From: an uncultured Actinomycetota bacterium
Lineage (GTDB): Bacteria > Actinomycetota > Actinomycetes > JAHEKZ01
Length of the DNA: 64,000 bases
Assembly: GCA_963718235.1 (NCBI GenBank)
Contig: CAVQYR010000002.1
Location: forward strand, 448,001-512,000
Reading direction: 5' to 3'
Part shown: one piece after another, positions 1 to 64,000 of the stretch
Numbering within the stretch: the first letter of the stretch is position 1
How the letters are laid out: the number at the start of each line of letters is the position of its first letter
The notes under the pieces: model-generated
What the model was told of the DNA's origin: nothing
The model's input: the letters and a program-made list of their open reading frames with translations, nothing else
Databases searched by the model: none
Made by a program: the position numbers and the translations under genes

Positions 1-1265
1 GCGGCGATCTCCCCGGACTCCAGGCCCAGCAGCCAGCTGTGGCCGTCCCGGTCGACGGCCAGGTTGCTGGCGTGCAGCTCCTCGTGGGCGATGCCGGCCC
101 GGTGCAGCATCCGCACCTGGTGCCATGCGTCAGCGACCAGCGAGTCGGTGAGCTCGTGCTCGTCGAGCTCGGTGAAGGTGCGCAGCCCCTCGACGATCTC
201 GTAGGCGAGCACGGCGGCGTCAGGGCCCACTGCCGCCGCGGCCACGAGCGAGGGAGTGCGCACGCCATGCGTCCTGGCGGCCAGCGTGGGCAGTGCGGCC
301 TGGTCGACCCCTCGCCGAAGGGACAGCGCCGGTCTGCGCTCCACCGGCCGTTGGACCCGTAGTCGACGCCACAGCTGGTAGAGGAACCCCGCGGCTCGGC
401 GGTCGCGGTCGAACACCGCCAGCTGCAGGTGGCGCCCCTCGAGGGTGCGGGCCCGGTAAGTACGCCCCTCGTCGGTCTCGTCGACCAGCCGGGCATAGGC
501 CAGCGGAGTGGCGACCCGGGCGAGCGCCTGGGTCACCTGGCGGCCCGACGGCTGCGGGTTCGTCGTCCCGAAGCCGTAGCGAAAGCCCAGGCCGAACGCC
601 CGACCGAGGGCGGCGCTGAGTGCCAGTGCCAACGGTGTGGCCGACTGGTTGAACAGGGTGAGCACCACGAAGGCCACCACCGAGCCCCACACGATCGCGG
701 CCAGCCGGGGTCGCCCGGCGAGCCCGTCGACCGTGGCGAACGCGACGATCGCCGCAACGCCCGGGAACGCGAACGCCGACTGCTGTCCACCGACGGTGGT
801 GGTGAACGCGTCGATCAGGGTGTCGCTGAACCAGTCGCCAGCGAAGGCCGACAGAAGGAGGGTCGCCACGAACACGGTGAGCGACGCCAGGACTGCGACC
901 AGGAGGGCCTGCCACCGCCGTCGGATCAACAGGTCGACCACCAGGACGACCGGGAGCACGAGCAGCAGCAGCCCGCCGACAGCGGCCAGCAGCGAGACGA
1001 TCAGGTCAGGAAGGGTCGTGACCGCTGTGGTGAGGTCGTTCTCGAGCCCAGAAGTCGTGCCGATGGCCACCGACCCGAGGGCGAGCAGGGCTCCTGAGGC
1101 CACGACCCAGCCGATCGCCCGGATCAGGTCGAAGGGCCGGCGCACCCGGTCCGGGCGCGGTGGCTCCTCGACGGTGGCCGGCGGGGGTGGCAGCGCCACG
1201 GTCGGGACCGGTCGCTCGAGGGGCTGCAGGTGGGCCGGATCGGGGAGGTCGCTGCGCCGGTCCAC
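1..1265 (-). CDS. Lysylphosphatidylglycerol-synthase/flippase-like membrane protein with kinase-like domain (partial, runs off window start)
   Basis: Own translation of the minus strand from GTG 1265: VDRRSDLP..EEPPRPDRVRRPFDLIR, several TM helices, then LHRAGIAHEELHASNL (kinase-like loop). CACCAT -10-like hexamer at 1277-1272. Not in the ORF track because no stop lies in the window. Confidence 0.75.
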   Translation of the reverse strand, partial: MDRRSDLPDPAHLQPLERPVPTVALPPPPATVEEPPRPDRVRRPFDLIRAIGWVVASGALLALGSVAIGTTSGLENDLTTAVTTLPDLIVSLLAAVGGLLLLVLPVVLVVDLLIRRRWQALLVAVLASLTVFVATLLLSAFAGDWFSDTLIDAFTTTVGGQQSAFAFPGVAAIVAFATVDGLAGRPRLAAIVWGSVVAFVVLTLFNQSATPLALALSAALGRAFGLGFRYGFGTTNPQPSGRQVTQALARVATPLAYARLVDETDEGRTYRARTLEGRHLQLAVFDRDRRAAGFLYQLWRRLRVQRPVERRPALSLRRGVDQAALPTLAARTHGVRTPSLVAAAAVGPDAAVLAYEIVEGLRTFTELDEHELTDSLVADAWHQVRMLHRAGIAHEELHASNLAVDRDGHSWLLGLESGEIA

Positions 1266-1313
1266 GCGCCGATGGTGCCACAGGGGGCGCGGTGGTTTCG
1301 TACGCTGCGAACC

Positions 1314-1685
1314 GTGGCCTCGCGACGCTTCGACCCACGCCTCCCGTCGGTGTTCGCCGAGGAGGTGCTGGACCTCGTCGCCCAGATCCCCCCGGGGTGC
1401 GCGGTGAGCTACGGGGACGTCGCCCGCCTGCTGCGGCACGGCGGCCCGCGCCAGGTCGGTGCGGTGATGGCCCACTTCGGCGACGGCGTCCCTTGGTGGC
1501 GGGTGGTCCGCGCCGACGGCACGGCGGCCCCGGTCGTGGCCGCCGAGGCGCGGGCGCGTTGGCGGGAGGAGCGGATGCCCACCCGCTCCGACGGCCACCG
1601 GGTCGACCTCGCGGCGGCGCGTTGGGAGCGCGCGCGCCCGGACGGTCCACGGCCGGACGGCGCCAGGAGTGTCGGTCCGACGTGA
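1314..1685 (+). CDS. Alkyltransferase-like (ATL/MGMT family) DNA-binding protein
   Basis: IPPG..SYGDVA..GPRQVG..PWWRVV, with Trp replacing the catalytic Cys of PCHR. TACGCT at 1301-1306 suggests a leaderless GTG at 1314. Confidence 0.85.
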   Translation: MASRRFDPRLPSVFAEEVLDLVAQIPPGCAVSYGDVARLLRHGGPRQVGAVMAHFGDGVPWWRVVRADGTAAPVVAAEARARWREERMPTRSDGHRVDLAAARWERARPDGPRPDGARSVGPT

Positions 1686-1697
1686 TACTCACGTGCT

Positions 1698-4600
1698 GTG
1701 ACTGACCAGGGGGCGCACTTTCGGCTGCACGCCGCTGCGGGTGCGACCGCGTCGTCGCGCGGGTCCGGTCTCGTCCTCGACGAGGCGCAGCAGCAGGTGG
1801 TGTCGGCCGTGGCCCGCCCCGGGCACGGTCCGCTGCTCGTGCTCGCCGGACCGGGTACGGGCAAGACCACCACCATCGTGGAGGCGGTGGCCGCGCGGGT
1901 ACGGGCCGGAACCCCCGTCGCCCAGGTGCTCACGCTGACCTTCAGTCGCAAGGCGGCCCAGGAGCTGCGCACCCGGATCACCTCGGCGCTGCCGTGCGCG
2001 GTGGCCGAGCCGGTCGCCTGGACCTTCCACGCGTTCAGCTACCGGCTCATCGGCGAGGCCTGGGCCACGGGGCTCGGCGGTGCGCCCGGCCCGACCGAGC
2101 GGCCGCGGCTGCTGTCCGGGCCCGAGCAGGACGTCGTCGTCCGCGAGCTGCTGGCCGGGTCCGACCGGGTCTCCTGGCCGCGCGAGCTCCTGCCGGCGCT
2201 GGGCACGCGGGGCTTCGCCGACGAGCTGCGGGCCCTGCTCGCCCGCGCCCGGTCGGTCGGCCTGGACGCCGACCGGATGCTCGAGGTGGCCACCGGCCGG
2301 ACCGACTGGGCGGCGGCGGCTGAGTTCCTGGCCGAGTACCTCGACGTGCTCGCGCTGTCCGGCAGTGTCGACTACGCCGAGCTCGTCGGTCAGGCGGTCA
2401 GCTGGGCGGAGTCCGATGCCGGCCGTGCGGCGCTGCAGGGCAGGTACTCGCTGGTCGTCGTCGACGAGTACCAGGACACCGACCCCCAGCAGGAGCGGCT
2501 GCTCCAGGCGCTGGCCGGTGGGGGTCGTGACGTCGTGGTGGTGGGCGACCCCGACCAGTCCATCTATGCCTTCCGCGGTGCGGAGGTGCGCGGGATCGTC
2601 GAGTTCCCCGACCGGTTCCCGCCCTCTGGGGTGTCCCCGCGTCCGGCGCCGACCCTCACCCTGCAGGTGGCACGGCGCAGCGGCGCGGAGCTGCTGACCG
2701 CGAGCCGACGGGTCGCCGAGCGCCTCCCCGGCGGGCGCCTGCCCACCGAGGTCGTCCGGCAGCACCGCTCCCTGCGACCGGCCGAGGGCCTGGCCAGCGG
2801 ATCGGTGGAGGTCTACGCGCATACCAGCGCCGGTGCCGAGCTGCGTCACGTCAGCGACCTGCTGCGCCGCGAGCACCTCGAGCACGGCACCTCCTGGGGG
2901 TCGATGGCGGTGCTCGTCCGCTCGGGCACGACCTCGATCCCGCCGCTGCGCCGCGCCCTCGGCCTGGCCGGGATCCCGGTCGAGGTCGCCGGTGACGAGC
3001 TGCCGCTGGCGCGCGACCCGTCGGTCGCCCCGCTGCTGCTGGCGCTGGGTGTCGCGGTCGACCCCACGAGCCTGGCACCCGACGTCGCGCACCAGCTGTT
3101 GACCGGTCCGCTGGGCCGCGCCGACCCGGCTCGGCTGCGCCGGCTCGGCCGGCTGCTGCGCCAGTCGGCTCGCGAGGCGCTGGTCGAGCGGGGCGCACCG
3201 CCCCTGCCCCCTCCGGCCGACGTCCTGGTCCGCGACGCGCTGGCCGACCCGCGCGAGCTGGTCCTGCTGCCCGACGAGCTGACCGCGCCCGTCGAACGCC
3301 TGGCCGGGTTGCTCGAGCGGGCGCGGGAGGCCGTCCTCGCAGGGGCCAGCGCGCACGACGTGCTGTGGCAGCTGTGGTCGGGCGCCCGCTGGCGGCGTGC
3401 GCTCGAGGCGGCGGCGTTCGGTGGCGGCGCCGCGGCCCGGGCCGCCCACCGTGACCTCGACGCGGTGGTGGCGCTGTTCGAGGCGGCGAGCCGCAGCGAG
3501 TCCCGGGTGCGCCACCGTGGCGTCGCGGCGTTCCTCGCCGAGCTGTCCGCGCAACAGATCCCCGGCGACACGCTGGCCGAGCGGGGGCTGCGGCCGGACG
3601 CCGTGCGGCTGCTCACCGCGCACCGGTCCAAGGGGCTGGAGTGGGACGTCGTCGTCGTGCCCGGAGTCCAGGAGGACAGCTGGCCGGACCTTCGACGTCG
3701 CGGCTCGCTGCTCGAGCCGGACCGGCTCGCCGCCGACGGACCGGCGGCGCCCACCCCACCGAGCGTCCTGCTCGCCGAGGAGCGTCGGCTGTTCTACGTC
3801 GCGGTCACCCGGGCCCGTCGGCGGCTCGTCGTCTCGACGGTGGCGGTCAACGACGCCGAGGGCACCCGGCCGTCACGGTTCGTGGCCGAGCTCGGCGTGC
3901 ACCCGGTAGCGGTCGAGGCGCTTCCCGTGCGGCCGCTGTCGATGTCGGGCCTGGTCGCCGAGCTGCGGGCCACCGCCGTCGACCCGGGCGCCGAGCCGGC
4001 CCTGCGCGACGCCGCCGTCGAGCGGCTGGCCGGGCTGGTCCGCGACGGGGTCGGTGCCGCCGACCCCGACCGTTGGTGGGGGGTGCTCGAGCTCACCCAT
4101 GCCGACCCCGTGCGCGATCCCGATGAGCCGATCCGGCTGTCGGGCTCGTCGCTGGAGACCCTGGTCACCTGTCCCTTGCGCTGGTTCCTGGCCCACGAGG
4201 CCGCCGCGGAGGAGACCCGAAGCGTGGCCATGGGGTTCGGTTCGGTCGTCCACGCCCTCGCCGAGGAGATCGCGCACGGTGACACCCCGGCCGAGCTGTC
4301 CGCGCTCGACGAGCGGCTCGACGTCGTGTGGCAGCACCTGGGGTTCGAGGCCCGCTGGCAGTCGACGCGCGAGCGTGAGCAGGCGCGGATGGCGCTCTCC
4401 CGCCTGCTGCACTGGATGGCCTCCGACCGCCGGCGGAGCCTGGTCGCCGCCGAGGAGCGCTTCGAGGTCGAGCTCACCGTCGAGGGACCGACCGGTCCGC
4501 GACCGGTGCTGCTGCGCGGCTACGTCGACCGGCTCGAGCTCGACGACGGCGGGCGGGTGCACGTCGTCGACTACAAGACCGGGCGGAGCAAGCCGACGAA

Positions 4601-4937
4601 CAAGTCGGTGGCCGACCACGTCCAGCTGGGCGTGTACCAGCACGCGGTGCGGCACGGTGCGTTCGACGCACTCGAGGTTCCCCGTGACCCCGGGGGGGCC
4701 GAGCTGGTGCAGCTGCGGCACGATGCCGGCCGCAAGGCGGGTGGCCCGTACGTCCAGCCGCAGGGGGCACTCGACGTCGACGGCCAAGGACGCAGCTTCG
4801 TCGACGACCTGCTCGAGGAGGCGGTGCAGACCATCGACGTCGAGCTGTTCCCGCCGCGTCCCAGTGACCGTTGCAGGACCTGCTCGTTCACTGCCGCGTG
4901 CCCGGCCCAGGACACCGGTCGGCAGGTGGTGTCATGA
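1698..4937 (+). CDS. adnA: AdnA helicase-nuclease subunit (UvrD-like motor + PD-(D/E)xK nuclease)
   Basis: AGPGTGKT, DEYQD, TAHRSKGLEW, EERRLFYVAVTRA; C-terminal GYVDR..VVDYKTG plus Cys set CPLRW..CRTC..C; tandem with a second helicase-nuclease. Confidence 0.9.
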   Translation: MTDQGAHFRLHAAAGATASSRGSGLVLDEAQQQVVSAVARPGHGPLLVLAGPGTGKTTTIVEAVAARVRAGTPVAQVLTLTFSRKAAQELRTRITSALPCAVAEPVAWTFHAFSYRLIGEAWATGLGGAPGPTERPRLLSGPEQDVVVRELLAGSDRVSWPRELLPALGTRGFADELRALLARARSVGLDADRMLEVATGRTDWAAAAEFLAEYLDVLALSGSVDYAELVGQAVSWAESDAGRAALQGRYSLVVVDEYQDTDPQQERLLQALAGGGRDVVVVGDPDQSIYAFRGAEVRGIVEFPDRFPPSGVSPRPAPTLTLQVARRSGAELLTASRRVAERLPGGRLPTEVVRQHRSLRPAEGLASGSVEVYAHTSAGAELRHVSDLLRREHLEHGTSWGSMAVLVRSGTTSIPPLRRALGLAGIPVEVAGDELPLARDPSVAPLLLALGVAVDPTSLAPDVAHQLLTGPLGRADPARLRRLGRLLRQSAREALVERGAPPLPPPADVLVRDALADPRELVLLPDELTAPVERLAGLLERAREAVLAGASAHDVLWQLWSGARWRRALEAAAFGGGAAARAAHRDLDAVVALFEAASRSESRVRHRGVAAFLAELSAQQIPGDTLAERGLRPDAVRLLTAHRSKGLEWDVVVVPGVQEDSWPDLRRRGSLLEPDRLAADGPAAPTPPSVLLAEERRLFYVAVTRARRRLVVSTVAVNDAEGTRPSRFVAELGVHPVAVEALPVRPLSMSGLVAELRATAVDPGAEPALRDAAVERLAGLVRDGVGAADPDRWWGVLELTHADPVRDPDEPIRLSGSSLETLVTCPLRWFLAHEAAAEETRSVAMGFGSVVHALAEEIAHGDTPAELSALDERLDVVWQHLGFEARWQSTREREQARMALSRLLHWMASDRRRSLVAAEERFEVELTVEGPTGPRPVLLRGYVDRLELDDGGRVHVVDYKTGRSKPTNKSVADHVQLGVYQHAVRHGAFDALEVPRDPGGAELVQLRHDAGRKAGGPYVQPQGALDVDGQGRSFVDDLLEEAVQTIDVELFPPRPSDRCRTCSFTAACPAQDTGRQVVS

Positions 4938-7900
4938 CCGTCACACCGGCGCCGCTCACCCGCGCTCGGCTGGCCGAGCTCATGCAGATCCCCTTTACCG
5001 ACGAGCAGTGGGCGGCGGTTACGGCCCCGCTCGAGCCAGGTCTGGTGATCGCGGGTGCGGGTTCGGGCAAGACCAGTGTCATGGCGGCCCGCGTCGTCTG
5101 GGCGGTCGCGCAGCTGGGCGTCGCCACCGACCAGATCCTGGGTCTCACGTTCACCAACAAGGCTGCGGCCGAGCTGTCCACCCGGGTCCGCCGCTCGCTG
5201 CACGCCTGGGCCGGGTCGACCGGGCTCGTGGCGTCCCTGGACACCGAGCCCACGGTGCTCACCTACCACGCCTACGCGGCCCGGCTGGTGCGCGAGCACG
5301 GGCTGCGGCTGGGGCTCGAGCCGGCAGCGCGACTGCTGGCCGACGCCAGCCGCTACCAGCTGGCCGACCGGGTCCTGCGCCGACAGGACGGGCCTTTCCA
5401 CGGGCTCGAGAAGGGGGTCGCCTCGCTGGTCGGCGACGTGCTCGCCCTCGACGGCGAGCTCAACGAGCACCTGGTCGACCTCGACGCGCTCAGCGCGTTC
5501 GACACCGCTCTGGTGGTCGAGCTGTCGGCGCTCGACAAGCCCACCCGTGAGACCGACGCAGTGCTGTCGGCGGCCCGGGCCCGGCTCGACCTCGTCCGTC
5601 TGGTCAGGCAGTACCGCCTCGAGAAGCGTCAGCGCGACGTCGTCGACTTCGGTGACCAGATGGCCTTCGCGGCCCGGCTGGCGGTCGAGGTCCCCGAGGT
5701 GGCCGCTGCCGAACGGGCGACTTTCCCGGTGGTGCTGCTCGACGAGTACCAGGACACCTCGATCGCGCAGAAGCAGCTGCTCCTGGGACTCTTCGGTGCG
5801 GGTCATCCGGTGACGGCGGTGGGCGACCCGTTCCAGGCCATCTACGGCTGGCGTGGTGCCTCGGTGTCCAACATCGACCGGTTCCCCGAGGAGTTCCTCA
5901 CCTCGTCCGGACAGCCCGCGCACCGGTTTGGGCTGGGCCAGAACAACCGCTCGGGTGGCCGTCTGCTCGCCTTGGCCAACTCGGTAGCCGAGCCGTTGCG
6001 CGCCGTCCACCCGGGGGTGGTGACGTTGACCCCCCGTCCGGACGTCGTCGACGAGGGGCGAACGGTCGTCGGCCTGTTCGATACCTACGCCGACGAGGTG
6101 CAGTGGGTGGCCCAGGACATCGCCAAACGGTGCGCCGGCTCCACGGCACCGGGCGACGTCGCGGTGCTGGTGCGAGTCACCTCCGACGTGCCGGCGTACC
6201 ACGCCGCGCTGGTCGGCCTCGGGGTGCCGGTGCAGGTCGTCGGCCTGGGCGGTCTGCTGGCCCTGCCGGAGGTCGCCGACGTCGTGGCCACCCTGCAGGT
6301 GCTCGACGACCCGACGGCGAACGCGTCCCTGGTCCGGCTGCTCACCGGGCCGCGGTGGCGGATCGGTCCGCGCGACCTCGTCCTGCTCGGGCGCCGGGCC
6401 CGTCAGCTGGTGTCCGACCCCGGGGCGGGTCGAGACGCCGACCGGCCGCGAGACCGCGACCAGGCGCTGTTCGACGCCGTGGCCGGGGTCGACCCGACCG
6501 AGGTGGTCTCGCTGCTCGACGCCCTGTTCGACCCGGGCCCGGCCAGGTACGACCCGCAGGCGCTGGTCCGCTTCGCCCGGCTGTCCGACGAGCTGCGGGC
6601 GTTGCGCCGGCACCTGTCCGAGCCGCTCGACGACGTCGTGCACCGGGTCATCTCCGCCCTCGGTCTGACGGTCGAGGTCGCAGCCTCGCGAGCGGCCAGC
6701 CACGCCCGACGCGGGGAGGTGCTGGCCCAGTTCGTCGAGGCGGCGTCGTCGTTCGTCGACCTCGACGGCGACCCGTCGGTGCGGGCGTTCCTCGCCTACC
6801 TGAAGGCGGCCACCACCCATGACCGCGGGCTCGACGCGGCGCTGCCCACCGAGGCCGACGCAGTCACCCTGATGACGGTGCACAAGGCCAAGGGGCTGGA
6901 GTGGTCGGCGGTGTACGTGCCCGACCTGACCCGCGGGGTGTTCCCTTCGTCGCGGGGGCGTGCTCGGTGGACCTCGCGCGCGGCCACCCTTCCCTTCCCG
7001 TTGCGTGGCGACGTCGACGACCACCCGAGCACGCCGCAGTGGAACAACGCTGCGCTGAGGCAGTTCGCGACCGAGTGCACGGCCCTCGACGCGCGCGAGG
7101 AGCTCCGCCTGGCCTACGTCGCCACCACCCGGGCCCGCGACCTCGCCGTGCTCACGTCGCACTGGTGGGGCCCGACCCAGGTCGAGGTCCGCGGCCCGTC
7201 GCCGTACCTGGTGACCGCCCACGACCACGTGGCCGCCGACCCCGGCCACGGTCACGTCGTCGCCTGGAGTGACCCGCCCACCGAGACGTCCAACCCGCAC
7301 CTGACGTCGGCCGCTGCCTACACCTGGCCGACCCCGCTCGAACCCGAGGCGCTGCGGGTCCGCACCGAGGTCGCCGCCCGGGTGCGCCAGGCCCTGGCCC
7401 AGGGCGCGGCCCCACCGACGTCGCCGGAGGGCCAGCCCTCGCTGTCGCCGGCGGGGCGGGCCCTGGTCGCCGAGTGGGACCGCGACCGTGACCTGCTGCT
7501 CGAGGAGGCGCGCCGCTCCCACGAGCCGGTGCGCGACGTCGACCTCCCGGTGTCCCTCACCGCCTCCCAGCTGGTCCGCCTGCACGCCGACCCACAGGGC
7601 TTCGCCCGCGACATCGTGCGCCCGCTCCCGCGCCCGCCGGCCCCGGCCGCCGACCGGGGTACCGCTTTCCACGCCTGGGTCGAGGCGCGCTTCTCCCGGC
7701 CGGCCCTGCTCGACCTCGACGACCTGCCGGCAGCCGACGACCTCGCCCTCGACGACGACCTGGCGACCCTGCAGCAGTCGTTCCTCGCCGGGCCGTACGC
7801 CGAGCGGGTGCCGTTCGCGGTCGAGGCCCCGTTCGAGGTGGTGGTCGCCGGTCATCCGGTGCGCGGACGGATCGACGCCGTCTACCTGACCGAGACCGGT

Positions 7901-8158
7901 TCAGCTGGCACGCCAGGTTCCGCACCGACCCGTCGGTTCGAGGTCGTCGACTGGAAGACCGGTCGACGCGGCGCCGACCCGCTCCAGCTGGCCATCTACC
8001 GGGTGGCCTGGGCCGAGCTGCACGACGTCCCGCTCGACCAGGTCGACGCAGCCTTCTACGCCGTCGCCACCGGCGAGGTCCAGCGCTTCGACAACCTCCC
8101 GGACAAGGCGGGGATCGCAGCCCTGCTGGGTGGGGCCACGGTGGGCGGGTCGCCCTGA
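4934..8158 (+). CDS. adnB: AdnB helicase-nuclease subunit
   Basis: AGAGSGKT, DEYQD, HKAKGLEW, EELRLAYVATTRA, GRIDAV..VVDWKTG; ATG 4934 overlaps the adnA stop (ATGA). Confidence 0.9.
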   Translation: MTVTPAPLTRARLAELMQIPFTDEQWAAVTAPLEPGLVIAGAGSGKTSVMAARVVWAVAQLGVATDQILGLTFTNKAAAELSTRVRRSLHAWAGSTGLVASLDTEPTVLTYHAYAARLVREHGLRLGLEPAARLLADASRYQLADRVLRRQDGPFHGLEKGVASLVGDVLALDGELNEHLVDLDALSAFDTALVVELSALDKPTRETDAVLSAARARLDLVRLVRQYRLEKRQRDVVDFGDQMAFAARLAVEVPEVAAAERATFPVVLLDEYQDTSIAQKQLLLGLFGAGHPVTAVGDPFQAIYGWRGASVSNIDRFPEEFLTSSGQPAHRFGLGQNNRSGGRLLALANSVAEPLRAVHPGVVTLTPRPDVVDEGRTVVGLFDTYADEVQWVAQDIAKRCAGSTAPGDVAVLVRVTSDVPAYHAALVGLGVPVQVVGLGGLLALPEVADVVATLQVLDDPTANASLVRLLTGPRWRIGPRDLVLLGRRARQLVSDPGAGRDADRPRDRDQALFDAVAGVDPTEVVSLLDALFDPGPARYDPQALVRFARLSDELRALRRHLSEPLDDVVHRVISALGLTVEVAASRAASHARRGEVLAQFVEAASSFVDLDGDPSVRAFLAYLKAATTHDRGLDAALPTEADAVTLMTVHKAKGLEWSAVYVPDLTRGVFPSSRGRARWTSRAATLPFPLRGDVDDHPSTPQWNNAALRQFATECTALDAREELRLAYVATTRARDLAVLTSHWWGPTQVEVRGPSPYLVTAHDHVAADPGHGHVVAWSDPPTETSNPHLTSAAAYTWPTPLEPEALRVRTEVAARVRQALAQGAAPPTSPEGQPSLSPAGRALVAEWDRDRDLLLEEARRSHEPVRDVDLPVSLTASQLVRLHADPQGFARDIVRPLPRPPAPAADRGTAFHAWVEARFSRPALLDLDDLPAADDLALDDDLATLQQSFLAGPYAERVPFAVEAPFEVVVAGHPVRGRIDAVYLTETGSAGTPGSAPTRRFEVVDWKTGRRGADPLQLAIYRVAWAELHDVPLDQVDAAFYAVATGEVQRFDNLPDKAGIAALLGGATVGGSP

Positions 8159-8194
8159 CCGCTGTGGCGCGCTGACCGCCGTACCCTGACCGGT

Positions 8195-9130
8195 GTGTCG
8201 AGCCTGCCGTCCTTGGCGCTGTCGCGGTCGTCGGTCGACCGCCTGGCGCACCGTCGAGACGACGCACCGTGGCTGGCCGCCGCCTGGTCCGACCCCCGCA
8301 CCCGGGTGCTCGTGGTGACCGGTGGCCGGGTCCCGGTCGAGGGTGAGCCACCACACCTCGTCGGAGTCGCGAGCGGATCGGCGCCCGACGGTGAGCGCTA
8401 CCTGCTCGGCGTCGACCCCGACGACCAGGTCTGGTTCGCGGTGCGGGTCGACCACCCGGTCGACGAGCCGGCACCCGGGACCGTGGCATTGCGCGAGGTC
8501 GGAGCCCTGCTCGACGACCGCGACGCCGGCCTGGCCGTGCACGCCGTGTCCCTGGCCAACTGGCACGCCACCCACACGCACTGTCCGCGCTGCGGCACCC
8601 CCACGGTGGTGTCCGCCGCGGGGGCCCAGCGGTGGTGCCCGACCGACCAGAGCACCCACTTCCCGCGCACCGACCCGGCGATGATCGTGCTGGTCACCGA
8701 CCCCGACGACCGGGCCCTGCTCGGCCGCCAGGCGGTCTGGCTGCCCGGGCGCTACTCGACCCTCGCCGGCTTCGTCGAGCCGGGCGAGGACGCCGAGCGC
8801 TGCGTGGTGCGTGAGGTCTGGGAGGAGGCCGGCGTGGTCGTTCAGGACGTCGAGTACCTGGGCTCGCAGCCGTGGCCGTTCCCGGGGTCGCTGATGCTCG
8901 GGTTCACGGCTCGGTGCGTCGACGGTGCCGAGCCGACGGTCGACGGTGTGGAGCTCACCGAGGCCCGGTGGTTCACCCGTGACGACCTGGCCGCAGCGGT
9001 GGCAGGTGGTGTGCTGACCCTGCCGCCTCAGGTGTCGATCGCCCGCCGCCTGATCGAGCACTGGTTCGGTGCGCCGATCGGCGAACCGAGCGACGGCGGT
9101 CAGGCGGCCAGCTCGGCCAGCTTCTCCTGA
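8195..9130 (+). CDS. nudC: NAD+ diphosphatase (NudC)
   Basis: Zn ribbon CPRCG, FPRTDPAMI, Nudix box GFVEPGE..REVWEEAG, signature SQPWPFPGS. Confidence 0.92.
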   Translation: MSSLPSLALSRSSVDRLAHRRDDAPWLAAAWSDPRTRVLVVTGGRVPVEGEPPHLVGVASGSAPDGERYLLGVDPDDQVWFAVRVDHPVDEPAPGTVALREVGALLDDRDAGLAVHAVSLANWHATHTHCPRCGTPTVVSAAGAQRWCPTDQSTHFPRTDPAMIVLVTDPDDRALLGRQAVWLPGRYSTLAGFVEPGEDAERCVVREVWEEAGVVVQDVEYLGSQPWPFPGSLMLGFTARCVDGAEPTVDGVELTEARWFTRDDLAAAVAGGVLTLPPQVSIARRLIEHWFGAPIGEPSDGGQAASSASFS

Positions 9131-9342
9131 ACCTCGCGCAGCGACGGGTTGGTCAGCGTGGAGCCGTCGTCGAACAGCAGGGTGGGGACCGTCTGGTCGC
9201 CGTCGTTGCGGCTCATCACGAACGCCGCGGCGTCGTCGTCCGCCTCGAGGTCGACGACGACGAACGGGATCGCCGCGTCCTGCATCAACCGCTTGAGCCG
9301 GTGGCAGTAGCCGCACCAGGCGGTCGAGTACATGGTGAGCAC
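9100..9342 (-). CDS. mrx1: Mycoredoxin (glutaredoxin-like)
   Basis: MYSTAWCGYC motif, TVPT, TNPS; usual position between nudC and uvrD2. Confidence 0.88.
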   Translation of the reverse strand: MLTMYSTAWCGYCHRLKRLMQDAAIPFVVVDLEADDDAAAFVMSRNDGDQTVPTLLFDDGSTLTNPSLREVQEKLAELAA

Positions 9343-9413
9343 CCCCGAACCGTACGGAACGGACCGGCCACCCGCGAATCGGGACGGTCGGACCCGGCTG
9401 GGAGGATGCGGGC

Positions 9414-11513
9414 GTGGATGCCGACGCCGTGCTTGCCGGGCTCGACCCCGAGCAGCGCGCCGTGGCCACGGCGCCTCGGGGTCCGGTGTGTGTGCTGGCC
9501 GGGGCGGGCACTGGCAAGACCCGGGCCCTGACCCACCGGATCGCCTACGCCGTCCACTCCGGTCAGGTCGACCCGGCCCGGGTGCTGTCGCTCACCTTCA
9601 CCGCGCGCGCTGCCGGCGAGCTGCGCGGTCGGCTGCGGACGCTCGAGGTCGACGGGGTCCAGGCACGCACCATCCATGCGGCGGCGCTGCGGCAGCTGCG
9701 CTACTTCTGGCCCCAGGTGGTCGGGGGCGAGCCGCCGAGCGTCCTGGCCCAGAAGGCCGGGCTCGTGGCCGAGGCCGCGTCGCGGTGCCGGGTGCGGGTC
9801 GACCGCACCGCCCTGCGCGACCTCGCCTCGGAGATCGAGTGGGCGAAGGTGAGCCAGGTCGCACCGGACGACTACCCCGCGTCGGCCGCCGCAGCAGCCC
9901 GGGCCATGCCCGCCGACCTCCCCCCGGGTGAGGTCGCGCGCGTCTACGGCGCCTACGACGACGTCAAGCGGGGGCGCGGCCAGATCGACTTCGAGGACGT
10001 CCTGCTGCTCACCGCCGGCATGCTCGACGACGACAGCCGGATGGCCGGCAACGTCCGGGCCCAGTACCAGCACCTGCTCGTCGATGAGTACCAGGACGTC
10101 AGCCCGGCCCAGCAGAGGCTGATCGACCTCTGGCTCGGCGACGGTGACGACCTGACCGTCGTCGGCGATGCCGCCCAGACCATCTACTCCTTCACCGGGG
10201 CGTCGCCGCGGTTCCTGACCGGCTTCGCCCAGCGCTATCCGCACGCGACCGTGGTGCGGCTCGTGCGCGACTACCGGTCAACCCCTCAGGTCGTCGGTCT
10301 GGCGAACCGGGTGCTCGCGTCGTCCCCCGGCGACCCGGCACTGCGCCTCCAGCTCGTGGCGCAGCGGCCCGACGGTCCCGAGCCCGCGTTCGTCGGTCAC
10401 GCCGACGAGCCCGCCGAGGCGGCCGACGTCGTGGCCCGGATCAAGCACCTCGTCGAGTCCGGTGTCGCGGCGCGCGACATCGCCGTGCTGTACCGGGTCA
10501 ACGCGCAGAGCGAGGTCTACGAGGAGGAGCTGGCCCGCTGGGGGATCGACTACGTCGTCCGTGGCGGCGAGCGGTTCTTCGAACGGCCCGAGGTGCGCGA
10601 GGCGGTGGCGCTGCTGCGTGGCTCCCTGCGCAGCGGCGAGTCGCTCGGCGGCGACGTCTCGCTCACCGACCAGGTCAGCTCGGTCCTGGCCACCGCCGGC
10701 TACACCTCCACCGCGCCCGCAGGTCAGGGCACGGCCCGGACCCGCTGGGAGTCGTGGGCCGCACTGGTCGCCCTGGCCGGTGAGGTCGAGGCGCAGTCGC
10801 CCGGTGCGGGGTTGGCGCAGTTCGTGGACGAGCTCGACGAGCGAGCCGCGCTGCAGCATGCGCCAACCGTCGACGGCGTCACGCTGGCGTCGCTGCATGC
10901 CGCGAAGGGGCTCGAGTGGGACGCCGTCTTCCTGGTCGGGCTCGTCGACGGCACGCTGCCGATCACGTACGCGACCACCGCTGACCAGGTCGAGGAGGAG
11001 CGACGCTTGCTGTACGTCGGTGTCACCCGGGCTCGCGAGCACCTGACCTTGAGCTGGGCCACGGCCCGCAACCCCGGCACGCGCGGTCAACGCCGTCCGT
11101 CACGCTTCCTCGACGGCCTTCGCCCCGCCGATCCAGCGTCGACCGACGGGTCGGCGACCGGTCGAGGTTCCAGGCGCCGTAAGGGCTCGGCGCGCTGTCG
11201 GGTGTGCGGTCGAGCACTGACGACTGCCGTCGAACGCAAGCTGAGGCACTGCGCCGACTGCGAGGTCGACGTCGACCTCGCACTCTTCGAGCGACTGCGT
11301 GAGTGGCGGCTGACCGAGGCGCAGCACGCCAGTGTCCCTGCCTACGTCGTGTTCACCGACGTCACCCTCACCGCGATCGCCCAGGACCGTCCGACCACCG
11401 AGGCCGAGCTCGTCGCCGTGCCCGGAGTCGGACCCTCCAAGCTGGCGCGGTACGGACCTGCGGTGCTCGCCGTCGTCGCGGGCGAGTGGACCGGACACGC
11501 CGACGCACGATAA
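9414..11513 (+). CDS. uvrD2: ATP-dependent DNA helicase UvrD2 with tetracysteine and HRDC domains
   Basis: AGAGTGKT, DEYQD, HAAKGLEW; CRVC..CADC; HRDC LREWR..VPAYVVFTD. Confidence 0.92.
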   Translation: MDADAVLAGLDPEQRAVATAPRGPVCVLAGAGTGKTRALTHRIAYAVHSGQVDPARVLSLTFTARAAGELRGRLRTLEVDGVQARTIHAAALRQLRYFWPQVVGGEPPSVLAQKAGLVAEAASRCRVRVDRTALRDLASEIEWAKVSQVAPDDYPASAAAAARAMPADLPPGEVARVYGAYDDVKRGRGQIDFEDVLLLTAGMLDDDSRMAGNVRAQYQHLLVDEYQDVSPAQQRLIDLWLGDGDDLTVVGDAAQTIYSFTGASPRFLTGFAQRYPHATVVRLVRDYRSTPQVVGLANRVLASSPGDPALRLQLVAQRPDGPEPAFVGHADEPAEAADVVARIKHLVESGVAARDIAVLYRVNAQSEVYEEELARWGIDYVVRGGERFFERPEVREAVALLRGSLRSGESLGGDVSLTDQVSSVLATAGYTSTAPAGQGTARTRWESWAALVALAGEVEAQSPGAGLAQFVDELDERAALQHAPTVDGVTLASLHAAKGLEWDAVFLVGLVDGTLPITYATTADQVEEERRLLYVGVTRAREHLTLSWATARNPGTRGQRRPSRFLDGLRPADPASTDGSATGRGSRRRKGSARCRVCGRALTTAVERKLRHCADCEVDVDLALFERLREWRLTEAQHASVPAYVVFTDVTLTAIAQDRPTTEAELVAVPGVGPSKLARYGPAVLAVVAGEWTGHADAR

Positions 11514-11548
11514 ATCCCTTGCCCGCGCGTGACGGCGTCGCGTACCCT
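11510..11548 (+). promoter_or_regulatory. WhiB7/WblC-type autoregulated promoter
   Basis: AT-rich ATAAAT (11510-11515) 3 nt before -35 TTGCCC (11519-11524), 18-nt spacer, -10 TACCCT (11543-11548); matches the known WhiB7-dependent promoter layout. Confidence 0.75.
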
Positions 11549-11622
11549 GTCCGAACGCGCGGCACCACTGGTGCCCGCGCACTGTTGACGAAGTCCGAGC
11601 CGCGACGAGGAGGTGACCTGAG

Positions 11623-11769
11623 GTGAAGCACATGACGCAGTACTCCGCAACGACCCCCGCTGCACGCCCGGTCGCCCTCGGCGCCCCCGTGTCGCAGGGG
11701 ATCGGTGCACGTGGATTCGTCGGCCCGAACGCCGACTCGGCTGTCCGCACCTGGAGTCCACCAGTCTGA
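11623..11769 (+). CDS. whiB7 leader peptide (uORF, 48 aa)
   Basis: SD GAGGAGGTGA at 11607-11616; GTG 11623 (in-frame ATG 11632): VKHMTQYSATTPAARPVALGAPVSQGIGARGFVGPNADSAVRTWSPPV*. Below the ORF-track size cutoff. Confidence 0.75.
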   Translation: MKHMTQYSATTPAARPVALGAPVSQGIGARGFVGPNADSAVRTWSPPV

Positions 11770-11789
11770 CCCTTTGACTGGCTCACTCC

Positions 11790-11826
11790 AGGCCGCGGAT
11801 CCCGACCAGGGACCGCGGTCTTTCTC
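11790..11826 (+). terminator. Attenuator terminator in the whiB7 leader
   Basis: AGGCCGCGGATCCC-GACCA-GGGACCGCGGTCT hairpin followed by a T-rich tail, between the uORF and whiB7. Confidence 0.8.
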
Positions 11827-11888
11827 ATGGTCCAGCCAGAACAAAGAGCCAACCAGAACACCGAACCAACGCAAGGAGGTGAGCACCG

Positions 11889-12197
11889 ATGCCGCTGAAC
11901 CTGATCAACCCATCGATCGAGAGTGCCGCCGAGCTCGCAGTCGAGCTGACCGTCGTTGCAACGCGCGCACCGTGCGAGGCCTTCGACCCCGAGCTGTGGT
12001 TCTCCGAGACCCCGGACGGCGTGGAACAGGCCAAGGCCCTGTGCCGCACCTGCCCCCGGCGTGAGTCGTGCCTCGTCGGTGCTCTCGAGCGCAAGGAGCC
12101 GTGGGGTGTGTGGGGTGGCGAGCTCTTCGTCAGTGGAGTCGTGGTCCCACGCAAGCGGCCGCGCGGTCGTCCGCGCAAGGACGCCCAGGTCGCCTGA
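11889..12197 (+). CDS. whiB7: WhiB7/WblC transcriptional activator
   Basis: Four Cys, GVWGG turn, C-terminal AT-hook RPRGRPRK; SD AAGGAGGT; downstream of uvrD2. Confidence 0.93.
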   Translation: MPLNLINPSIESAAELAVELTVVATRAPCEAFDPELWFSETPDGVEQAKALCRTCPRRESCLVGALERKEPWGVWGGELFVSGVVVPRKRPRGRPRKDAQVA

Positions 12198-12275
12198 CCT
12201 TGGGTCGACTGCTCACCCCTGCGGTCTCGACGTCGGCTCTCGAACCATCGTGTCCACGTGTAGGAAGGACCTGTC

Positions 12276-12458
12276 ATGTTCACCGTTCTCGAGCACACTC
12301 GTGCTCATCACGACGAGCGGCTGAGATCCGCTCATGAGCACCGGCGGCAGCTCCGGCTGCTCGCGGCTCGGCGCGCTCAGCGTCGCGCCGAGCGCGCCGC
12401 CTGCCGGGCCCGTGAGGCTGCTCTGCAGGCCTCACTGGCCGCCACGAACATGTGGTGA
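12276..12458 (+). CDS. Small basic helical protein downstream of whiB7
   Basis: AGGAAGGA SD, 60-aa Arg/Ala-rich ORF co-oriented with whiB7. Confidence 0.6.
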   Translation: MFTVLEHTRAHHDERLRSAHEHRRQLRLLAARRAQRRAERAACRAREAALQASLAATNMW

Positions 12459-12527
12459 CCGCAGCTCACGCCGTCCGCGGCGAGTGCCGACTTCGGTCGT
12501 GTTCTCGCCGCGGACTGCTGCCCGGCC

Positions 12528-13832
12528 TCAGCTGGCGAAGCCGGGGACCCAGGTCTCGCACTCGCTGCGGAAGGGCGCCTCGCAGTCCAGCTGGCACAGC
12601 ACCCCCATGATGCCGAGGGTCGTCCGGTGGATCAGCAGGTACGACGGGGGCAGGTTGAGCTTGGTCCCGGTCGTGGCCTGACGCAGGTCGCCCAGACGGA
12701 TGGCCTCGGCGCGAAGCCAGGGGCGGGTGAACCGGAACGTGGGGGTGCGCACCGGGTCGAGCAGTGGGAGCAGGTACTCGAGCAGCACCTCGGGATCGAG
12801 GTCGACCTTCGAACGGACGAACCCCTCCTCGCGCAGTCCGTCGATGACCGCGTCGGCATCGCCGTCGATGGCCAGCCGGGCCAGGCGACCGATCGACGGG
12901 GGCAACCCGTCGGGCAGCTCGCTGACGGCGCCGAAGTCGAGGACTCCCAGCCGCGCGTCCGGCATGAGGCGGAAGTTGCCTGGGTGCGGGTCGCCGTGCA
13001 GCAGACCGGCACGTTGAGGGCCGGAGTACAGGAAACGCACGAGCAGGAGACCGGCGCGGTCGCGGTCGGCCTGGTGACCGTTGGCGATCACCCGGGACAG
13101 CGGCGTTCCCTCGATCCACTCGGTGACGAGCACCTGGTCGGCCCCGGCGATGACGTCGGGGACGACGAAGTCCGGGTCGTCGCGGTAGGCCAGGGCGAAC
13201 TGGTGCTGCACGCGCGCCTCGCGGCGGTAGTCCAGCTCCTCGACCATCCGCAGCTTCATCTCCTCGACCAGCGGCTTCATGTCCATACCGGGGTACAGCG
13301 GTCCGACCAGCCGCATCATCCGGCTGATCTGGTTGAGGTCGGACACGAGCGCCTGACCGGCGCCCGGGTACTGGATCTTGACCGCCACCGGGCGACCGTC
13401 GGACCACACCGCGCGGTGCACCTGGCCGATCGAGGCGGCTGCGGCAGGCGTGTCGTCGAAGCTGAGGAACTGCCGACGCCACTGCGGGCCGAGCTGCTCG
13501 GCGAGCACGGCGTGCACCGTGGCCGCGGCCAGCGGGGGAGCGGCTTCCTGCAGCTTGGCCAGCGTCTCGCGGTAGGGCTGGGCCAGCTCTTCGGGAAAGG
13601 CGGCCTCGAAGACGCTGAGCGCCTGGCCGAACTTCATCGCGCCGCCCTTGAGCTCTCCGAGGACCTTGAACATCTGTTCGGCGGTGCGCAGCTGCACCTC
13701 GGCCATGACCTGCTCCGCGGGACGGCCACCGACGCGTCGTCCGAGTCCCAAGGCGGTGCGTCCGGCCAGCCCGAGGGGCAACGTGGCCAGCTTGGCCGTG
13801 CGGGCAGCGGCACGGCGCGGGATCTCGGTCAC
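12528..13832 (-). CDS. ABC1/UbiB family atypical kinase
   Basis: [40 protein letters not shown]; start placed at GTG 13832 ([11 protein letters not shown]). Confidence 0.9.
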
Positions 13833-14917
13833 ACAGGTGATTGTGCCTGTTGGCGCCAGGCGCAGCCGCACGACGGGTGGCGGGGGTACGGGTGTTGGCT
13901 CACGATGCCGTCCGGGGGGCGCATCGTGAGCTCGGCATCCACGCTCGGTGGAAGGCCGCCGTCGACCCACGAGGTGATGTGCCACGCGGCCCAGGCTGCC
14001 GTCGCCGTGACGGCGATCGCGGGCGCCTCGTCGTGGGCCGGACCGGACAGCTGGGCCATCAGTCGCGGCCAGGCGGGGTCACGATCGGTGCGGTGGTGGT
14101 CGACGCACGTGAGGCACGCGGTCTCACCCGGGACGACGAGTGGGCCGAGGCGACCCACACCCTCGACCACGTCGACCACGAGGTGTGGCTGCCCCGCGTT
14201 CACCAGTGCTTGTGCGCGCCGCCTCAGCTCGGGGAGGTCGGACCGGCCGGCGAGGACGACCAGCGCCGGCGCCGTGGACGACGGAGGAGTCGGCGCCCGA
14301 TGGGCGTGCTCGGCCAGTCGTTCGTGCAGCACTCGGTCGCGCGGTTGGTCGATGTCGCAGGAGCGGTGACCACCTGGGAGGACATCGACCTCGCGGACCG
14401 GTGCCGGGTCGAGCAGGCGCAGGTGGTCCAGCCCGGCCGCATGGAGCAGCACCGTGAGAGAGGCACCCAGTCGGCCCAGGCCCTCGATCTGCAGGCAGGT
14501 CCGCTGACGCCGGACGAAGGCGCGGGTTCCGTCTCCCGGCGCGCGCTGGGACAAGACCAGCGACGTGAGCTCAGGGCCCAGCCGCGCGCGGCGGGCGCGC
14601 AGGGAGCGCCCGAACGGCGTGCTGACCGCGGCCGCGTCGTCGAGCACCCCGTGGGCGACCAGTCCGTCGAGCAGCACGGAGGCGGTCTCCGGCGGGAGCC
14701 CACCTGCGGAGACGACCTGCGCCCGGGTCTGGTGACCGTCCAGGCCGAGCAGGAAGGCCGCGACGGCGTCGTCGACCTCGGGGACGACCACGGCGGTGTC
14801 CGGGTCGGTGCCGAACTGGACGGTGTGCGGGTCCCGCCACAGGCGGCGCAGGCCGGGCTTCAGGGCCGGTCGCCAGCGCGAGGACGCCGGCGGTTCTGGG
14901 GACGGGTGGGACGGCAC
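13829..14917 (-). CDS. ThiF/TOMM-scaffold-like protein (Rv3196-like)
   Basis: RPALKPGLRRLWRD, degenerate GLGRLG Rossmann motif, LGPLVVPGETACLTC, C-terminal HPSCGC. Confidence 0.75.
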   Translation of the reverse strand: MPSHPSPEPPASSRWRPALKPGLRRLWRDPHTVQFGTDPDTAVVVPEVDDAVAAFLLGLDGHQTRAQVVSAGGLPPETASVLLDGLVAHGVLDDAAAVSTPFGRSLRARRARLGPELTSLVLSQRAPGDGTRAFVRRQRTCLQIEGLGRLGASLTVLLHAAGLDHLRLLDPAPVREVDVLPGGHRSCDIDQPRDRVLHERLAEHAHRAPTPPSSTAPALVVLAGRSDLPELRRRAQALVNAGQPHLVVDVVEGVGRLGPLVVPGETACLTCVDHHRTDRDPAWPRLMAQLSGPAHDEAPAIAVTATAAWAAWHITSWVDGGLPPSVDAELTMRPPDGIVSQHPYPRHPSCGCAWRQQAQSPV

Positions 14918-15085
14918 GACACCTCCGTGGGACACGGGAAGGCGTGCAGCGTGCCACGCGCCCACGATCGACCGCGGTCGGCGTCCACAGGAGCGAGCGG
15001 GCCACGACATGCGTCGAGGGGGGCAGGTCGTGATCGACCCACCCCCCTCGACGTCGTCGTGGGGGCGGAAGCCCTCAGCAGGCGG

Positions 15086-15241
15086 TCAGGCCTTGCCGAG
15101 GATCCGGTTGAGCTTGGTGCCGCAGACGGGGCAGATGCCCTTGGCCATGCGTCGGCCATTGGCCTCGTGGACCTCGCCGGTGAAGTCGCGCTTCTCCTTG
15201 CACTTCACGCAGTAGGCCTCGCCGGTGTAGCTCTCGGCCAT
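15086..15241 (-). CDS. DUF5679-like zinc-ribbon small protein
   Basis: MAESYTGEAYCVKCKEKR..MAKGICPVCGTKLNRILGK, SD AGGAGGAG. Confidence 0.85.
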   Translation of the reverse strand: MAESYTGEAYCVKCKEKRDFTGEVHEANGRRMAKGICPVCGTKLNRILGKA

Positions 15242-15436
15242 GGTGGGACTCCTCCTGGGTTCGTCCGGGGACTTCGCTCCCCGGCTCGGGGGGCCACGCA
15301 ACACGTGGCCGACACCGTGGGAACCCTACGGGACTGCCGTGGCAAAGCGCGCCACGCCACGCCGCACCGGAAGAACGGCTCCCTCGCGGCCGATCGGGCC
15401 CGAATCGGCCCCGATCGGCCGCGAACCGGACTAGAC

Positions 15437-15513
15437 ACGAAACCCCCGGGTCGCGTGACCGGCCATTCGCCTTCCCCTTGCGAATGCCCAGCCCGTTATC
15501 CCGGGGGTTTCGT
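15437..15513. repeat. 14-bp inverted repeat with 49-nt spacer
   Basis: ACGAAACCCCCGGG (15437-15450) and CCCGGGGGTTTCGT (15500-15513). Confidence 0.85.
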
Positions 15514-15778
15514 CGGGAGCGACCGTAGGGCTCGCGCGACCCGCGCGTCAACGTCGGGCCGGTGGGCCTGTGGACGTCCCTGGGGACAGGCCTGGGGACG
15601 GCTTGGTGTGTCGCTGTTGACGAGCGGTTCACAACCTGGGGACGAAGTGGGCCCGTCGGCGAGGCTGCGACGCTGACCTGCACGAACGCCGGAGAGGGTT
15701 GTGGACGTCAGAAATCTTGAACTCCAGGTGTCGACCAGGACGCCGCTCGGTGTCGGTGACCCGACGTAGGGTCGACGC

Positions 15779-16333
15779 ATGGACGAGCAAGGGTCGGCCA
15801 GCCTGCCCTCTGGCCCACGGGTGGAGGTGCGCCGCAGCTCCCGCCGGCGCCGCACGGTGTCTGCCTACCGCGACGGAGACACGACCATCGTGCTCATGCC
15901 CGCGCGGATCCCCCGGCGCGAGGAGCAGCAGTGGGTGGCCGAGATGGTGGCCAGGCTCGACGCCCGTGAGGCCAAGACCCGGCCCAGCGACGCGGGCCTG
16001 GCCGAAAGGGCCGAGCTGCTCTCGCGGCAGTACCTGGACGGCCGGGCCCGCCCGCGTTCGGTGCAGTGGGTCGCCAACCAGCGGCACCGGTGGGGTTCCT
16101 GCACGATCGACGACGCCTCGATCCGGCTGTCGCGGCGGTTGCAGGGCATGCCCACCTGGGTGGTCGACTACGTGCTTCTGCACGAGCTGACCCACCTGAT
16201 CGTGCCCGGGCACGGCCGTGACTTCTGGGCCCTGCTCGAGCCGTACCCGCAGCTGGAGCGGGCCCGTGGGTACCTCGAGGGCGTGTCTGCAGCCTGGGAC
16301 GAGAAGCTCGGCGATCCGGCGTCCCCGGTCTGA
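15779..16333 (+). CDS. M48/YgjP (DUF45) family metallopeptidase-like protein
   Basis: VEVRRSSRRRRTV, RWGSC, DYVLLHELTH..HGRDFW. Confidence 0.88.
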   Translation: MDEQGSASLPSGPRVEVRRSSRRRRTVSAYRDGDTTIVLMPARIPRREEQQWVAEMVARLDAREAKTRPSDAGLAERAELLSRQYLDGRARPRSVQWVANQRHRWGSCTIDDASIRLSRRLQGMPTWVVDYVLLHELTHLIVPGHGRDFWALLEPYPQLERARGYLEGVSAAWDEKLGDPASPV

Positions 16334-16394
16334 CTCCTCAGCTGCTCAGCCGGTCAGCGGCCCAACCGCTCAGTAGCCCGGCGCCCTCGGCCGC

Positions 16395-16937
16395 TCAGCG
16401 GTCCAGCTGGTGGATGCCGGCCGTGACCAGGTCGTGCACCGAACGGTCGCCTGGCGTGGGCAGGGAGCCGACGTCGAACCAGGCGACCTTCAGCGACTCC
16501 GCGCTGGTTGCCGGCTCGGCGTCGGGGTCGCACGAAGCGAGGAACTGCACGTCGAGGTGACAGTCGGCCCCGCACGGCGCCGGATGGATGTCGAGGCGCA
16601 GCGGTTCGGGCGACCACAGCGTGAGCCCGGCGACCCCCGACTCCTCGCGCGCCTCGCGCAGCGCAGCCGCGGCCAGGCCGTCGTCCTCGGGCTCGACATG
16701 ACCGCCGAACTGCAGCCAGCGCCCGACCTTGCGGTGCAGCCCGAGCATGACCCGAGTGCCGTCCGGTGACAGCACGATCGCGCTCGCGGTCACATGGTTG
16801 GGTCGACAGCTGCGGCGCAACGCGTCGGGGTGTTCGCGCACGAAGTCGAGCACCACGGTGCGTTGCTGCTGTTGCCCCGGTTCGACCGGGTCGAACGAGG
16901 TCAGGACGGCCAGGGCGTCGTCGTACGCGCTGCTCAC
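16395..16937 (-). CDS. NUDIX hydrolase
   Basis: HVTASA, WLQFGGHVE..AALREAREESG. Confidence 0.88.
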   Translation of the reverse strand: MSSAYDDALAVLTSFDPVEPGQQQQRTVVLDFVREHPDALRRSCRPNHVTASAIVLSPDGTRVMLGLHRKVGRWLQFGGHVEPEDDGLAAAALREAREESGVAGLTLWSPEPLRLDIHPAPCGADCHLDVQFLASCDPDAEPATSAESLKVAWFDVGSLPTPGDRSVHDLVTAGIHQLDR

Positions 16938-18247
16938 TCGTCGGTGTCGCTCGACGGCGGGAGGTCGTCGAACACCGAGACGTCAAGCGGCTTGGTCTCC
17001 CCTGCCGCCCGCTCGAAGAACGCGGTCGGGTCGTCCAGGTCGTCGGCCGTGGGCAGGAGGTCCGGGTGGTTCCACACGGCGTCGCGGGTCGCTGTGCCGT
17101 GGACCGCCCCGAGCTCGAGCCACAACGCTGCGGCGTCGCGCGAGCGACGCGGACGAAGCTCGAGGCCGACCAGGTTGGCGAACGTTGCCTCGGCCGGGCC
17201 ACCGGTGGCCCGACGCCGACGCACCGACTCCCGAAGCGCGCCCGCTGCCGGCAGTCGTGGCGAGGCCGCGGCGTCGACGACGACGTCGACCCAACCCTCG
17301 ACCAGGGCGAGGAGCGTCTCCAGCCGGGCCAGCGTGGCCTGCTGCTCGGGGGTCGTGGCGGGCTCGAACATGCCCGAGGTCATCAGCTCGTTCAACGCCT
17401 CCGGGTTCGACGGGTCGACGCCACCCAGCGCTCCCTCGAGCCCGCTGAGGTCGATCGAGATCCCGCGGGCGTAGTCGCTGACGGCGCTGGTGATGCGCGA
17501 CCTCAGCCACGGGGCGTGGTGGAACAGGCGAACGTGGGCCACCTCGCGCAGCGCGAGGTACAGACGCACCTGGTCGTCGGGGACGCCGAGACCCTCACCG
17601 AAGGCAGCGAGGTTCACCGGGAGCAGCACCGCTGTGCCCGCGGGTGCCAGCGGGATCCCGACGTCGGTGGACCCGACGACCTCACCGGCGAGGGCGCCCA
17701 GGCCCTGCCCCACCTGCATGCCGAACATGGCACCGGACATCTGCTGCACCATCGACAGCATCGGCCCGGCCATCGCGCGCATCTCCTCGGGGATCGCGCG
17801 CGCGGACTCCTCGGCCATCCGCACGGCCAGCGGCTCGACGAGGTCCTTCCACTGGGGCAGCGTCGCGCTGACCCACTGGCTTCGGCTCCACGCCTCGGTC
17901 GTGCTGACGGCGGGAGGCAGCTCGGTGACGTCGTCGAGCCACAGCTCGGCCAGGCGCAGCGCATCGTCGACCAGGGCCCGGTCGCCGACCGAGGGGGCGC
18001 CGTCGCCGGCAGCGTCGACGAGCTGGCGGGCGGTGTCGGTGGCCGCCTTCCAGTTCACCGGCCCGGTGGACGACGAGAGGAGCTGGCCCAGCTGCTGGAA
18101 TGCTGCCCCGAGGTCGACCGGCTGACCCGGTGCCCCGCCCAGCCCGCCTCCGAACAGCGCGCCGAACGGGTTGGCCGCCGGGTCGGGGCCGGCGCTGTCG
18201 TCGTCGCCGGGCTCGGGCGGGCCGAAGCCGAACGGTACGTTGCTCAT
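16934..18247 (-). CDS. Zinc-dependent metalloprotease-like (zincin/DUF2342) protein
   Basis: MSNVPFGFG start, GPVNW, LREVAHVRLF, LETLLALVEGW, RRRATGGPAE, HPDLLPT. Confidence 0.85.
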   Translation of the reverse strand: MSNVPFGFGPPEPGDDDSAGPDPAANPFGALFGGGLGGAPGQPVDLGAAFQQLGQLLSSSTGPVNWKAATDTARQLVDAAGDGAPSVGDRALVDDALRLAELWLDDVTELPPAVSTTEAWSRSQWVSATLPQWKDLVEPLAVRMAEESARAIPEEMRAMAGPMLSMVQQMSGAMFGMQVGQGLGALAGEVVGSTDVGIPLAPAGTAVLLPVNLAAFGEGLGVPDDQVRLYLALREVAHVRLFHHAPWLRSRITSAVSDYARGISIDLSGLEGALGGVDPSNPEALNELMTSGMFEPATTPEQQATLARLETLLALVEGWVDVVVDAAASPRLPAAGALRESVRRRRATGGPAEATFANLVGLELRPRRSRDAAALWLELGAVHGTATRDAVWNHPDLLPTADDLDDPTAFFERAAGETKPLDVSVFDDLPPSSDTDE

Positions 18248-18512
18248 CGTCCACCTCATTGCCTGGTCAGGACGGTCGGTCGGCCGTGTGGTCGACCCCG
18301 CCGGTCCCGCTGTGCTGGTGCTGCTCCGCCGATCTGCCGATCGTCTCCACCGTAACCGGGGTTGGCCTCTCAGGAGTTCCCGCGTTCGCCGCCAGCGGAC
18401 CTCGCCGGTGCGCTGCGTGAGCGGTGGGCCCGGTCGCCGTCCGGGCTGACCTACCCTGGTGGGAGACACGCTGCATGGGCGGGTCGTCAGGGTCGACGTC
18501 CGGGAGGGCCCC

Positions 18513-18746
18513 GTGGGAGCGATGGTGTGGTGGCTCATCCCGCTGGTGGCCACCGTCGTCGCGATCGCATGGGTCACCTGGCTTAACCGCCCGCGCCCGC
18601 CGGCCGACACCCATGACTCGCTGCAGGAGCACGAGCGGTTCAAGCAGGCCATGTCGAAGCAGACTCCGAAGCAACCTCCCAAGCAGGCCCCGAAGCCACC
18701 ACCCGAGCAGCCTCCACCCCCTGCCGACGAGCAGGAACCCCGCTGA
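18513..18746 (+). CDS. Small membrane-anchored protein
   Basis: GGGAGGG SD; WWLIPLVATVVAIAWVTW TM helix, DSLQEHERFKQAM, Pro/Gln tail; stop overlaps the next ATG. Confidence 0.65.
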   Translation: MGAMVWWLIPLVATVVAIAWVTWLNRPRPPADTHDSLQEHERFKQAMSKQTPKQPPKQAPKPPPEQPPPPADEQEPR

Positions 18747-19798
18747 TGCACCGACGCACCGCCGCCCTGCTGACGTCGGCAGGCCTGACCGTTGCCTTCG
18801 TGGGGGCCATGTCCTGGCTGCCCGTGCCCTACGTCGCCCTCAGCCCCGGTCCGGTGTTCAACGCGCTGGGTGACCTGGACGGACGTCCGGTCGTCTCGGT
18901 GTCTGGGGCGTCGACGTTCCCGACCGAGGGAACCCTCGACGCCACCACGGTGTACGAGACCGGTGGTCCCGGGAGCTCGCTGAGCCTGGTGGCTGCCCTG
19001 AAGGGGTGGATCGACCCGGCGGTCGCGGTGGTCCCGCGTGAGCTGATGCACCCGGAGGAGGAGAGCGAGAAGGACGCCGAGCAGCAGGGCGCGCAGCAGA
19101 TGACGTTCTCCCAGCAGGACGCCGTGGCGGCCGCGCTGCTCTACCTGGACAAGCCGGTGCGCCGAGTGGTGCAGGTGCAGTCCGTCATCGACGACAGCCC
19201 CGCTGCGGGCAAGATCGAGCCTGCGGACCGGATCGTTGCGGTGGACGGCAAGCGGGTCCGTGGCCCCGAGCAGGTCCGTCGGCTGGTCTCGAGCCGCGAG
19301 CCGGGCGACCCGGTCGAGCTGACCGTGCTGCGCGGTACGGAGCGGCTGACCGTCGAGCTGGTCACCGAGGAGTCACCCGACGAGCCGGGCCGGGCTGTGG
19401 TCGGGGTCGTGCCCGGAGTTGGTTACGTCAGCCCGATCGACGTCACGATCCGCCTCGGTGGTGTCGGTGGCCCGAGCGCCGGACTCGTCTTCGCTCTCGC
19501 CGTCATCGACAAGCTGACCCCGGGTTCGCTCGGTGGCGACGCGCAGGTCGCCGGCACGGGGACGATCGACTCGGCCGGCAAGGTCGGGCCGATCGGTGGC
19601 ATCGAGCAGAAGATGCACGGAGCCAGGAGCGACGGCGCCCAGTTCTTCCTGGCACCGGGCGACAACTGCACCGACGTGGTCGGAGCGATCCCTGACGGGC
19701 TGCAGGTGGTCCGGGTCGACACCCTCGACGACGCGGTCCAGTCCCTCGAGAAGATCGCGCAGGGGGACACCACCGCCCTGCCCTCCTGCGCGGCGTAG
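18746..19798 (+). CDS. PDZ domain + Lon-like (S16) protease, YlbL family
   Basis: PVPYVALSPGP, PDZ segment, GGPSAGL (catalytic Ser), GTGTI..GPIGGIEQK. Confidence 0.9.
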   Translation: MHRRTAALLTSAGLTVAFVGAMSWLPVPYVALSPGPVFNALGDLDGRPVVSVSGASTFPTEGTLDATTVYETGGPGSSLSLVAALKGWIDPAVAVVPRELMHPEEESEKDAEQQGAQQMTFSQQDAVAAALLYLDKPVRRVVQVQSVIDDSPAAGKIEPADRIVAVDGKRVRGPEQVRRLVSSREPGDPVELTVLRGTERLTVELVTEESPDEPGRAVVGVVPGVGYVSPIDVTIRLGGVGGPSAGLVFALAVIDKLTPGSLGGDAQVAGTGTIDSAGKVGPIGGIEQKMHGARSDGAQFFLAPGDNCTDVVGAIPDGLQVVRVDTLDDAVQSLEKIAQGDTTALPSCAA

Positions 19799-19826
19799 CG
19801 CAGCGGGTCGAGGACCTGGCTCAGGG

Positions 19827-20354
19827 TCAGCCGAAGGTGCCCATCAGCGCCTGTCCCAGGGTCTCGACGAGGTCAGGGGCGTCGACTACGTCGTCGTCGT
19901 GGTCGTGACGCCGCCACCGCAGGGCTGCCGACGTCTCACCGGAGCGCAGCGCCGCCACGACCACCCGCAGCTCCTGGCGCGCGGGGTGGTGGAGGGCCGC
20001 CTGCTGGGCCATCAGCGGGTCGTCCGGTACGACGGCCCCTTCAGGGAGCATGAACATCTCCAGTGCGATCGCTGCGCCGTCGACGTCGTCGGGCCAGGCG
20101 ATGGCCGACAGCAGCTCGACCGGGTCGGTGTGCGCGGGCAGCCCGTCCTGCTCGACGGGGGTCAGCGAGCCAAGGGTGACATCGTCACTGGCGACCAGCT
20201 GTTCGGCCAGTGCCGGCTCTCTGCGCAGCAGGGCCGCGGTGTCGACCAGGGCGAACAGCCGAGTCGGTTGGTCCCACCCGGTCGACGCGACGAAGCGCTC
20301 GATCTCCCGGGTGGCGCTGTGCACGGCATCCGGTGCAGGTTGCGAAGCGGTCAC
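19827..20354 (-). CDS. PPA1309-family conserved actinobacterial protein
   Basis: EIERFVASTGWDQPTRLFALVDT, IAWPDDVDG, HPARQELR. Confidence 0.8.
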   Translation of the reverse strand: MTASQPAPDAVHSATREIERFVASTGWDQPTRLFALVDTAALLRREPALAEQLVASDDVTLGSLTPVEQDGLPAHTDPVELLSAIAWPDDVDGAAIALEMFMLPEGAVVPDDPLMAQQAALHHPARQELRVVVAALRSGETSAALRWRRHDHDDDVVDAPDLVETLGQALMGTFG

Positions 20355-20427
20355 GAGTTCATCCTGCCCGACGCCTGCGTGTCAGGGCCGAGGCGCAGGC
20401 GGCTCCACGTGCGGTTACGGTGGGGTG

Positions 20428-23394
20428 GTGACGTTCCAGACGCCGCCGCCTGCTGCCCCCGCCAGCCCGGCCCCGGCCCCTTCCCGCCGTAACCGTGCCC
20501 TGCTGCCGACGGTGGTGGTGGTCGGACTGCTGGTGGTCGGCTTCCTGCTGTTCGTCAGCTTCTACACCGACTGGTTGTGGTTCTCCGAGGTGGGGTTCAC
20601 CTCCGTCTTCACCAAGTCGCTGGTGACCCGGTTCGCGCTGTTCGCCGCGTTCTTCGCCGTCATGTTCGGCGGCGTCGTCCTCAACGGCTACCTTGCCTAC
20701 CGGTACCGGCCGCCCTTCCGCTCGATCTCCCTGGAGCAGCAGAGCCTCGACCGCTACCGGGTCGCCATCGACCCCTTCCGGAGGACCCTGCTGATCGCAC
20801 TCGGTGCGATGCTCGGCTTCTTCCTCGGGCTCTCGGCCGTCGCCGAGTGGCAGACCGTGTTGGCCTGGCTCAACCGGACCGCATTCGGCGTCGTCGACCC
20901 GCACTTCAAGTGGGACCTCTCGTTCTACACCTTCACCCTGCCCTGGCTGCGGTTCGTCCTCGGGGCGCTGATGTGGGTCGTGGCCATCTCAGCGGCCGTC
21001 GCGGCGGTGGTCCACTACCTGTACGGGGGGTTCCGGCTCCAGACGCCGGGCGAGAAGACCACCCCGGCGGCGCGCGCCCACCTGTCGATCCTGATCGGCC
21101 TGTTCGTGCTGCTCAAGGCCTTCGCGTACTTCCTCGACCGCTACGAGCTGCTGGTGTCCAACTTCAACCCAGACCTCACGGGTGCGGGGTACACCGAGAT
21201 CAACGCCGTCCTCCCGGCCAAGAACATCCTGATGGTCATTGCGGTCATCTGCTCCCTGCTGTTCTTCGCCAACGTGTTCCGCCGCACGTGGTCGCTGGCC
21301 GTGCTCGGCCTCGGCCTGCTCGTGGTCAGCGCCTTCGTCATCGGCGGCGTGTATCCGGCACTTGTGCAGCGCTTCACTGTGCAGCCCAGCGCCGTCCAGA
21401 AGCAGCAGCCGTACATCGAGGACAACATCGCGTCCACCCGGCAGGCGTACCAGCTCGACGGGATCGAGAAGGAGGCGTACTCGGGGATCATCGACGCCAC
21501 CAAGAAGAACTTCGCAGCGTCACGAGGCACCATCAACAACGTGCGACTGATGGACCCGTCCCTGCTTGCGCCTACCTACGACCAGCTGCAGCAGATCCGT
21601 GGGTACTACGGCTTCCAGGAACCGTTGGACATCGGACGGTACAACCTCACCGAGCAACAGCAGAGCGTCGTCGTCTCGGTGCGTGAGCTCGACCTCGACG
21701 GTGTTCCCGAGGCGCAGCGCAACTGGATCAACGAGCACCTCGTCTACACGCACGGGTACGGCATCGTGGCGGCACCCGACGACACGGTCACGGCAAACGG
21801 TGAACCCGACTTCATCGAGTACGACATCCCACCGCAGGGAGTGCTGGACGTCGAGGAACCACGGGTCTACTACGGCGAGCTCTCGCCGAGCTACTCCATC
21901 GTCGGTGCCGGCGAGGGTGACGGTGCACGTGAGCTCGACTACCCGGACGACACCACGGAGTCAGGGCAGCGCAACAACACCTATGACGGCGGGGGAGGGG
22001 TCCCGATCGGGTCCTTCTTCAACAAGCTGGTGTTCGCCACGAAGTACCAGGAGGGGAACATCCTGTTCTCCGACCTGGTGAACGAGAACTCCCGGATCCT
22101 CTACAACCGCGAGCCCCGTGAGCGGGTCCAGGCGGTTGCGCCGTGGCTGACCCTGGACGCCGACCCGTACCCGGCCGTGATCAACGGACGGATCACCTGG
22201 ATCATCGACGGCTACACGACCACCGACGGAATCCCCTACTCCGAGCGGGTGCCCTTCGGCGACGTCACCACCGACGCACTGACCGCACAGCAGAACCTGG
22301 GACAGCCCCTTCCGCGCGAGCAGATCAACTACATCCGCAACTCAGTGAAGGCGACCGTCGACGCCTACGACGGAACCGTGACCCTGTACGAGTGGGACGA
22401 GTCCGACCCGGTTCTGCAGACCTGGATGAAGGCCTTCCCAGGAAGTGTTCAGCCAAAGTCGGAGATCAGCCCAGACCTGTTGCAGCACCTGCGCTACCCC
22501 GAGGACCTGTTCAAGGTTCAGCGCGAGCTGTACGCCTCGTACCACGTCACCGACCCTTCGACGTTCTTCTCCGGCAACGACCTGTGGCAGGTGCCCGCCG
22601 ACCCGACGGTCGAGGCCGACGTCGCCCAGCCGCCGTACTACTTGACGATGCAGATGCCGGACCAGACCCAGCCGACGTTCTCCTTGACGACGCCACTTGC
22701 GCCGAACAAGCGCGAGACGCTGGCTGCCTTCATGGCTGTCAACAGTGATCCGCTCTCGGCGGACTACGGGACCATCAGGGTGCTCGAGCTGGGCCGCAAC
22801 ACTTCCCTGCCTGGACCGAGTCAGATGCAGAACCAGTTCACCTCCGACACCACGGTGGCTGAGCAGCTTCGTCTGCTCCAGGGAGGAAGCTCCCAGGTCG
22901 AGCTCGGCAACCTGCTGTCGCTCCCGGTGGCTGGAGGGTTCATCTACGTGGAGCCGGTCTACGTCCGGGCCACCTCGGGTGTGGCCCCCTACCCACTGCT
23001 GCGCAAGGTGCTGGTCTCCTTCGGCAGCGAGGTTGCCATGGAGGACACGTTCGAGGAGTCACTCGCGTCCTTGGTCGAGCAGTCGGGTGGGTCGTTCGAT
23101 CCAGGCGGTGGCAGCGGCGGTGGCAGCGGTGGCGGTGGTTCGGACCAGACCGCCCAGGAGCAGCTGGTCCAGGCACTGCGCGACGCCGAGCAGGCTTACG
23201 CCGACGGTCAAGCGGCGCTGCGTGCGGGCGACTTCACCGCCTACGGGGCGGCGCAGGACCGACTCGAGGCCGCCCTCGAGCGTGCGGACGCCGCAGCCCA
23301 GGAGCTGGGGGTCGCGCCACCGAGCGACACAGTGACGCCGGGCGAGTCACCGTCGCCGTCGGCGACCGCGACGACAGCGTCCGACATCGCCTGA
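20428..23394 (+). CDS. UPF0182 family membrane protein
   Basis: YTDWLWF, DPHF..DLSFY, HLVYTHGYG, NYIRNSVKATVDAYDG, LRYPEDLFKVQR; start at GTG 20428. Confidence 0.92.
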   Translation: MTFQTPPPAAPASPAPAPSRRNRALLPTVVVVGLLVVGFLLFVSFYTDWLWFSEVGFTSVFTKSLVTRFALFAAFFAVMFGGVVLNGYLAYRYRPPFRSISLEQQSLDRYRVAIDPFRRTLLIALGAMLGFFLGLSAVAEWQTVLAWLNRTAFGVVDPHFKWDLSFYTFTLPWLRFVLGALMWVVAISAAVAAVVHYLYGGFRLQTPGEKTTPAARAHLSILIGLFVLLKAFAYFLDRYELLVSNFNPDLTGAGYTEINAVLPAKNILMVIAVICSLLFFANVFRRTWSLAVLGLGLLVVSAFVIGGVYPALVQRFTVQPSAVQKQQPYIEDNIASTRQAYQLDGIEKEAYSGIIDATKKNFAASRGTINNVRLMDPSLLAPTYDQLQQIRGYYGFQEPLDIGRYNLTEQQQSVVVSVRELDLDGVPEAQRNWINEHLVYTHGYGIVAAPDDTVTANGEPDFIEYDIPPQGVLDVEEPRVYYGELSPSYSIVGAGEGDGARELDYPDDTTESGQRNNTYDGGGGVPIGSFFNKLVFATKYQEGNILFSDLVNENSRILYNREPRERVQAVAPWLTLDADPYPAVINGRITWIIDGYTTTDGIPYSERVPFGDVTTDALTAQQNLGQPLPREQINYIRNSVKATVDAYDGTVTLYEWDESDPVLQTWMKAFPGSVQPKSEISPDLLQHLRYPEDLFKVQRELYASYHVTDPSTFFSGNDLWQVPADPTVEADVAQPPYYLTMQMPDQTQPTFSLTTPLAPNKRETLAAFMAVNSDPLSADYGTIRVLELGRNTSLPGPSQMQNQFTSDTTVAEQLRLLQGGSSQVELGNLLSLPVAGGFIYVEPVYVRATSGVAPYPLLRKVLVSFGSEVAMEDTFEESLASLVEQSGGSFDPGGGSGGGSGGGGSDQTAQEQLVQALRDAEQAYADGQAALRAGDFTAYGAAQDRLEAALERADAAAQELGVAPPSDTVTPGESPSPSATATTASDIA

Positions 23395-23494
23395 CGGCGT
23401 TCGACCAGGCCCCGGCGTTGCTCGGCACGGGTACCGGTTTGGTCGTGGGGGCCCGCTTCGCCTAGAGTGTGCGCAGCACGTGACGACGTGTCGG

Positions 23495-23571
23495 CGCGGG
23501 GTGGAGCAGCTCGGTAGCTCGCTGGGCTCATAACCCAGAGGTCGCAGGTTCAAATCCTGCCCCCGCTACCA
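23495..23571 (+). tRNA. tRNA-fMet (CAT, initiator type)
   Basis: CGCGGGGTGGAGCAGCTCGGTAGCTCGCTGGGCTCATAACCCAGAGGTCGCAGGTTCAAATCCTGCCCCCGCTACCA; unpaired 1:72 and GGG/CCC anticodon stem. Confidence 0.97.
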
Positions 23572-23580
23572 ATGTTTTCG

Positions 23581-23619
23581 CAGGTCAGGGCCATGATCAT
23601 TGATCATGGCCCTGACCTG
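23581..23619. terminator. Perfect 19-bp inverted repeat after the tRNA
   Basis: CAGGTCAGGGCCATGATCA-T-TGATCATGGCCCTGACCTG; a related copy lies at about 26769-26802. Confidence 0.8.
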
Positions 23620-23621
23620 TG

Positions 23622-23652
23622 TGTAGGCAAAATGTCGGCAACCCTGCCGACA
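23622..23652. repeat. Integrase arm-type-like repeats (left end, element 1)
   Basis: TGTAGGCA 23622, TGTCGGCA 23633, inverted TGCCGACA 23645. Confidence 0.7.
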
Positions 23653-23793
23653 CGGGACACCGTCTCGGTTGGCGCAGAAGCCGGTTTGCTCGACGCTGGT
23701 GCACGTCCGGAGACACTCGTGGACGACACGTCTGCGCCGGCGGCGCGTTTGCGCCGGTTGACCTCTGGGTCGAAAACCCAGGAGTCGCCGAAG

Positions 23794-23856
23794 GTGGTCG
23801 CTCACGGCGTCAACCGTCGCGGTGACCGGCGCGACGACCGTCGCGATCGCCGTTAG
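23794..23856 (+). pseudogene. 3' fragment of a small Arg/Asp-rich protein gene (paralog of 51696-51833)
   Basis: VVAHGVNRRGDRRDDRRDRR* versus VVAHGHNRRADRRDDRGDRREDRRDR*; the N-terminal half is missing. Confidence 0.65.
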
Positions 23857-23874
23857 CACACCGACGGGAGTGGG

Positions 23875-26226
23875 CTACTGGCGGGCCAGATGTGCTCGTA
23901 GCTCGGCTTCGGGGTCGACGATCAGTTCCCCGCTGACGTCCACGACCACTTGCTCGAGGCGGCCGGTGAACTTGAACGGGCTCGGGTACGCCGGGGTCAC
24001 CGGGGACCCCGGGTTGTGGCCGCAGCTGACGCCGCCGGGGTTGAACATGAACGGCGTGGTGTAGGGGGCGTCGGCGCTGGCGACCAGTGAACCGTCGACG
24101 TACAGCTGGAGCCGTCCGGGGGCGCCCCGGCCGTGCGGCAGGTCGGCCTCGCCGGTGGGCTCGAACTCGAAGCGAAGCTCGTGGCGCCCGGCCGGGAGCG
24201 GGTCGGGCGAGGAGACGGTGAACCGCTCCCGCGCAACGTAGTTGTGGACGTAGTGCAGCCGGCCGTCCTTGACATACAGCGAGTAGCCACCGGCGGCCGT
24301 CCCCTGGCAGAACAGGACGCCCTCGGCACCCCCCTCCGGGATGTCCACGGTCGCGCTGATGCTGTGCGGACGGTTGTGCAGGCGCGGGGCAGCGAAGTTG
24401 GGGATCGACTGGGTGCCCGGCCGGTAGGTGTACTGGTTCCGCGGCAACGCGACATGCGGCTTCTCGACTGTCATCCGGGCCAGGCCGCTGCCATCGACTG
24501 GCATGACCTGGTACTTGCCGGCTTCGACGTACCAGGTCCCGATCAGCTCGATGAGCTTCTCGCGGTTCTCGGTGGCGAGGTTGTGGTTCTCCGCCGGGTC
24601 CTCGTCGATGTGGTATAGCTCCCAGCCGGTGGCGTCGAGCTTCGTCAACGTCTCGGCCGAGATGGGGTTGCCGAAGCCGGTGCCTGCCTCGGCGAACGAC
24701 GGGCCCGGCCACGGGCAGACGGCACGCCAGCCGTCCTTGTAAATGGCCCGGTGGCCCAGCATCTCGAAGTACTGGGTGTGGTGCCGGCTGGGCGCCGCCG
24801 GGTCGTCGAGCGCGTGGGCGAAGCTGACGCCCTGGATCGGCGACTGCGTGACGCCGCGGATCGCCGTCGGCGGCTCCACGCCGAGGAGGTCGAGGACTGT
24901 CGGCACCATGTCGATGATGTGGGTGTACTGCGAGCGCACCTCGCCACGCGCCTTGACACCGGCCGGCCAGGACACAATGAACGGGTCGCTGGAGCCGCCG
25001 CGGTAGGTCTCGCGCTTCCAGCGCCGGAACGGCGTGTTGCCGGCGAATGTCCAGCCCCACGGGTAGTGGTTGAAGTGCTCGGGGCCGCCGATCTTGTCGA
25101 TGACGGCCAGGCTCTCCTCGAGCGTCTCCTGGGCGTTGTTGAAGAACTGCGCCTCGTTGGTCGTTCCGCCCGGGCCGCCTTCGGCACTGGCACCGTTATC
25201 GCTGATAACCATGACGATCGTGTTGTCGAGGATGCCCTGCTCGCGCAGGAAAGCGAGCAGCCGGCCAAGGTGGTGGTCGGTATGGCTGAGGAACCCCGCG
25301 AACACCTCCATCATGCGCGCGTAGAGCCTCCGCGCCTCCGGCGACAGGGACTCCCACTCCGGCACGTCCGGGTCGTGGCGGGACAGCTCGGCGTCCGCCG
25401 CCAGGATGCCCAGCTCCTTCTGCCGGGCGAACACCTTCTCCCGGTAGGCATCCCAGCCGTCGTCGAACTGGCCGGCGTACCGGTCGGCCCACTCCTTGGG
25501 CACGTGGTGCGGGGCGTGGGTCGCCCCGAAGCACAGGTGCAGATAGAACGGCTTGGCGGGATCGATCTGGCGCAGGTCGGTGATGAACTCGATCGACTTG
25601 TCGACGAGGTCCTCGGTCAGGTGGTAACCCTCCTCCGGTGTCCGGGGCGGCTCGACCGGGTGGTTGTCATAGACCAGCTCGGGGTACCACTGGCTGGTGT
25701 CGCCGCCCAAGAACCCGTAGAAGCGCTGGAAGCCGCGTCCCAGCGGCCACCGGTCGTACGGGCCGGCGGCGGTCTCATAGACGCTCGGCGTCAGGTGCCA
25801 CTTGCCAACCATGTACGTGCCGTAGCCCTGCTCGACGAGCATCTCCGACAGCATGCCGTTCTCGAACGGCATGATGCCGTTGTAGCCCGGGTAGCCGGTG
25901 GCGAACTCGGTGATGCATGCCATGCCGTTGCTGTGATGGTTGCGCCCCGTCACGATGCACGACCGGCTCGGCGAGCACAGCGCCGTCGTGTGCATGTTCG
26001 AAAACCGTAGCCCGCCCGCCGCAAGCGCATCGAAGTTCGGCGTCTGGATCGGGCTCCCGTAGCACCCCAGTTGGCCGAAACCCGTGTCGTCCAACACCAC
26101 GAACAACACGTTCGGCGCGTCCGCCCGAGCTCGCGTTGGCGCCGGCCACGCCGCAGACGACTCCTCCGCCGTACGACCGATCACACCCGGAAACGGCCGA
26201 CCCGAGTCGTACTCAACGACCGCCAT
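23875..26226 (-). CDS. Arylsulfatase (Cys-type, long AtsA/B/D-like)
   Basis: PNVLFVVLDDTG, LCSPSRSCIVTGR (CxPxR), GKWH, SDNGAS; SD GGAGG before ATG 26226. Confidence 0.92.
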   Translation of the reverse strand: MAVVEYDSGRPFPGVIGRTAEESSAAWPAPTRARADAPNVLFVVLDDTGFGQLGCYGSPIQTPNFDALAAGGLRFSNMHTTALCSPSRSCIVTGRNHHSNGMACITEFATGYPGYNGIMPFENGMLSEMLVEQGYGTYMVGKWHLTPSVYETAAGPYDRWPLGRGFQRFYGFLGGDTSQWYPELVYDNHPVEPPRTPEEGYHLTEDLVDKSIEFITDLRQIDPAKPFYLHLCFGATHAPHHVPKEWADRYAGQFDDGWDAYREKVFARQKELGILAADAELSRHDPDVPEWESLSPEARRLYARMMEVFAGFLSHTDHHLGRLLAFLREQGILDNTIVMVISDNGASAEGGPGGTTNEAQFFNNAQETLEESLAVIDKIGGPEHFNHYPWGWTFAGNTPFRRWKRETYRGGSSDPFIVSWPAGVKARGEVRSQYTHIIDMVPTVLDLLGVEPPTAIRGVTQSPIQGVSFAHALDDPAAPSRHHTQYFEMLGHRAIYKDGWRAVCPWPGPSFAEAGTGFGNPISAETLTKLDATGWELYHIDEDPAENHNLATENREKLIELIGTWYVEAGKYQVMPVDGSGLARMTVEKPHVALPRNQYTYRPGTQSIPNFAAPRLHNRPHSISATVDIPEGGAEGVLFCQGTAAGGYSLYVKDGRLHYVHNYVARERFTVSSPDPLPAGRHELRFEFEPTGEADLPHGRGAPGRLQLYVDGSLVASADAPYTTPFMFNPGGVSCGHNPGSPVTPAYPSPFKFTGRLEQVVVDVSGELIVDPEAELRAHLARQ

Positions 26227-26564
26227 CGCAAGCCTCCGCATCCGCTGGTCAACAGGGCGGTCAACCCCGACTCGAACTCGACCACGGACCCAGTCGCACG
26301 GTCAAGGGGCCCAGGTCCCCCCGAGTGCGAAGCCCCGATGGCACGCTGACCGTCAAGACCGCTCTGGCAGTTCCGACCCTGAGGCGGGCGGCTCACGACC
26401 CACGCCGTCGCACACCTGATTACGCCTCTCGTGATGGCAAGTCGATCGCCGGGGCCCGCGACTCCGCGTCGACGGGCTTCGTATGCGGGACGTCCGCCGG
26501 CGTCGGAGGCGCTCTGTCGAAGGCCGCGTCGAGCGAAGAAGTCAGCCGGGAGGCAGGTTCGCCA

Positions 26565-26583
26565 TGTCGGCAGAATGTCGGCA
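26565..26583. repeat. Integrase arm-type-like direct repeats (right end, element 1)
   Basis: TGTCGGCA-GAA-TGTCGGCA at 26565 and 26576, with the same 11-nt period as the left end. Confidence 0.7.
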
Positions 26584-26713
26584 ACACATGCGCGGACGTG
26601 GCTGGATGCCAGGCGACGCCGACAGGCGTGGGTGGGGCTGTCACCTGCGACGACGGTCCTTCCACGACCGTCCCCGAGCGTCCAGGGCTGCTCGTTGGCC
26701 CGGGTGCTTCTGC

Positions 26714-26760
26714 GGCTCATAACCCAGAGGTCGCAGGTTCAAATCCTGCCCCCGCTACCA
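26714..26760 (+). repeat. att core: duplicated 3' 47 nt of tRNA-fMet
   Basis: GGCTCATAACCCAGAGGTCGCAGGTTCAAATCCTGCCCCCGCTACCA, identical to 23525-23571. Confidence 0.95.
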
Positions 26761-26975
26761 CGTTTACGCAGGTCAGGGCCATGATCAGTGATCATGGCCC
26801 TGTATCAGTGTTGGCAGAATGTCGGCAAGCCTGCCGACACGGGGACCGCGCCGACACCGGGTTGACGCCGGTCCGCTCGACGCTGATGGACGTGCGGGGA
26901 CGCTCGTGGACGTCCTGTTTGCTCCGGCGGGCTGCAAGGCCGTTTGACCTCTGGGTCGCTACCCCACGGATCTCC
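26761..26975 (+). mobile_element. Left arm of a second, related tRNA-integrated element
   Basis: Collinear diverged copy of 23572-~23790: hairpin, TGTTGGCA/TGTCGGCA/TGCCGACA at 26809-26839, GCTCGACGCTG, CTCGTGGACG, TTGACCTCTGGGTCG. Confidence 0.75.
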
Positions 26976-27300
26976 GAACCACCCCTGACCCGTGCGGTCC
27001 CTGCGTCATGTCGGTACGTCACGCGCGCCACCATGCTCAGTAGGGCGACGCGGCCACTGCGGAACAACCGAGAGATAAGGTGAACGTGGTGCGCCGGGAA
27101 GTCTGGTCGGCAGTCATGTCGTCGACCCCTAGGGGCCCTGTGTTGACTCGTTCCGCTTTGACTGGCTCGCGACGAGAAGCGCGACGCCGGGCACGCCGCC
27201 TCTCGAACCTCGCGGTTCGTGTCCGTACCCGGTCGTTTGAGGACGCGACTCGGACGGGTCGCACCTCCTGCACCGGCACGAGCGCGACACAGGTCACCTG

Positions 27301-30011
27301 ATGGCCACCCACGTGGGCGCCAGAGCAACCGCTCATCATGTCCTGGCTGGGCATGAGGTCGTGCTGCTGTTGGAGACTGATCCGCATCGAGGGTTGACGT
27401 CGGCAGAGGCAGCCGAGCGGCTAGACCGCTTCGGGCCGAACGTGCTGCCGCGCACGGGGACGGCTGGGCCGTTGCGGCGGTTCCTTCGCCAGTTCCAGCA
27501 CCCGCTGATCTACGTCCTGATCGCTGCGGGCGCGATCACCTTGGCGTTGGGCGAGGTGGTGGACTCCGTCGTCATCTTCGGCGTGGTGTTGATCAACGCG
27601 GTCATCGGCTTCATTCAGGAGTCCAAGGCCGAGGCGGCGCTTGATGCGTTGCGCGCGATGGTGCGGACCCAGGCTCGGGTGGTGCGCGACGGGCGCGCCC
27701 GCACGGTTGCGTCCGACGAGCTGGTGCCCGGCGATCTGGTCAGGGTCGAGGCCGGTGACAAGGTCCCCGCAGACCTGCGGCTACTTGGGCATGCCGAGCT
27801 GCAGGTCGACGAGTCGGCGCTGACCGGGGAGTCGGTCCCGGTGGTCAAGGACGAAGTGGCGCTCCCTCCGGACACCGCGGTCGCCGACCGCCGGAACATG
27901 CTCTACTCGGGCACGTTGGTCACCCACGGCACCGCGGTCGGCGATCGTGGTCGCGACGGGCGCGCAGACCGAGCTGGGTGAGATCCACCGCTTGGTCGGC
28001 GCCGCCGACGTGCTGGCCACTCCTCTGACCCGCAAGCTGACGTGGTTCAGCAAGGTGCTGACTGTGGTCATTCTCGGTCTGGCGGCGGTGACCTTCCTCG
28101 TCGGTATGCTCCGCGGGGAGAAGCCAGCCGAGATGTTCACCGCGGCGGTCGCACTGGCGGTTGGTGCGATCCCTGAGGGATTGCCGGCGGCGGTGACCAT
28201 CACGTTGGCCATCGGTGTCAGCCGGATGGCCCGGCAGCGGGCGGTGATCCGGCGGCTGCCCGCGGTGGAAACCCTCGGCAGCACCACCGTCATCTGCACC
28301 GACAAGACCGGAACGTTGACTGAGAACCAGATGACCGTCCGCCAGGTGTGGACGCCAGGCGGTGGCTTCCAGTTGAGCGGGTCCGGCTACGCCCCGGACG
28401 GTCGGCTGGTCGACGACGCTGGGCTGGTTGGTGACACCTCGGTCGAGGGGGCGCTGCGGTGGAGCCTCCTGGCCGGGGCCCTGTGCAACGATGCGCGGCT
28501 GTCCGAGACAAGAGGGCCTGTGGCAGGTGGTGGGTGACCCCACGGAAGGTGCCTTGTTGGTTGCGGCCGCCAAGTCGGGCCTGGACCTGGACGAGGGGCG
28601 CGGCGCGCTGCCCCGGATCTCGACCGTTCCGTTCAGCTCCGAGCGGCAGTTCATGGCGACCCTGCACCGCGACCGCCGCATCGGGGAGCGCGTGGTGCTG
28701 GCCAAGGGCGCCACGGAGCGCATCGTGGACTTGTGCGGCGCCCAGATGGACGCCGTGGGCTCGCGGCAGCCGCTGGACCGCGACCGCGTCCTGTCTGCGG
28801 CCGAGACGATGGCCGCCGGCGGACTCCGGGTGCTCGCCACCGCCCAAGGGCACCTCGAGGACGCCGACGAGCTCGGCGAGGACCAGCTGCCCGGGGCCCT
28901 CGTCCTCACTGGCCTGCAAGGCATGCTCGACCCGCCCCGCGCGGCCGCCATCGCGGCCGTGGCCGCCTGCCACGCGGCCGGCATCGAGGTGAAGATGATC
29001 ACCGGTGACCACGCTGGCACCGCCAGCGCAATCGCCGAGCAGGTCGGTGTGATCGGCGCTGAACACGAAGGCAAGGTCGTGCTCGGGACGGAGCTCAACC
29101 AGCTCGACGATGCGGCCTACACGGGAACGGTCGAGCGCGCCGCGGTGTTCGCCCGGGTTAGCCCGGAGCAGAAATTGCGCCTGGTCGAAGCGCTGCAAGG
29201 GCTTGGCCACGTGGTCGCGATGACCGGAGACGGCGTCAACGACGCCCCCGCGCTCCGCCAGGCCGACATCGGAATCGCCATGGGCCAAGCCGGGACGGAG
29301 GTGGCGAAGGAAGCAGCCGACATGGTCCTCACCGACGACGACTTCGCCACCATCGAGGGCGCCATCGAAGAGGGCCGCGGAGTCTTCGACAACCTCACCA
29401 AGTTCATCGTCTGGACCCTGCCGACCAACATGGGTGAGGGACTGGTCATCCTGGTCGCGATCCTGCTCGGGACCGCGCTGCCGATCTCACCGGTGCAGAT
29501 CCTGTGGATCAACATGACCACCGCGGTGGCACTCGGCCTGATGCTCGCGTTCGAACCGAAGGAACCAGGCATCATGACCCGACCGCCCCGCGACCCGCGA
29601 CGCCCCCTGCTCACCGGTGCGCTCATCACTCGGATCCTGCTGGTCTCCGCGCTGCTGGTCGGCGGGGCGTGGTGGCTGTTCGAATGGGAGCGCGCCAACG
29701 GCGCCTCGTTGGCCGAGGCGCAGACTGTCGCGGTCAACCTGTTCGTCACGGTTGAGGCGTTCTACCTGTTCAGCTGTCGCTCGCTCACAAGGGCGGTCTG
29801 GCGCATCGGATTCTTCAGCAACCGCTGGCTGCTCGGCGGTGTCGCTCTCCAAGCGATCGGGCAGCTCGCCCTCACATACCTGCCCGCCATGAACGGGCTG
29901 TTCAGCACCGCGCCGATCCCACCCGAGGCGTGGCTGCGGATCCTCGCGGTCGCGCTCGCCGCATCGGTTGTCGTCGCGGTCGACAAGCGGATTCGCCGTG
30001 CGGTTCTGTGA
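27301..30011 (+). CDS. Cation-transporting P-type ATPase (CtpF-like), split by two apparent +1 frameshifts (~27943, ~28511)
   Basis: Three overlapping ORFs carry DESALTGES, PEGLP, DKTGTLT, MITGDH and TGDGVND in order; the N-terminus AHHVLAGHEVVLLL resembles mycobacterial CtpF. Confidence 0.88.
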
Positions 30012-30044
30012 CGCTGGGCGCCGGTTTCACGGGAGGATGGGATC

Positions 30045-30362
30045 ATGGACGTGACCGAGACACTTCTACCTGGCGTAGGAGTGCGGTACGAGTTCGACAC
30101 CGCACGGGGTGGCCGAGTGGGTGTCGTCTCTTACCGAGACGGCCGTTTCGAGCTGGTCCGGTACGACGCTGATGACCCGGACTCGTGCGACTCGCTGCTC
30201 ATCTTGGCCTCCGAGGAGGCGGACACGATCGCGGAGATCATGGGAGCCCCGCGGATCACTGAACGGTTCGCCGATCTGACCCGCGAGATTCCCGGGCTGG
30301 CCTCGGCCACGGTGGACATCCCGGACGGTTCCCTGTTCGACGGCGCCCCGCTCGGCGACACC
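30045..30362 (+). pseudogene. KhtT/TrkA-C-type antiporter regulatory subunit, 3'-truncated
   Basis: MDVTETLLPGVGVRYEF..YDADDPD..GAPRI..PLGDT, then family similarity stops; no partner antiporter follows. Confidence 0.7.
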
Positions 30363-30554
30363 AGCCCGCGACGAGCAGCATGCGGGTGTCGGACATGGGC
30401 ACAACCCTCTCGGTCGGTGTGCGGCGACGCACGTTCGGCCGCCCAGTTGGGAAGCATTGTTCAGCACCGTGGCGGACTGCGCCAGGCAGGTACGGCGGGT
30501 GATTCATGAGATGCGCAGCCCTCGAAGTCGCCAGAACTGCCCTACGCTCTCGGC

Positions 30555-32870
30555 ATGCGCCGTGCACTTGCCGCCCTGACCTCCGTCGTCGTCGCTTTGT
30601 GCCTCACCAGCGTCGCGACCGCGAGTCCTCCGAGCCGGACGCTTCGCTCCCACCGGAGCTGCGATCCGGTCAGCGCCAAGCCGCAGTACAGCGGCGCGGT
30701 GCCGTCCCCCCAGCAGGTGCTCGGCTACCGACTGGGCACGCGGGAGGCCACCAATCGGGAGATCGGCCGTTACTGGCAGGTCGTTGATCGAGCGAGCGAT
30801 CGGGTGAGGACAGGGGTGTATGCGCACTCCTGGCAGGGCCGCCCCCTGCGGTACGCGCTGGTCGGCACCCCGAGCATCCTGCACAGACTGCCGACGATCC
30901 GCCGCGATCTCCACAGGCTGCGCAATCCTTCGACGTCGGACCGGCAGGCGGAGGCGATCATCCGTCGTACCCCTCCGATCCTGTGGATCGCAGCCAACGC
31001 GCATGGCAACGAGCCGTCCGGCGGGGACGCCGTTGCGAAGCTGCTGTACGACCTTGCCGACCGCTCGGACTGTGTGGCTCAAGCGATCCTCGGCCATGCG
31101 ATCGTCGGCCTGATCCCGGTGCAGAACCCGGACGGGCGGGCGCATGACACGCGCTACAACTCCTACGCGTTCGACATGAACCGCGACGGTCTCGTCGGCA
31201 CCCAGCCGGAGGTCTCAGGCCGGCTCCGGCTGCTGTGGAAGTACCCGCCCCAGTTGTTCGTCGACGAGCACGAGAACAGCAGCAACAGCTACTTCTTCCC
31301 GCCGACCGCGGACCCGATCTACCACGAGACACCGAATGGGCTGTACCGAGAGATCGAAGAGATGTACGGCCCGGCCAACGCCAAGGCGTTCAAGGCCCAC
31401 GGCTGGCGCTACGAGACCTGGAGGTCGGGGTACGACTTCTTTGCCCAGGTGTACGGCGACACCGTCCCGACCACCCAGATGGGCGCGGTGGGGATGACCT
31501 TCGAGCAGGGGGACACCAAGCCCTACCCGACACGCGTGCGACACCACTTCACGTCCGCACTCACCACCTTGTTCACCGGTGCGACCCATCGAGCCAAGGT
31601 CCTGCGCACATGGCGCAACACCTTCGTCCAGGCGAAGGCGCAAGGAATGGACTGCCGCTTGGAGCCGAACCGGATCTACAACCCCGGACATCAGCTGCTG
31701 CGGAAGGTACCGAAGCGCAAGGTCTGCGGCTACTTCCTGCTCGGGAACTCGCGCAAGACCAAGTTGCTCGTCAGTCGGCTGCAGACCGCTCACGTCATCG
31801 TGGACCAGTTGGAGCGGGCGACCGTGGTCCAGGACTTCCGCGCGTACGGGGACGCGCCGCAACCGACGACGCTGCCGGCTGGCACGTACTGGATCAGTCT
31901 CGCCCAAGCGCAGAAGCACTGGGTGCAGGCGACCCTGAACGAGGACACGTATGTACCGTTCCCGTACTTCTACGACGTGAGCGGATGGAGTCTGCCGTTG
32001 CTGGCCAACGTGCAGGGCGGGTCGACCGGACTGCCCGTGCGTGCGCCGGTCAAGCGCGTCCCGCGGCTGCACGTCGCGAAGACGCCGAAGCCCTCAGGTG
32101 CGCCGCCGAGCATCGCGGTGCTGGACCAGTGGAAGCGCACGGGCAACGGCTACCAGTACAGCGGCTGGCTCAAATGGCGGTTGGCGCAGGACTGGCGGTT
32201 CCCGTACAAGGTGCTCCTGCCCGAGGAGGTCAACACCAAGACGATGCACAAGTACGACGTGCTCGTCGTCGGCAACGTCGACTCCACGCCCGTGTACCGA
32301 CGCCTGGGGCACGACGGTCGCAAGGCCGTCTCCGACTGGGTGGATCGCGGCGGGCGGTACGTCGGCTGGCAGGAGGGGGCCTTGCTGGCCTCGGCGCTGG
32401 GGATCTCCAAGGTGGGGATGGCCACGCCGAAGACCGAGTCGCCCGGGGCGATGATGCGGATCCGTACGCCGCAGGGGCTGAACGAGATCGAGTGGGACAG
32501 CGACTACAACCTCGTCCTGACGCCGGGAACGGCCCGTGTTGTCGGCTCCTTCCCCAAGCGCATGTACGTATCCGGCTTCGCCAAGAGGTACAAGGCGTTG
32601 GCCGGCACCGCACTGGAGACGGTCGAGAAGGTCGGTGGCGGAAGCGTGATCGTGTTCGGCTACGAGCCAAACTTCCGCGCGGTCGCCGACGGCTCGGCAG
32701 GTCTGCTCAGGCAGGCGATCCTGCGAACGCCAACCGGCTCGGTGCCTTCGACGCCCCGAATGGCGCCCCGCAGGACGCACGAGAGCGTGCGGCCGTCGGT
32801 CGTGCTCAACCTTGGCCACACCCGAGCCTGGCGCCTGGCCCATGAGAACGGGGAGGGACCGCCAGCCTGA
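30555..32870 (+). CDS. Secreted M14 zinc carboxypeptidase family protein
   Basis: Signal peptide; HGNE, NPDG, DMNRD, DEHE; YDVSGWSLPL; C-terminal GATase-like region. Confidence 0.85.
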   Translation: MRRALAALTSVVVALCLTSVATASPPSRTLRSHRSCDPVSAKPQYSGAVPSPQQVLGYRLGTREATNREIGRYWQVVDRASDRVRTGVYAHSWQGRPLRYALVGTPSILHRLPTIRRDLHRLRNPSTSDRQAEAIIRRTPPILWIAANAHGNEPSGGDAVAKLLYDLADRSDCVAQAILGHAIVGLIPVQNPDGRAHDTRYNSYAFDMNRDGLVGTQPEVSGRLRLLWKYPPQLFVDEHENSSNSYFFPPTADPIYHETPNGLYREIEEMYGPANAKAFKAHGWRYETWRSGYDFFAQVYGDTVPTTQMGAVGMTFEQGDTKPYPTRVRHHFTSALTTLFTGATHRAKVLRTWRNTFVQAKAQGMDCRLEPNRIYNPGHQLLRKVPKRKVCGYFLLGNSRKTKLLVSRLQTAHVIVDQLERATVVQDFRAYGDAPQPTTLPAGTYWISLAQAQKHWVQATLNEDTYVPFPYFYDVSGWSLPLLANVQGGSTGLPVRAPVKRVPRLHVAKTPKPSGAPPSIAVLDQWKRTGNGYQYSGWLKWRLAQDWRFPYKVLLPEEVNTKTMHKYDVLVVGNVDSTPVYRRLGHDGRKAVSDWVDRGGRYVGWQEGALLASALGISKVGMATPKTESPGAMMRIRTPQGLNEIEWDSDYNLVLTPGTARVVGSFPKRMYVSGFAKRYKALAGTALETVEKVGGGSVIVFGYEPNFRAVADGSAGLLRQAILRTPTGSVPSTPRMAPRRTHESVRPSVVLNLGHTRAWRLAHENGEGPPA

Positions 32871-33044
32871 CCTGGCACTCAGCGCCTGTCGTAGAAGGAG
32901 TGCCCCTCCCCATCGCGGAGTGACGTGGTGGCTGCGTTCGTTCTTCTGGGTGAGCGCGACGACGGGTAGTGCGTGTCGGGTGCATGGGTATCGGGCAGTC
33001 CGGCGTTGCAGAGATGGTGGGTTTCGTGCGTCGTCAGTACGCAG

Positions 33045-33185
33045 CAGTTGTCGGGGTGCCGTTGAAGTGCGTCACGGCCTCGCTGTCGATCAACTCCCAG
33101 ATCCGGCCGCTGTCGACCCTGCGCATGAAACGTGCCGCGCACCCACGGCCGTCACAGCCCAGGGCCAGCACCAGCCGTTGCAGTG
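33045..33185 (-). pseudogene. Internal fragment of an acyl-CoA synthetase (AMP-binding) gene
   Basis: Own translation: HCNGWCWPWAVTAVGARHV(fs)MRRVDSGRIWELIDSEAVTHFNGTPT, matching the HCNGW..PWAVT..VTHF.G.PT segment of this family. Confidence 0.75.
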
Positions 33186-34043
33186 CTAGGCGACGTCGGA
33201 GACCACGGTTGAGGGCGCCACCGCGATCGACTTGCCATCAGCGGCCAGTATCGAACGGGTTCCTGCCGCGGCGGCGGACTCGCCGGCGATGAACGTGCTG
33301 AGCTCAGCGATGGTGCTCATGATCGGCGACGGGAACACGACGGTGGTGTTCTTGTCCACACCGATCTCGACCAGACTCTGCAGGTTGCGCAGTTGGAGGG
33401 CCAGCGGATGGTCGACCATGATGTCCGACGCGTCACCGAGAGCCGCTGCAGCTAGGGACTCGCCCTCCGCATTGATGATCTTTGCTCGCTTCTCGCGCTC
33501 GGCTTCGGCCTGCTTGGCCACGGCCCGTTTCATGCTGTCGGGCAGCTGGATGTCCTTCAGCTCCACCAAGGTCACTTCCACCCCCCACTCGACGGTGGTG
33601 ATGTCGAGGATCTCGCGGATGTCCATGTTGATCCGGTCGGTTTCGGCCAGCGTCTCGTCCAGGGTGTGCTGGCCGACCACCTTGCGCAGCGTCGTCTGGG
33701 CGATCTGGTCAATCGCGGCGAGCACGTTCTCGATCGCGATCACCGACTTCACCGGATCGACTACGTGGTAGTAGGCGACGGCGGAGATGCCAACGCTGAC
33801 GTTGTCGCGCGTGATGATCCCCTGCGACTGGATCGGCATCGTCACGATTCGCAGGGACACCCGGTGCATCACGTCGACAAACGGGATGATTAGCCGCAAC
33901 CCCGGCTCCCGAACGCCATGCAGCCGGCCAAATCGGAGCACCACGCCCCGCTCGTACTGCTTGACGATCTTGATCGAGAGCGCGGCCAGCGCCACGACGA
34001 CCAGCAGGATGACGATGAGAACGACGATCTGCGCGGTGCTCAT
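33186..34043 (-). CDS. SPFH/stomatin-like (slipin) protein
   Basis: N-terminal [45 protein letters not shown]. Confidence 0.9.
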
Positions 34044-34274
34044 CAGGACCTCCTCGGAGGGATCGCCCTCTCCTAGAGGGTGCGCCCCCGGTGACCCTCA
34101 CGCGAGAGTCATAAGTTCTCAGCGCCTCATTCAGGACGGCGAGGGCCACCAGGGCGTGCACCAGAACGGTCACGGGGGTCGCCTATCGGACGGGCGTCGG
34201 CTCGCTGCTGGGCTGGCTGACGGCGATGAGGACTTCGCAGACAGCGAGGTCGCCGTGTCCCGGTTCAATCGGGG

Positions 34275-34733
34275 TCAGTCACGAGCGAGTTCGGTGAATC
34301 GCCAGTTCTCTTTCTCCACCCGCAGCACCGAGTAGGTGTCGACCTGGGTGATGCCGGGGATCGCGCGGATTGCGTCAAGGACTCGGATCATGTCGTTGTT
34401 GTTGCGGCAGACCAGTTCGGCCATGAGGTCGTAGCCGCCGAGGGTGCGTCCGAGGAAGATGATCTCGGGCAGCTCGCTCATGCGTTCGATGGTGCGGGCC
34501 ATCGCTGGGCCTTGGACGCGCGCAGCCAGGAATGAGTAGGACAGACCCAGAACCTCGGGGTCGACGTCGACGACGAACTTCACGCCGAAGTGGCGGATCA
34601 GGCGATGGATCCGTGCGCGGACGGTCGTGTCGGACACCCCAAGATCTCGGGCCAGTCTGACCAGCGGGGTGCGCGCGTCGTCCTGGAGTGCATCCAGGAT
34701 CCGAAGGTCGATATCGTCGAGGTCTGGGCCCAT
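34275..34733 (-). CDS. Lrp/AsnC family regulator
   Basis: LDDIDLRILDALQDDAR..LGVS..TVRARI HTH; GGYDL. Confidence 0.9.
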   Translation of the reverse strand: MGPDLDDIDLRILDALQDDARTPLVRLARDLGVSDTTVRARIHRLIRHFGVKFVVDVDPEVLGLSYSFLAARVQGPAMARTIERMSELPEIIFLGRTLGGYDLMAELVCRNNNDMIRVLDAIRAIPGITQVDTYSVLRVEKENWRFTELARD

Positions 34734-34882
34734 GACACCGAGTATCGCGGAATCTCGGCGTATTGTTGCGGCTATTCGGTGTGGTCGCTTCGGCGGGCCT
34801 GTTTACTCGACGCGAGATGGCACCTACCGTGCTGGAGACGCCAAACCGCACCCGGCCTAGCTGCTGAGAGTGGGTCCACCGA

Positions 34883-36361
34883 ATGGTCGAAGACTTCTCG
34901 CGTCGGGGCTTCCTGAGTCGGGGTGCCGCCGTGGGTGCAGCCGTCGCCGTCGCGCCGACCGCACTCGCCTTCGCCCGGGGCGCCGAGACGGCCGCGGGGC
35001 CGAGGATCGTGATCGTCGGTGCCGGTCTGGCCGGGCTCAGCTGCGCGTACCGGCTCCAGGAGGCGGGCCTCGGGTGCACCGTCTACGAGGCCAACCCCAA
35101 GCGAATCGGCGGCCGCTGCTGGACGGCGCGCGGTTTCAGGTACGGGCAGACCGCCGAGCACGGCGGCGAGTTCATCGACACCCGTCACCGGCGGATCCGC
35201 GCCTTGGCCCGGGGCTTCGGGCTGGAGCTGAACGACCTCTACGGCGAGCCCATCGGGGGCAGCGGCCGCCGGTGGCTGGACGGCGCGCTGCGCGCAGCCC
35301 CGCGTCACCGGTCCGACTGGCAGACCTTCCAGCGTGAGATCTACCGGACTGCGCGACGGATCGGTCGCTGGGACTATCGGAACCCGACACGGGCGGCGCA
35401 GGCCCTGGACGAGATGACCGCCGCGGACTGGGTGGAGGAACACGTTCCGGGTGGCATGGGCGGCGTCGCTGGGGGTCTGATCGGTGTCTGGCTTGCAGGT
35501 GACCTGGGGCTCGACCCCGACAAGCTCAGCGCGATCGGCCTGATCGCCGAGTGGGTCGTCCCCGCTCCAGGTGCCGACTCCCGCTACTCGATCAGAGGGG
35601 GCAACGATCAGCTCGTGACGCGGCTGGCCGACTCGCTCCCGGACGGAACGGTCCGGATGGACGCTCCACTGGAGCGCCTGAGCAAGCGGTCGGACGGTAC
35701 CTACGAGATGCGCTTCGGCGGCATTGCGAAGACGGTGCGGGCCGACCATCTCGTGCTCGCCCTGCCGTTCACGACGCTCCGCGAGGTCGACCTGGGGGGT
35801 GTGGGGTTCTCGCGCAAGCGCCGCGAGTGCATCCAGCGGCTAGGCATGGGTACCAATGCGAAGGTGCTGATGCAGCTCGAGGACCCGCCTCAGCGCTACG
35901 GCCGCTGGAGCGGCGACATGGTCAGTGATGACCCTTATCTGTTCACCTGGGACAGCACGCTGAGCCAGCCGGGGCGCGGCAGCATCATCACCACCTTCCT
36001 GGGCGGCCGCTCGGGCGCTGGGGGGCTCACGGCCACACGAGCCCACGGGCCGAGTCCTGGGACCGTGATCCAAAGCACTTTCCGCGACGTGAGTCGGGGC
36101 GGTGCGACCAGGATTCCGGGCCTCCGGGCCGGCTTCAACGGCACCACCTGGACCGACAAGTGGGTGCTCGACCCCTGGACCAGGGGCTCCTACGCCGCTT
36201 TCCTGCCCGGGCAGTACACCCGCTACTACGGCTACGCGGGCCGGTCGGAGGGCCGGGTTCGTTTCGCCGGCGAGCACACACAGACCGACGCCCAGGGCTA
36301 CCTCGAGGGCGCGGTCGCGTCCGGAGAGAAGGCGGCCGCCTCGATCGTCGCCGAGACCTGA
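34883..36361 (+). CDS. Tat-exported flavin monoamine oxidase family protein
   Basis: SRRGFL Tat motif; IVGAGLAGL, IGGR, EHGGEFID, FAGEHT..GYLEGAVASG. Confidence 0.88.
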   Translation: MVEDFSRRGFLSRGAAVGAAVAVAPTALAFARGAETAAGPRIVIVGAGLAGLSCAYRLQEAGLGCTVYEANPKRIGGRCWTARGFRYGQTAEHGGEFIDTRHRRIRALARGFGLELNDLYGEPIGGSGRRWLDGALRAAPRHRSDWQTFQREIYRTARRIGRWDYRNPTRAAQALDEMTAADWVEEHVPGGMGGVAGGLIGVWLAGDLGLDPDKLSAIGLIAEWVVPAPGADSRYSIRGGNDQLVTRLADSLPDGTVRMDAPLERLSKRSDGTYEMRFGGIAKTVRADHLVLALPFTTLREVDLGGVGFSRKRRECIQRLGMGTNAKVLMQLEDPPQRYGRWSGDMVSDDPYLFTWDSTLSQPGRGSIITTFLGGRSGAGGLTATRAHGPSPGTVIQSTFRDVSRGGATRIPGLRAGFNGTTWTDKWVLDPWTRGSYAAFLPGQYTRYYGYAGRSEGRVRFAGEHTQTDAQGYLEGAVASGEKAAASIVAET

Positions 36362-36431
36362 CAGATCCCGTCCCGTTGGGGCGCGCGTGGTTGGTAGGTT
36401 CGCCCACCCACAACAGCTTCGGAGGACGACC

Positions 36432-38441
36432 ATGCCGCGCGATCCTCGCTTCGACGTTCTCTTCGAGCCGGTTCGGATCGGACCGGTGACGGCCCCGAAC
36501 CGCTTCTACCAGGTTCCCCACTGCACGGGCATGGGCTACCGGCGGCCCCAGACGCTCGCCGCGATGCGCGAGGTGAAGGCTGAGGGCGGGTGGGGCACGG
36601 TGTGCACCGAGTACTGCTCGATCCACCCAACCTCTGACGACGAGCCCTATCCCTCTGCCTCCTTGTGGGACGACCAGGACATCGACCGGCACGCGCTCAT
36701 GGTTGACAAGGTCCACGCCCACGGTGCTCTCGCCGGCGTCGAGCTCTGGCACGGAGGCGCCGCGAGCGCGAACCACTACTCGCGTGAGGCCCCGCTCGGC
36801 CCGGCCAGCGTTCCGGCCGGTGTCTACGACCCGGTTCAGACCCGGGCGATGGACAAGGCCGACATCCGGGAGTTCAAGCGCTGGCACGTCGAGGCGGCCC
36901 GACGGGCGCAGCGAGCAGGGTTCGACATTGTCTATGTCTATGCGGCTCACGGATATCTGATCCGGCAGTTCCTGCTGCCGTCTAACCAGCGTGCCGATGA
37001 GTACGGCGGCTCACTGGAGAACCGGGGCCGACTCCTGCGTGAGCTGATCATGGAGACGAAGGAGGCTATCGGGGACACGTGTGCGGTGGCGGTGCGGTTC
37101 TCCGCGAGCACCGGTGGTCCCGATGACGACCAGGACACGCGGGAGCCCCGGGAGATGTTGGAGAGCATGGCGGATCTGGCGGACCTGTGGGACATCACCG
37201 TGCACGACTACAGCTACGAGATGGGAACCTCGCGGTTCACCCCTGAAGCCGCACTCGAGGCGACGATGTCATGGGTCAAGGGAGCGACGGACAAGCCGGT
37301 CGTCAGCGTGGGGCGCTTCACCTCGCCGGAGACGATGCTGCGGCTCGTGCGTGACGGCGTCATCGACCTCGTGGGGGCGGCCCGCCCGTCGATCGCCGAT
37401 CCGTTCCTGCCCCAGAAGATCTCCGAAGGTCGTGACGACGAGATCCGGGAGTGCATCGGCTGCAACATCTGCTACGCGGGTGACCAGCTGGGCACGCCGA
37501 TCCGTTGTACCCAGAACCCCACGATGGGCGAAGAGTGGCGGAAGGGGTGGCATCCGGAGCGCATCCCGGTCAAGGGATCGGAAGCGAAGATCCTGATCGT
37601 CGGTGGGGGTCCCGCCGGTCTCGAAGCGGCGGTGTCACTCGGCAAGCGAGGCTACGCCATCTCCCTGGCGGAGGCCCGCCGAGTGCTTGGGGGTCGGGTC
37701 ACCCTGGAGGCGTCGTTGCCAGGCCTTGCCCAGTGGGCGCGGGTTCGTGACTGGCGCCTCAACCAGATCGAGAAGCTCGCGAACGTCGATGTCTTCCTGG
37801 ACAGCACGATCGACGAGGAACAGATCCTCGAGTTCGCCCCGGACCGCGTGGTGGTCGCAACCGGCGCCAGGTGGCGCAAGGACGGGCTTGGTCGTTGGCA
37901 TACGTCACCGATACCGGGGTCGGACTCCGCATCGATTCTCACGCCGGACGACGTCATGGCTGGCGCAATACCAGGCGGGCCGGTGGTCGTGTTTGACGAC
38001 GAGCACTACTACATGGGCGGGGTCATCGCCGAAGCCCTGCGACGGGTCGGCCTCGAGGTCACCTTGGTGACTCCCGCGAATGAGGTGTCGACCTGGACGA
38101 CGCACACCGACGAGCAGCATCGCATCCAGGCGAGGATCCTCAGGCTCGGCATCACGGTCGAGACGGGGACCGCCCTGGCCAGTGTCAATGCGGGCTCGGT
38201 GACCCTCGAGTCCATCCATACCGGGGCTGCGCGGGAGGTCGAGGCGGCGAGCGTGGTGATGGTCACCTCCCGTGAGCCCACGGACTCCCTGTACTACGCG
38301 CTGCACGGTCGCATTCCGATCCGCCGCATCGGTGACTGTCTCGCGCCGGGCACGATCGCTACCGCGGTCTACTCGGGACACCGTTACGCGCGCGAGGCCG
38401 ATGCCGCGGTGCCGATCCAGTCATGGTTCTCGCGGGAGTAG
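36432..38441 (+). CDS. Trimethylamine/dimethylamine/histamine dehydrogenase family flavo-iron-sulfur enzyme
   Basis: RDPRFDVLFEPVRIGP..NRFYQVPHC (FMN-linking Cys), YAAH, DEYGGSLENR, CIGCNIC..C cluster motif, GGGPAG; GGAGG SD. Confidence 0.9.
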   Translation: MPRDPRFDVLFEPVRIGPVTAPNRFYQVPHCTGMGYRRPQTLAAMREVKAEGGWGTVCTEYCSIHPTSDDEPYPSASLWDDQDIDRHALMVDKVHAHGALAGVELWHGGAASANHYSREAPLGPASVPAGVYDPVQTRAMDKADIREFKRWHVEAARRAQRAGFDIVYVYAAHGYLIRQFLLPSNQRADEYGGSLENRGRLLRELIMETKEAIGDTCAVAVRFSASTGGPDDDQDTREPREMLESMADLADLWDITVHDYSYEMGTSRFTPEAALEATMSWVKGATDKPVVSVGRFTSPETMLRLVRDGVIDLVGAARPSIADPFLPQKISEGRDDEIRECIGCNICYAGDQLGTPIRCTQNPTMGEEWRKGWHPERIPVKGSEAKILIVGGGPAGLEAAVSLGKRGYAISLAEARRVLGGRVTLEASLPGLAQWARVRDWRLNQIEKLANVDVFLDSTIDEEQILEFAPDRVVVATGARWRKDGLGRWHTSPIPGSDSASILTPDDVMAGAIPGGPVVVFDDEHYYMGGVIAEALRRVGLEVTLVTPANEVSTWTTHTDEQHRIQARILRLGITVETGTALASVNAGSVTLESIHTGAAREVEAASVVMVTSREPTDSLYYALHGRIPIRRIGDCLAPGTIATAVYSGHRYAREADAAVPIQSWFSRE

Positions 38442-38592
38442 GACCTGCGCGTTCCGTCGCACGGTCGGACCGCCCGTGCTGCCAACAAGTGGAGGTTACG
38501 GCCGAACGGCGGCAGGCCTGCCGGTCCATGCAGGCCCACCGCGCCCCAGTGGCCGAAGCTTGTCGAGCCTGGCCGATCGAGGGCTCCGACCG

Positions 38593-38985
38593 CTACGCCT
38601 GCGCCTTCTTCGCCATCAATCCCTCAATGACCTTGGCTTGTGCGGCCAGTGCGCCACTGCTGCTGAACTGGATGATCTCGGCCCCTTCCTCTGAGATGAA
38701 GTTGTGCGGAGCCGGCCAGTAGCACACGTCGCCGGCCTTGCACACCTCAGTGGTCCCGTCCTTGTAGATGACACTCATCGAGCCGCTGATGACGTAGGCG
38801 TGGTGAGGAACCCCGCACAGACCGTCCGGCATTGGCGCCAGCAACTGCGTGAAGTCAGTACCTGGCTCAAAGTGGTGGTAGGCGCACTGCATGTCGCCCC
38901 AGACTTCCTGCCAGATCTTGAGGCCCGGGGTGTTCTGGGTGACGAAGTCGTCAACCGGTTCCATATCCGCCAGTTGGCTTCTCAT
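38593..38985 (-). CDS. Cupin domain protein
   Basis: GLCGVPHHAYVISG..AGDVCYWPAPH; AGGAGGAG SD. Confidence 0.8.
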   Translation of the reverse strand: MRSQLADMEPVDDFVTQNTPGLKIWQEVWGDMQCAYHHFEPGTDFTQLLAPMPDGLCGVPHHAYVISGSMSVIYKDGTTEVCKAGDVCYWPAPHNFISEEGAEIIQFSSSGALAAQAKVIEGLMAKKAQA

Positions 38986-39151
38986 GGTCTTGCTCCTCCT
39001 TGTGCCTCACCCGACCGGCGGTGATGCCGAGTTGTCCGAAACCAGACCCGGTCGCCTGGACCATGCGATGAGCAGCCGACCTTGCTTCCGGTCGCCCAAT
39101 GAGTCGATTATCGAGGGTGGAGCGTCCGTCGGATCGAAGCGCCCATCGGGT

Positions 39152-39163
39152 TCACCCGGGTGA
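39152..39163. promoter_or_regulatory. Palindromic operator candidate TCACCCGGGTGA (site 1)
   Basis: Perfect palindrome (extends to 14 bp) in a divergent intergenic region; minus-strand GATAAT at 39112-39107. Confidence 0.75.
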
Positions 39164-39286
39164 ATGCACACGGATGGGCGAGTTGAATCAACTTCGGCGT
39201 CATGCCGCCCTGCGCCCGTCGGTAGGATCCCTCAGCACTGAGCACGACGTCCGCTCGGCTCGCTGGGATTCCTCATCGAAGGGTTC

Positions 39287-39679
39287 GTGATGTTCAACGA
39301 CAACGGCTCGTTCCTGCTGGCGCTGTTCGAGTTCTTTCTGTTCTTCGCTTGGTTCATGTGTCTGTTCTGGGTCTTCGCGGACATCTTCCGCAGCAAGGAT
39401 CTCGGGGGTGGAGGCAAGACGCTCTGGGTGCTGTTCGTCATCGTGGTCCCCTTGTTGGGCGTGCTCATCTACCTCATCGCCCGTGGGGGCGGCATGCAGG
39501 AGCGACAGCTGGAGCAGACCAAGGAGGCGCAGCAAGCACAGGCCGCCTACATCCAGTCCGTGGCGGGAGCCTCAGGCAGTGCCACCGACCAGATCGCCTC
39601 AGCGAAGGGCTTGCTTGACAGCGGGACCATCACCCAGGCCGAGTTCGACCAGATCAAGGCGAAGGCACTCGCCGGTTGA
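39287..39679 (+). CDS. PLDc_N + SHOCT domain membrane protein
   Basis: DIFRSKDLGGGGKTLW..PLLGVLIYLIARG; C-terminal AKGLLDSGTITQAEFDQIKAKAL. Confidence 0.88.
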   Translation: MMFNDNGSFLLALFEFFLFFAWFMCLFWVFADIFRSKDLGGGGKTLWVLFVIVVPLLGVLIYLIARGGGMQERQLEQTKEAQQAQAAYIQSVAGASGSATDQIASAKGLLDSGTITQAEFDQIKAKALAG

Positions 39680-39777
39680 TCGCTGACTTGCACCTGGGCG
39701 GTGCGTGGGGCACGACCCTGCGGACTCCTCCCTGGTGAGGCTGCAGGCGACGGCACTGGGATCCGGCGAGACGGCGG

Positions 39778-41530
39778 TCAAGAGGTCCCGTCGCGCTCCT
39801 CAGGGGGCTGGGCCGGGTCGATACCCGAGGCCGACTCCTCCTGGATCCCACGCACCGCCAGGTCGACGGTCGGGTAGACGTGCTCTCGGGTGAACGTGGC
39901 GAACAGCCCGTACCGGTGCAGGAGGTCCTCGATCGGTGTACGCATCTCGACGAACACCACGTTGACGCCTCGTGCGTTCAAGTCGTTGTCCAGGTGCTCC
40001 AGCATGTCGGCCGCCGTGACGTCGACGTCGGTGACCGCCGAGAACTCGAGGATGACCCATCGCGGTTCCCGGCTTCGGACGAGCTTTCGGATCTCCTGCC
40101 GGAAGGTGCCCGCGTTCGCGAAGAACAGCGGCGCCTCCCACCGATAGACGACGACTCCGTCGGCTTCCTCAGCCTCCGGGTACTGCTGCGTGCTGTGCCA
40201 GCCATCCAGATCGCGGACCCGGCCCAGAACCTCGCCCTCCGGCCACCAGTTGCGCCGGAAGAACAGCAGGATCGACAGCACCACTGCGATCAGGATTCCC
40301 TCCAGGACGCCGAACAGAATGACGCCGAGGGAGGTGACCAGCGAGACGATGAGCGCGGACCGACGCATGCGGTAGTAGGTGTGAAGGATGCTGATGTTGA
40401 TCAGCGTCAAGGCCGCCGTGATCACAACGGCAGCCAGCGCTGGCTGGGGGAGGTTCTGGAGAAGTGAGGGCAGGAAGAGCAGAAGCACTGCCACGATGCC
40501 CGCACCGGCGAGTCCAGTGACTTGCGACTTCGAGCCCGATTGCTCGGCGACCGCCGTGCGCGAACCGCTCGCCGAGATTGCGAATCCCTGGAACAGACCC
40601 GCGGCGGCGTTGGCCGCGCCCATGCCGATCATCTCCTGGTTGGGGTGGACGGCGTCACCTCGGCGGGCGGCGAAGCTGGTCGATGTGGCGATCGTGTCGG
40701 TCAGGGACACGAGCACGATCCCGAGCGACGCCGCCAACAGTGGACCGATCGTCTCGAGCGACACGGACGGAAAGGCTGCGCTCGGGAGTCCTTGCGGCAG
40801 AGCGCCGACGACGTCGACTCCCTGCTCGGACAGGTCGAGGACTCCTGTCACCACGGTGGCGCCAACTACGGCAACGAGCACCGCGGGGATCTTCGTGGTG
40901 ACACGAGGGAGGATCAGCATGACAGCCAGCGTGGCCAGGCCGATCGCGAGGGCCGTCGTGTTCGTCTGGTCCAGCCCTTCAACGAACAGCTTCACCTCCT
41001 CGACGAACCCGTCAGCGTCGGTCGAGAAGCCAAAGAGCTTGGGCAGCTGGCCGACGATGATCGTGATCGCGAGGCCGTTCATGTAGCCGACCTGCACCTC
41101 CTTGGAGAGCAGGTCCGCAACGAATCCGAGCTTGCCGAGGCCGAGGCCGACCTCGATCGCGCCGACCATCAGTGCCATCATGCCGGCGAGGGCGACGGCC
41201 TCGGCGGGATCGTCGGTGACGAGCAGCGGAACGATGGCGGCGAAGATCAGCGGGGCCACGGACGAGTCGGGACCCAGCACCAGGATGCGCGAAGGGCCGA
41301 AGATCGCGTAGCCCGACGAGGCAGGCGATCGTCGTGTACAGACCGTTGACGGCTGGGACGCCGGCGAGCTCAGCGTAGGCCATACCCTGCGGTACGAGGA
41401 TGGCAGCCAGGACCACTCCGGCGATGAAGTCGTTGCGCAGCCAGGAGCGGCGATAGGACCGGAGCATGCCCACGCCGGGCGCCCATCGCTGGAGGGCTCC
41501 TTGCTTCGTGCTCACCGTCGTTGCGTCCAT
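39778..41530 (-). CDS. SulP family anion transporter with STAS domain (one apparent +1 frameshift ~41313)
   Basis: LVPQGMAYAELAG..NGLY in one frame continues as GPDSS, NQEMIG, SGSRTA, PLFFAN in another. Confidence 0.87.
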
Positions 41531-41531
41531 A

Positions 41532-42810
41532 TCAGCTTGACGATAGCGTGCTGGTCCGCTGGAGGTGGCGCCGTACACGTGGCTCGGGCATCTCGACCAA
41601 TTCCGGCAGGTCGTCGGATCCAGAACGGATCTTTGCGCCGTAGCTCGCGGAGAGCGGCCGGGCGGTGAGTCCGTGCAGGAGCACCGACAGGAGGATCGTC
41701 CACGTGGCGACCTCGAACAGCGGTGTCTCGATGGTCGTCCCCTTGAGCTCCTCGAGGGCAATCAAGGAGAAGACGACGGAGGCGAGCCCGCGCGGACCGA
41801 ACCATCCCATGAAGCCGATCGTCAGCGTTCGGAAGCCCGTGCCCAGCAGCGCGACGCCGACGGGAACCATGCGGATCAGGGTCAGGCTGAGTACGGCATA
41901 GACGACCGCGGAGGCATCGAGGTCACCAGCGAGCACCGGCCCCGCGAAGTAAGCGCCGAAGATGACCCAGACCAGGAGCGAGGCGAACAGCGCGACGTCC
42001 TCCGTGAAGGAGATCGCGCCCCGGTTGCCCTCATCGACCGCGCCGAAGGCCAGCCCGGCGACAAACGCGCTCACGAACCCGTTGCCACCAAGCTGGACGG
42101 ACCCGATGTAGGCGACAAAGGCCAGAGCGAGGACGAACAGCTGCCTCGACGTGTGCGACGACCACGCTCGCTTCGTCGCCACCACGAGCACTCTGCCCCC
42201 GAGCGCACCGACCACGACCGCAACGGCTACTGCGATCGCGATCTGCATCGAGCGCATCGACCACAGGCGAGCCGCCTTCCGTCGTGACCTCGCCGACGAC
42301 CGCGGCGAGGAAGACCGTGACGAACGGTGTGGCGATGCCGTCGTTGAGGCCGCTCTCGATGTTGAGTGCCCTTCGGATCCGGACGGGGACCGCCTTGTCC
42401 GTCACGACCGCCATGCCGAGCGCTGCATCCGTCGGGGCCAGCACGGCTGCGATGAGGGCAGCTTCCGCCCACGTCACGCCGGGTACCACCAACATCGCCA
42501 CGAGGGCACCCAGGCCGAGGGTGAGCAGCAGCCCGACGCTCAGCAGCCGCACCGGCAGGCTGGCGTCACCTTTGAGGTCACGGATCGGCACCGTTGTCGC
42601 GTCGGCGAACAGCAGCGCCGCGAGCGTCAGTTCCGTGAAGGTGAGGACGACGTGGCTTCCGCCTTGCACGTGGAGCAGGTCGGCTCCTTCGGGCCCGAGG
42701 GCCAGACCAGCTGCCACGAACACCATCGGGGCGCTGATCCACAGTCGGTCGAGTCGCCGCGAGAAGGCGCCGTAGCCCACGGCCACGACCAACAGGATCA
42801 GCCCGCCCAC
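41532..42810 (-). CDS. NhaP/CPA1 cation:proton antiporter (one apparent +1 frameshift ~42250)
   Basis: LAPTDAALG, NIESGLNDG, then GGNGFVSAF, WFGPRGLAS, LHGLTA. Confidence 0.87.
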
Positions 42811-43068
42811 GATTCTCCTCCGGGGAAGCGACTCCAGCGCCGCGCACTTGCGCAGATGCATCTTCGCAGCATGAGAGCCGAGCGCAAGGGACCAAAGGAC
42901 CGGGAACGTCAGCCGATCGTCCCCGATCGTCCGGGGCGTCGATGGAGCCGTGCGTCTGAGCGGGGCGCCGACTCGGTTGCCCCGATGTGACCGAGGCTGC
43001 GACAATCCCACCGGTATGAGGACCGCAGACAGAGCACCCCGTCCGCCGACGACGGGCCGGGTGCCGAG

Positions 43069-45303
43069 GTGACGCTCGTCGACGCGAAGCTCGCGGCGCC
43101 GAGTCTTCAGCGTGACGTGGTCGAGCGGCCAAGGGTCACCCGGGCGCTCGAGCAAGGCGCGCATGCACGGGTGACGCTTCTCGAGGCCCCAGCGGGATAC
43201 GGGAAGTCGACGGCGATCCGTTCGTGGTGCGCGAATCAGGATGCCGGAGTGATGTGGGTGACGCTCGACTCCGGTGACGACGACCCCGTACGAATGTGGT
43301 CCTACATCGCGACCGCCGTCGAGCGGATCCGGCCAGGCGTGGCGCACTCGGTGCTGCAGAGCCTCGAGATCCAGGGAATGGACATCGAGCATGCTGTGGA
43401 CGAGCTTTTGACGCTTTTCGGCCGGTCACGGAGTCCGGCGATCCTGGTCCTCGACGATCTTCATACCGTGACCAGCCACGAGTCACTCGCATCGATCGAC
43501 CGTGCGCTGAGCCATCTGCCCGACAACCTCCGCGTGATCATCGGCACCCGTGTGGATCCACCACTTGCGATCCCGCGGATGCGAGCTGCGCAACAGCTGA
43601 CGGAACTGCGCGCCAGTGATCTGGCATTCGCCGTACCAGAGGCGCACTCTTTGCTTGTCGACCATTTCGGGCTCAACCTGTCGTCGGACCAGACCGCGGC
43701 GCTGGTCGAACGGACGCAGGGCTGGCCCGCCATGCTCGTTCTCACCGGAATCTGGCTGCGCGGTGTCAACGACCCGGAGAGCGCCGTGGCGAGATTCAGC
43801 GGTGCCCAGCAGTTTGTCGCGGACTACCTGAGCACGGAAGTGCTGGCGGCACTCGACGATGAGCGTCGCACGCTACTGCAGCAACTGGCTGTGCTGGGTC
43901 AGTTCACGCCCGCCCTGTGCGACGCCGTGTTGGAGCGCACGGACTCGGAGAAGATGATCGAGGACCTCCGACACTCCGGACTCTTCGTGTCACGGCTCGA
44001 CCAAGGAAGCTGGTACCGCATCCACCCGCTCTTCGCGGAGTACGCAAAGCTCGAGCTTGAAGCGACGGAGCCGGGGGCGGCGACAGTGATTCATCACAAC
44101 GCCTCACGCTGGCTGGCAGAGCGGTGGCCGGTCGACGCAATGGGGCACGCATCGGCAGCGGATGAGCCGGCGTATGTGGCAGAGCTGCTGGCGGAGCACC
44201 ATCTCAGCCTCATCCGAAGCGGGTCCGGTCGCACGCTCCTTCGCTGGGCGGGCACACTGCCCGACGATGTGCTGATCGCGCACCCTGAGGTCGCGGTGGC
44301 GTCAGCGATCGCGACTCTTCTCCTGAGCGCCAGCACGATGGATCGAAACCGCTACTTGGGCCTGGTGGACAGGGCGATCGACAAGGATCTCGCACCGGGA
44401 GACGGTTACGTGGCGTCCGCCGCACTGATCGCGCGCACGCTCGCGCTCGAGGGGGGCGTTACCGACGCGGTGGAGACCGGAAGACGGGCCGTCGGGTTGA
44501 CCCAGGGCATCTTCGACGACCTCTCCGATGGTGCGCTTGCAGCGACTGGTCGCGCGCTCTACTTCGCGGGAGCGGTCGACGAGGCTCGTGACATGGCGCT
44601 GCGGGCCTTGCAGAATCCCGACGCCGCGCGGCGTGCGCCGACGCTGATTCACGCGCACGCCACACTCGCGCTGGTCGCCGTGGAGCAGCGCAGACTCTCG
44701 TCAGCCCGGGGTCACGCCGACACGGCGAAGGACCTGGTTGGTCGGATCGGCACCAGTCGCAGCTGGCTGGGTGCGAACGTCGTTGCGGCCCGAGGCGCGC
44801 TGCTGCTCGCAGAAGGACAGCACGCCGAGGCCTGCCGGCAGCTCGCCACGGCCGAGCACTTCCTGCGCGACGACGTTGCGACCGTGCACCACACCTGGCT
44901 CCTCCTGCTGCTGGCCAGGGCATATGCCGGCCGCGGGCGTCTGGACGAGGCGTCGCAGACGGCGCGGGTCGCCCGTGACGCTCTCGCCGAGCTCCCGGAT
45001 ACCGGCATCCTGCCGGCGCTTGCGGACGCCACGGACCTGGACATCGTGCGAGCGGGCAAGCGTGCCCGCGACGGGGATATGCTCTCCGCGCCCAGCGACG
45101 CGGAAATGGCGGTTCTTCGGCTGATTGCCGAGGACCTCTCGCTCCGGGAGATCGGTGCGCGCTTGTATGTGTCGGAGAATACGGTTCGAACTCACCGGCG
45201 CGCCTTGTACCGCAAGCTCGGCGCACACTCGCGCGAGGAGGTGATCGCGAGGGCGATCGCACTTCAGCTTCTGGGCGAACAGGGGTCGCCGGCCGAGCTC
45301 TGA
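43069..45303 (+). CDS. MalT-like STAND ATPase / LuxR-HTH transcriptional regulator
   Basis: Walker A APAGYGKST, Walker B LVLDDLH, TQGWPA, YRIHPLF, TPR-like middle, C-terminal IGARLYVSENTVRTHRRALYRKLG. Confidence 0.92.
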   Translation: MTLVDAKLAAPSLQRDVVERPRVTRALEQGAHARVTLLEAPAGYGKSTAIRSWCANQDAGVMWVTLDSGDDDPVRMWSYIATAVERIRPGVAHSVLQSLEIQGMDIEHAVDELLTLFGRSRSPAILVLDDLHTVTSHESLASIDRALSHLPDNLRVIIGTRVDPPLAIPRMRAAQQLTELRASDLAFAVPEAHSLLVDHFGLNLSSDQTAALVERTQGWPAMLVLTGIWLRGVNDPESAVARFSGAQQFVADYLSTEVLAALDDERRTLLQQLAVLGQFTPALCDAVLERTDSEKMIEDLRHSGLFVSRLDQGSWYRIHPLFAEYAKLELEATEPGAATVIHHNASRWLAERWPVDAMGHASAADEPAYVAELLAEHHLSLIRSGSGRTLLRWAGTLPDDVLIAHPEVAVASAIATLLLSASTMDRNRYLGLVDRAIDKDLAPGDGYVASAALIARTLALEGGVTDAVETGRRAVGLTQGIFDDLSDGALAATGRALYFAGAVDEARDMALRALQNPDAARRAPTLIHAHATLALVAVEQRRLSSARGHADTAKDLVGRIGTSRSWLGANVVAARGALLLAEGQHAEACRQLATAEHFLRDDVATVHHTWLLLLLARAYAGRGRLDEASQTARVARDALAELPDTGILPALADATDLDIVRAGKRARDGDMLSAPSDAEMAVLRLIAEDLSLREIGARLYVSENTVRTHRRALYRKLGAHSREEVIARAIALQLLGEQGSPAEL

Positions 45304-45454
45304 CAGCGCTCGACCAGGTCGAGAGACCGGCTGCGACTGCACCGAGGGCTCGTGCGCACTGGTCGGAGCGACGACAGCCCTCGGGATAGGCTTTGGGCGA
45401 AGTGCAGTGCGCCCACCCAGAGGAGGGCGCGTCCGACCCCCGAGGAGATTCCAG

Positions 45455-45817
45455 ATGCTTGAGTGGCTCGAGAGGTTCTTCGACAAGCACTTCCTCGGTT
45501 CTGGAACGACGTCGATCAGTCCAGAGGACGAGGTCGCTGAAGCGATCAGGGACGGTGCCATGATCCTCGACGTCCGCCTCGGTTTGGAAGCGAAGCGAGG
45601 GATGGTGCCGGGAGCGAAGAACATCGACCTGCTGGTCCTCGGTCGCCACCTGGACGAGTTGCCGCGGGACCGGACAATCGTGACCTACTGCAAGTCGGGC
45701 GGGCGTGCCGGCAAGGCCCGGGACATCCTTGCTGACAAGGGCTTCACGGTGGTCAACGGTGGGACCTACGACAGGGTCCTGAAGATCGCCCAGAAGAACC
45801 AGCCTTCGGCGGGGTAG
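45455..45817 (+). CDS. Single-domain rhodanese
   Basis: ILDVR, VPGAKNI, active loop YCKSGGRA; GAGGAG SD. Confidence 0.85.
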   Translation: MLEWLERFFDKHFLGSGTTSISPEDEVAEAIRDGAMILDVRLGLEAKRGMVPGAKNIDLLVLGRHLDELPRDRTIVTYCKSGGRAGKARDILADKGFTVVNGGTYDRVLKIAQKNQPSAG

Positions 45818-45865
45818 GCGCGAAGGTGCGTCCGCGCAACGGCGCTTGAGCCTTTGCGCCCCGAG

Positions 45866-45877
45866 TCACCCGGGTGA
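45866..45877. promoter_or_regulatory. Palindromic operator candidate TCACCCGGGTGA (site 2)
   Basis: Perfect palindrome; CATCGT at 45916-45921; ATG at 45928. Confidence 0.75.
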
Positions 45878-45927
45878 TTCGCTGCTGGAGCCGAGTCCCG
45901 CACCGGTGAAGATGTCATCGTCAAGTC

Positions 45928-46461
45928 ATGGGCTCATCAAGGCAACCCGCGGAGACGCCGCAGCGAGTGCCAGGCCCAGGCGCCAAGCGTGGGCTGGGCC
46001 GCGCGAACGCCTGGCGGATCATCTCGACCGCCGTAGCCTCGTCGCCCGTGCTCGTCCGGGCCTTGATCCGGCCCACGGTGTCGCGGGCGCTGCGTGAGAA
46101 GTTGATGCTCGAGGTCAGCGCCGTCAATGACTGCCGGTACTGCCAGTGGGGTCACACGTATCTTGCGGTCTCGCAGGGCGTTCCCCTGGAGGAGATCAAC
46201 CAGATCTTCGGCTACCAGAACGAGGCTCTCCGTGCTCGCGACGCGGCCGAGGCGGCGGCGATTCTGTTCGCCCAGCACTACGCGGAGCGCCTCGAGGAGT
46301 ACGACCCGGCCGCGATGGTCGACTTGCGCCAGTACTACTCCCAGGCGCAATGCACCGAGATCCTTGCCTACTTGCGCGCGATCACGCTCGGGAACCTGAC
46401 CGGGAACAGCTTGGATGTGATCGTGGGTCACTGGTCCCCACGGCGCCGGGCACGCCGATAG
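45928..46461 (+). CDS. AhpD/carboxymuconolactone decarboxylase family protein (CxxC)
   Basis: REKLMLEVSAVNDCRYCQWGH, FAQHYAE, GNLTGN. Confidence 0.82.
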   Translation: MGSSRQPAETPQRVPGPGAKRGLGRANAWRIISTAVASSPVLVRALIRPTVSRALREKLMLEVSAVNDCRYCQWGHTYLAVSQGVPLEEINQIFGYQNEALRARDAAEAAAILFAQHYAERLEEYDPAAMVDLRQYYSQAQCTEILAYLRAITLGNLTGNSLDVIVGHWSPRRRARR

Positions 46462-46515
46462 TCTGGCTCGGCGATGGCTGCCCCACTTTGGGGCCGTCGG
46501 GGAGGGGAGGCCAAG

Positions 46516-47274
46516 GTGCCACCAGAGGACACCGAGCGATCGACAGCCGTCGTCCCGCGCCACGACCCGGCGACGCTGCGATGGGGTCCGATGACCGTGA
46601 ACGGGCGCCACTATCCCTTGCTGGGCCAACGGAAGTTCGGTGCCGGCTTGCGGTTGTTCCAGCGGCGACGTGATCTCTGGGCGATCTACCGCCGCCAGCG
46701 GCTTGCGCCCCAGCTGCGGGAAGAGATCATGCTCTCCGCGGCGGGTGCCGACTCAAGCCGCCAGTGCAGCTACGCCCACCGCCAGTGGGCCGAGTCCGTG
46801 GGGGTCACTGAGGGGGAGCTCGCCGCGCTGGAGAACCTCGACTTCACCGCCTTCGACCGGCGTCGATGGGCGGCCTTCGCGTGGGCCCAGGCGTATGCGC
46901 GCAACGACCTTGGCCCGGTTCCTGATGATGTGGAAGCCGTCTTCCGCCACTACTACGACGCCCAGGAGCGGGCAGACATCGAGCTTGCCGCGCGTACGAT
47001 GTACTGGCTCAACGAGACCAGCAACAGCGTCGACGCCCTGCTCTCGCGTTTGCGCCGTGAGCCCCTCCCCGGAAGCACGCTGACCACCGAGATTGTCGCG
47101 TGGCTGCTGTATGCGCTCGTGGCGCCCGTCCTGTTCACCTGGTTGAGCATCCGGCAGGGGTATCGACCCATTCGGATGTTCCGAGGCATGCGTCCCTTCT
47201 TTCGAGAGTTCGAGACGCGTGGGCCCCACACAATCTCAGGGCCAGGCGTGCGGTACAGCGGTCCGATCTCGTAG
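46516..47274 (+). CDS. AhpD/CMD family protein (SxxC variant) with C-terminal TM helix
   Basis: REEIMLSAAGADSSRQCSYAH; SD GGAGGGGAGG before GTG 46516 (alternative ATG 46474). Confidence 0.75.
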   Translation: MPPEDTERSTAVVPRHDPATLRWGPMTVNGRHYPLLGQRKFGAGLRLFQRRRDLWAIYRRQRLAPQLREEIMLSAAGADSSRQCSYAHRQWAESVGVTEGELAALENLDFTAFDRRRWAAFAWAQAYARNDLGPVPDDVEAVFRHYYDAQERADIELAARTMYWLNETSNSVDALLSRLRREPLPGSTLTTEIVAWLLYALVAPVLFTWLSIRQGYRPIRMFRGMRPFFREFETRGPHTISGPGVRYSGPIS

Positions 47275-47279
47275 GAGGT

Positions 47280-47291
47280 TCACCCGGGTGA
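47280..47291. promoter_or_regulatory. Palindromic operator candidate TCACCCGGGTGA (site 3)
   Basis: Perfect palindrome; AATGCT at 47330-47335; ATG at 47342. Confidence 0.75.
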
Positions 47292-47341
47292 GGTGGGTGC
47301 GCAACCTGGCCCATCCGACCGCACGGGGCAATGCTTGCAGC

Positions 47342-47596
47342 ATGGGTGTGAAGACCTATCGCCTGACCGTCGAAGGTGAGCTCAGCGACAGTATGGCGCC
47401 AGCCTTCCCCGGAATGACCCTCACGCGTCGCGACGGAGTCACCACCCTCACCGGCGAGATCGTCGATCAGGCAGGGCTACAAGCAGTGATGCGCCGGCTG
47501 TCCGACCTGGGGCTCACCCTCCTGGAGTCGAAGGCGGTCGGAGGCACCCCGACGCAGCCACCCGCGGCGTCGTCCCCCACCAGCGCAAGCGGGTAG
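47342..47596 (+). CDS. Small conserved hypothetical protein (ACT/ferredoxin-like pattern)
   Basis: MGVKTYRLTVEGELS..AFPGM..TTLTGEIVDQAGLQAVMRRLSDLGLTLL; real start placed at ATG 47342 inside track ORF 47219..47596. Confidence 0.8.
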   Translation: MGVKTYRLTVEGELSDSMAPAFPGMTLTRRDGVTTLTGEIVDQAGLQAVMRRLSDLGLTLLESKAVGGTPTQPPAASSPTSASG

Positions 47597-47600
47597 TCAC

Positions 47601-48071
47601 ATGGTCTGGGCGATCCTTCTGCTGCTCGGCATTCCACTGTGGTTCATCGTGGTGGGAATCACGGTCACGGTGCTTCGGAACCGGAATCTGCGGCGTCGGC
47701 AAGGCAACTTCCCGGCTCGGGTTAGGCGACCCGGCAAGACGCGTTGGACTCGCGGAAACGCACTCTGGGTCTCGGACGTGTTCGCGTTCCGCGGCAGCCC
47801 GGCCGCTTGGAGTGAGGACATCGTCCACGTGGTCGGTCTTGCCTCTCGTGAGCCGTCCGACGAGGAGACTCACCGGCTCCGCCGACTGGGGGACCGCCTG
47901 CAGATTGCCACGCTCTCCGTCGCTGACGGCGATCCCTACGAGGTGGCGACTCAGGCCGAGCACAAAGCGGCACTGCACGGACCCTTCAGCGCACAACTGA
48001 CACCGGTCAACGCCGGGCCAACCGCCCCGGGGCTGGCCATCGACACGATCGAAGAGGAGACAAGCACATGA
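47601..48071 (+). CDS. Membrane-anchored hypothetical protein (DUF2550-like)
   Basis: MVWAILLLLGIPLW N-terminal TM followed by a basic beta-rich domain. Confidence 0.65.
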   Translation: MVWAILLLLGIPLWFIVVGITVTVLRNRNLRRRQGNFPARVRRPGKTRWTRGNALWVSDVFAFRGSPAAWSEDIVHVVGLASREPSDEETHRLRRLGDRLQIATLSVADGDPYEVATQAEHKAALHGPFSAQLTPVNAGPTAPGLAIDTIEEETST

Positions 48072-48751
48072 AGCTCAAGACTGGTCTGGACGGCACCTCT
48101 CGGATTCACAAGACGGACACGCGCGGCAACCTGTTCTGCGGGTTGGGCGCCTTCGTCGGCATCGGGCCGTTGCAGCGCGCACATGTCTACTCGGCGCCCG
48201 GTATCCCCGTGGACCCTGACGCCCACACGAAGATCGATCCGGTGAAGTTGGCCGTCGAGCTCGAGGTGGACATGTGCGCCGTGAACAGCGGGCGGCACTG
48301 GATGATGGACGAGTTCACCTTGTCTGCCGGCGAGATCCAGGACTTCCACGGTGTCGAGATGGTCTGGGCCGGCGACATGACCGGCGCGGAGATGATCTCC
48401 CAGTTCTCCTCCGCGTACAGCCCCTCCCTGATCTACCGCAACACCGACTGGGTCTGGCACGCGGGCAAGCCCGTGTACCTGCTGCGCGAGCCGAACGGGA
48501 CCGTGTGGGTCCTGCAGGAGTACGGCAACGAGGTCGACGAGACGTTGACGGCCGACAACCTCGAACGGCTGGGTGGCATGTACCAGAACCTGCCCGAGGG
48601 CTGGACCTTCGAGACCAAGATCCTGGACGAGGAGCTCTCGCTCGACACCTCCCGGGCAGGCGGCTGGGCTGCGATCGTGCGTGACGAGTTCGGCTGCACC
48701 TTCCAGGCCTGTGGCTACGGTGCGGACACCAGCGCGAACTTCATCCCCTGA
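48068..48751 (+). CDS. Conserved hypothetical protein
   Basis: GAGGAG SD, ATGA overlap, strong codon bias; NSGRHWMMD, GKPVYLLREPNG..VLQ, LPEGWTF. Confidence 0.8.
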   Translation: MKLKTGLDGTSRIHKTDTRGNLFCGLGAFVGIGPLQRAHVYSAPGIPVDPDAHTKIDPVKLAVELEVDMCAVNSGRHWMMDEFTLSAGEIQDFHGVEMVWAGDMTGAEMISQFSSAYSPSLIYRNTDWVWHAGKPVYLLREPNGTVWVLQEYGNEVDETLTADNLERLGGMYQNLPEGWTFETKILDEELSLDTSRAGGWAAIVRDEFGCTFQACGYGADTSANFIP

Positions 48752-48771
48752 CTCAAGTCCCCAAGGAGGAC

Positions 48772-49338
48772 ATGATGGCCACTCCGACCCATAACGGGCG
48801 CCCGATCGTCGAGCAACGTCAGACCAAGCTGGGGCTCTACGTCACGGCCAAGGAAGCCTACGACATGTGGCAGGAGGACCCTCAAGGCGTCAAGCTCCTC
48901 GACGTTCGCACGCCGGAGGAGTGGGTCTTCACCGGCCACGCGCCAATGGCCGCGTTGATCCCGTTCGCATTTATGGCCTACGTCTGGGACGAGGAGAAGC
49001 AGGGATTCACCTGGTCCCTGAACCCCGACTTCCTCGCTTCGGTCAAAGAGCGGTATAGGCCCGAGGACACGATTCTCGTCACGTGCAGGTCTGGTGGACG
49101 AGGGGCGATGGCGATCAACATGATGACGGCAGCCGGGTACACCAGGGCCTACAACATCCTGGATGGGATGGAGGGCAGCAGGGTCGACGACCTCGACAGC
49201 GTGTTCAACGGTATGCGCCGCAAGAACGGATGGGTCATGTCAGGTCTGCCCTGGACCTACGACCTCGACCCCGAGGTGATGGCGATCCCCGAGCGCGAGG
49301 AAGTGGGAGAGCTTCACCCGGGGAACGCTGAGGACTGA
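48772..49338 (+). CDS. Rhodanese-like protein
   Basis: LLDVRTPEEW..GH, TCRSGGR, YNILDGMEG, GW..SGLPW. Confidence 0.87.
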   Translation: MMATPTHNGRPIVEQRQTKLGLYVTAKEAYDMWQEDPQGVKLLDVRTPEEWVFTGHAPMAALIPFAFMAYVWDEEKQGFTWSLNPDFLASVKERYRPEDTILVTCRSGGRGAMAINMMTAAGYTRAYNILDGMEGSRVDDLDSVFNGMRRKNGWVMSGLPWTYDLDPEVMAIPEREEVGELHPGNAED

Positions 49339-49429
49339 AGGGCAAGCAGGCATAGGAGGTTCCCCGTCCGATCACTCCGGCGAGGGGACACCTCCGTCGG
49401 CCTCGAGGAGATGTGTCACCACGGACCCG

Positions 49430-50101
49430 ATGAGTTCTGCCACTCGCGCGAGCCTACGGACCCCACGGTCAGCAGGCGTCGCAGGCATCATCTTCTCGGT
49501 GTTGCTCGGCGCCGTGTTCTTGCTGATTCGACTCTCGGTTCCGTCGAGTGAGTCCGCGAGCGGCAGTTGGACGGCAGATCCCGACAGGCGGGAAGCGGTG
49601 TCCCTCGCGCTCAACCTGGTGCCGTTCGCCGGCATCGCCTTCCTCTGGTTCATCGGCGTCATCCGAGACCGGATCGGCGAGTTCGAGGACCGCTTCTTCG
49701 CCACGGTCTTCCTGGGCAGCGGCCTGCTGTTCATCGCCATGGTGTTCGCCGGTGCTGCCGTCGTCGGCGGACTCCTGGGCGACCCGTCGATCAGCGAGGG
49801 CGGTGTGCCGGACCCTGTGCTTTGGGACCATGAGCGACGGGTCACGGTCACTTTGATCAACAGCTATGCGGTCAGGATGGCGGCCATCTTCATCGTCTCG
49901 ACGACGACGATCGGGATGCGTACCGGGATCCTTCCCCGCTGGCTCATCGTAGCCGGGTTCATCGCCGGAGCAGTGCTCCTCGTCGGAGCCAACTTCAGCC
50001 CTTGGTTGAACCTCTTCCTGCCAATCTGGGCTTTGGTGCTGAGCATCGACATCTTGGTCAGAAGCGGCAAGATCGAGCGCACCCTGCCGCTGGAGCGCTG
50101 A
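49430..50101 (+). CDS. Multi-pass membrane protein of unknown function
   Basis: LRTPRSAGVAGI, PFAGIAFLWFIGVIRDRIG..EDRFFATVFLGSGLLF; about 6 TM helices. Confidence 0.82.
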   Translation: MSSATRASLRTPRSAGVAGIIFSVLLGAVFLLIRLSVPSSESASGSWTADPDRREAVSLALNLVPFAGIAFLWFIGVIRDRIGEFEDRFFATVFLGSGLLFIAMVFAGAAVVGGLLGDPSISEGGVPDPVLWDHERRVTVTLINSYAVRMAAIFIVSTTTIGMRTGILPRWLIVAGFIAGAVLLVGANFSPWLNLFLPIWALVLSIDILVRSGKIERTLPLER

Positions 50102-50207
50102 GTCATCGACCACGCGGAGCTCCGATCAGCATGTGGTTCTCCACGGTGTTCGCCGGTGAAGGGGAATTCGGTCGAGTGGTCACGAGAAGATCGGTGAGGG
50201 GAGTTCG

Positions 50208-51626
50208 GTGATGAGTGCACAGGACGCGAATGCGAGGGTCGTCCACCGCTCGCGGGCGGAGCGGGGGGCCGTGGGGAAGGCGGCGCGCAAGCGGGCGCCG
50301 TTGACGGATCACAGCCGGCTCGAGCTGGCTGGGTCACGGGACCCCGTGGGGCTGCTCCTTGGCCAGGCGCGGTCGCGGGTACCGGAGCTGGTGCCGCTGC
50401 GGCACGGCCGGATGTTGGTCTCGCCCTTCACCTTCTACCGAGGGGCGGCGCTGCCGATGGCAGCGGACCTGGCGGCCACTCCTTCGTCTGGGCTACGGGT
50501 GCAGCTGTGCGGTGACGCTCATCTGGCCAACTTCGGGGCATTCGCCTCGCCGGAGCGGCGGCTGGTCTTCGACGTGAACGACTTCGACGAGACCCTGCCC
50601 GGTCCGTTCGAGTGGGACGTCAAACGGCTGGTTGCCAGCCTTGCGGTGGCTGGACGGGCGAACGGTTTCACGGCGAAGGAACGGCGTGCGATCACCCTCG
50701 CCGGGGCGACCGGCTACCGCCAGGCGATTCGCGAGTTCGCCGAGCAGTCAGTGATGGCGGTGTGGTACGCCCACACCGACGTCGAGCAGGAGATCCGGCG
50801 CTTCCGCGCCGAGATCCCGAAAGCCCGGTTCAAGGCAGCCCAGAAGATGCTGGCCAAGGCGCACACCCGCGACAGCATGCAGGCCCTGAGCAAACTGACC
50901 GAGGAGAAGGACGGTCAACGTCGTTTTGTCGTCAACCCACCGCTCATCGTCCCTGTCGAGGACTTGTTCACCGAGTTCGACGCGGACACCATCTACCAGT
51001 TGGTGCACCAGGTGCTCCACGGCTACCAGAGAACACTGCAGTCAGACCGCCGCCACCTTCTCGAGCAGTTCGACCTGAAGCAGGTCGCCCGCAAGGTGGT
51101 CGGGGTCGGCAGCGTGGGTACGCGTGCCTATGCGCTGCTGCTGGAGACTGGCGACGGTATCGAACCGCTCTTCCTCCAGGCCAAGGAGGCGCAGGCCTCG
51201 GTGCTGGCTGACTACTGCGGGCGCAGCCAGTACCGGAACCAGGGCCAGCGGGTCGTGGCGGGGCAGCACCTGATGCAGGCTGCCAGCGACATCTTCCTCG
51301 GTTGGCGCCGGATCGCCGGCGATGACGGGGTGGCCCGGGACTTCTACATCCGCCAACTGCGCGACTGGAAGTTCTCCTTCCCGGTCGAGAAGATGATCCC
51401 CAAGGGAATGGCGATCTATGCCGGTCTCTGCGCCTGGACCCTGGCCCGTGCCCACGCCCGCTCCGGTGACCGGGTGGCGATCGCCGCCTATCTCGGCAAG
51501 TCGACCAAGTTCGACGAGGCGGTCGCCGACTTCGGAGAGCTGTACGCCGACCAGAACGAACGCGACTACGCGGCACTCGCCGACTCGGTCGCCTCCGGTC
51601 GCGCAGAGGCCACAACCGGACTCTGA
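50208..51626 (+). CDS. DUF2252 family kinase-like protein
   Basis: SPFTFYRGAA, GDAHLANFG, FDVNDFDE, KVVGVGSVG, LARAHARSGD. Confidence 0.92.
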   Translation: MMSAQDANARVVHRSRAERGAVGKAARKRAPLTDHSRLELAGSRDPVGLLLGQARSRVPELVPLRHGRMLVSPFTFYRGAALPMAADLAATPSSGLRVQLCGDAHLANFGAFASPERRLVFDVNDFDETLPGPFEWDVKRLVASLAVAGRANGFTAKERRAITLAGATGYRQAIREFAEQSVMAVWYAHTDVEQEIRRFRAEIPKARFKAAQKMLAKAHTRDSMQALSKLTEEKDGQRRFVVNPPLIVPVEDLFTEFDADTIYQLVHQVLHGYQRTLQSDRRHLLEQFDLKQVARKVVGVGSVGTRAYALLLETGDGIEPLFLQAKEAQASVLADYCGRSQYRNQGQRVVAGQHLMQAASDIFLGWRRIAGDDGVARDFYIRQLRDWKFSFPVEKMIPKGMAIYAGLCAWTLARAHARSGDRVAIAAYLGKSTKFDEAVADFGELYADQNERDYAALADSVASGRAEATTGL

Positions 51627-51645
51627 CGGACCCACCGAGTCAGAA

Positions 51646-51687
51646 TCAGGTCCTCCCAGACGTCGGGGGACGTCTGGGAGGACCTGA
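51646..51687. terminator. Bidirectional terminator-like hairpin
   Basis: TCAGGTCCTCCCAGACGTC-GGGG-GACGTCTGGGAGGACCTGA (19-bp stem) between convergent genes. Confidence 0.85.
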
Positions 51688-51695
51688 CCGACGAG

Positions 51696-51833
51696 CTAGC
51701 GGTCGCGACGGTCCTCGCGTCGGTCGCCACGGTCGTCGCGTCGGTCAGCCCTGCGGTTGTGGCCATGAGCAACGACGGCTGCTCCGCCGACCGCTGCGAT
51801 CCTCCTGCGCCTGCGTCGGTTTGCCATCGGCAT
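51696..51833 (-). CDS. 45-aa Arg/Asp-rich small protein
   Basis: AAGGAG SD; MPMANRRRRRRIAAVGGAAVVAHGHNRRADRRDDRGDRREDRRDR*; a paralogous fragment at 23794 with synonymous changes supports coding. Confidence 0.72.
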   Translation of the reverse strand: MPMANRRRRRRIAAVGGAAVVAHGHNRRADRRDDRGDRREDRRDR

Positions 51834-51834
51834 G

Positions 51835-52281
51835 TCAGGCTCCTTCCTCGGCGTCGGCCTCGATTGCCGCCAACACCGCCTGTGTCGGGATCCGTCCGGT
51901 GGCCACGAGCTGGCCGCCGGCCTTACGAACTGCGCTGCCGAACGGTGCGGCCCAGAGGTTCTCCCACACCACGACGGCGGCGGTGCTGCCCGGCTCAATG
52001 GTCTCAGCCAGGTCCAGCACGTCCTGTTCGCTGAGCACCATCGCTAGCTCAGCCTCTGTCATCCGGAGCTCTCCGAGTTCGCTGGGGTCCAGTTCGGAGA
52101 GCTCAACAACGTTCAACGTGCCGTCGGTGTCCTTCTGCAGCACCATCAGGTCGAGCACGCGCACCAGCCCACGGTCGACCAGGTCGACGAGGTGTGGTGC
52201 GATCTCTCCAGTTGGTTGTTTGCCGGGGAACTCGAGCACGAACCAGTCAACCGGTCCGAGTTCGTCGACGTTCATAGCCAT
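51835..52281 (-). CDS. DUF6325 family protein
   Basis: LGPVDWFVLEFPG, LVDRGLVRVLDL, VWENLWAAPF, GGQLVATGRIP. Confidence 0.85.
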   Translation of the reverse strand: MAMNVDELGPVDWFVLEFPGKQPTGEIAPHLVDLVDRGLVRVLDLMVLQKDTDGTLNVVELSELDPSELGELRMTEAELAMVLSEQDVLDLAETIEPGSTAAVVVWENLWAAPFGSAVRKAGGQLVATGRIPTQAVLAAIEADAEEGA

Positions 52282-52374
52282 TCGATCCTCCGATCTGGCG
52301 TACGGTCACCCGTCGCCATTGAGTGGTACCTGTACTGCGGGCCTCAGCGCCCGCACTCTTCCCCTGCCGCACCG

Positions 52375-53253
52375 TCAGAACAGCGTGGGAACGCTGCGGG
52401 GACCGAAGGCGGGCGCTACGTACCCGCGGGGGCGCGGCACGCGTGGCATCGTGATGTCTTCGTGATGGAGCGGCTCGTAAGGGACTTGACTCAGGAGGTG
52501 AGAGATGATGTTGAGCCGACCGCGCTTCTTCACTTCGTTGTTGACGACCCACCAAGGCGCCCAAGCCGTGTCGGTCGCGGCGAACATCGCGTCGCGAGCC
52601 CGGCAGTAGTCGTAGTGGCGACGATAGGACTTCAGGTCCGTCGGCGACAGCTTCCAGACCTTGCGCGGATCCTCGATCCGAGCTTCGAGCCTTCGAGCCT
52701 GCTCATGGACGCTCACGTTGAGCCAGTACTTGATCAGGATGATCCCGTTCTCGACCATCGCCCGTTCAAACGTAGGCGCCCCTTCGAGGAACTTCTGAGT
52801 CTCCTCCGGGGTGCAGTAGCCCATGACCGGTTCGACCCCAGCGCGGTTGTACCAACTGCGGTCGAAGATCGCGACTTCACCGGCCGACGGGAAGTGCGCC
52901 ATGTAGCGCTGGATGTACATCTGTGACTTCTCGCGCTCCGTCGGAGTGGGCAGTGCGATGTGCTTGAAGACCCGGGGGCTCGTGCGTTCGGTGATGCGCC
53001 TGATCGTGCCACCCTTGCCTGCTGAGTCCAGACCCTCGAAGACCACGCAGATTCGGGCGCCCGAGGCCTTGACCCACTCCTGCATGGCTACCAGCTCGCC
53101 CTGCAGGACCCGCATCTCCTTCTCGTACTCGCGGCGCTTCATCTTCTTGCGGCCCGACCCGGCATCCGTCCTAGTCGAAGCGGACGCCGGCAGGACCTCG
53201 TGCGAGCCCGGCGACTCGTGACCGCTCTTGTGCTTCTTGGCCTTCCGTCCCAT
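52375..53253 (-). CDS. ppk2: Polyphosphate kinase 2
   Basis: FEGLDSAGKGG, FDRSWYNRAGVE, WKLSPTD, APWW. Confidence 0.93.
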   Translation of the reverse strand: MGRKAKKHKSGHESPGSHEVLPASASTRTDAGSGRKKMKRREYEKEMRVLQGELVAMQEWVKASGARICVVFEGLDSAGKGGTIRRITERTSPRVFKHIALPTPTEREKSQMYIQRYMAHFPSAGEVAIFDRSWYNRAGVEPVMGYCTPEETQKFLEGAPTFERAMVENGIILIKYWLNVSVHEQARRLEARIEDPRKVWKLSPTDLKSYRRHYDYCRARDAMFAATDTAWAPWWVVNNEVKKRGRLNIISHLLSQVPYEPLHHEDITMPRVPRPRGYVAPAFGPRSVPTLF

Positions 53254-53314
53254 GAGCCACTCCCTGTCCCCGGATCGCCTACTGATCAGCCCGGCTGTCC
53301 GGTTCCCCTCAGGG

Positions 53315-53719
53315 TCAGTTGGGACCCGCGGTGATGTCACGTCCGTGGACGGTGAGGGCCCACATCACGAACACCGAGGTGGTGATGAGGATGACCCCCC
53401 ACACCGGGGCGAAGGGCAGCCAGGCAAAGCCGATGAGCATGCTGATGACAGCCAGGATCACGCCGACCGTGCGCGCCCACACTGCGCCTTGGAACAGGGC
53501 GAGCCCGGCGAAGAACACCACGATGCCGAGCAGGAGATGGATCCAACCCCAGGTGGTGACGCTGAACTGGAACACGTAGTTCTCCGTGGCGACGAACACG
53601 TCGTCCTTGAGGATCCCGGCGAAACCGATGATGGCCCACCACACGCCGAGAACGGTCATCATGACCCCGGCGAACATGGTCCATCCCACGGCCGCACTAC
53701 TGGGCTGTTGCTGGGACAT
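53315..53719 (-). CDS. DUF7144-like 4-TM membrane protein
   Basis: GWTMFAGVMM, TTWGWIHLLLG, WARTVG; AAGGAGGAG SD. Confidence 0.82.
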   Translation of the reverse strand: MSQQQPSSAAVGWTMFAGVMMTVLGVWWAIIGFAGILKDDVFVATENYVFQFSVTTWGWIHLLLGIVVFFAGLALFQGAVWARTVGVILAVISMLIGFAWLPFAPVWGVILITTSVFVMWALTVHGRDITAGPN

Positions 53720-53834
53720 TGCTCCTCCTTCGTGACGCAGGCATGGCTTGTCGCCACACCCATGCAGGCGACTCCGCTCGCCATCACCGACGCTAGCTGC
53801 ACCAGGTGGTCTCTCGGGGAGGGCTGACCCGGAA

Positions 53835-53846
53835 CCACCCGGGTGA
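53835..53846. promoter_or_regulatory. Palindromic operator candidate (site 4, 11/12 match)
   Basis: CCACCCGGGTGA; minus-strand TAGCGT at 53795-53790. Confidence 0.7.
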
Positions 53847-53909
53847 GGTTGGTCTCGGCACCCCTGAGGTGTATCGAAATGGGTGGGAGGTGGCCCTAGC
53901 CCATGCTGA

Positions 53910-54578
53910 TCACAGGACGTTCACGGCACGGGCGACCACCAGTGCCAGCAGGGTCAGGGAGATGGCTGACTCCAGCATCAGCCACAGTTTCGACCAGTGT
54001 CGCACTGCCGATACGTCTGCAGGGCTGAATGCGGTGCTCGTGTTGTATGACAGTGCGAGGTAGTCGACGAACTGGGGGTACCAGTCTCGCCGGACCCGCT
54101 CCGCGATGGCTTCCTCGGGGAATCGGAAGGCGGGCGCACTGCTCGTCGCCGGTCTGGCGCGAGCCGCAGGGCCACCGCGGTCGAGGTGCCAGTACCAGAG
54201 CGCAAAGGCGATGACGTTCGTGATCCACACCACAGCACCGACCCGCAGGAGCTGCCCTGGTGTGGTGAAGTCAGCGTTCTGCAAGATCCCAACGACCAGC
54301 CGTATGGTCGACAGTGACGTCGCCATGGTCATCACGGCGATCATGAGCCCCGTGGTGATACGCAGCCATCGGCTGTCTCGATCGATCCGTCCTGGGTCGC
54401 CGATGATCAAGACCACCAGCAGGGTCAGCAACAGCAGGGGATACGCGAATTGGAGGGTCTCGGAGACGCGGAACTGCTGGGGGATGAGGAAGTACAGACC
54501 TCCTGCGACGAGGACCGCAACCGCCATCGGGGTTCGTCGCTCGCCCTTCTGGGGGGCGTCTGCGTCAGGCTGAGTCAT
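53910..54578 (-). CDS. DUF1345-like membrane protein
   Basis: WITNVIAFALWYW..DRGGP, PQFVDYL, TAFSPAD, ARAVNVL; TAGAGT 6 nt before the ATG. Confidence 0.82.
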   Translation of the reverse strand: MTQPDADAPQKGERRTPMAVAVLVAGGLYFLIPQQFRVSETLQFAYPLLLLTLLVVLIIGDPGRIDRDSRWLRITTGLMIAVMTMATSLSTIRLVVGILQNADFTTPGQLLRVGAVVWITNVIAFALWYWHLDRGGPAARARPATSSAPAFRFPEEAIAERVRRDWYPQFVDYLALSYNTSTAFSPADVSAVRHWSKLWLMLESAISLTLLALVVARAVNVL

Positions 54579-54761
54579 GCACGGACTCTACGGACTGGGA
54601 GGTCGCGCTCCAGGGAACCGCCCACTCCAGGCTCCAGGATCCATAGCCCGCGACGCCGCACTGACACACTTCGGGCCAACGACGGCCGACCACCCTCGGC
54701 ACGCGGCATCCCCGCCCACGGCACGTTGCTAGCCTGGGCGGCACCTGGAAGGAGTGGTGAC

Positions 54762-56039
54762 ATGCGCCCACGCTTCACCGCGGTGCTCGCCCTGGTGTTC
54801 CTCTTGGCTGGCATGGCGTTGCTGATCGCCTCGGTGGTTGCCGAGTTCCCCCGCGGGTTGATTGTCGCAGTGCTGCTCGCGCTCGCTGTCCTGTGCGGAT
54901 GGCAGGGGTTGATCCGCCCGGGTCCTTCCCGCTGGGTCCTGTGGATCGCGGCAGTCTTGCTGCTTGTCGGCGCGGTGGCAACGGTGTTGGTCGACGGGAT
55001 CCGAGCGGGTGCGTTGGTAGGCCTGGTGCTTCTGGTGCTGGGTGTGGTGGTGAGCAAGCGGGCCTTTTCGGTCTCCCTCCATCTTCCGCCGGCACCTCGG
55101 CCCATGCGCGCGGTGGTGGTCTACAACGTCAAGTCCGGCGGCGGCAAGGCCCTGAGCAACCACCTGGCCGAGGAGGCGCGTAGGCGGGGGATCACGCCGC
55201 GTGAGTTCGAGCCAGGTGAGGACTGGGAGCAGGTGGTTCGCGACCTGGTGGCTGGAGGAGCGGACGGACTGATGGCGGCCGGAGGGGACGGCACCCAGGC
55301 CCTCGTCGCCACGATCGCCGCGGAGCACGATCTACCGTTCGCCTGCATACCGGCAGGCACCCGCAACCACTTCGCTCTCGACCTGGGGGTGGACCGCGAT
55401 GACGTGGTGGGCGCGCTGGACGCCTTCGTCGACGGCGGGGAGAAGCGGGTGGACTTGGGTGAGGTCGGCGGCCGCGTGTTCGTCAACAACGTGTCGTTCG
55501 GGTTGTATGCCGAGGCGGTGCAGAGACAGGGATATCGCGATGCGAAGATCCGCACCTTGCTCGACACCGTCCCAACGATGATGGGGCCCGGCGATGCCGG
55601 AGGCGGTCATTCGTTGTGCTGGATCGGCCCAGACGGCAGCCCGCAGTCGTCGGCGGCCGTGATCCTGGTGTCCAACAACGTGTACCGGCTGGGCAAGGCG
55701 ATCGGTTCCGGCGCCCGCCCTCACCTGGACGCCGGCGAGCTGGGAGTCGCCGTGATGGGGGCCCCGACCACGAGTGGTCATCGCCAGCCGCTGCAGCAGT
55801 GGACGACGCGGGAGTTCGTCATCGATTCCGACGGTGAGGTTCCGCTCGGGGTCGACGGTGAGGCGCTGATGATGCCAACCCCACTGACCATCCGGATCAG
55901 GCCAGGCGCGCTGCGCGTCCGCATTGCCCCGCAGCACCCCGGTGCCTCTCCGGCGTATGCGCAGCCCACCGGCTTTCGCGACGCGATCCGCCGACTGCTG
56001 CGCATCGCCGCCGGGGCCGACACTGCAGAACTCGGTTAG
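54762..56039 (+). CDS. Diacylglycerol kinase family lipid kinase with N-terminal TM helices
   Basis: NVKSGGGK, AGGDGT, PAGTRNHFALDLG, FVNNVSFG, VDGE. Confidence 0.88.
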   Translation: MRPRFTAVLALVFLLAGMALLIASVVAEFPRGLIVAVLLALAVLCGWQGLIRPGPSRWVLWIAAVLLLVGAVATVLVDGIRAGALVGLVLLVLGVVVSKRAFSVSLHLPPAPRPMRAVVVYNVKSGGGKALSNHLAEEARRRGITPREFEPGEDWEQVVRDLVAGGADGLMAAGGDGTQALVATIAAEHDLPFACIPAGTRNHFALDLGVDRDDVVGALDAFVDGGEKRVDLGEVGGRVFVNNVSFGLYAEAVQRQGYRDAKIRTLLDTVPTMMGPGDAGGGHSLCWIGPDGSPQSSAAVILVSNNVYRLGKAIGSGARPHLDAGELGVAVMGAPTTSGHRQPLQQWTTREFVIDSDGEVPLGVDGEALMMPTPLTIRIRPGALRVRIAPQHPGASPAYAQPTGFRDAIRRLLRIAAGADTAELG

Positions 56040-56162
56040 GTCCGAGGACTGCTGCTCGGCGACTCACCGAGAAGACGAGCGGGGGGCGTAGGCCGTCCTC
56101 TCCTGCTGACCCGTGCTGCTCGGCTTGACCTAAGGGCGGAAGCGATGCCCCGGGAGTGGGAG

Positions 56163-57287
56163 TCAACATCGGGTGCGTGGCCTGGTTGGAGGCTGGGTTC
56201 CCAGCGCGCGGGAGAGCACAGTGACGCGGTCCCGCGCCCCGGTCTTGGTGAAGATCGACTTGAGGTGGTCCTGGACGGTGTGCTCGGACAGCACCATCCG
56301 GCGTGCCATCGACCGGGTGTCAGCGCCCGTGGCGAGGAGACCGACCAGCTCGCCCTCACGAGGGGTCAGACCGAAGGCCCGCCCGAAGACCTCCAGACGC
56401 TCGGAGGGCGACGTCTCCTCGATCGTCACCACGATGCCGGCTGCTGAGTGCTCGGGTGCAGTCGGTCTCGGCTCGACGGGGGTGAACCTGGCTGCACGAA
56501 GCGTGAGCCAGAAGCCGTCGCGCAGGTGGGTACGGGTCGACGCCGGATGGCCGTCGACGCCGGCCTCGACGGCGAGGAGCTGCGCTGCGACGTTGTACAC
56601 GCTGGCCGGGATCGCGTGCGCTCCCTGTCCGCGCGGAAGCAGGACCTCCAGCCAGTGCTCGGACGCTGCCGTACGACTCGTGATCCGAAGGCTGTCATCC
56701 AGGGTCAAGACGACCGGACCGACACTCTCTCGATGCGGTTTCGCTGCGTCGACGAACGTCCGTGCCTGACACCCACGCAGCGCGGTCGTCAGGGCCGGTG
56801 CGAGGCTCGTGAGCAGCTGCACATCGGAGTCGTCGAACGGCTCTTTGTGATCCGACCGCCACAGGTCGAGGAACCCCCAGCAGCCGAACGGGTCGGAGAA
56901 GACCACCGAGGCCACGTCTTGGATCCCGTGCCGGTCCAACAGGTCGCGCCACTCACTGCGTCGTTCCGGGTCACTCTCGGATGCGGTGCTGAGCAGACCC
57001 ACGGGGGAAGGTCCACGCAACAGAACCGTCCAGCGGTTCTCCGTCGTGGCGTACTTGGCCCGGATGAGCAGGGCCAGCTTTGTGAGGGGGAGACCGGGAA
57101 CGTCGGCGAGCGGCGCGGCGCCAACGGAGGTCACCGGATCGGTCAGCACCCACACGTACCCGTCGAACTCCAAGGCCTCCGCGAGCACCCCGAGAAGAGC
57201 GCCGCGCAGGGCCACGGAGTCAAGCGACTGCCGGGCGAGGTCCTCGATCTGCGCGTGGGCTCGTCGGTGGGCCCAGGTGCTGGTCAC
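56163..57287 (-). CDS. GAF + LuxR-HTH transcriptional regulator
   Basis: LTDPVT, GCWGFLDLWR, GLTPRE..SEHTVQDHLKSIFTKTG; TACCCT before GTG 57287. Confidence 0.87.
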   Translation of the reverse strand: MTSTWAHRRAHAQIEDLARQSLDSVALRGALLGVLAEALEFDGYVWVLTDPVTSVGAAPLADVPGLPLTKLALLIRAKYATTENRWTVLLRGPSPVGLLSTASESDPERRSEWRDLLDRHGIQDVASVVFSDPFGCWGFLDLWRSDHKEPFDDSDVQLLTSLAPALTTALRGCQARTFVDAAKPHRESVGPVVLTLDDSLRITSRTAASEHWLEVLLPRGQGAHAIPASVYNVAAQLLAVEAGVDGHPASTRTHLRDGFWLTLRAARFTPVEPRPTAPEHSAAGIVVTIEETSPSERLEVFGRAFGLTPREGELVGLLATGADTRSMARRMVLSEHTVQDHLKSIFTKTGARDRVTVLSRALGTQPPTRPRTRC

Positions 57288-57346
57288 GGAGTCGAGGGTA
57301 CGGGCCACTCGGGACCGCCGGAGGGCTCGATGCGTGCAGGGGGAGC

Positions 57347-57360
57347 CCCAGGAATCTGGG
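57347..57360. promoter_or_regulatory. Operator candidate CCCAG-N4-CTGGG
   Basis: Inverted repeat between the divergent LuxR gene and the 57432 gene. Confidence 0.5.
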
Positions 57361-57431
57361 ATGTCGTGCACAACGGGCCACCACCTACCGTGGGTGCGTT
57401 CGTGGGACGTACGCGGCGAAGGGAGCGCTCA

Positions 57432-57713
57432 GTGATCACGCTGCGCATCGAGCATGCGATTCACGACTACGACCAGTGGAAGGCGGCGTTCGACGGGTTC
57501 GCGGATGTACGCGCAAATGCTGGCGTGCGCGGTCACGCCATCCGGGGTCCGGTCGAGGACCCGACCTACCTCATGGTCGACCTGGAGTTCGACACTGTCG
57601 AGGATGCAGGCGCGTTCGCCCAGTTCCTGGAGCAGCAGGTCTGGTCCTCGCCGCAGTCCGCGCCCGCGCTGGTCGGCACGCCGCGGACTCGGCTGCTCGA
57701 GCTGCGGAGCTGA
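57432..57713 (+). CDS. Small dimeric alpha+beta barrel-like protein
   Basis: MITLRIEHAIHDYDQWKAAFD..AGV..VDLEFD; GGGAG SD. Confidence 0.75.
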   Translation: MITLRIEHAIHDYDQWKAAFDGFADVRANAGVRGHAIRGPVEDPTYLMVDLEFDTVEDAGAFAQFLEQQVWSSPQSAPALVGTPRTRLLELRS

Positions 57714-57743
57714 ATCGTCGGCGGTCCGTTCTACTGTGGCGTC

Positions 57744-58313
57744 ATGACGAACCACGACCCTCCCTGGGAACCGCCCCTTGCGGGCACCGAGCTCGAGCAC
57801 CTCGTCGGTGCTCTCGACCGTCTGCGGGCCACCTTCCGCTGGAAGGCCGGCGGCCTCGACGAGGTGGGCCTGCGCACCCACATCGCCACCACCTCGCTGA
57901 CGCTCGGTGGTCTGCTCAAGCACCTCGCGCTCGTTGAGGACTACATCTTCACGACCAAGCTGACCGGTGGGTCGGTCGGCGCCCCATGGGAGACCACCTA
58001 CCGGTCCGATGTCCCCGACTGGGAGTTCGTGTCCGCGGCCGACGACACCGCCGAGGAGCTCTACGCGCTCTGGGCCGGGGCCGTCGGGCGGTCTCGAGCC
58101 AGGCTCGACGCCGCCCTGGCCGATGGTGGGCTCGACCAGCTCGTCCACGTCACCGCCGACGACGGTCGACAGGCCAGCCTGCGCCGGCTCGTGTGTGACC
58201 TGATCGAGGAGTACGGCCGTCATACGGGGCACGCCGACCTTCTGCGCGAGGCGGTCGACGGTCTCGTCGGTGAGGACCCTCCGGTTGGGTGGAAGATCGC
58301 GGAGGCGCATTGA
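57744..58313 (+). CDS. DinB/DUF664 (mycothiol S-transferase-like) protein
   Basis: LTLGGLLKHLA..EEYGRHTGHADLLRE. Confidence 0.88.
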   Translation: MTNHDPPWEPPLAGTELEHLVGALDRLRATFRWKAGGLDEVGLRTHIATTSLTLGGLLKHLALVEDYIFTTKLTGGSVGAPWETTYRSDVPDWEFVSAADDTAEELYALWAGAVGRSRARLDAALADGGLDQLVHVTADDGRQASLRRLVCDLIEEYGRHTGHADLLREAVDGLVGEDPPVGWKIAEAH

Positions 58314-58358
58314 CCCCTCGAGAGGATGAGCGAGTGGACCGTGTTCCGTGGTCCCCGC

Positions 58359-58658
58359 TCAGATCACCCGCCAGATCTCGTCGTGCACCGATCCTGGGAT
58401 GAAGTTGTCGGAGCTGCTGGCCACGAGTGCGCCGTAGGCGGGGTCGGACATCAGTGCGACGAGCATCGTGTCGAAGTCCGCCAGGCTCTCGTGTCGGGTC
58501 GACCAGCCGATCCGGTTGGGGTTTCCACCGACGGGAACGGCGACCGAGACCTCGGCCCCGTGGGTTGAGGTGATGTACGCCGCGATCTCCTTGGCGAAGG
58601 CCACTGCGCTGGCCACCTTGCCGGGTGCGATCGCGGCGCTGCGGTAGAACGCGATCAT
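58359..58658 (-). CDS. Small hypothetical protein (NIPSNAP-like barrel)
   Basis: AGGAGGA SD; IAPGK..ESLADF..SDPAY..FIPGSVHDEIW. Confidence 0.7.
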   Translation of the reverse strand: MIAFYRSAAIAPGKVASAVAFAKEIAAYITSTHGAEVSVAVPVGGNPNRIGWSTRHESLADFDTMLVALMSDPAYGALVASSSDNFIPGSVHDEIWRVI

Positions 58659-58724
58659 GGTTCCTCCTGGGTCGTCGATGGTCGAGTGAGAGCGAGGCGT
58701 CTGCTGACCGGGACCGGCCGCGGA

Positions 58725-59117
58725 CTAGGTCGTTGCCTCTGGTTCTGGCTCGGGTGTGTGGCAGACGGCCTCCACGTTGTTGCCGTCGGGGTCGCGGACG
58801 AAGGCGCCGTAGTAGCCGGGGTGGTACTCCGGCCAGACCCGCGGCTCGTGCAGCACCTCCGCACCGGCCGCAACTGCGGCGTCGAAGAAGGCCCGGACGC
58901 CGGCTCGGTCGGGCGCGGCGAACGCTATGTGCGACTCGCGGAACCCGTCGCCGGAGTCCAGCGCGCTGATCCAGAAGTCGGGCATGGGTGGCACGCCGTA
59001 CCCGATGGCGACGTCGAAGTCCATGACTCGCACGCCGCCCAGCGGGGCGAGCACCGAGTCGTAGAACGACGCGCTCGCCTTGAGGTCGGAACATTGGATT
59101 CCCAGATGATCCAGCAT
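58725..59117 (-). CDS. VOC/glyoxalase family protein
   Basis: MLDHLGI, HIAF, YYGAFVRDPDGNNVEAVC. Confidence 0.9.
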   Translation of the reverse strand: MLDHLGIQCSDLKASASFYDSVLAPLGGVRVMDFDVAIGYGVPPMPDFWISALDSGDGFRESHIAFAAPDRAGVRAFFDAAVAAGAEVLHEPRVWPEYHPGYYGAFVRDPDGNNVEAVCHTPEPEPEATT

Positions 59118-59195
59118 GTGCTGAGTGTGGCACGCGACACGTGGTCCGAACAGTGGGCGACTCGACGGCCGCCACCGTCACGGTGAGCGCGCCGT

Positions 59196-60167
59196 TCAGA
59201 GGGTGATGACGACCTTGCCGCGCGCGTGGCCCTCCTCGACGTACCGGATGGCCTTGGGGGCCTCGCTCAGCGGGTAGCTCCGGTCGATGACGGGGGCGAT
59301 CTTCCCGGACTCGACCAGCTCCTTCAGGACCAAGAGGTCCTCGTGGTTCTCCGAGCAGATGAACGTGCGCAGCTTCTGGCTCACGAACAGCGACACCAGT
59401 GACGCGCGGAGCTGACGGTCGTAGCCGCCGATCCAGCGTCCACCGGTCTCGCCGCCGACGATCACCAGCGTGCCCTTGGCCGTGAGAGCGCGTCGCAGCC
59501 GTGACAACGGGGAGTTGCCGCCGATGTCGATGATCACGTCGTAGCGGGCGTCGCTGTCGGCGAAGTCGTCACGGGTGTAGTCGATGACCTGGTCGGCGCC
59601 GATGGAGCGGACGAGGTCGACCTTGGTCGTGCTGCACACGCCGGTGACCTGGGCGCCGTACGCCTTCGCGAGCTGCACGGCGTACGTCCCGACCCCGCCG
59701 GACGCACCGATGACCAGCACCCGCTGTCCTGGCCGCACCTTGGCCTGGTCGCGCACCGCCTGAAGGGCGGTAAGTCCGGAGATGGCGACGACACCGGCCT
59801 GCTCGAAGGTGAGGTTCGCCGGTTTCGGCGCCAGCTTGCTCTCGAGAGCCCGGGCGTACTCGGCGAAGGTTCCCTTACCGATGCCGAACACCTCGTCACC
59901 GGGCTGGAACCGGGTGACGCCCGCGCCCACCGCCACCACGACGCCGGCGAGGTCCATGCCAGGCACCGGGTTCTTCGGTGCGCGCAGCCCGTAGCCGGCC
60001 AGGCGGACCGGGTAGGGGAGACCGGTCGTCAGGTGCAGCACGCCCCGGTCGACCCCGGCGGCGTGGACCTGGACCAGCACCTCGTCGTCGGCGATCTGGG
60101 GTCGGTCGATGTCGGCCGGCCGAAGCACGTCGGCCGAGCCATAGGTGTCCTGAACGATGGCCTGCAT
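59196..60167 (-). CDS. NAD(P)-dependent medium-chain oxidoreductase (Zn-free, quinone-reductase-like)
   Basis: GMDLAG, GTFAEY, GASGGVG, GHARGKVV. Confidence 0.9.
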   Translation of the reverse strand: MQAIVQDTYGSADVLRPADIDRPQIADDEVLVQVHAAGVDRGVLHLTTGLPYPVRLAGYGLRAPKNPVPGMDLAGVVVAVGAGVTRFQPGDEVFGIGKGTFAEYARALESKLAPKPANLTFEQAGVVAISGLTALQAVRDQAKVRPGQRVLVIGASGGVGTYAVQLAKAYGAQVTGVCSTTKVDLVRSIGADQVIDYTRDDFADSDARYDVIIDIGGNSPLSRLRRALTAKGTLVIVGGETGGRWIGGYDRQLRASLVSLFVSQKLRTFICSENHEDLLVLKELVESGKIAPVIDRSYPLSEAPKAIRYVEEGHARGKVVITL

Positions 60168-60211
60168 GGGCTGCTCCTTGCTCGGGCCGGGCTAGCCGGC
60201 TGGTCCGCGCA

Positions 60212-60284
60212 CTTACGCTGTACGCTTACGTCGTAAGTTACACGCGATGAGCCTCTCTGTCCAGTCCGGTGCTTACGTTGTATG
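60212..60284. promoter_or_regulatory. Three TetR operator candidates CTTAC-N3-GTAAG
   Basis: CTTACGCTGTACG 60212, CTTACGTCGTAAG 60225, CTTACGTTGTATG 60272. Confidence 0.75.
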
Positions 60285-60307
60285 TTCGTCGCCCACGAGG
60301 AGGACCG

Positions 60308-60970
60308 ATGCCCAGCGAACCAGCCGTGACGGCCGAGCCCCGGGCTCGCCTGAGCCGGGAGCGGGTGCTGCGCGCCGCCATCGCCTTGGCCGACCAGAGC
60401 GGGATCGAGGCGCTGACCATGCGCGGGCTCGGCCGTGACCTCGGCGTGGAGGCGATGTCGCTGTACAACCACGTGGCCAACAAGGACGACCTGCTCGACG
60501 GCATGGTCGACCTCGTGCTGGGCGACATCGACGTCCCGCCGACCGGCACCCACTGGAAGACGGCGATGCGTCAGCGTGCGATCTCAGCCCACGAGGTGCT
60601 GCTCGCCCACCCGTGGGCGGCGCTGCAGATCATGTCGCGGTACAACATCGGCCCCGGCATGACCCGTTACCTCGACGCGACGCTCGGCCGACTGCGCGAA
60701 GGCGGCTTCTCGGTCGACGGGGCACTCGATGCCTGGAACGCCTTGGACAGCCACCTGTACGGGTTCACCCTGCAGGAGCTGAACCTGCCGTTCGAGGCCG
60801 AGGACGCACCCAAGGTCTCAGCCGACGTGCTCGCCCAGCTGTCAGCCGAGCAGTTCCCCCATGTCGCCGAGGTCATCGGCCAGATCATGCAGACCGGACG
60901 CCGCGAGGAGTTCACGTTCGGGCTGGACCTGATCCTCGACGGCCTCGAGCTGACCCTCGACCGCCCCTGA
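60308..60970 (+). CDS. TetR family regulator (TetR_C type)
   Basis: LSRERVLRAA..LTMRGLGRDLGVEAMSLYNHV; EFTFGLDLILDGL. Confidence 0.92.
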   Translation: MPSEPAVTAEPRARLSRERVLRAAIALADQSGIEALTMRGLGRDLGVEAMSLYNHVANKDDLLDGMVDLVLGDIDVPPTGTHWKTAMRQRAISAHEVLLAHPWAALQIMSRYNIGPGMTRYLDATLGRLREGGFSVDGALDAWNALDSHLYGFTLQELNLPFEAEDAPKVSADVLAQLSAEQFPHVAEVIGQIMQTGRREEFTFGLDLILDGLELTLDRP

Positions 60971-60974
60971 CCAC

Positions 60975-62006
60975 TCACGGCGCAAGATCCCCCACTCTGG
61001 GTGGGACGCCAGTGCCGAACCGCAGCTCGGTGACCGAGGTGTAGGTCTGGCCCGGGCGCAGGACCGCCGAGCCCAGCTCCGGACGGTTGGGGGTGTCGGG
61101 GAACAGCTGGGTCTCGAGGCACACCGCGCCGTGGGGCTGGAACGGGGCCCCGAGGCCGTTGCCGGTGTAGACCTGCAGCCCGGCCTGGTCGGTGAGCACA
61201 GCCATCCAGCGGCCCGAGACCGGGCTGTCGAGGACGGCCGCGCCGCGCAGCTCACCGACAGCGCCCCGCAGGGCGTAGCAGTGGTCCAACCCCGGTGGGA
61301 GCGCGGCGATGACCGGGCCGAGTCTGGTGCGGGCGCGCAGGTCGAACGGCGTGCCTTCGACCGTCGTCGGCGGCCCGGTGGGAATGCAGGCGTCATCAAC
61401 CGGGAGCACGGCGTCAGCGGCCAGGGCGAGATGGTGGTCGGACACGGTCGGTGACCCGTCGAGGTTCCAGTAGCCGTGGTTCGTCACGTTCAGCACGGTC
61501 GGCGCATCGGTCTCTCCGCGGTAGGTGATCCGCAGCCGGTCTCCGGACAGCTCGTAGGTCGCGGTCACGGTGACCGTGCCCGGAAACCCCTGGTCACCCG
61601 CGGGGCTTCTCAGGGCCATCGTCACCTGGCCGCCGTCGTCGGTGCTGGTGGCCTCGGTCACGCCCCACAGCCGCCGGCCGAAGCCGTCGGGTCCGCCGTG
61701 CAGCTGGTTCGCCCCCTCGTTGGGGGTCACCCTCACCTCTCGACCGTCCAGGGGGAAGCACGCGTTGGCGATGCGGTTGGCGTACCGACCGACAGACGCG
61801 CCGAGGTAGGGGTTTCGCTTGCGGTCCTCGTAGCCGGTGAGCGTGGGCAGGCTCAGGTGCACCGGGCCGATCCGTCCCAGCCCGTCCGGGCACTCCAGTG
61901 AGACGATCGCCGCACCCAGCGTCATCAGGCGCAGCCGGATCACCGGACTGGCCACCTCCACGACCTCGACCACGACGACCTCCGTTGCGCTCAGGGACCA
62001 CTGCAC
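60975..62006 (-). CDS. galM: Aldose 1-epimerase (galactose mutarotase)
   Basis: GRYANRI, LHGG, DQGFPG, TNHGYWNL, LDHC, CLETQ; start uncertain. Confidence 0.87.
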   Translation of the reverse strand: MQWSLSATEVVVVEVVEVASPVIRLRLMTLGAAIVSLECPDGLGRIGPVHLSLPTLTGYEDRKRNPYLGASVGRYANRIANACFPLDGREVRVTPNEGANQLHGGPDGFGRRLWGVTEATSTDDGGQVTMALRSPAGDQGFPGTVTVTATYELSGDRLRITYRGETDAPTVLNVTNHGYWNLDGSPTVSDHHLALAADAVLPVDDACIPTGPPTTVEGTPFDLRARTRLGPVIAALPPGLDHCYALRGAVGELRGAAVLDSPVSGRWMAVLTDQAGLQVYTGNGLGAPFQPHGAVCLETQLFPDTPNRPELGSAVLRPGQTYTSVTELRFGTGVPPRVGDLAP

Positions 62007-62094
62007 GCGTGACTCGCGTGCGGACCCATGGTCCCAGCAGGGCACGCGCGCACTACCGTGTGCGCCACCAAGCACCCTCAGGCAGGAGCCGCTC

Positions 62095-63705
62095 GTGAAG
62101 CGCTGGTGGCCGCTCGTCGCGCTGGCGATGGCCCAGTTCGTGATGGTCCTCGACCAGTCGGTCATGAACGTCTCGATCAGCACGCTCGTGGCGGACTTCG
62201 ACACCACGGTCACCACGATTCAGTCGGTGATCACCCTGTACTGCCTGACCATGGCCATGTTCATGCTCACCGGCGGCAAGATCGGCGACATCATCGGACG
62301 CCGAAGGGCCTTTGCGGTCGGCCTGGTCATCTACGGCTGCGGGTCGGCCCTGACCGCTGTAGCGCCCACCGTCGCCGTCCTCACCTTGGGCTGGTCGATC
62401 CTCGAGGGCATCGGTGCCGCGCTCGTGATGCCGGCTCTGGTTGCGCTGATCGCGGGCAACTACGAGGGCAAGGAGCGCAACATCGCCTATGCCGTGATCG
62501 GCGGCGTGGCCGGGGCCGGCATCGCCATCGGCCCCATCCTTGGCGGCTGGGCGACCACTGAGCTGTCGTGGCGGATCGTGTTCGTTGGTGAGGTCGTCCT
62601 GGTGCTCGTCATCTTGGCGATGACCCGGCTCATCGGCGACGCGGTGCGGCCCGGGGACAAGCCCAGGCTCGACTTTGTGGGCACGGTCCTGTCGGCCAGC
62701 GGCCTGGGCCTGATCGTGCTGGGCGTCCTGCAGTCGAGCACGTGGGGATGGGTGCAGCCCAAGGACTCTCCCATCGAGCCGTTGGGCTTCTCCCTGACCG
62801 TGTTCGTGATCACCTCCGGCGCCCTGCTGATCTGGGCCTTCGTCGCGTGGCAGCGACACCGCGAGGAGATCGGCACCGACCCGCTGGTGCACCTGAGCCT
62901 GATGAGAATCCCACCCCTGCGCGCCGGACTGATCGGGCTGTTGAGCCAGAACCTCATCCTGATGGGGGTCTTCTTCACCGTCCCCCTGTACCTGCAGCTG
63001 GTGCTCGGCTACGACGCGCTGGACACCGGGATCAAGATGCTCCCGGTCTCCATCACCATGTTCATCGCCTCTGCCGTCGGCGCTCGTCTGGCCGGCAGGT
63101 ACTCGGTGCGCGGCGTCGTCCGCACGGGTCTGTGGGTCACCCTGTTCTCCATCCTGATCCTCCTGGCGACGGTTCAGCCCGACCTCGCTGACGTTGCCTT
63201 CGCCCTCTCGATGGGTGGCCTTGGCGTCGGAATGGGGCTGCTGGCCTCCCAGCTGGGCAAGGTCGTACAGGCGTCCGTCGACGCCTCTGGACGCGGCGAG
63301 GCCGGTGGCCTGCAGTTCACCGGCCAACAGCTCGGGTCGTCCCTAGGTGTCGCTCTCATCGGTGCGGTCGTGCTCTCCGGTCTGACCAGTGCCTTCGTGG
63401 CCAACATCCAGGACAGCCCGGAGATCAGCCCGCAGGTCACCGAGCAGCTCACGGTGGCGTTGGAGGGCGGCATCGACTTCGTCTCCTCAGACCAGATCGC
63501 CGCCGCGGCGCAGGACGCGGGCCTGGACGACGTCACAACCGCAGCACTCGTCGAGGACTACGAGGCTGCCCAGCTGCGCGCGCTCAAGGCCGGCCTGCTC
63601 GGCGCGGCCCTGCTGGCGCTGATCTCGATCCCGTTCACCCGTGAGCTGCCGCACGCGGGCTCGTCCTCCGAGGGGAAGCCGGCCGACTCGCTTTCCGTCA
63701 GCTGA
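62095..63705 (+). CDS. MFS transporter (14-TM DHA2-like)
   Basis: AQFVMVLDQSVMNV, GDIIGRRR, GPILGG; AGGAG SD before GTG 62095. Confidence 0.9.
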   Translation: MKRWWPLVALAMAQFVMVLDQSVMNVSISTLVADFDTTVTTIQSVITLYCLTMAMFMLTGGKIGDIIGRRRAFAVGLVIYGCGSALTAVAPTVAVLTLGWSILEGIGAALVMPALVALIAGNYEGKERNIAYAVIGGVAGAGIAIGPILGGWATTELSWRIVFVGEVVLVLVILAMTRLIGDAVRPGDKPRLDFVGTVLSASGLGLIVLGVLQSSTWGWVQPKDSPIEPLGFSLTVFVITSGALLIWAFVAWQRHREEIGTDPLVHLSLMRIPPLRAGLIGLLSQNLILMGVFFTVPLYLQLVLGYDALDTGIKMLPVSITMFIASAVGARLAGRYSVRGVVRTGLWVTLFSILILLATVQPDLADVAFALSMGGLGVGMGLLASQLGKVVQASVDASGRGEAGGLQFTGQQLGSSLGVALIGAVVLSGLTSAFVANIQDSPEISPQVTEQLTVALEGGIDFVSSDQIAAAAQDAGLDDVTTAALVEDYEAAQLRALKAGLLGAALLALISIPFTRELPHAGSSSEGKPADSLSVS

Positions 63706-64000
63706 ACAACTTCTCGCGGGCTTCTTCTCGCTGCTCGATGGCCTTCGAGACCGCCGCGAGCTGCTCGTCGGTGGCGTCAAGGGCGAAGACCTCGCGGATG
63801 AACGCCGGCAGGTCGGGACGGTAGTCATGGGCCCAGGCCCGGAAGGCGCCGGGGATCTGGGCGTTCTTCATGTCGATCGCGGTCTGGAAGAACGAGGTGA
63901 CCGGCCGCCACCGCATGGACGCCGGGATGCCGCGCGGGCTGGCCCCGGGAACCTCCTGCTGCCGTGGTCGGTCCGGGCCGAGCCAGGCGGGGCGACGCGC
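63698..64000 (-). CDS. C-terminus of a probable alpha/beta-hydrolase family protein (partial)
   Basis: Frame open to the window end: RPAWL..MRWRPVTSFFQTAIDM..HDY. Confidence 0.55.
   Translation of the reverse strand, partial: ARRPAWLGPDRPRQQEVPGASPRGIPASMRWRPVTSFFQTAIDMKNAQIPGAFRAWAHDYRPDLPAFIREVFALDATDEQLAAVSKAIEQREEAREKLFS

Follow-up and report, generated by a model that had tools for sequence, protein, structure and literature searches.

The window, a stretch of 64,000 nt (C2:448001-512000) in the source genome G000, carries behind its initiator tRNA gene a 3,189-bp unit that is probably a non-autonomous integrative cassette, composed of a tyrosine-integrase attP of about 410 bp and one cargo gene. 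The cassette is read as CIME-like, as dependent on an integrase provided in trans or in cis, and as now stranded. An earlier note on this DNA had left two readings side by side, a mini-element mobilised in trans or an island reduced to its ends plus cargo, and the analysis supports this proposal as an either/or. A single large island in decay, with constant cargo and lacking a cognate integrase, was looked for and not found.

Anatomy of the cassette

The 3' end of the tRNA-fMet gene is present twice as an exact 47-bp copy (GGCTCATAACC...GCTACCA). These cores bracket the unit with its single 788-aa sulfatase gene, and the bounds of the unit can be given as 23525-26713 or, equivalently, as 23572-26760 (Table 1). 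The duplication, starting in the anticodon arm, had been noticed before from the letters alone; both copies were located, and none of 100 shuffles reproduced a match of this kind. In the 3.17-Mb genome the 47-mer has two copies when up to six mismatches are allowed, both at the present locus, and a third core is absent from the genome. The tRNA-Met(CAT) reads as the initiator type because it has a C1:U72 mismatch and GGG/CCC in the anticodon stem. The core begins at the 5' strand of this stem and matches the tRNA 3' end, the attB, at 47/47 positions. Outside the element lies a UPF0182 family gene as chromosomal flank, and the order UPF0182 then tRNA-fMet is retained in relatives.

Right arm, core and left arm together make up the minimal attP of about 410 bp. 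The left arm (about 215 bp) contains a hairpin resembling a terminator, the TGTCGGCA repeats and psi, a palindromic site similar to the core; when 12 copies from eight genomes are aligned, conservation stops sharply past psi. The segment 23572-23630 (59 nt), which includes a 39-nt perfect palindrome, folds at -42.3 kcal/mol (z -9.5), and the palindrome is probably a replacement terminator for the tRNA; other arm types have hairpins of different sequence at the equivalent position. It is followed by TGTAGGCA at 23622-23629, TGTCGGCA at 23633-23640 and an inverted copy at 23645-23652, which are presumed to be arm-type integrase sites. The half-sites of psi resemble CCCAGAGGTC of the tRNA itself, and psi lies 185-190 nt past the core end in 12/12 type-1 left arms. 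The right arm (about 150 bp) opens at two TGTCGGCA repeats (26565-26572 and 26576-26583), where the similarity among nine copies from seven genomes ends. Every copy examined has one geometry, with 132-134 nt from the end of the right-arm repeat to the core and 57-60 nt from the core end to the start of the left-arm repeat.

The repeats with an 11-nt period reported earlier are present inside both ends, at 23622-23652 and 26565-26583. The 8-mer TGTCGGCA as such is weakly enriched, with seven occurrences in the window against 3.55 expected, a number that 5 of 100 shuffles reach. The doublet with 11-nt period, TGTNGGCANNNTGTCGGCA, occurs three times in the genome, always at the cassette locus, and its reversed control not at all. 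With a core identical to attB and repeated arm sites at fixed spacing on both sides, the unit has the build of a tyrosine-integrase attP.

The cargo was assigned to the sulfatases by a PF00884 score of 228.9 bits (curated cut-off 25) and by the C/S-x-P-x-R motif, present in the translation as CSPSR. The protein has a C-terminal extension of about 330 aa and stays below every NCBIfam equivalog cut-off; the FGE-sulfatase family (PF03781) has no match in the genome. A single intact gene, an arylsulfatase, is what the first reading had described, and the 788-aa ORF agrees with it. Upstream of this gene, the non-coding stretch 26242-26562 yielded no integrase remnant (tblastn, all E > 0.05). Its part 26452-26562 is common to the cassette of G000 and the arsenic cassette of G005, and these roughly 110 nt inside the right arm have no integrase-like translation. 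A 97-aa ORF over the left arm (23566-23859, minus strand) was considered as an HTH_17 excisionase and rejected, as by eye it shows no likeness. Searching 23400-27300 by tblastn with two HTH_17 excisionases gave nothing significant.

The earlier note had also found no integrase in the window, and this holds: none of the six PF00589 matches of the genome lies within it, and the 49 window ORFs that were domain-scanned contain no recombinase or transposase domain. The genome consists of two contigs and is 95% complete, and an integrase may be encoded on unassembled DNA.

Table 1. Features of the cassette locus (positions in the window).
Feature	Position	Strand	Basis or remark
UPF0182 family gene, chromosomal flank outside the element	20050..23394	+	PF03699, E 6e-294
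tRNA-Met(CAT), read as initiator type	23495..23571	+	ARAGORN; Rfam tRNA 63.6 bits; 3' 47 nt = attL core
Core copy 1 (attL core)	23525..23571	+	exact 47-mer
Left arm of sulfatase cassette	23572..23790	+	alignment, 12 copies / 8 genomes
39-nt perfect palindrome directly 3' of tRNA	23581..23619	+	repeat search
Left-arm repeats, TGTAGGCA and TGTCGGCA at 11-nt period plus inverted TGCCGACA	23622..23652	+	
psi, palindromic core-like site GACCTCTGGG-N7-CCCAGGAGTC	23760..23786	.	inverted-repeat search
Sulfatase, 788 aa, Cys-type CSPSR motif	23875..26241	-	PF00884, E 1e-67
Non-coding stretch upstream of sulfatase gene	26242..26562	-	95.0% identical to G071
Right arm	26563..26713	+	two TGTCGGCA repeats at start plus TGTCACCTGCGA block; 9 copies / 7 genomes
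Core copy 2	26714..26760	+	attR core of sulfatase cassette = attL core of older unit
Left arm of second, older unit, right end lost	26761..26980	+	alignment, repeats, folding
P-type cation ATPase, three overlapping frames	27301..30011	+	Pfam on ORFs 27301-27981, 27947-28537 and 28428-30011

A second, older unit downstream

Unnoticed in the earlier note, similarity between the two ends continues for about 220 bp past both cores (23572 to about 23793 and 26761 to about 26980), at an identity below that of the exact core; the aligned 386-nt stretches have a mean column identity of 83%. This homology past the second core indicates that the DNA after 26760 is the left arm of another unit. The older arm has a decayed hairpin, TGTTGGCA/TGTCGGCA repeats at 26809-26827, an inverted copy at 26832-26839 and a decayed psi at 26946. 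The P-type cation ATPase behind it is split over three frames, either as a pseudogene or by assembly indels, and is possibly the cargo of the older unit; its DNA has no homologue at the other loci compared. Downstream, no point at which chromosomal synteny resumes was located, as genes that flank the locus in G005, G012 and G071 sit elsewhere in G000.

The same arms with other cargo in relatives

Comparison of this tRNA locus across relatives, as had been suggested, revealed the same arms with different cargo in G005, G071, G100 and G080. In G005 the arms enclose an arsenic operon (ArsR/ArsP/LMWPc/thioredoxin), in G071 and G100 an MBL-fold hydrolase, and in G080 a 7.8-kb set in which TetR genes are abundant; toxin-antitoxin pairs are also among the cargo of the units. 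Relatives often carry arrays of two to five units, and small units of 1.7-5 kb, often with a single gene, are spread over several actinobacterial families. A census gave 17 core-to-core units from loci picked by likeness to the arms or the integrase, which is a non-random sample; an integrase is encoded in two of them (10 and 17 kb) and in 0 of 11 units of up to 5 kb. That the units are insertions is seen from empty sites. Within genus g4, a DEAD-box helicase gene follows the tRNA in G010, and in G004 and G012 a unit of 2 kb or 4.4 kb plus a core stands between the two. The DNA past the attR core of G005 resembles the DNA past the tRNA at the empty site of G010.

The sulfatase cassette itself recurs in a distant genome. 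The match of window positions 23525-26797 to G071, a member of another family, has 94.9% identity across 3,276 bp and opens exactly with the core's first base. The sulfatase proteins are identical at 782/789 positions, whereas the neighbouring UPF0182 gene is only 68.4% identical, and the cassette is first in the array of G000 and second in that of G071. It is very improbable that the arrangement is an artefact, that is, a tandem duplication or an assembler mis-join at the repeated tRNA end. Repeated cores do break the assemblies of relatives, for example that of G087, and the present assembly is in two contigs; but the two copies diverge past the core, the architecture recurs across many independent assemblies and families, and G071 carries the cassette in another context.

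Between G000 and G071 the gene is 98.1% identical, the left arm 87.3% and the right arm 76.8%. Arms less alike than the cargo are not predicted by pure core-to-core site-specific transfer, and this gap implies that some homologous recombination or another kind of exchange is involved. Exchange by DNA uptake and RecA with no part for an integrase, in which cores and arms of 75-90% similarity would serve as portable homology, is an explanation to which we give little credence. It agrees with the mosaic arms, as the identity of G000 and G071 rises at psi and falls in the core-proximal 120 nt of the right arm, next to cores that do not differ, and with the recombinases of the relatives: G071 has Xer-like ones only, plus one broken tyrosine recombinase, and G005 has two Xer-like and two others, which are distant from the locus. 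However, an exact 47-bp core is a very short homology, and RecA exchange leaves unexplained the strict repeat spacing, the co-variation of the repeat sequence with the adjoining integrase, and the conserved arms with freely varying cargo.

The ends of the units also bear on plain decay, by which the unit would be the dead remnant of a larger integrase-bearing island, stripped of its integrase and other genes by ordinary deletion and no longer mobile, and the likeness to G071 the result of a larger DNA transfer. We regard this as unlikely. Ragged ends are expected from decay, yet 12 left arms end at one site and nine right arms begin at the repeat; fragments of integrase or excisionase are expected as well, and the cassettes of G000, G005 and G071 contain none (tblastn, all E > 0.05). 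G000 and G005 have in common the arms and some 110 nt adjoining the right arm on its inner side, around unrelated cargo, which indicates that the cargo changed in a scaffold already devoid of an integrase, and the match of G000 and G071 begins at the core and not in the flanks. Decay does occur at such loci: islands built alike that do carry an integrase are known, G020 has a truncated 140-aa integrase fragment by the tRNA as a sign of decay under way, and the G000 unit past 26760 is without a right end. CIMEs arise in this manner by definition (PMC5704250).

Integrases beside matching repeats

The surroundings of homologues of the G255 integrase (20 loci) were inspected. At 12 of the 20, from 11 genomes, the start of the integrase gene faces a tRNA-fMet core across a locus-specific repeat with 11-nt period, so that integrases of one family adjoin matching repeats. 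Each of these 12 core-adjacent loci has its own repeat, and that of G087 is TGTCGGCA, found in the right arm and in the left arm after the tRNA. A tyrosine integrase whose start lies next to such repeats, which the earlier note had named as the thing to search for, is present in G087, beside a tRNA-fMet core. The G087 element, whose two arms lie on different contigs, has no psi and shares with the cassette only the 8-mer and the spacing, not the remaining arm sequence. The psi site was not seen in the three integrase-bearing relatives with a visible left end. G070 (TGTACGC) and G255 (TGTCACC) repeat their own motif in both arms, and the integrase loci of G093 and G043 bear the motifs TGTAGGCA and GACCGCAG, known also from units that lack an integrase. 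The island of G070 is ordered as tRNA, hairpin and repeats, HTH_17 excisionase, cargo, integrase, repeats and core; the G255 element also encodes a TrwC relaxase.

G000, G005 and G071 have no integrase of the tRNA-fMet-core family, and in none of the genomes examined do an integrase with TGTCGGCA repeats and an integrase-less TGTCGGCA cassette occur together. The integrases of G080 resembling that of G255 were considered as cognate and rejected, as they are located at tRNA-Gly and tRNA-Ala.

Proposed mechanism and significance

We infer a role of the repeats as arm-type integrase sites, the action on them of integrases of the type found in G087, release of the cassette in circular form, and a cognate integrase of the island type with TGTCGGCA arms. 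Recombination of the circle would take place at its core, with either the matching 3' end of the initiator tRNA gene or any core already in the array as partner. Once inserted, the cassette would contribute the 3' part of the tRNA together with a fresh terminator hairpin, and the old 3' end, now displaced, would turn into the core downstream. An integrase, probably along with an HTH_17 excisionase, would come from a related island with the same TGTCGGCA arm repeats, which may act in trans or, by co-excision with the cassette (accretion-mobilisation), in cis. In G000 the cassette lies beside the left-arm stump of the older unit, and it appears stranded there because the genome has no such integrase.

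A wider reading is possible, though we would put it forward as a rather speculative one: the cassettes may be no debris but a system of their own, an integron counterpart built on lambda-type att sites, with arrays at the initiator tRNA across an actinobacterial class, integrases of transient islands with matching repeats that shuffle them and pass them between lineages, and cargo swapped at psi, at the inner end of the left arm. If integrase-less cassettes with a minimal attP persist and move from family to family, the initiator-tRNA locus would be a shared slot for adaptive genes in small-genome environmental Actinobacteria, holding a sulfatase, arsenic resistance genes, hydrolases, regulators and toxin-antitoxin pairs, with mobility outsourced. 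The CIME idea would then be widened from occasional decayed ICEs to a self-sustaining non-autonomous class. Since many repeat variants occur with one core and one geometry, the units would offer a clean natural system for the arm-site specificity of tyrosine integrases, and the small attP/integrase pairs are potential parts for site-specific integration tools. An exchange step for the cargo is suggested by psi and by the mosaicism of the arms.

Database and sequencing data searches

Scanning viral contigs for the arm pattern gave 0 matches. When right arm, core and left arm were compared with phage and plasmid collections, the tRNA part alone matched, and an Rfam scan of the locus returned the tRNA and noise. 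The exact right-arm repeat pattern was found at 16 loci in 185,579 species genomes; seven of them are actinobacterial, with no adjoining integrase seen, and the non-actinobacterial matches adjoin unrelated genes. A looser repeat pattern gave at least 80 loci with DNA in metagenomes. Among the matches listed, a tRNA-fMet context was seen for one right arm and one left arm, and the rest belong to other elements (32-68% GC).

Part of the stretch is contained in 20 of 24 sequencing runs, each with at most 34% of its words. The X1 contigs fall on pieces within 23874-26678, and the bins that precede 23766 or follow 26824 are without depth; for X2, depth is confined to the tRNA bin, to 23927-26824 and to positions 27308 onward. 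An excised circle, an empty site or a joint was not seen in this organism: the X1 and X2 contigs contain no joints, and 0 reads of two raw-read runs could be placed, which speaks neither for nor against excision and supports no claim on habitat. Literature listings on tRNA-fMet with integrases and attB and on trans-acting non-autonomous integrative elements, with subscription journals outside their scope, contain no description of this system.

Comparison with known systems

In a lambda-type attP of tRNA-targeting tyrosine integrases a core is combined with arm-type sites, and one class of these enzymes crosses over near the anticodon loop. The present units correspond to this in their core, which is the 3' part of the tRNA from the anticodon stem, and in the direct repeats at fixed distances in both arms. 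Their autonomous relatives encode an integrase and an HTH_17 excisionase, whereas the unit in the window encodes neither.

CIMEs, known from streptococcal ICEs and IMEs, are described as flanked by attL and attR, free of genes for integration or transfer, lined up with further units at the target gene's 3' end and expected to be moved with the help of an integrase-bearing neighbour (PMC5704250). The cassette is alike in being flanked by attL and attR with conserved arms on both sides and in having no integrase, excisionase or transfer genes, the sulfatase being its sole gene. Tandem units at the 3' end of the target gene are likewise found, and helper-dependent movement would be expected by analogy with what that source describes. 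With regard to an origin from an ICE or IME, autonomous relatives exist, the unit holds no remnants, and the arm ends are identical across cargo types. In difference to CIMEs, there is here a whole population of 1.7-5-kb units with sharp conserved arm ends and replaceable cargo, and the cassettes carry the additional psi site.

Tycheposons of Prochlorococcus, which occur there with tRNA-linked island arrays, have their own tRNA-associated tyrosine recombinase and mostly a replication module (bioRxiv 10.1101/2020.12.28.424599). Shared with them are repeated integration at one tRNA, by which older units are pushed outward, the partial tRNAs and degraded elements left behind and the niche-related cargo (bioRxiv 10.1101/2020.12.28.424599). 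The cassettes differ in lacking a recombinase and a replication module and in belonging to another host group.

Integron cassettes consist of one or few genes and a recombination site and are arrayed at one locus, with the recombinase encoded outside the cassette; their sites are of the attC type, and intI and attI lie beside the array. Gene plus recombination site, arrays at one locus and a recombinase outside the cassette are common to both systems. The upstream neighbours here, however, are UPF0182 and then the tRNA, with no intI or attI beside the array and the window devoid of an integrase. A tRNA gene serves as target, and the recombination site is a two-armed attP of about 410 bp, in which the sites seen are core and arms, with no evident attC-type site.

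The duplicated 3' end of the initiator tRNA

The source genome G000, of an uncultured Actinomycetota bacterium (3.17 Mb, 70% G+C, two contigs), carries a tRNA-Met(CAT) that is read as initiator type from its C1:U72 mismatch and the GGG/CCC in the anticodon stem. Its final 47 nt, here called the core, are repeated exactly at the far end of a 3,189-bp unit, the sulfatase cassette (matched in 0/100 shuffles). No third copy of the core was found in the G000 genome when up to 6 mismatches were allowed.

The exact duplication had been pointed out in an earlier note and was confirmed, but the homology does not stop at the tRNA end. In an alignment of 23495-23880 with 26684-27069 it sets in abruptly at base 1 of the 47-mer and runs on for about 220 nt past the tRNA, at an identity below that of the exact core. 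An exact core beside diverged flanks argues for tandem integration of two related elements rather than a segmental duplication. The DNA 3' of the second core thus constitutes the left arm of a further, older unit, whose right end was lost, as no third core exists in the genome. A P-type cation ATPase lies 3' of this stump (27301-30011), split into three overlapping frames (27301-27981, 27947-28537 and 28428-30011). The split reflects either two frameshifts in a pseudogene or indel errors in the assembly.

Cargo and arms of the sulfatase cassette

The positions of all parts are collected in the table.

Features of the tRNA-fMet locus in G000 and their identity to the same cassette in G071, a genome of family f9
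Feature	Position	Strand	Description	G000 vs G071
tRNA-Met(CAT)	23495-23571		3' of UPF0182 gene	
Cores	23525-23571; 26714-26760		47-bp tRNA 3' end	47/47 (both)
Left arm	23572-~23790		hairpin, repeats, GTGGACG-like blocks, psi	87.3%
Sulfatase gene	23875-26241	minus	PF00884, 788 aa; sole gene between cores	98.1%; 44 differences, 36 at third codon positions
Upstream non-coding				95.0%
Right arm	26563-26713		opens with two exact TGTCGGCA repeats	76.8%

As the earlier note had stated, one intact gene lies between the cores and no integrase is encoded in the element or the window: PF00589 (tyrosine recombinase) has no match there, and recombinase or transposase domains occur in 0/49 window ORFs. The six PF00589 matches that G000 does have all lie elsewhere, and the single serine recombinase fragment is on the other contig. 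The sulfatase carries a Cys-type CSPSR motif; the FGE-sulfatase family PF03781 has no match in the G000 genome (95% complete). PF00884 is matched six times in G000, three times in long open frames (~800 aa).

In the left arm a 39-nt perfect palindrome starts 10 nt past the tRNA, and the 59-nt stretch containing it (23572-23630) folds at -42.3 kcal/mol (z -9.5). It is followed by TGTAGGCA and TGTCGGCA with an 11-nt period, an inverted TGCCGACA, two GTGGACG-like blocks and, at the inner end, a palindromic core-like site termed psi (GACCTCTGGG-N7-CCCAGGAGTC), the half-sites of which are similar to CCCAGAGGTC of the tRNA itself. In the right arm, a TGTCACCTGCGA block is the counterpart of an CTCTGACCTGCG block in integrase-bearing relatives. 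In all copies found, 132-134 nt separate the end of the right-arm repeat from the core, and 57-60 nt the core from the left-arm repeat. The 11-nt-period repeats reported for both ends are indeed present, and their doublet pattern has three occurrences in G000, each of them at the cassette locus (reversed control, 0).

The same arms around other cargo

Only 20 genomes, all from a single family, represent the order. G005 has, 3' of its tRNA, the shared left arm (81% identical), ~3.8 kb encoding ArsR, an ArsP-type permease, two LMWPc proteins and a thioredoxin-like protein, the shared right arm (81%, 264 nt) and a core. The G000 and G005 cassettes, though their cargo is unrelated, also share ~110 nt on the inner side of the right arm. 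The flank past the G005 unit resembles the post-tRNA flank of the empty site in G010, where a DEAD-box helicase gene follows the tRNA; in G004 and G012, of the same genus g4 as G010, a 2-kb or 4.4-kb unit plus core stands between the two. This presence/absence pattern is clean. In G003 four more cores follow the tRNA inside 11 kb, and G013 has two right arms, each with a core 3' of it. Left-arm repeats are of at least four types (TGTCGGCA, TGTAGGCA, GACCGCAG and TGTCAGCA), always with a hairpin first.

At L031 (G014) and L032 (G004) the terminator 3' of the tRNA looks ordinary and is like that of the empty site in G008, but a second core is present 2-2.4 kb further on; simple integration does not explain how such a unit arose. 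On one contig of G043 (C30; L053, L098, L099) at least four cores spread over 45 kb, and two nearly identical GACCGCAG-type integrases share one array with integrase-less TGTCAACA-type units.

From the class, 401 evenly sampled genomes were searched with right arm, core and left arm as query (E <= 1e-20). Matches were obtained in 50/401 genomes, and those taking in the right arm came from 12 genomes in five families. The array of G071 consists of tRNA, left arm, MBL-fold gene, right arm and core, then left arm, sulfatase, right arm and core, then a GACCGCAG-type left arm. Comparison of the tRNA locus across relatives thus gave conserved arms with different cargo, such as the G005 ars genes and the G071 MBL-fold gene.

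Integrases at tRNA-fMet cores

In G255 a 17-kb element between tRNA and second core encodes a TrwC relaxase and a 462-aa tyrosine integrase, its start toward the core, and has TGTCACC repeats with an 11-nt period in both arms. This integrase found matches in 50/401 class genomes (E <= 1e-25), a tally including three flagged unpublished (G025, G060, G270), on which no individual statement here depends. Of 20 loci from the 36-41% identical clade, 12, in 11 genomes, show the layout of integrase start, repeat doublet, ~130 nt and core, and the repeat sequence is individual to each of the 12.

A tyrosine integrase beside cassette-type repeats, looked for on the suggestion of the earlier note, was found in G087: TGTCGGCA stands in the right arm by the integrase and 3' of the tRNA on another contig. 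The repeats at the integrase loci of G093 (TGTAGGCA) and G043 (GACCGCAG) are motifs of integrase-less units elsewhere. G070 holds a complete 10-kb island in the order tRNA, hairpin, TGTACGC-type repeats, HTH_17 excisionase, cargo, integrase, TGTACGC repeats and core. Judged solely from position and co-variation, the integrases would bind the arm repeats and differ in specificity for them.

Among the gathered loci, a selected and not random sample, 17 core-to-core units were counted; an integrase is present in 2/17 and in 0/11 of those <=5 kb. G071 has two Xer-like recombinases and one broken tyrosine recombinase, and G005 two Xer-like and two others distant from the cassette locus. The best match of G000 to the G087 integrase is 28.5% identical, has an in-frame TAG and lies on the other contig.

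Outside the window, G000:C1:1845381-1851563 holds another pairing of sulfatase and broken integrase, in which a tyrosine integrase bearing an in-frame TAG and a paralogous sulfatase of ~815 aa are separated by ~3 kb. The island 3' of the G087 tRNA (L237, G087:C11, 793-7752) encodes an SNF2-type helicase, a NOV_C domain protein, a methyltransferase and DprA, and looks like a defence-type set.

The doublet TGTCGGCA-AAA/AAT-TGTCGGCA is common in metagenome contigs of 32-68% G+C (L116-L195, at least 80 loci), and 24/80 loci among the matches listed have a tyrosine integrase homologue. At the loci checked (e.g., L116, L118, L120, L132) the integrase ends some 60-100 nt 5' of the doublet on the same strand. 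In about two dozen further metagenome loci listed, with no integrase match, TGCTAAACAGTT context precedes the doublet. The TGTCGGCA 8-mer may serve widely as an arm site. Four TGTCGGCA units with an 11-nt period also occur in a Sporosarcina record (L075, 929-971), with no recombinase within the flanking 2 kb.

A mosaic cassette shared with G071

Window positions 23525-26797 match G071 at 94.9% identity over 3,276 bp, and the sulfatases agree in 782/789 residues, while the adjoining UPF0182 genes are 68.4% identical. The match begins exactly where the core begins; leftward the two loci are unrelated. Identity goes up at psi and, ~10 nt past the right-arm repeat, drops to 0.60-0.83 (30-nt windows). 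The recently shared segment is therefore bounded by psi and the repeat, whereas the core-adjoining parts have another history; gene conversion between the arms of neighbouring units and recombination at psi are both possible origins. Psi is present in 12/12 aligned left arms of the cassette's type (type 1) and was not seen in three integrase-bearing elements with a visible left end.

Comparison with known elements

The cassette would represent the attP of an integrase-type element plus cargo, inserted at the initiator tRNA and probably dependent on a related island for its integrase, an enzyme that is absent from G000. Conserved arms, varied cargo and integrase-bearing relatives support the earlier proposal of a non-autonomous element or an island cut to its ends plus cargo. 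Excision joints were absent from the contigs of two sequencing runs, which cover only pieces of the cassette, and two raw-read runs gave no reads there.

The closest described kind, as outlined in PMC5704250, is the CIME with tandem accretion, and tRNA-linked arrays of partial tRNAs are likewise described for tycheposons, in outline, in bioRxiv 10.1101/2020.12.28.424599. The units found here go beyond that CIME picture in the count and spread of very small units, in inner arm ends that are identical around unrelated cargo, including the stretch common to G000 and G005, and in the psi site.

Follow-up and report, generated by a model that had tools for sequence, protein, structure and literature searches.

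The window, i.e., the whole analysed stretch of 64,000 nucleotides, contains a gene island of an uncultured soil actinomycete for which comparison with related genomes indicates that a MalT-like STAND-LuxR regulator (LAL) switches neighbouring stress-type genes on. We consider it probable that this LAL binds the palindrome TCACCCGGGTGA, a pair of inverted MalT-box-like half-sites with its centre near -56.5, and that it activates promoters that lack a -35 element. The cis-architecture, its conservation, the cross-genome link between regulator and motif and the domain homology to MalT were shown. The coordinates of the features are listed in Table 1. G000 is the genome of the window, other G labels denote related genomes and L labels denote loci; G017 includes L001 and L002.

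Table 1. Palindromic sites, -10-like hexamers, regulator gene and predicted target genes in the window.
Feature	Position	Strand	Remarks
Site 1, perfect palindrome	39152..39163		Between cupin and SHOCT genes; conserved in G001
Site 2, perfect palindrome	45866..45877		Sequence match
Site 3, perfect palindrome	47280..47291		5 nt past the second AhpD-like gene's stop codon
Site 4, 11/12 palindrome (CCACCCGGGTGA; TCACCCGGGTGG on the minus strand)	53835..53846		Sequence match
-10-like hexamer GATAAT	39107..39112	-	39 nt past site 1; predicted TSS near 39100
-10-like hexamer CATCGT	45916..45921	+	38 nt past site 2
-10-like hexamer AATGCT	47330..47335	+	38 nt past site 3
-10-like hexamer TAGCGT	53790..53795	-	39 nt past site 4; predicted TSS near 53783
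MalT-like LAL regulator, 744 aa	43069..45303	+	STAND P-loop NTPase N-terminal, putative helical/TPR-like middle, LuxR/GerE HTH C-terminal
Small rhodanese	45455..45817	+	Pfam Rhodanese; directly 3' of regulator gene; GAGGAG precedes ATG 45455
Cupin-like gene, 130 aa	38593..38985	-	Pfam Cupin_2, weak, E 3.4e-4; leader ~115 nt
PLDc_N/SHOCT membrane protein	39287..39679	+	Pfam; possible target, via a more distant promoter
AhpD/CMD-family pair, 177 aa and 266 aa	45928..47274	+	Pfam CMD, TIGR00778; first gene predicted leaderless
Operon: 84-aa (predicted leaderless), 156-aa membrane, 227-aa and 188-aa rhodanese proteins	47342..49338	+	Gene gaps 4, -4 and 20 nt
DUF7144-PPK2-DUF6325 operon	51835..53719	-	Pfam E 1e-38, 1.5e-86 and 1.5e-13, respectively

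The palindrome is formed by inverted GGGTGA half-sites (TCACCC/GGGTGA) with zero spacer. The three perfect copies and the 11/12 copy claimed in a preliminary description of the window were all found again, and all four are intergenic (bounds of the flanking ORFs: 38985/39287, 45817/45928, 47274/47342 and 53719/53910). In 100 dinucleotide-preserving shuffles of the window, the mean motif count was 0.30 and none reached four copies (0/100). The genome (3.17 Mb) contains four perfect copies, namely three within the island and one inside a gene (C1:1698647), as well as 47 copies with one mismatch. A genome-wide scan for the motif and its positional bias, proposed earlier as a check, revealed that only the four sites of the island combine at most one mismatch, a location outside genes and the hexamer spacing. 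Position 495280 was scored as genic by the automated ORF call because this call extends upstream of the true ATG. Among the two-mismatch copies in the genome, no enrichment of the spacing was found (6/64 outside genes versus 48/472 inside). The palindrome observation holds and is stronger than a sequence-only reading could show.

At all four sites, a -10-like hexamer starts 50–51 nt from the first base of the motif, and the codons ATG 45928 and ATG 47342 each stand 62 nt away from the start of the motif and 6 nt past the hexamer; both distances agree with those reported previously. The spacing was evaluated using 21 sites, namely four in the window, eight in G017 (L001, L002), five in L006 and four in L007. 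A NANNNT hexamer was found 38–40 nt past the motif in at least one orientation at 21/21 sites. Counted over 42 site-orientations, NANNNT occurred 17 times at offset 38, six times at 39 and once at 40, versus about once at each of the other offsets. The fixed spacing, whose absence elsewhere had been named as a possible argument against the regulon, is kept in the window and three related lineages. The ATG of the AhpD-like gene is 62–63 nt from the motif start in four lineages (window, G017, L006 and L007), and that of the gene encoding a protein of 84–88 aa is 62 nt away in three (window, G017 and L006). Site position and spacing are kept upstream of orthologous genes even where the LALs are 62–74% identical and the flanking DNA cannot be aligned. 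The arrangements CATCGT-6 nt-ATG 45928 and AATGCT-6 nt-ATG 47342, which are kept in G017, L006 and L007, have the form of leaderless actinobacterial promoters, in which a (T)ANNNT hexamer ends 6–7 nt ahead of the start codon and a Shine-Dalgarno sequence is absent, and the two transcripts beginning at these codons are predicted to be leaderless, with predicted TSSs. A search for RNA data gave a single run, made up of contigs that mostly belong to relatives. No conserved or recognisable -35 element was found at these motif-bearing promoters. The comparison supports the motif as a promoter element that is conserved and has its centre near -56.

The regulator was assigned earlier to MalT-like STAND-LuxR proteins, and Pfam, NCBIfam and PDB matches bear this out. 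Residues 677–727 match Pfam GerE with 50.1 bits (cut-off 23.5), corresponding to a C-terminal LuxR/GerE HTH. The N-terminal STAND NTPase was recognised via a Pfam AAA_22 match and the similarity of residues 3–415 to PDB MalT 8bob (E 1.2e-46). Walker A and B motifs are present, and four orthologues (alignment A1) share the Walker A stretch GYGKST and the LVLDDLH stretch without any change. The NCBIfam MalT model (NF003420) aligned with residues 3–631 (E 4.5e-88, 296.3 bits). Pfam TPR_MalT gave no match to the LAL of the window at E ≤ 1e-3, and the NCBIfam model aligns through residue 631; in the orthologues, its scores (L001 40.2, L006 36.8 and L007 25.2 bits) were all below the 45-bit cut-off. 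The domain order (STAND NTPase, putative sensor, LuxR HTH) is that of E. coli MalT, but the LAL has 744 aa versus 903 positions in the MalT model. Identity with MalT proper, the activator of the maltose regulon, was rejected: the NCBIfam score is below the equivalog cut-off of 537, and no maltose or maltodextrin (mal) genes were found within the island in the annotation of its proteins. The motif was not found upstream of the LAL gene in the window, so autoregulation is not evident there.

The link between the regulator and the motif was then considered across genomes. All four contigs encoding LAL orthologues with 62–94% identity hold perfect motifs (1–5 each), and the four aligned orthologues (A1) share one recognition helix, VSENTVRTHRR. 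The perfect 12-mer also accompanies distant full-length LAL homologues (32–35% identity). It was found at 11 of the 80 metagenome loci, with 12 sites in 0.54 Mb and with all but L064 among the full-length 33–36% matches, and at 6 of the 27 genome loci. Five loci with top homologues (L094, L096, L098, L099 and L109) contained neither this motif nor TCATCC-N5-GGATGA within 1.5-kb flanks. An unbiased scan of 401 Actinomycetes genomes for the motif and its spacing yielded 118 site-orientations, of which 38, in nine genomes, were within ~21 kb of an LAL homologue. Clusters of at least three sites occurred beside LAL homologues only (G000, G001, G017, G080, G179 and G253).

In addition, one position of the recognition helix covaries with the motif. 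The helix fits NT-x-[KR]-[TS]-H in 28/28 LAL rows with TCACCCGGGTGA at the locus, and Gln occupies the His position in 6/7 rows with TCATCC-N5-GGATGA at the locus (a single label covers all rows from the same locus, and related sequences do not count as independent). The exception is L030, which has the second motif but His. The state combining Gln and the second motif appears in two separate places in the LAL tree. His is also common among LAL homologues without a motif at the locus, so only Gln is diagnostic. Taken together, co-localisation in many lineages and the His/Gln covariation support the regulator-motif link.

These data also bear on whether the palindrome could be a real promoter operator bound by some other protein, the LAL being a passenger or a target. 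Candidate binders would be the 402-aa LuxR protein (56163–57371) and the AsnC regulator (34275–34733), both in the window, or a factor encoded elsewhere; the islands of distant relatives hold further LuxR-type proteins (second and third LALs and an HD-LuxR protein) and an ECF sigma factor. However, no DNA-binding protein except the LAL recurs in the islands of G000, G017, L006, L007, G179 and G080, the HTH search of L001, L006 and L007 gave the LAL alone, and the covariation sits in the LAL helix itself. Across the 401 genomes, the motif occurs patchily and goes with the island, which does not fit a conserved global factor. We regard binding by another protein as improbable.

The comparison supports the cupin gene, the AhpD pair, the 47342–49338 operon and the DUF7144-ppk2-DUF6325 operon as predicted targets. 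The cupin orthologue in G017 has its own site with a hexamer at offset 39, and the cupin leader is partly conserved. In the 47342–49338 operon, only the rhodanese has a Pfam match; the same four genes follow a site at 62 nt in G017 and L006. PPK2 scored 332 bits with TIGR03707, above the cut-off of that model, and the DUF7144 genes in G017 have sites. Activation of these targets by the LAL from about -56 had been proposed; the element and the targets are upheld by comparison, and activation itself is presumed. For the SHOCT gene, mentioned earlier as a possible further target, no hexamer was found at offset 38–40 on its side of site 1 in the window (only TAGGAT at offset 59). Control by the motif is nevertheless plausible, if weaker than for the other targets, because SHOCT genes in G017 and G080 have their own sites. 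The small rhodanese gene lacks its own site in the window and may be co-transcribed with the regulator gene; its orthologue in G017 has one. We infer a redox/sulfur/polyphosphate stress role for the island.

The regulon had been presented as a candidate undescribed one, which is not borne out, since Droste et al. (2020, PMC7567727) described a homologous arrangement of LAL, palindrome and island in Actinoplanes sp. SE50/110. According to that report, the LAL MalT (ACSP50_3915) belongs to a large genomic region regulated by maltose (MRLGR), and transcription of the 51-gene island falls when malT is deleted and rises when it is overexpressed. The sequence TCATCC-5nt-GGATGA, found at 17 mapped TSSs of this island at a distance of 34.4 nt, was proposed as the MalT operator and tied by the authors to the E. 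coli MalT box GGA(T/G)GA (PMC7567727). As in the window, the gene for a MalT-like LAL lies within an island of mostly poorly annotated genes, and many island TSSs (predicted ones in the window) have a palindrome of MalT-box-like hexamers upstream at a constant distance. An LAL gene in an island with one shared palindrome of this kind was found in the window, G017, L006 and L007 (4, 8, 5 and 4 sites, respectively). Like the islands studied here, those of the Actinoplanes type are rearranged among relatives, and the authors take them to be horizontally acquired (PMC7567727); ppk2 genes are found in islands of the relatives, and a class II glutamine amidotransferase, likewise encoded in the G017 island, is present too. 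TCATCC-N5-GGATGA was found beside homologues of the window's LAL in G059, G088, G235, G360, G348 and G187, and its -10 peak at 22–23 nt agrees with the 34.4 nt to the TSS in Actinoplanes.

No exact copy of TCATCC-N5-GGATGA was found in G000. The half-sites are TCATCC/GGATGA with a 5-nt spacer in Actinoplanes versus TCACCC/GGGTGA with none in the window, and the centre is at about -42.5, overlapping the -35 region, versus about -56.5 without a -35-proximal box. Assignment of the window motif to the Actinoplanes type (-35-overlapping, 3' end ~34 nt from the TSS) was rejected, as it has no spacer and ends 50 nt before the predicted TSS. The window's LAL has His where the LALs beside the Actinoplanes-type motif have Gln, is only ~30% identical to them and, unlike in the MRLGR, has leaderless genes among its predicted targets. 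The operator variant and its position (zero spacer, upstream placement, leaderless targets) are new here.

GGGTGA and the GGATGA variant of the MalT-box core GGA(T/G)GA differ at one base (PMC7567727, PMC9628970). In the distant relatives G179, G080, G253 and G156, the predicted TSS has a proximal GGGTGA ~35 nt away, the position at which these reports place the MalT box (PMC7567727, PMC9628970). In the window, the operator consists of one zero-spacer palindrome, located well upstream of -35, whereas E. coli MalT uses asymmetric -35 boxes and upstream repeats. Strictly spaced and centred at -56.5, the site is unlike both the Actinoplanes motif at -42.5 and the -35-overlapping MalT box; the activation mechanism is not simply transferable.

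The Streptomyces LAL SCO6993 is, like the window's LAL, a large ATP-binding LuxR-family protein; its binding sites are short palindromes within promoter regions, and it acts as a repressor of actII-ORF4 and redD (PMC9628970). By this precedent, the LAL could bind the palindrome but mainly repress, or act in both ways, the promoters being driven by RNA polymerase alone or another activator; a site upstream of -50 could serve looping or anti-activation. We find this unlikely. The -10 spacing is fixed within 2 nt at 21/21 sites and the -35 is not conserved, and both features are hallmarks of promoters that depend on an activator. One would expect the site of a repressor to overlap with the -35/-10/TSS region, and the nearest characterised homologue, Actinoplanes MalT, is an activator (PMC7567727). 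SCO6993 represses regulators of antibiotic pathways and has footprints that lack a consensus (PMC9628970), whereas the window regulon has an invariant 12-mer at fixed spacing. It is very improbable that the repeats are non-regulatory (chance copies, remnants of small mobile repeats or CCCGGG restriction-modification targets): the 12-mer does contain the SmaI/XmaI core CCCGGG and has 0–10 copies per genome in 291 of the 401 Actinomycetes genomes, for the most part single and scattered, but no repeat flanks were found around the sites, the shuffles and the conservation across lineages speak against this reading, and the spacing statistics already contradict it.

In the preferred reading, activation by the LAL, the protein is, by analogy with MalT, probably inactive until ATP and a small-molecule signal permit its oligomerisation. 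Its C-terminal LuxR-type HTH domains would bind the operator at -62 to -51 of the four island promoters, relative to the predicted TSSs, where a -10 of the actinobacterial ANNNT type is present and no -35 is recognisable. From there, the LAL would activate, rather than repress, the four predicted targets. A 12-bp spacer-less palindrome is short for a LuxR-type dimer.

A wider reading can be put forward only tentatively: actinobacterial MalT-like STAND regulators might form one large family with a modular code of MalT-box half-sites, in which one helix residue sets the third base of the half-site (His/GGGTGA, Gln/GGATGA), and the clade of the window might have lost the -35-proximal box and activate -35-less, partly leaderless promoters solely from a rigid zero-spacer palindrome at -56.5. 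We know of no LAL for which such activation geometry has been described; if this reading is true, the oligomeric STAND body, and not the HTH, would bridge to RNA polymerase. Promoters shifted 21 nt further (-77.5) may also be served, namely those of SHOCT in the window and of the regulator gene in L006 and L007.

The palindrome TCACCCGGGTGA, two inverted GGGTGA half-sites with zero spacing, was found as perfect copies at positions 39152, 45866 and 47280 of the window and as an 11/12 copy at position 53835. This agrees with the preliminary description, and the location of all four sites between genes, the -10-like hexamers (NANNNT) and the distances to the ATG codons were also exactly as given there. 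Dinucleotide-preserving shuffles of the window (n = 100) gave 0.30 matches on average and never as many as four. The genes of the surrounding island are listed in the table.

Genes of the island carrying the palindrome sites (window positions)
Gene or operon	Position	Strand
Weak cupin	38593–38985	-
PLDc_N/SHOCT membrane protein	39287–39679	+
SulP-STAS transporter	39778–41280	-
Na+/H+ exchanger, two frames	41532–43392	-
LAL regulator	43069–45303	+
Small rhodanese	45455–45817	+
Two AhpD/CMD-family proteins	45928–47274	+
Operon: three proteins without family match and a rhodanese	47342–49338	+
Membrane protein	49430–50101	+
DUF2252	50208–51626	+
DUF6325, PPK2, DUF7144	51835–53719	-

The MalT-like STAND-LuxR regulator (LAL, 744 aa) matched the MalT N-terminal structure 8bob (E 1.2e-46) and the NCBIfam MalT model (E 4.5e-88), yet stayed under the equivalog cut-off of the latter; its C-terminal end is a GerE-type HTH. 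LAL regulators are abundant in Actinobacteria, and to our knowledge DNA targets have been established for very few of them. Here the operator, its spacing and a whole small regulon can be read from the DNA of an uncultured lineage.

The sites were conserved in close relatives. Genome G001, from the same genus, contained the identical set of three perfect sites. In G017 (same family, another genus), eight perfect sites were found in 20 kb around the orthologous LAL (64% identity), preceding orthologues of DUF7144 (twice), SHOCT, the rhodanese, the AhpD pair, the 88-aa operon and the cupin. Two MAG contigs, L006 and L007, encode LAL orthologues (74% and 62% identity) accompanied by five and four perfect sites, respectively. 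In G017 (contig L001, 16932–16943) and L006 (6915–6926), the LAL reading frame stops at the final TGA of a palindrome site, which is predicted to drive the next downstream promoter, and the LAL proteins end in ...SPG; the LAL of the window has a different C-terminal end and the site stands after the small rhodanese instead. Two sites on one contig of G023 were rejected, as one lies within a response-regulator coding sequence, neither has the hexamer spacing and no island was found.

Promoter geometry was evaluated for the 21 sites of the window, G017, L006 and L007, that is 42 site-orientations, at offsets of 0 to 99 nt from the motif end to the hexamer. NANNNT occurred at offset 38 in 17 site-orientations, at 39 in six and at 40 in one, with about one occurrence per other offset. 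The hexamer was present in at least one orientation at every site and in both orientations at three. It was mostly CAnnCT, often directly preceded by TGC, and no conservation of a -35 element was found across the 21 sites. Measured from the motif start, the ATG of the AhpD-like gene came at 62–63 nt in four lineages and that of the 84–88-aa gene at 62 nt in three; if transcription starts at these ATG codons, the palindrome would occupy positions -62 to -51. Shine-Dalgarno sequences are present in the predicted leaders of the cupin operon (about 115 nt) and the DUF7144 operon (about 64 nt). In addition, hexamers at offset 59–60 (38–39 plus 21) face SHOCT in the window (39152, + side); in L006 (4550, + side) and L007 (9790, + side), the gene they face is that of the LAL. 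These three cases, taken as a lead, hint that the site may also be permitted in another phase, two helical turns more distant, and promoters with the site near -77.5 may form a class of their own.

Four lines of sequence evidence (gene content, distant homologues, a 401-genome scan and covariation) point to the LAL as the probable binder of the palindrome. First, no other DNA-binding protein was shared by every island examined. Second, the perfect 12-mer was present in 11 of 80 metagenome loci found by LAL alignment (apart from L064, these belong to the full-length matches with 33–36% identity) and in six of the 27 loci that surround the best LAL homologues of the class. Third, scanning 401 Actinomycetes genomes for the motif with its spacing gave 118 site-orientations, distributed over 78 genomes. 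For 38 of these, a LAL homologue was located no more than about 21 kb away (G000, the genome of the window, 3; G001, 3; G017, 9; G042, 1; G080, 4; G156, 2; G179, 7; G205, 1; G253, 8). All clusters of at least three such sites were LAL-adjacent. The other 80 site-orientations were singletons or pairs, often in apparently orthologous coding sequences, and roughly correspond to the chance expectation from the approximately 700 bare 12-mer copies in those genomes. LAL-linked islands with this 12-mer are spread over at least six families of Actinomycetes (f1, f17, f24, f25, f44 and f47). Three of the genomes used are unpublished: G042 contributed a single LAL-adjacent site, the locus L108 and a row of the tree, G372 a tree row without a motif (L099) and G060 one singleton of the scan.

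The fourth line is covariation with a second motif, TCATCC-N5-GGATGA. The best-scoring LAL homologues without the 12-mer adjoin this motif (G059, G088, G235, G360, G348 and G187). The recognition helix N-T-x-[K/R]-[T/S]-His was found in all 28 LAL rows with the first motif, and Gln occupied the His position in six of the seven rows with the second motif, L030 being the exception. In a FastTree phylogeny built from 75 LAL proteins (SH-like support only; rows of one locus share one label), the Gln/second-motif state appeared at two separate positions. His was also the common state among LAL homologues without either motif in view.

Within G000 (3.17 Mb, 70% G+C, two contigs), only four perfect copies were found, three in the window and one within a gene on the other contig, and no further copy with at most one mismatch was both intergenic and correctly spaced. 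Copies with two mismatches were spaced in 6 of 64 cases outside genes and 48 of 472 inside, i.e., not more commonly outside. These results indicate that the regulon is confined to the island. Weaker island sites (at most three mismatches, with spacing) were found within genes only, and therefore no further site is proposed. A search of G000 for other spacers (TCA[CT]CC-N0-8-GG[AG]TGA) showed no enrichment apart from the zero-spacer sites. A lone TCATCCGGATGA located 3.3 kb from a paralogous LAL (C1:298823) was rejected, having neither the spacing signal nor a second copy.

In the libraries searched, the 12-mer and its 10-nt core turned up in unrelated primer contexts only, and among LAL footprints SCO6993 was the only useful comparator found. 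According to PMC7567727, the MalT-like LAL of Actinoplanes sp. SE50/110 (ACSP50_3915) activates a 51-gene island, as determined from deletion and overexpression transcriptomes. Seventeen mapped TSSs are preceded there by TCATCC-N5-GGATGA, the 3' end of the motif standing 34.4 ± 1.0 nt before the TSS, and the authors liken this sequence to the MalT box of E. coli, GGA(T/G)GA. They describe related islands in other Micromonosporaceae as rearranged and as carrying ppk2, and consider them horizontally transferred (PMC7567727). The interpretation in the preliminary description was largely right. Systems of this kind have already been described, and what is new here is an operator and position variant of such islands. 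At our second-motif loci, the -10-like hexamer peaked 22–23 nt after the motif (7 of 20 site-orientations), which reproduces the published geometry with a centre near -42.5, whereas the palindrome of the window would be centred at about -56.5. The half-sites, GGGTGA and GGATGA, differ by one base. Together with the Actinoplanes data, this offers a testable specificity rule, namely His or Gln versus the third half-site base.

In distant relatives with the 12-mer of the window (several metagenome contigs as well as G179, G080, G253 and G156), promoters were composite, a further GGGTGA being located 9–10 nt after the palindrome. The palindrome is still 38–40 nt from the -10 hexamer, and the extra GGGTGA stands in the place of the Actinoplanes and E. 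coli proximal box; the clade of the window showed no conservation at this place. With the Actinoplanes data, a natural promoter series is available (proximal box only, proximal box with distal palindrome, distal palindrome only), from which the contact between STAND activators and RNA polymerase could be worked out. Many redox genes were noted in G179, a mycobacterial-type genome with MmpL/MmpS genes (L119 and L120, G179:C4:35001–72000). Its 30-kb island has seven palindrome sites and three LAL genes, and includes MsrA, MsrB, a nitroreductase, SDRs and cupins. An ECF sigma factor, a DUF326 protein and a disulfide oxidoreductase are also encoded, and the promoters carry both the palindrome and GGGGTGAtgacnncTCACCCC.

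In the proposed mechanism, a pair of LAL HTH domains would bind the zero-spacer palindrome and, in response to an inferred signal, the regulator would presumably activate promoters lacking a -35 element from a site at about -56.5. The AhpD pair and the 84-aa operon would give leaderless transcripts, with predicted TSSs at the ATG codons 45928 and 47342; those of the other two transcripts are predicted near 39100 and near 53783. The target set comprises AhpD-like CxxC proteins, rhodaneses, PPK2, DUF2252, SHOCT, DUF7144 and DUF6325, and that of G179 includes Msr enzymes, the nitroreductase and quinone oxidoreductases. Taken by themselves, these family names suggest a redox, sulfur or energy-stress response, and the target set would link several protein families of unknown function with each other in a single regulated response.

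The G+C content of the island is 64–67% compared with 70% for the genome, and the island was present in three of the 20 family genomes searched (the order-level scan comprised the same 20 genomes and added nothing); both observations fit horizontal transfer. Along the window, G+C is 72–77% at 1–20 kb and 64–69% from about 20 kb on, with a tRNA gene at 23495–23568, and the drop near 20 kb may be the edge of acquired DNA.

Several further features of the genes were noted. The 84–88-aa, 156-aa and 227-aa operon proteins matched no Pfam or NCBIfam family and are constant companions of a 188-aa rhodanese; the predicted leaderless 84–88-aa protein (window 47342–47596; L002, also of G017, 843–1109; L006 9766–10029) has the pattern MG.K.YRLTVEGELSD...LLE.K. 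The Pfam profile of the Na+/H+ exchanger is divided between ORF 41532–42257 (profile 175–372) and the overlapping ORF 42031–43392 (profile 4–165), both on the minus strand. The exchanger is a single gene in G017 and L007, with its own palindrome site in L007, and the split in the window is a frameshift or an assembly error. A P-type cation ATPase at 27301–30011 (plus strand), in pieces of 226 aa (N-terminal) and 527 aa (C-terminal) about 450 nt apart, may be a broken gene.

The cupin 5' leader (window 38986–39100, minus strand; L002, about 4960–5060) is kept between G000 and G017 as ...CGACCGGGTCTGG...ATCACCGCCGGTCGGGTGA...AAGGAGGAGCA..ACCATG, with another GGGTGA at the end of this stretch. 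Its CGACCGG can pair with CCGGTCG just upstream of the ribosome-binding site. An Rfam scan of the window returned one tRNA only and assigned no known RNA family to this leader. Among contigs of the single metatranscriptome run found (X1, 5% of sampled words), 66 of 71 pieces were less than 95% identical to the window and therefore stem from relatives; two short pieces were identical to window positions 48665–48812.
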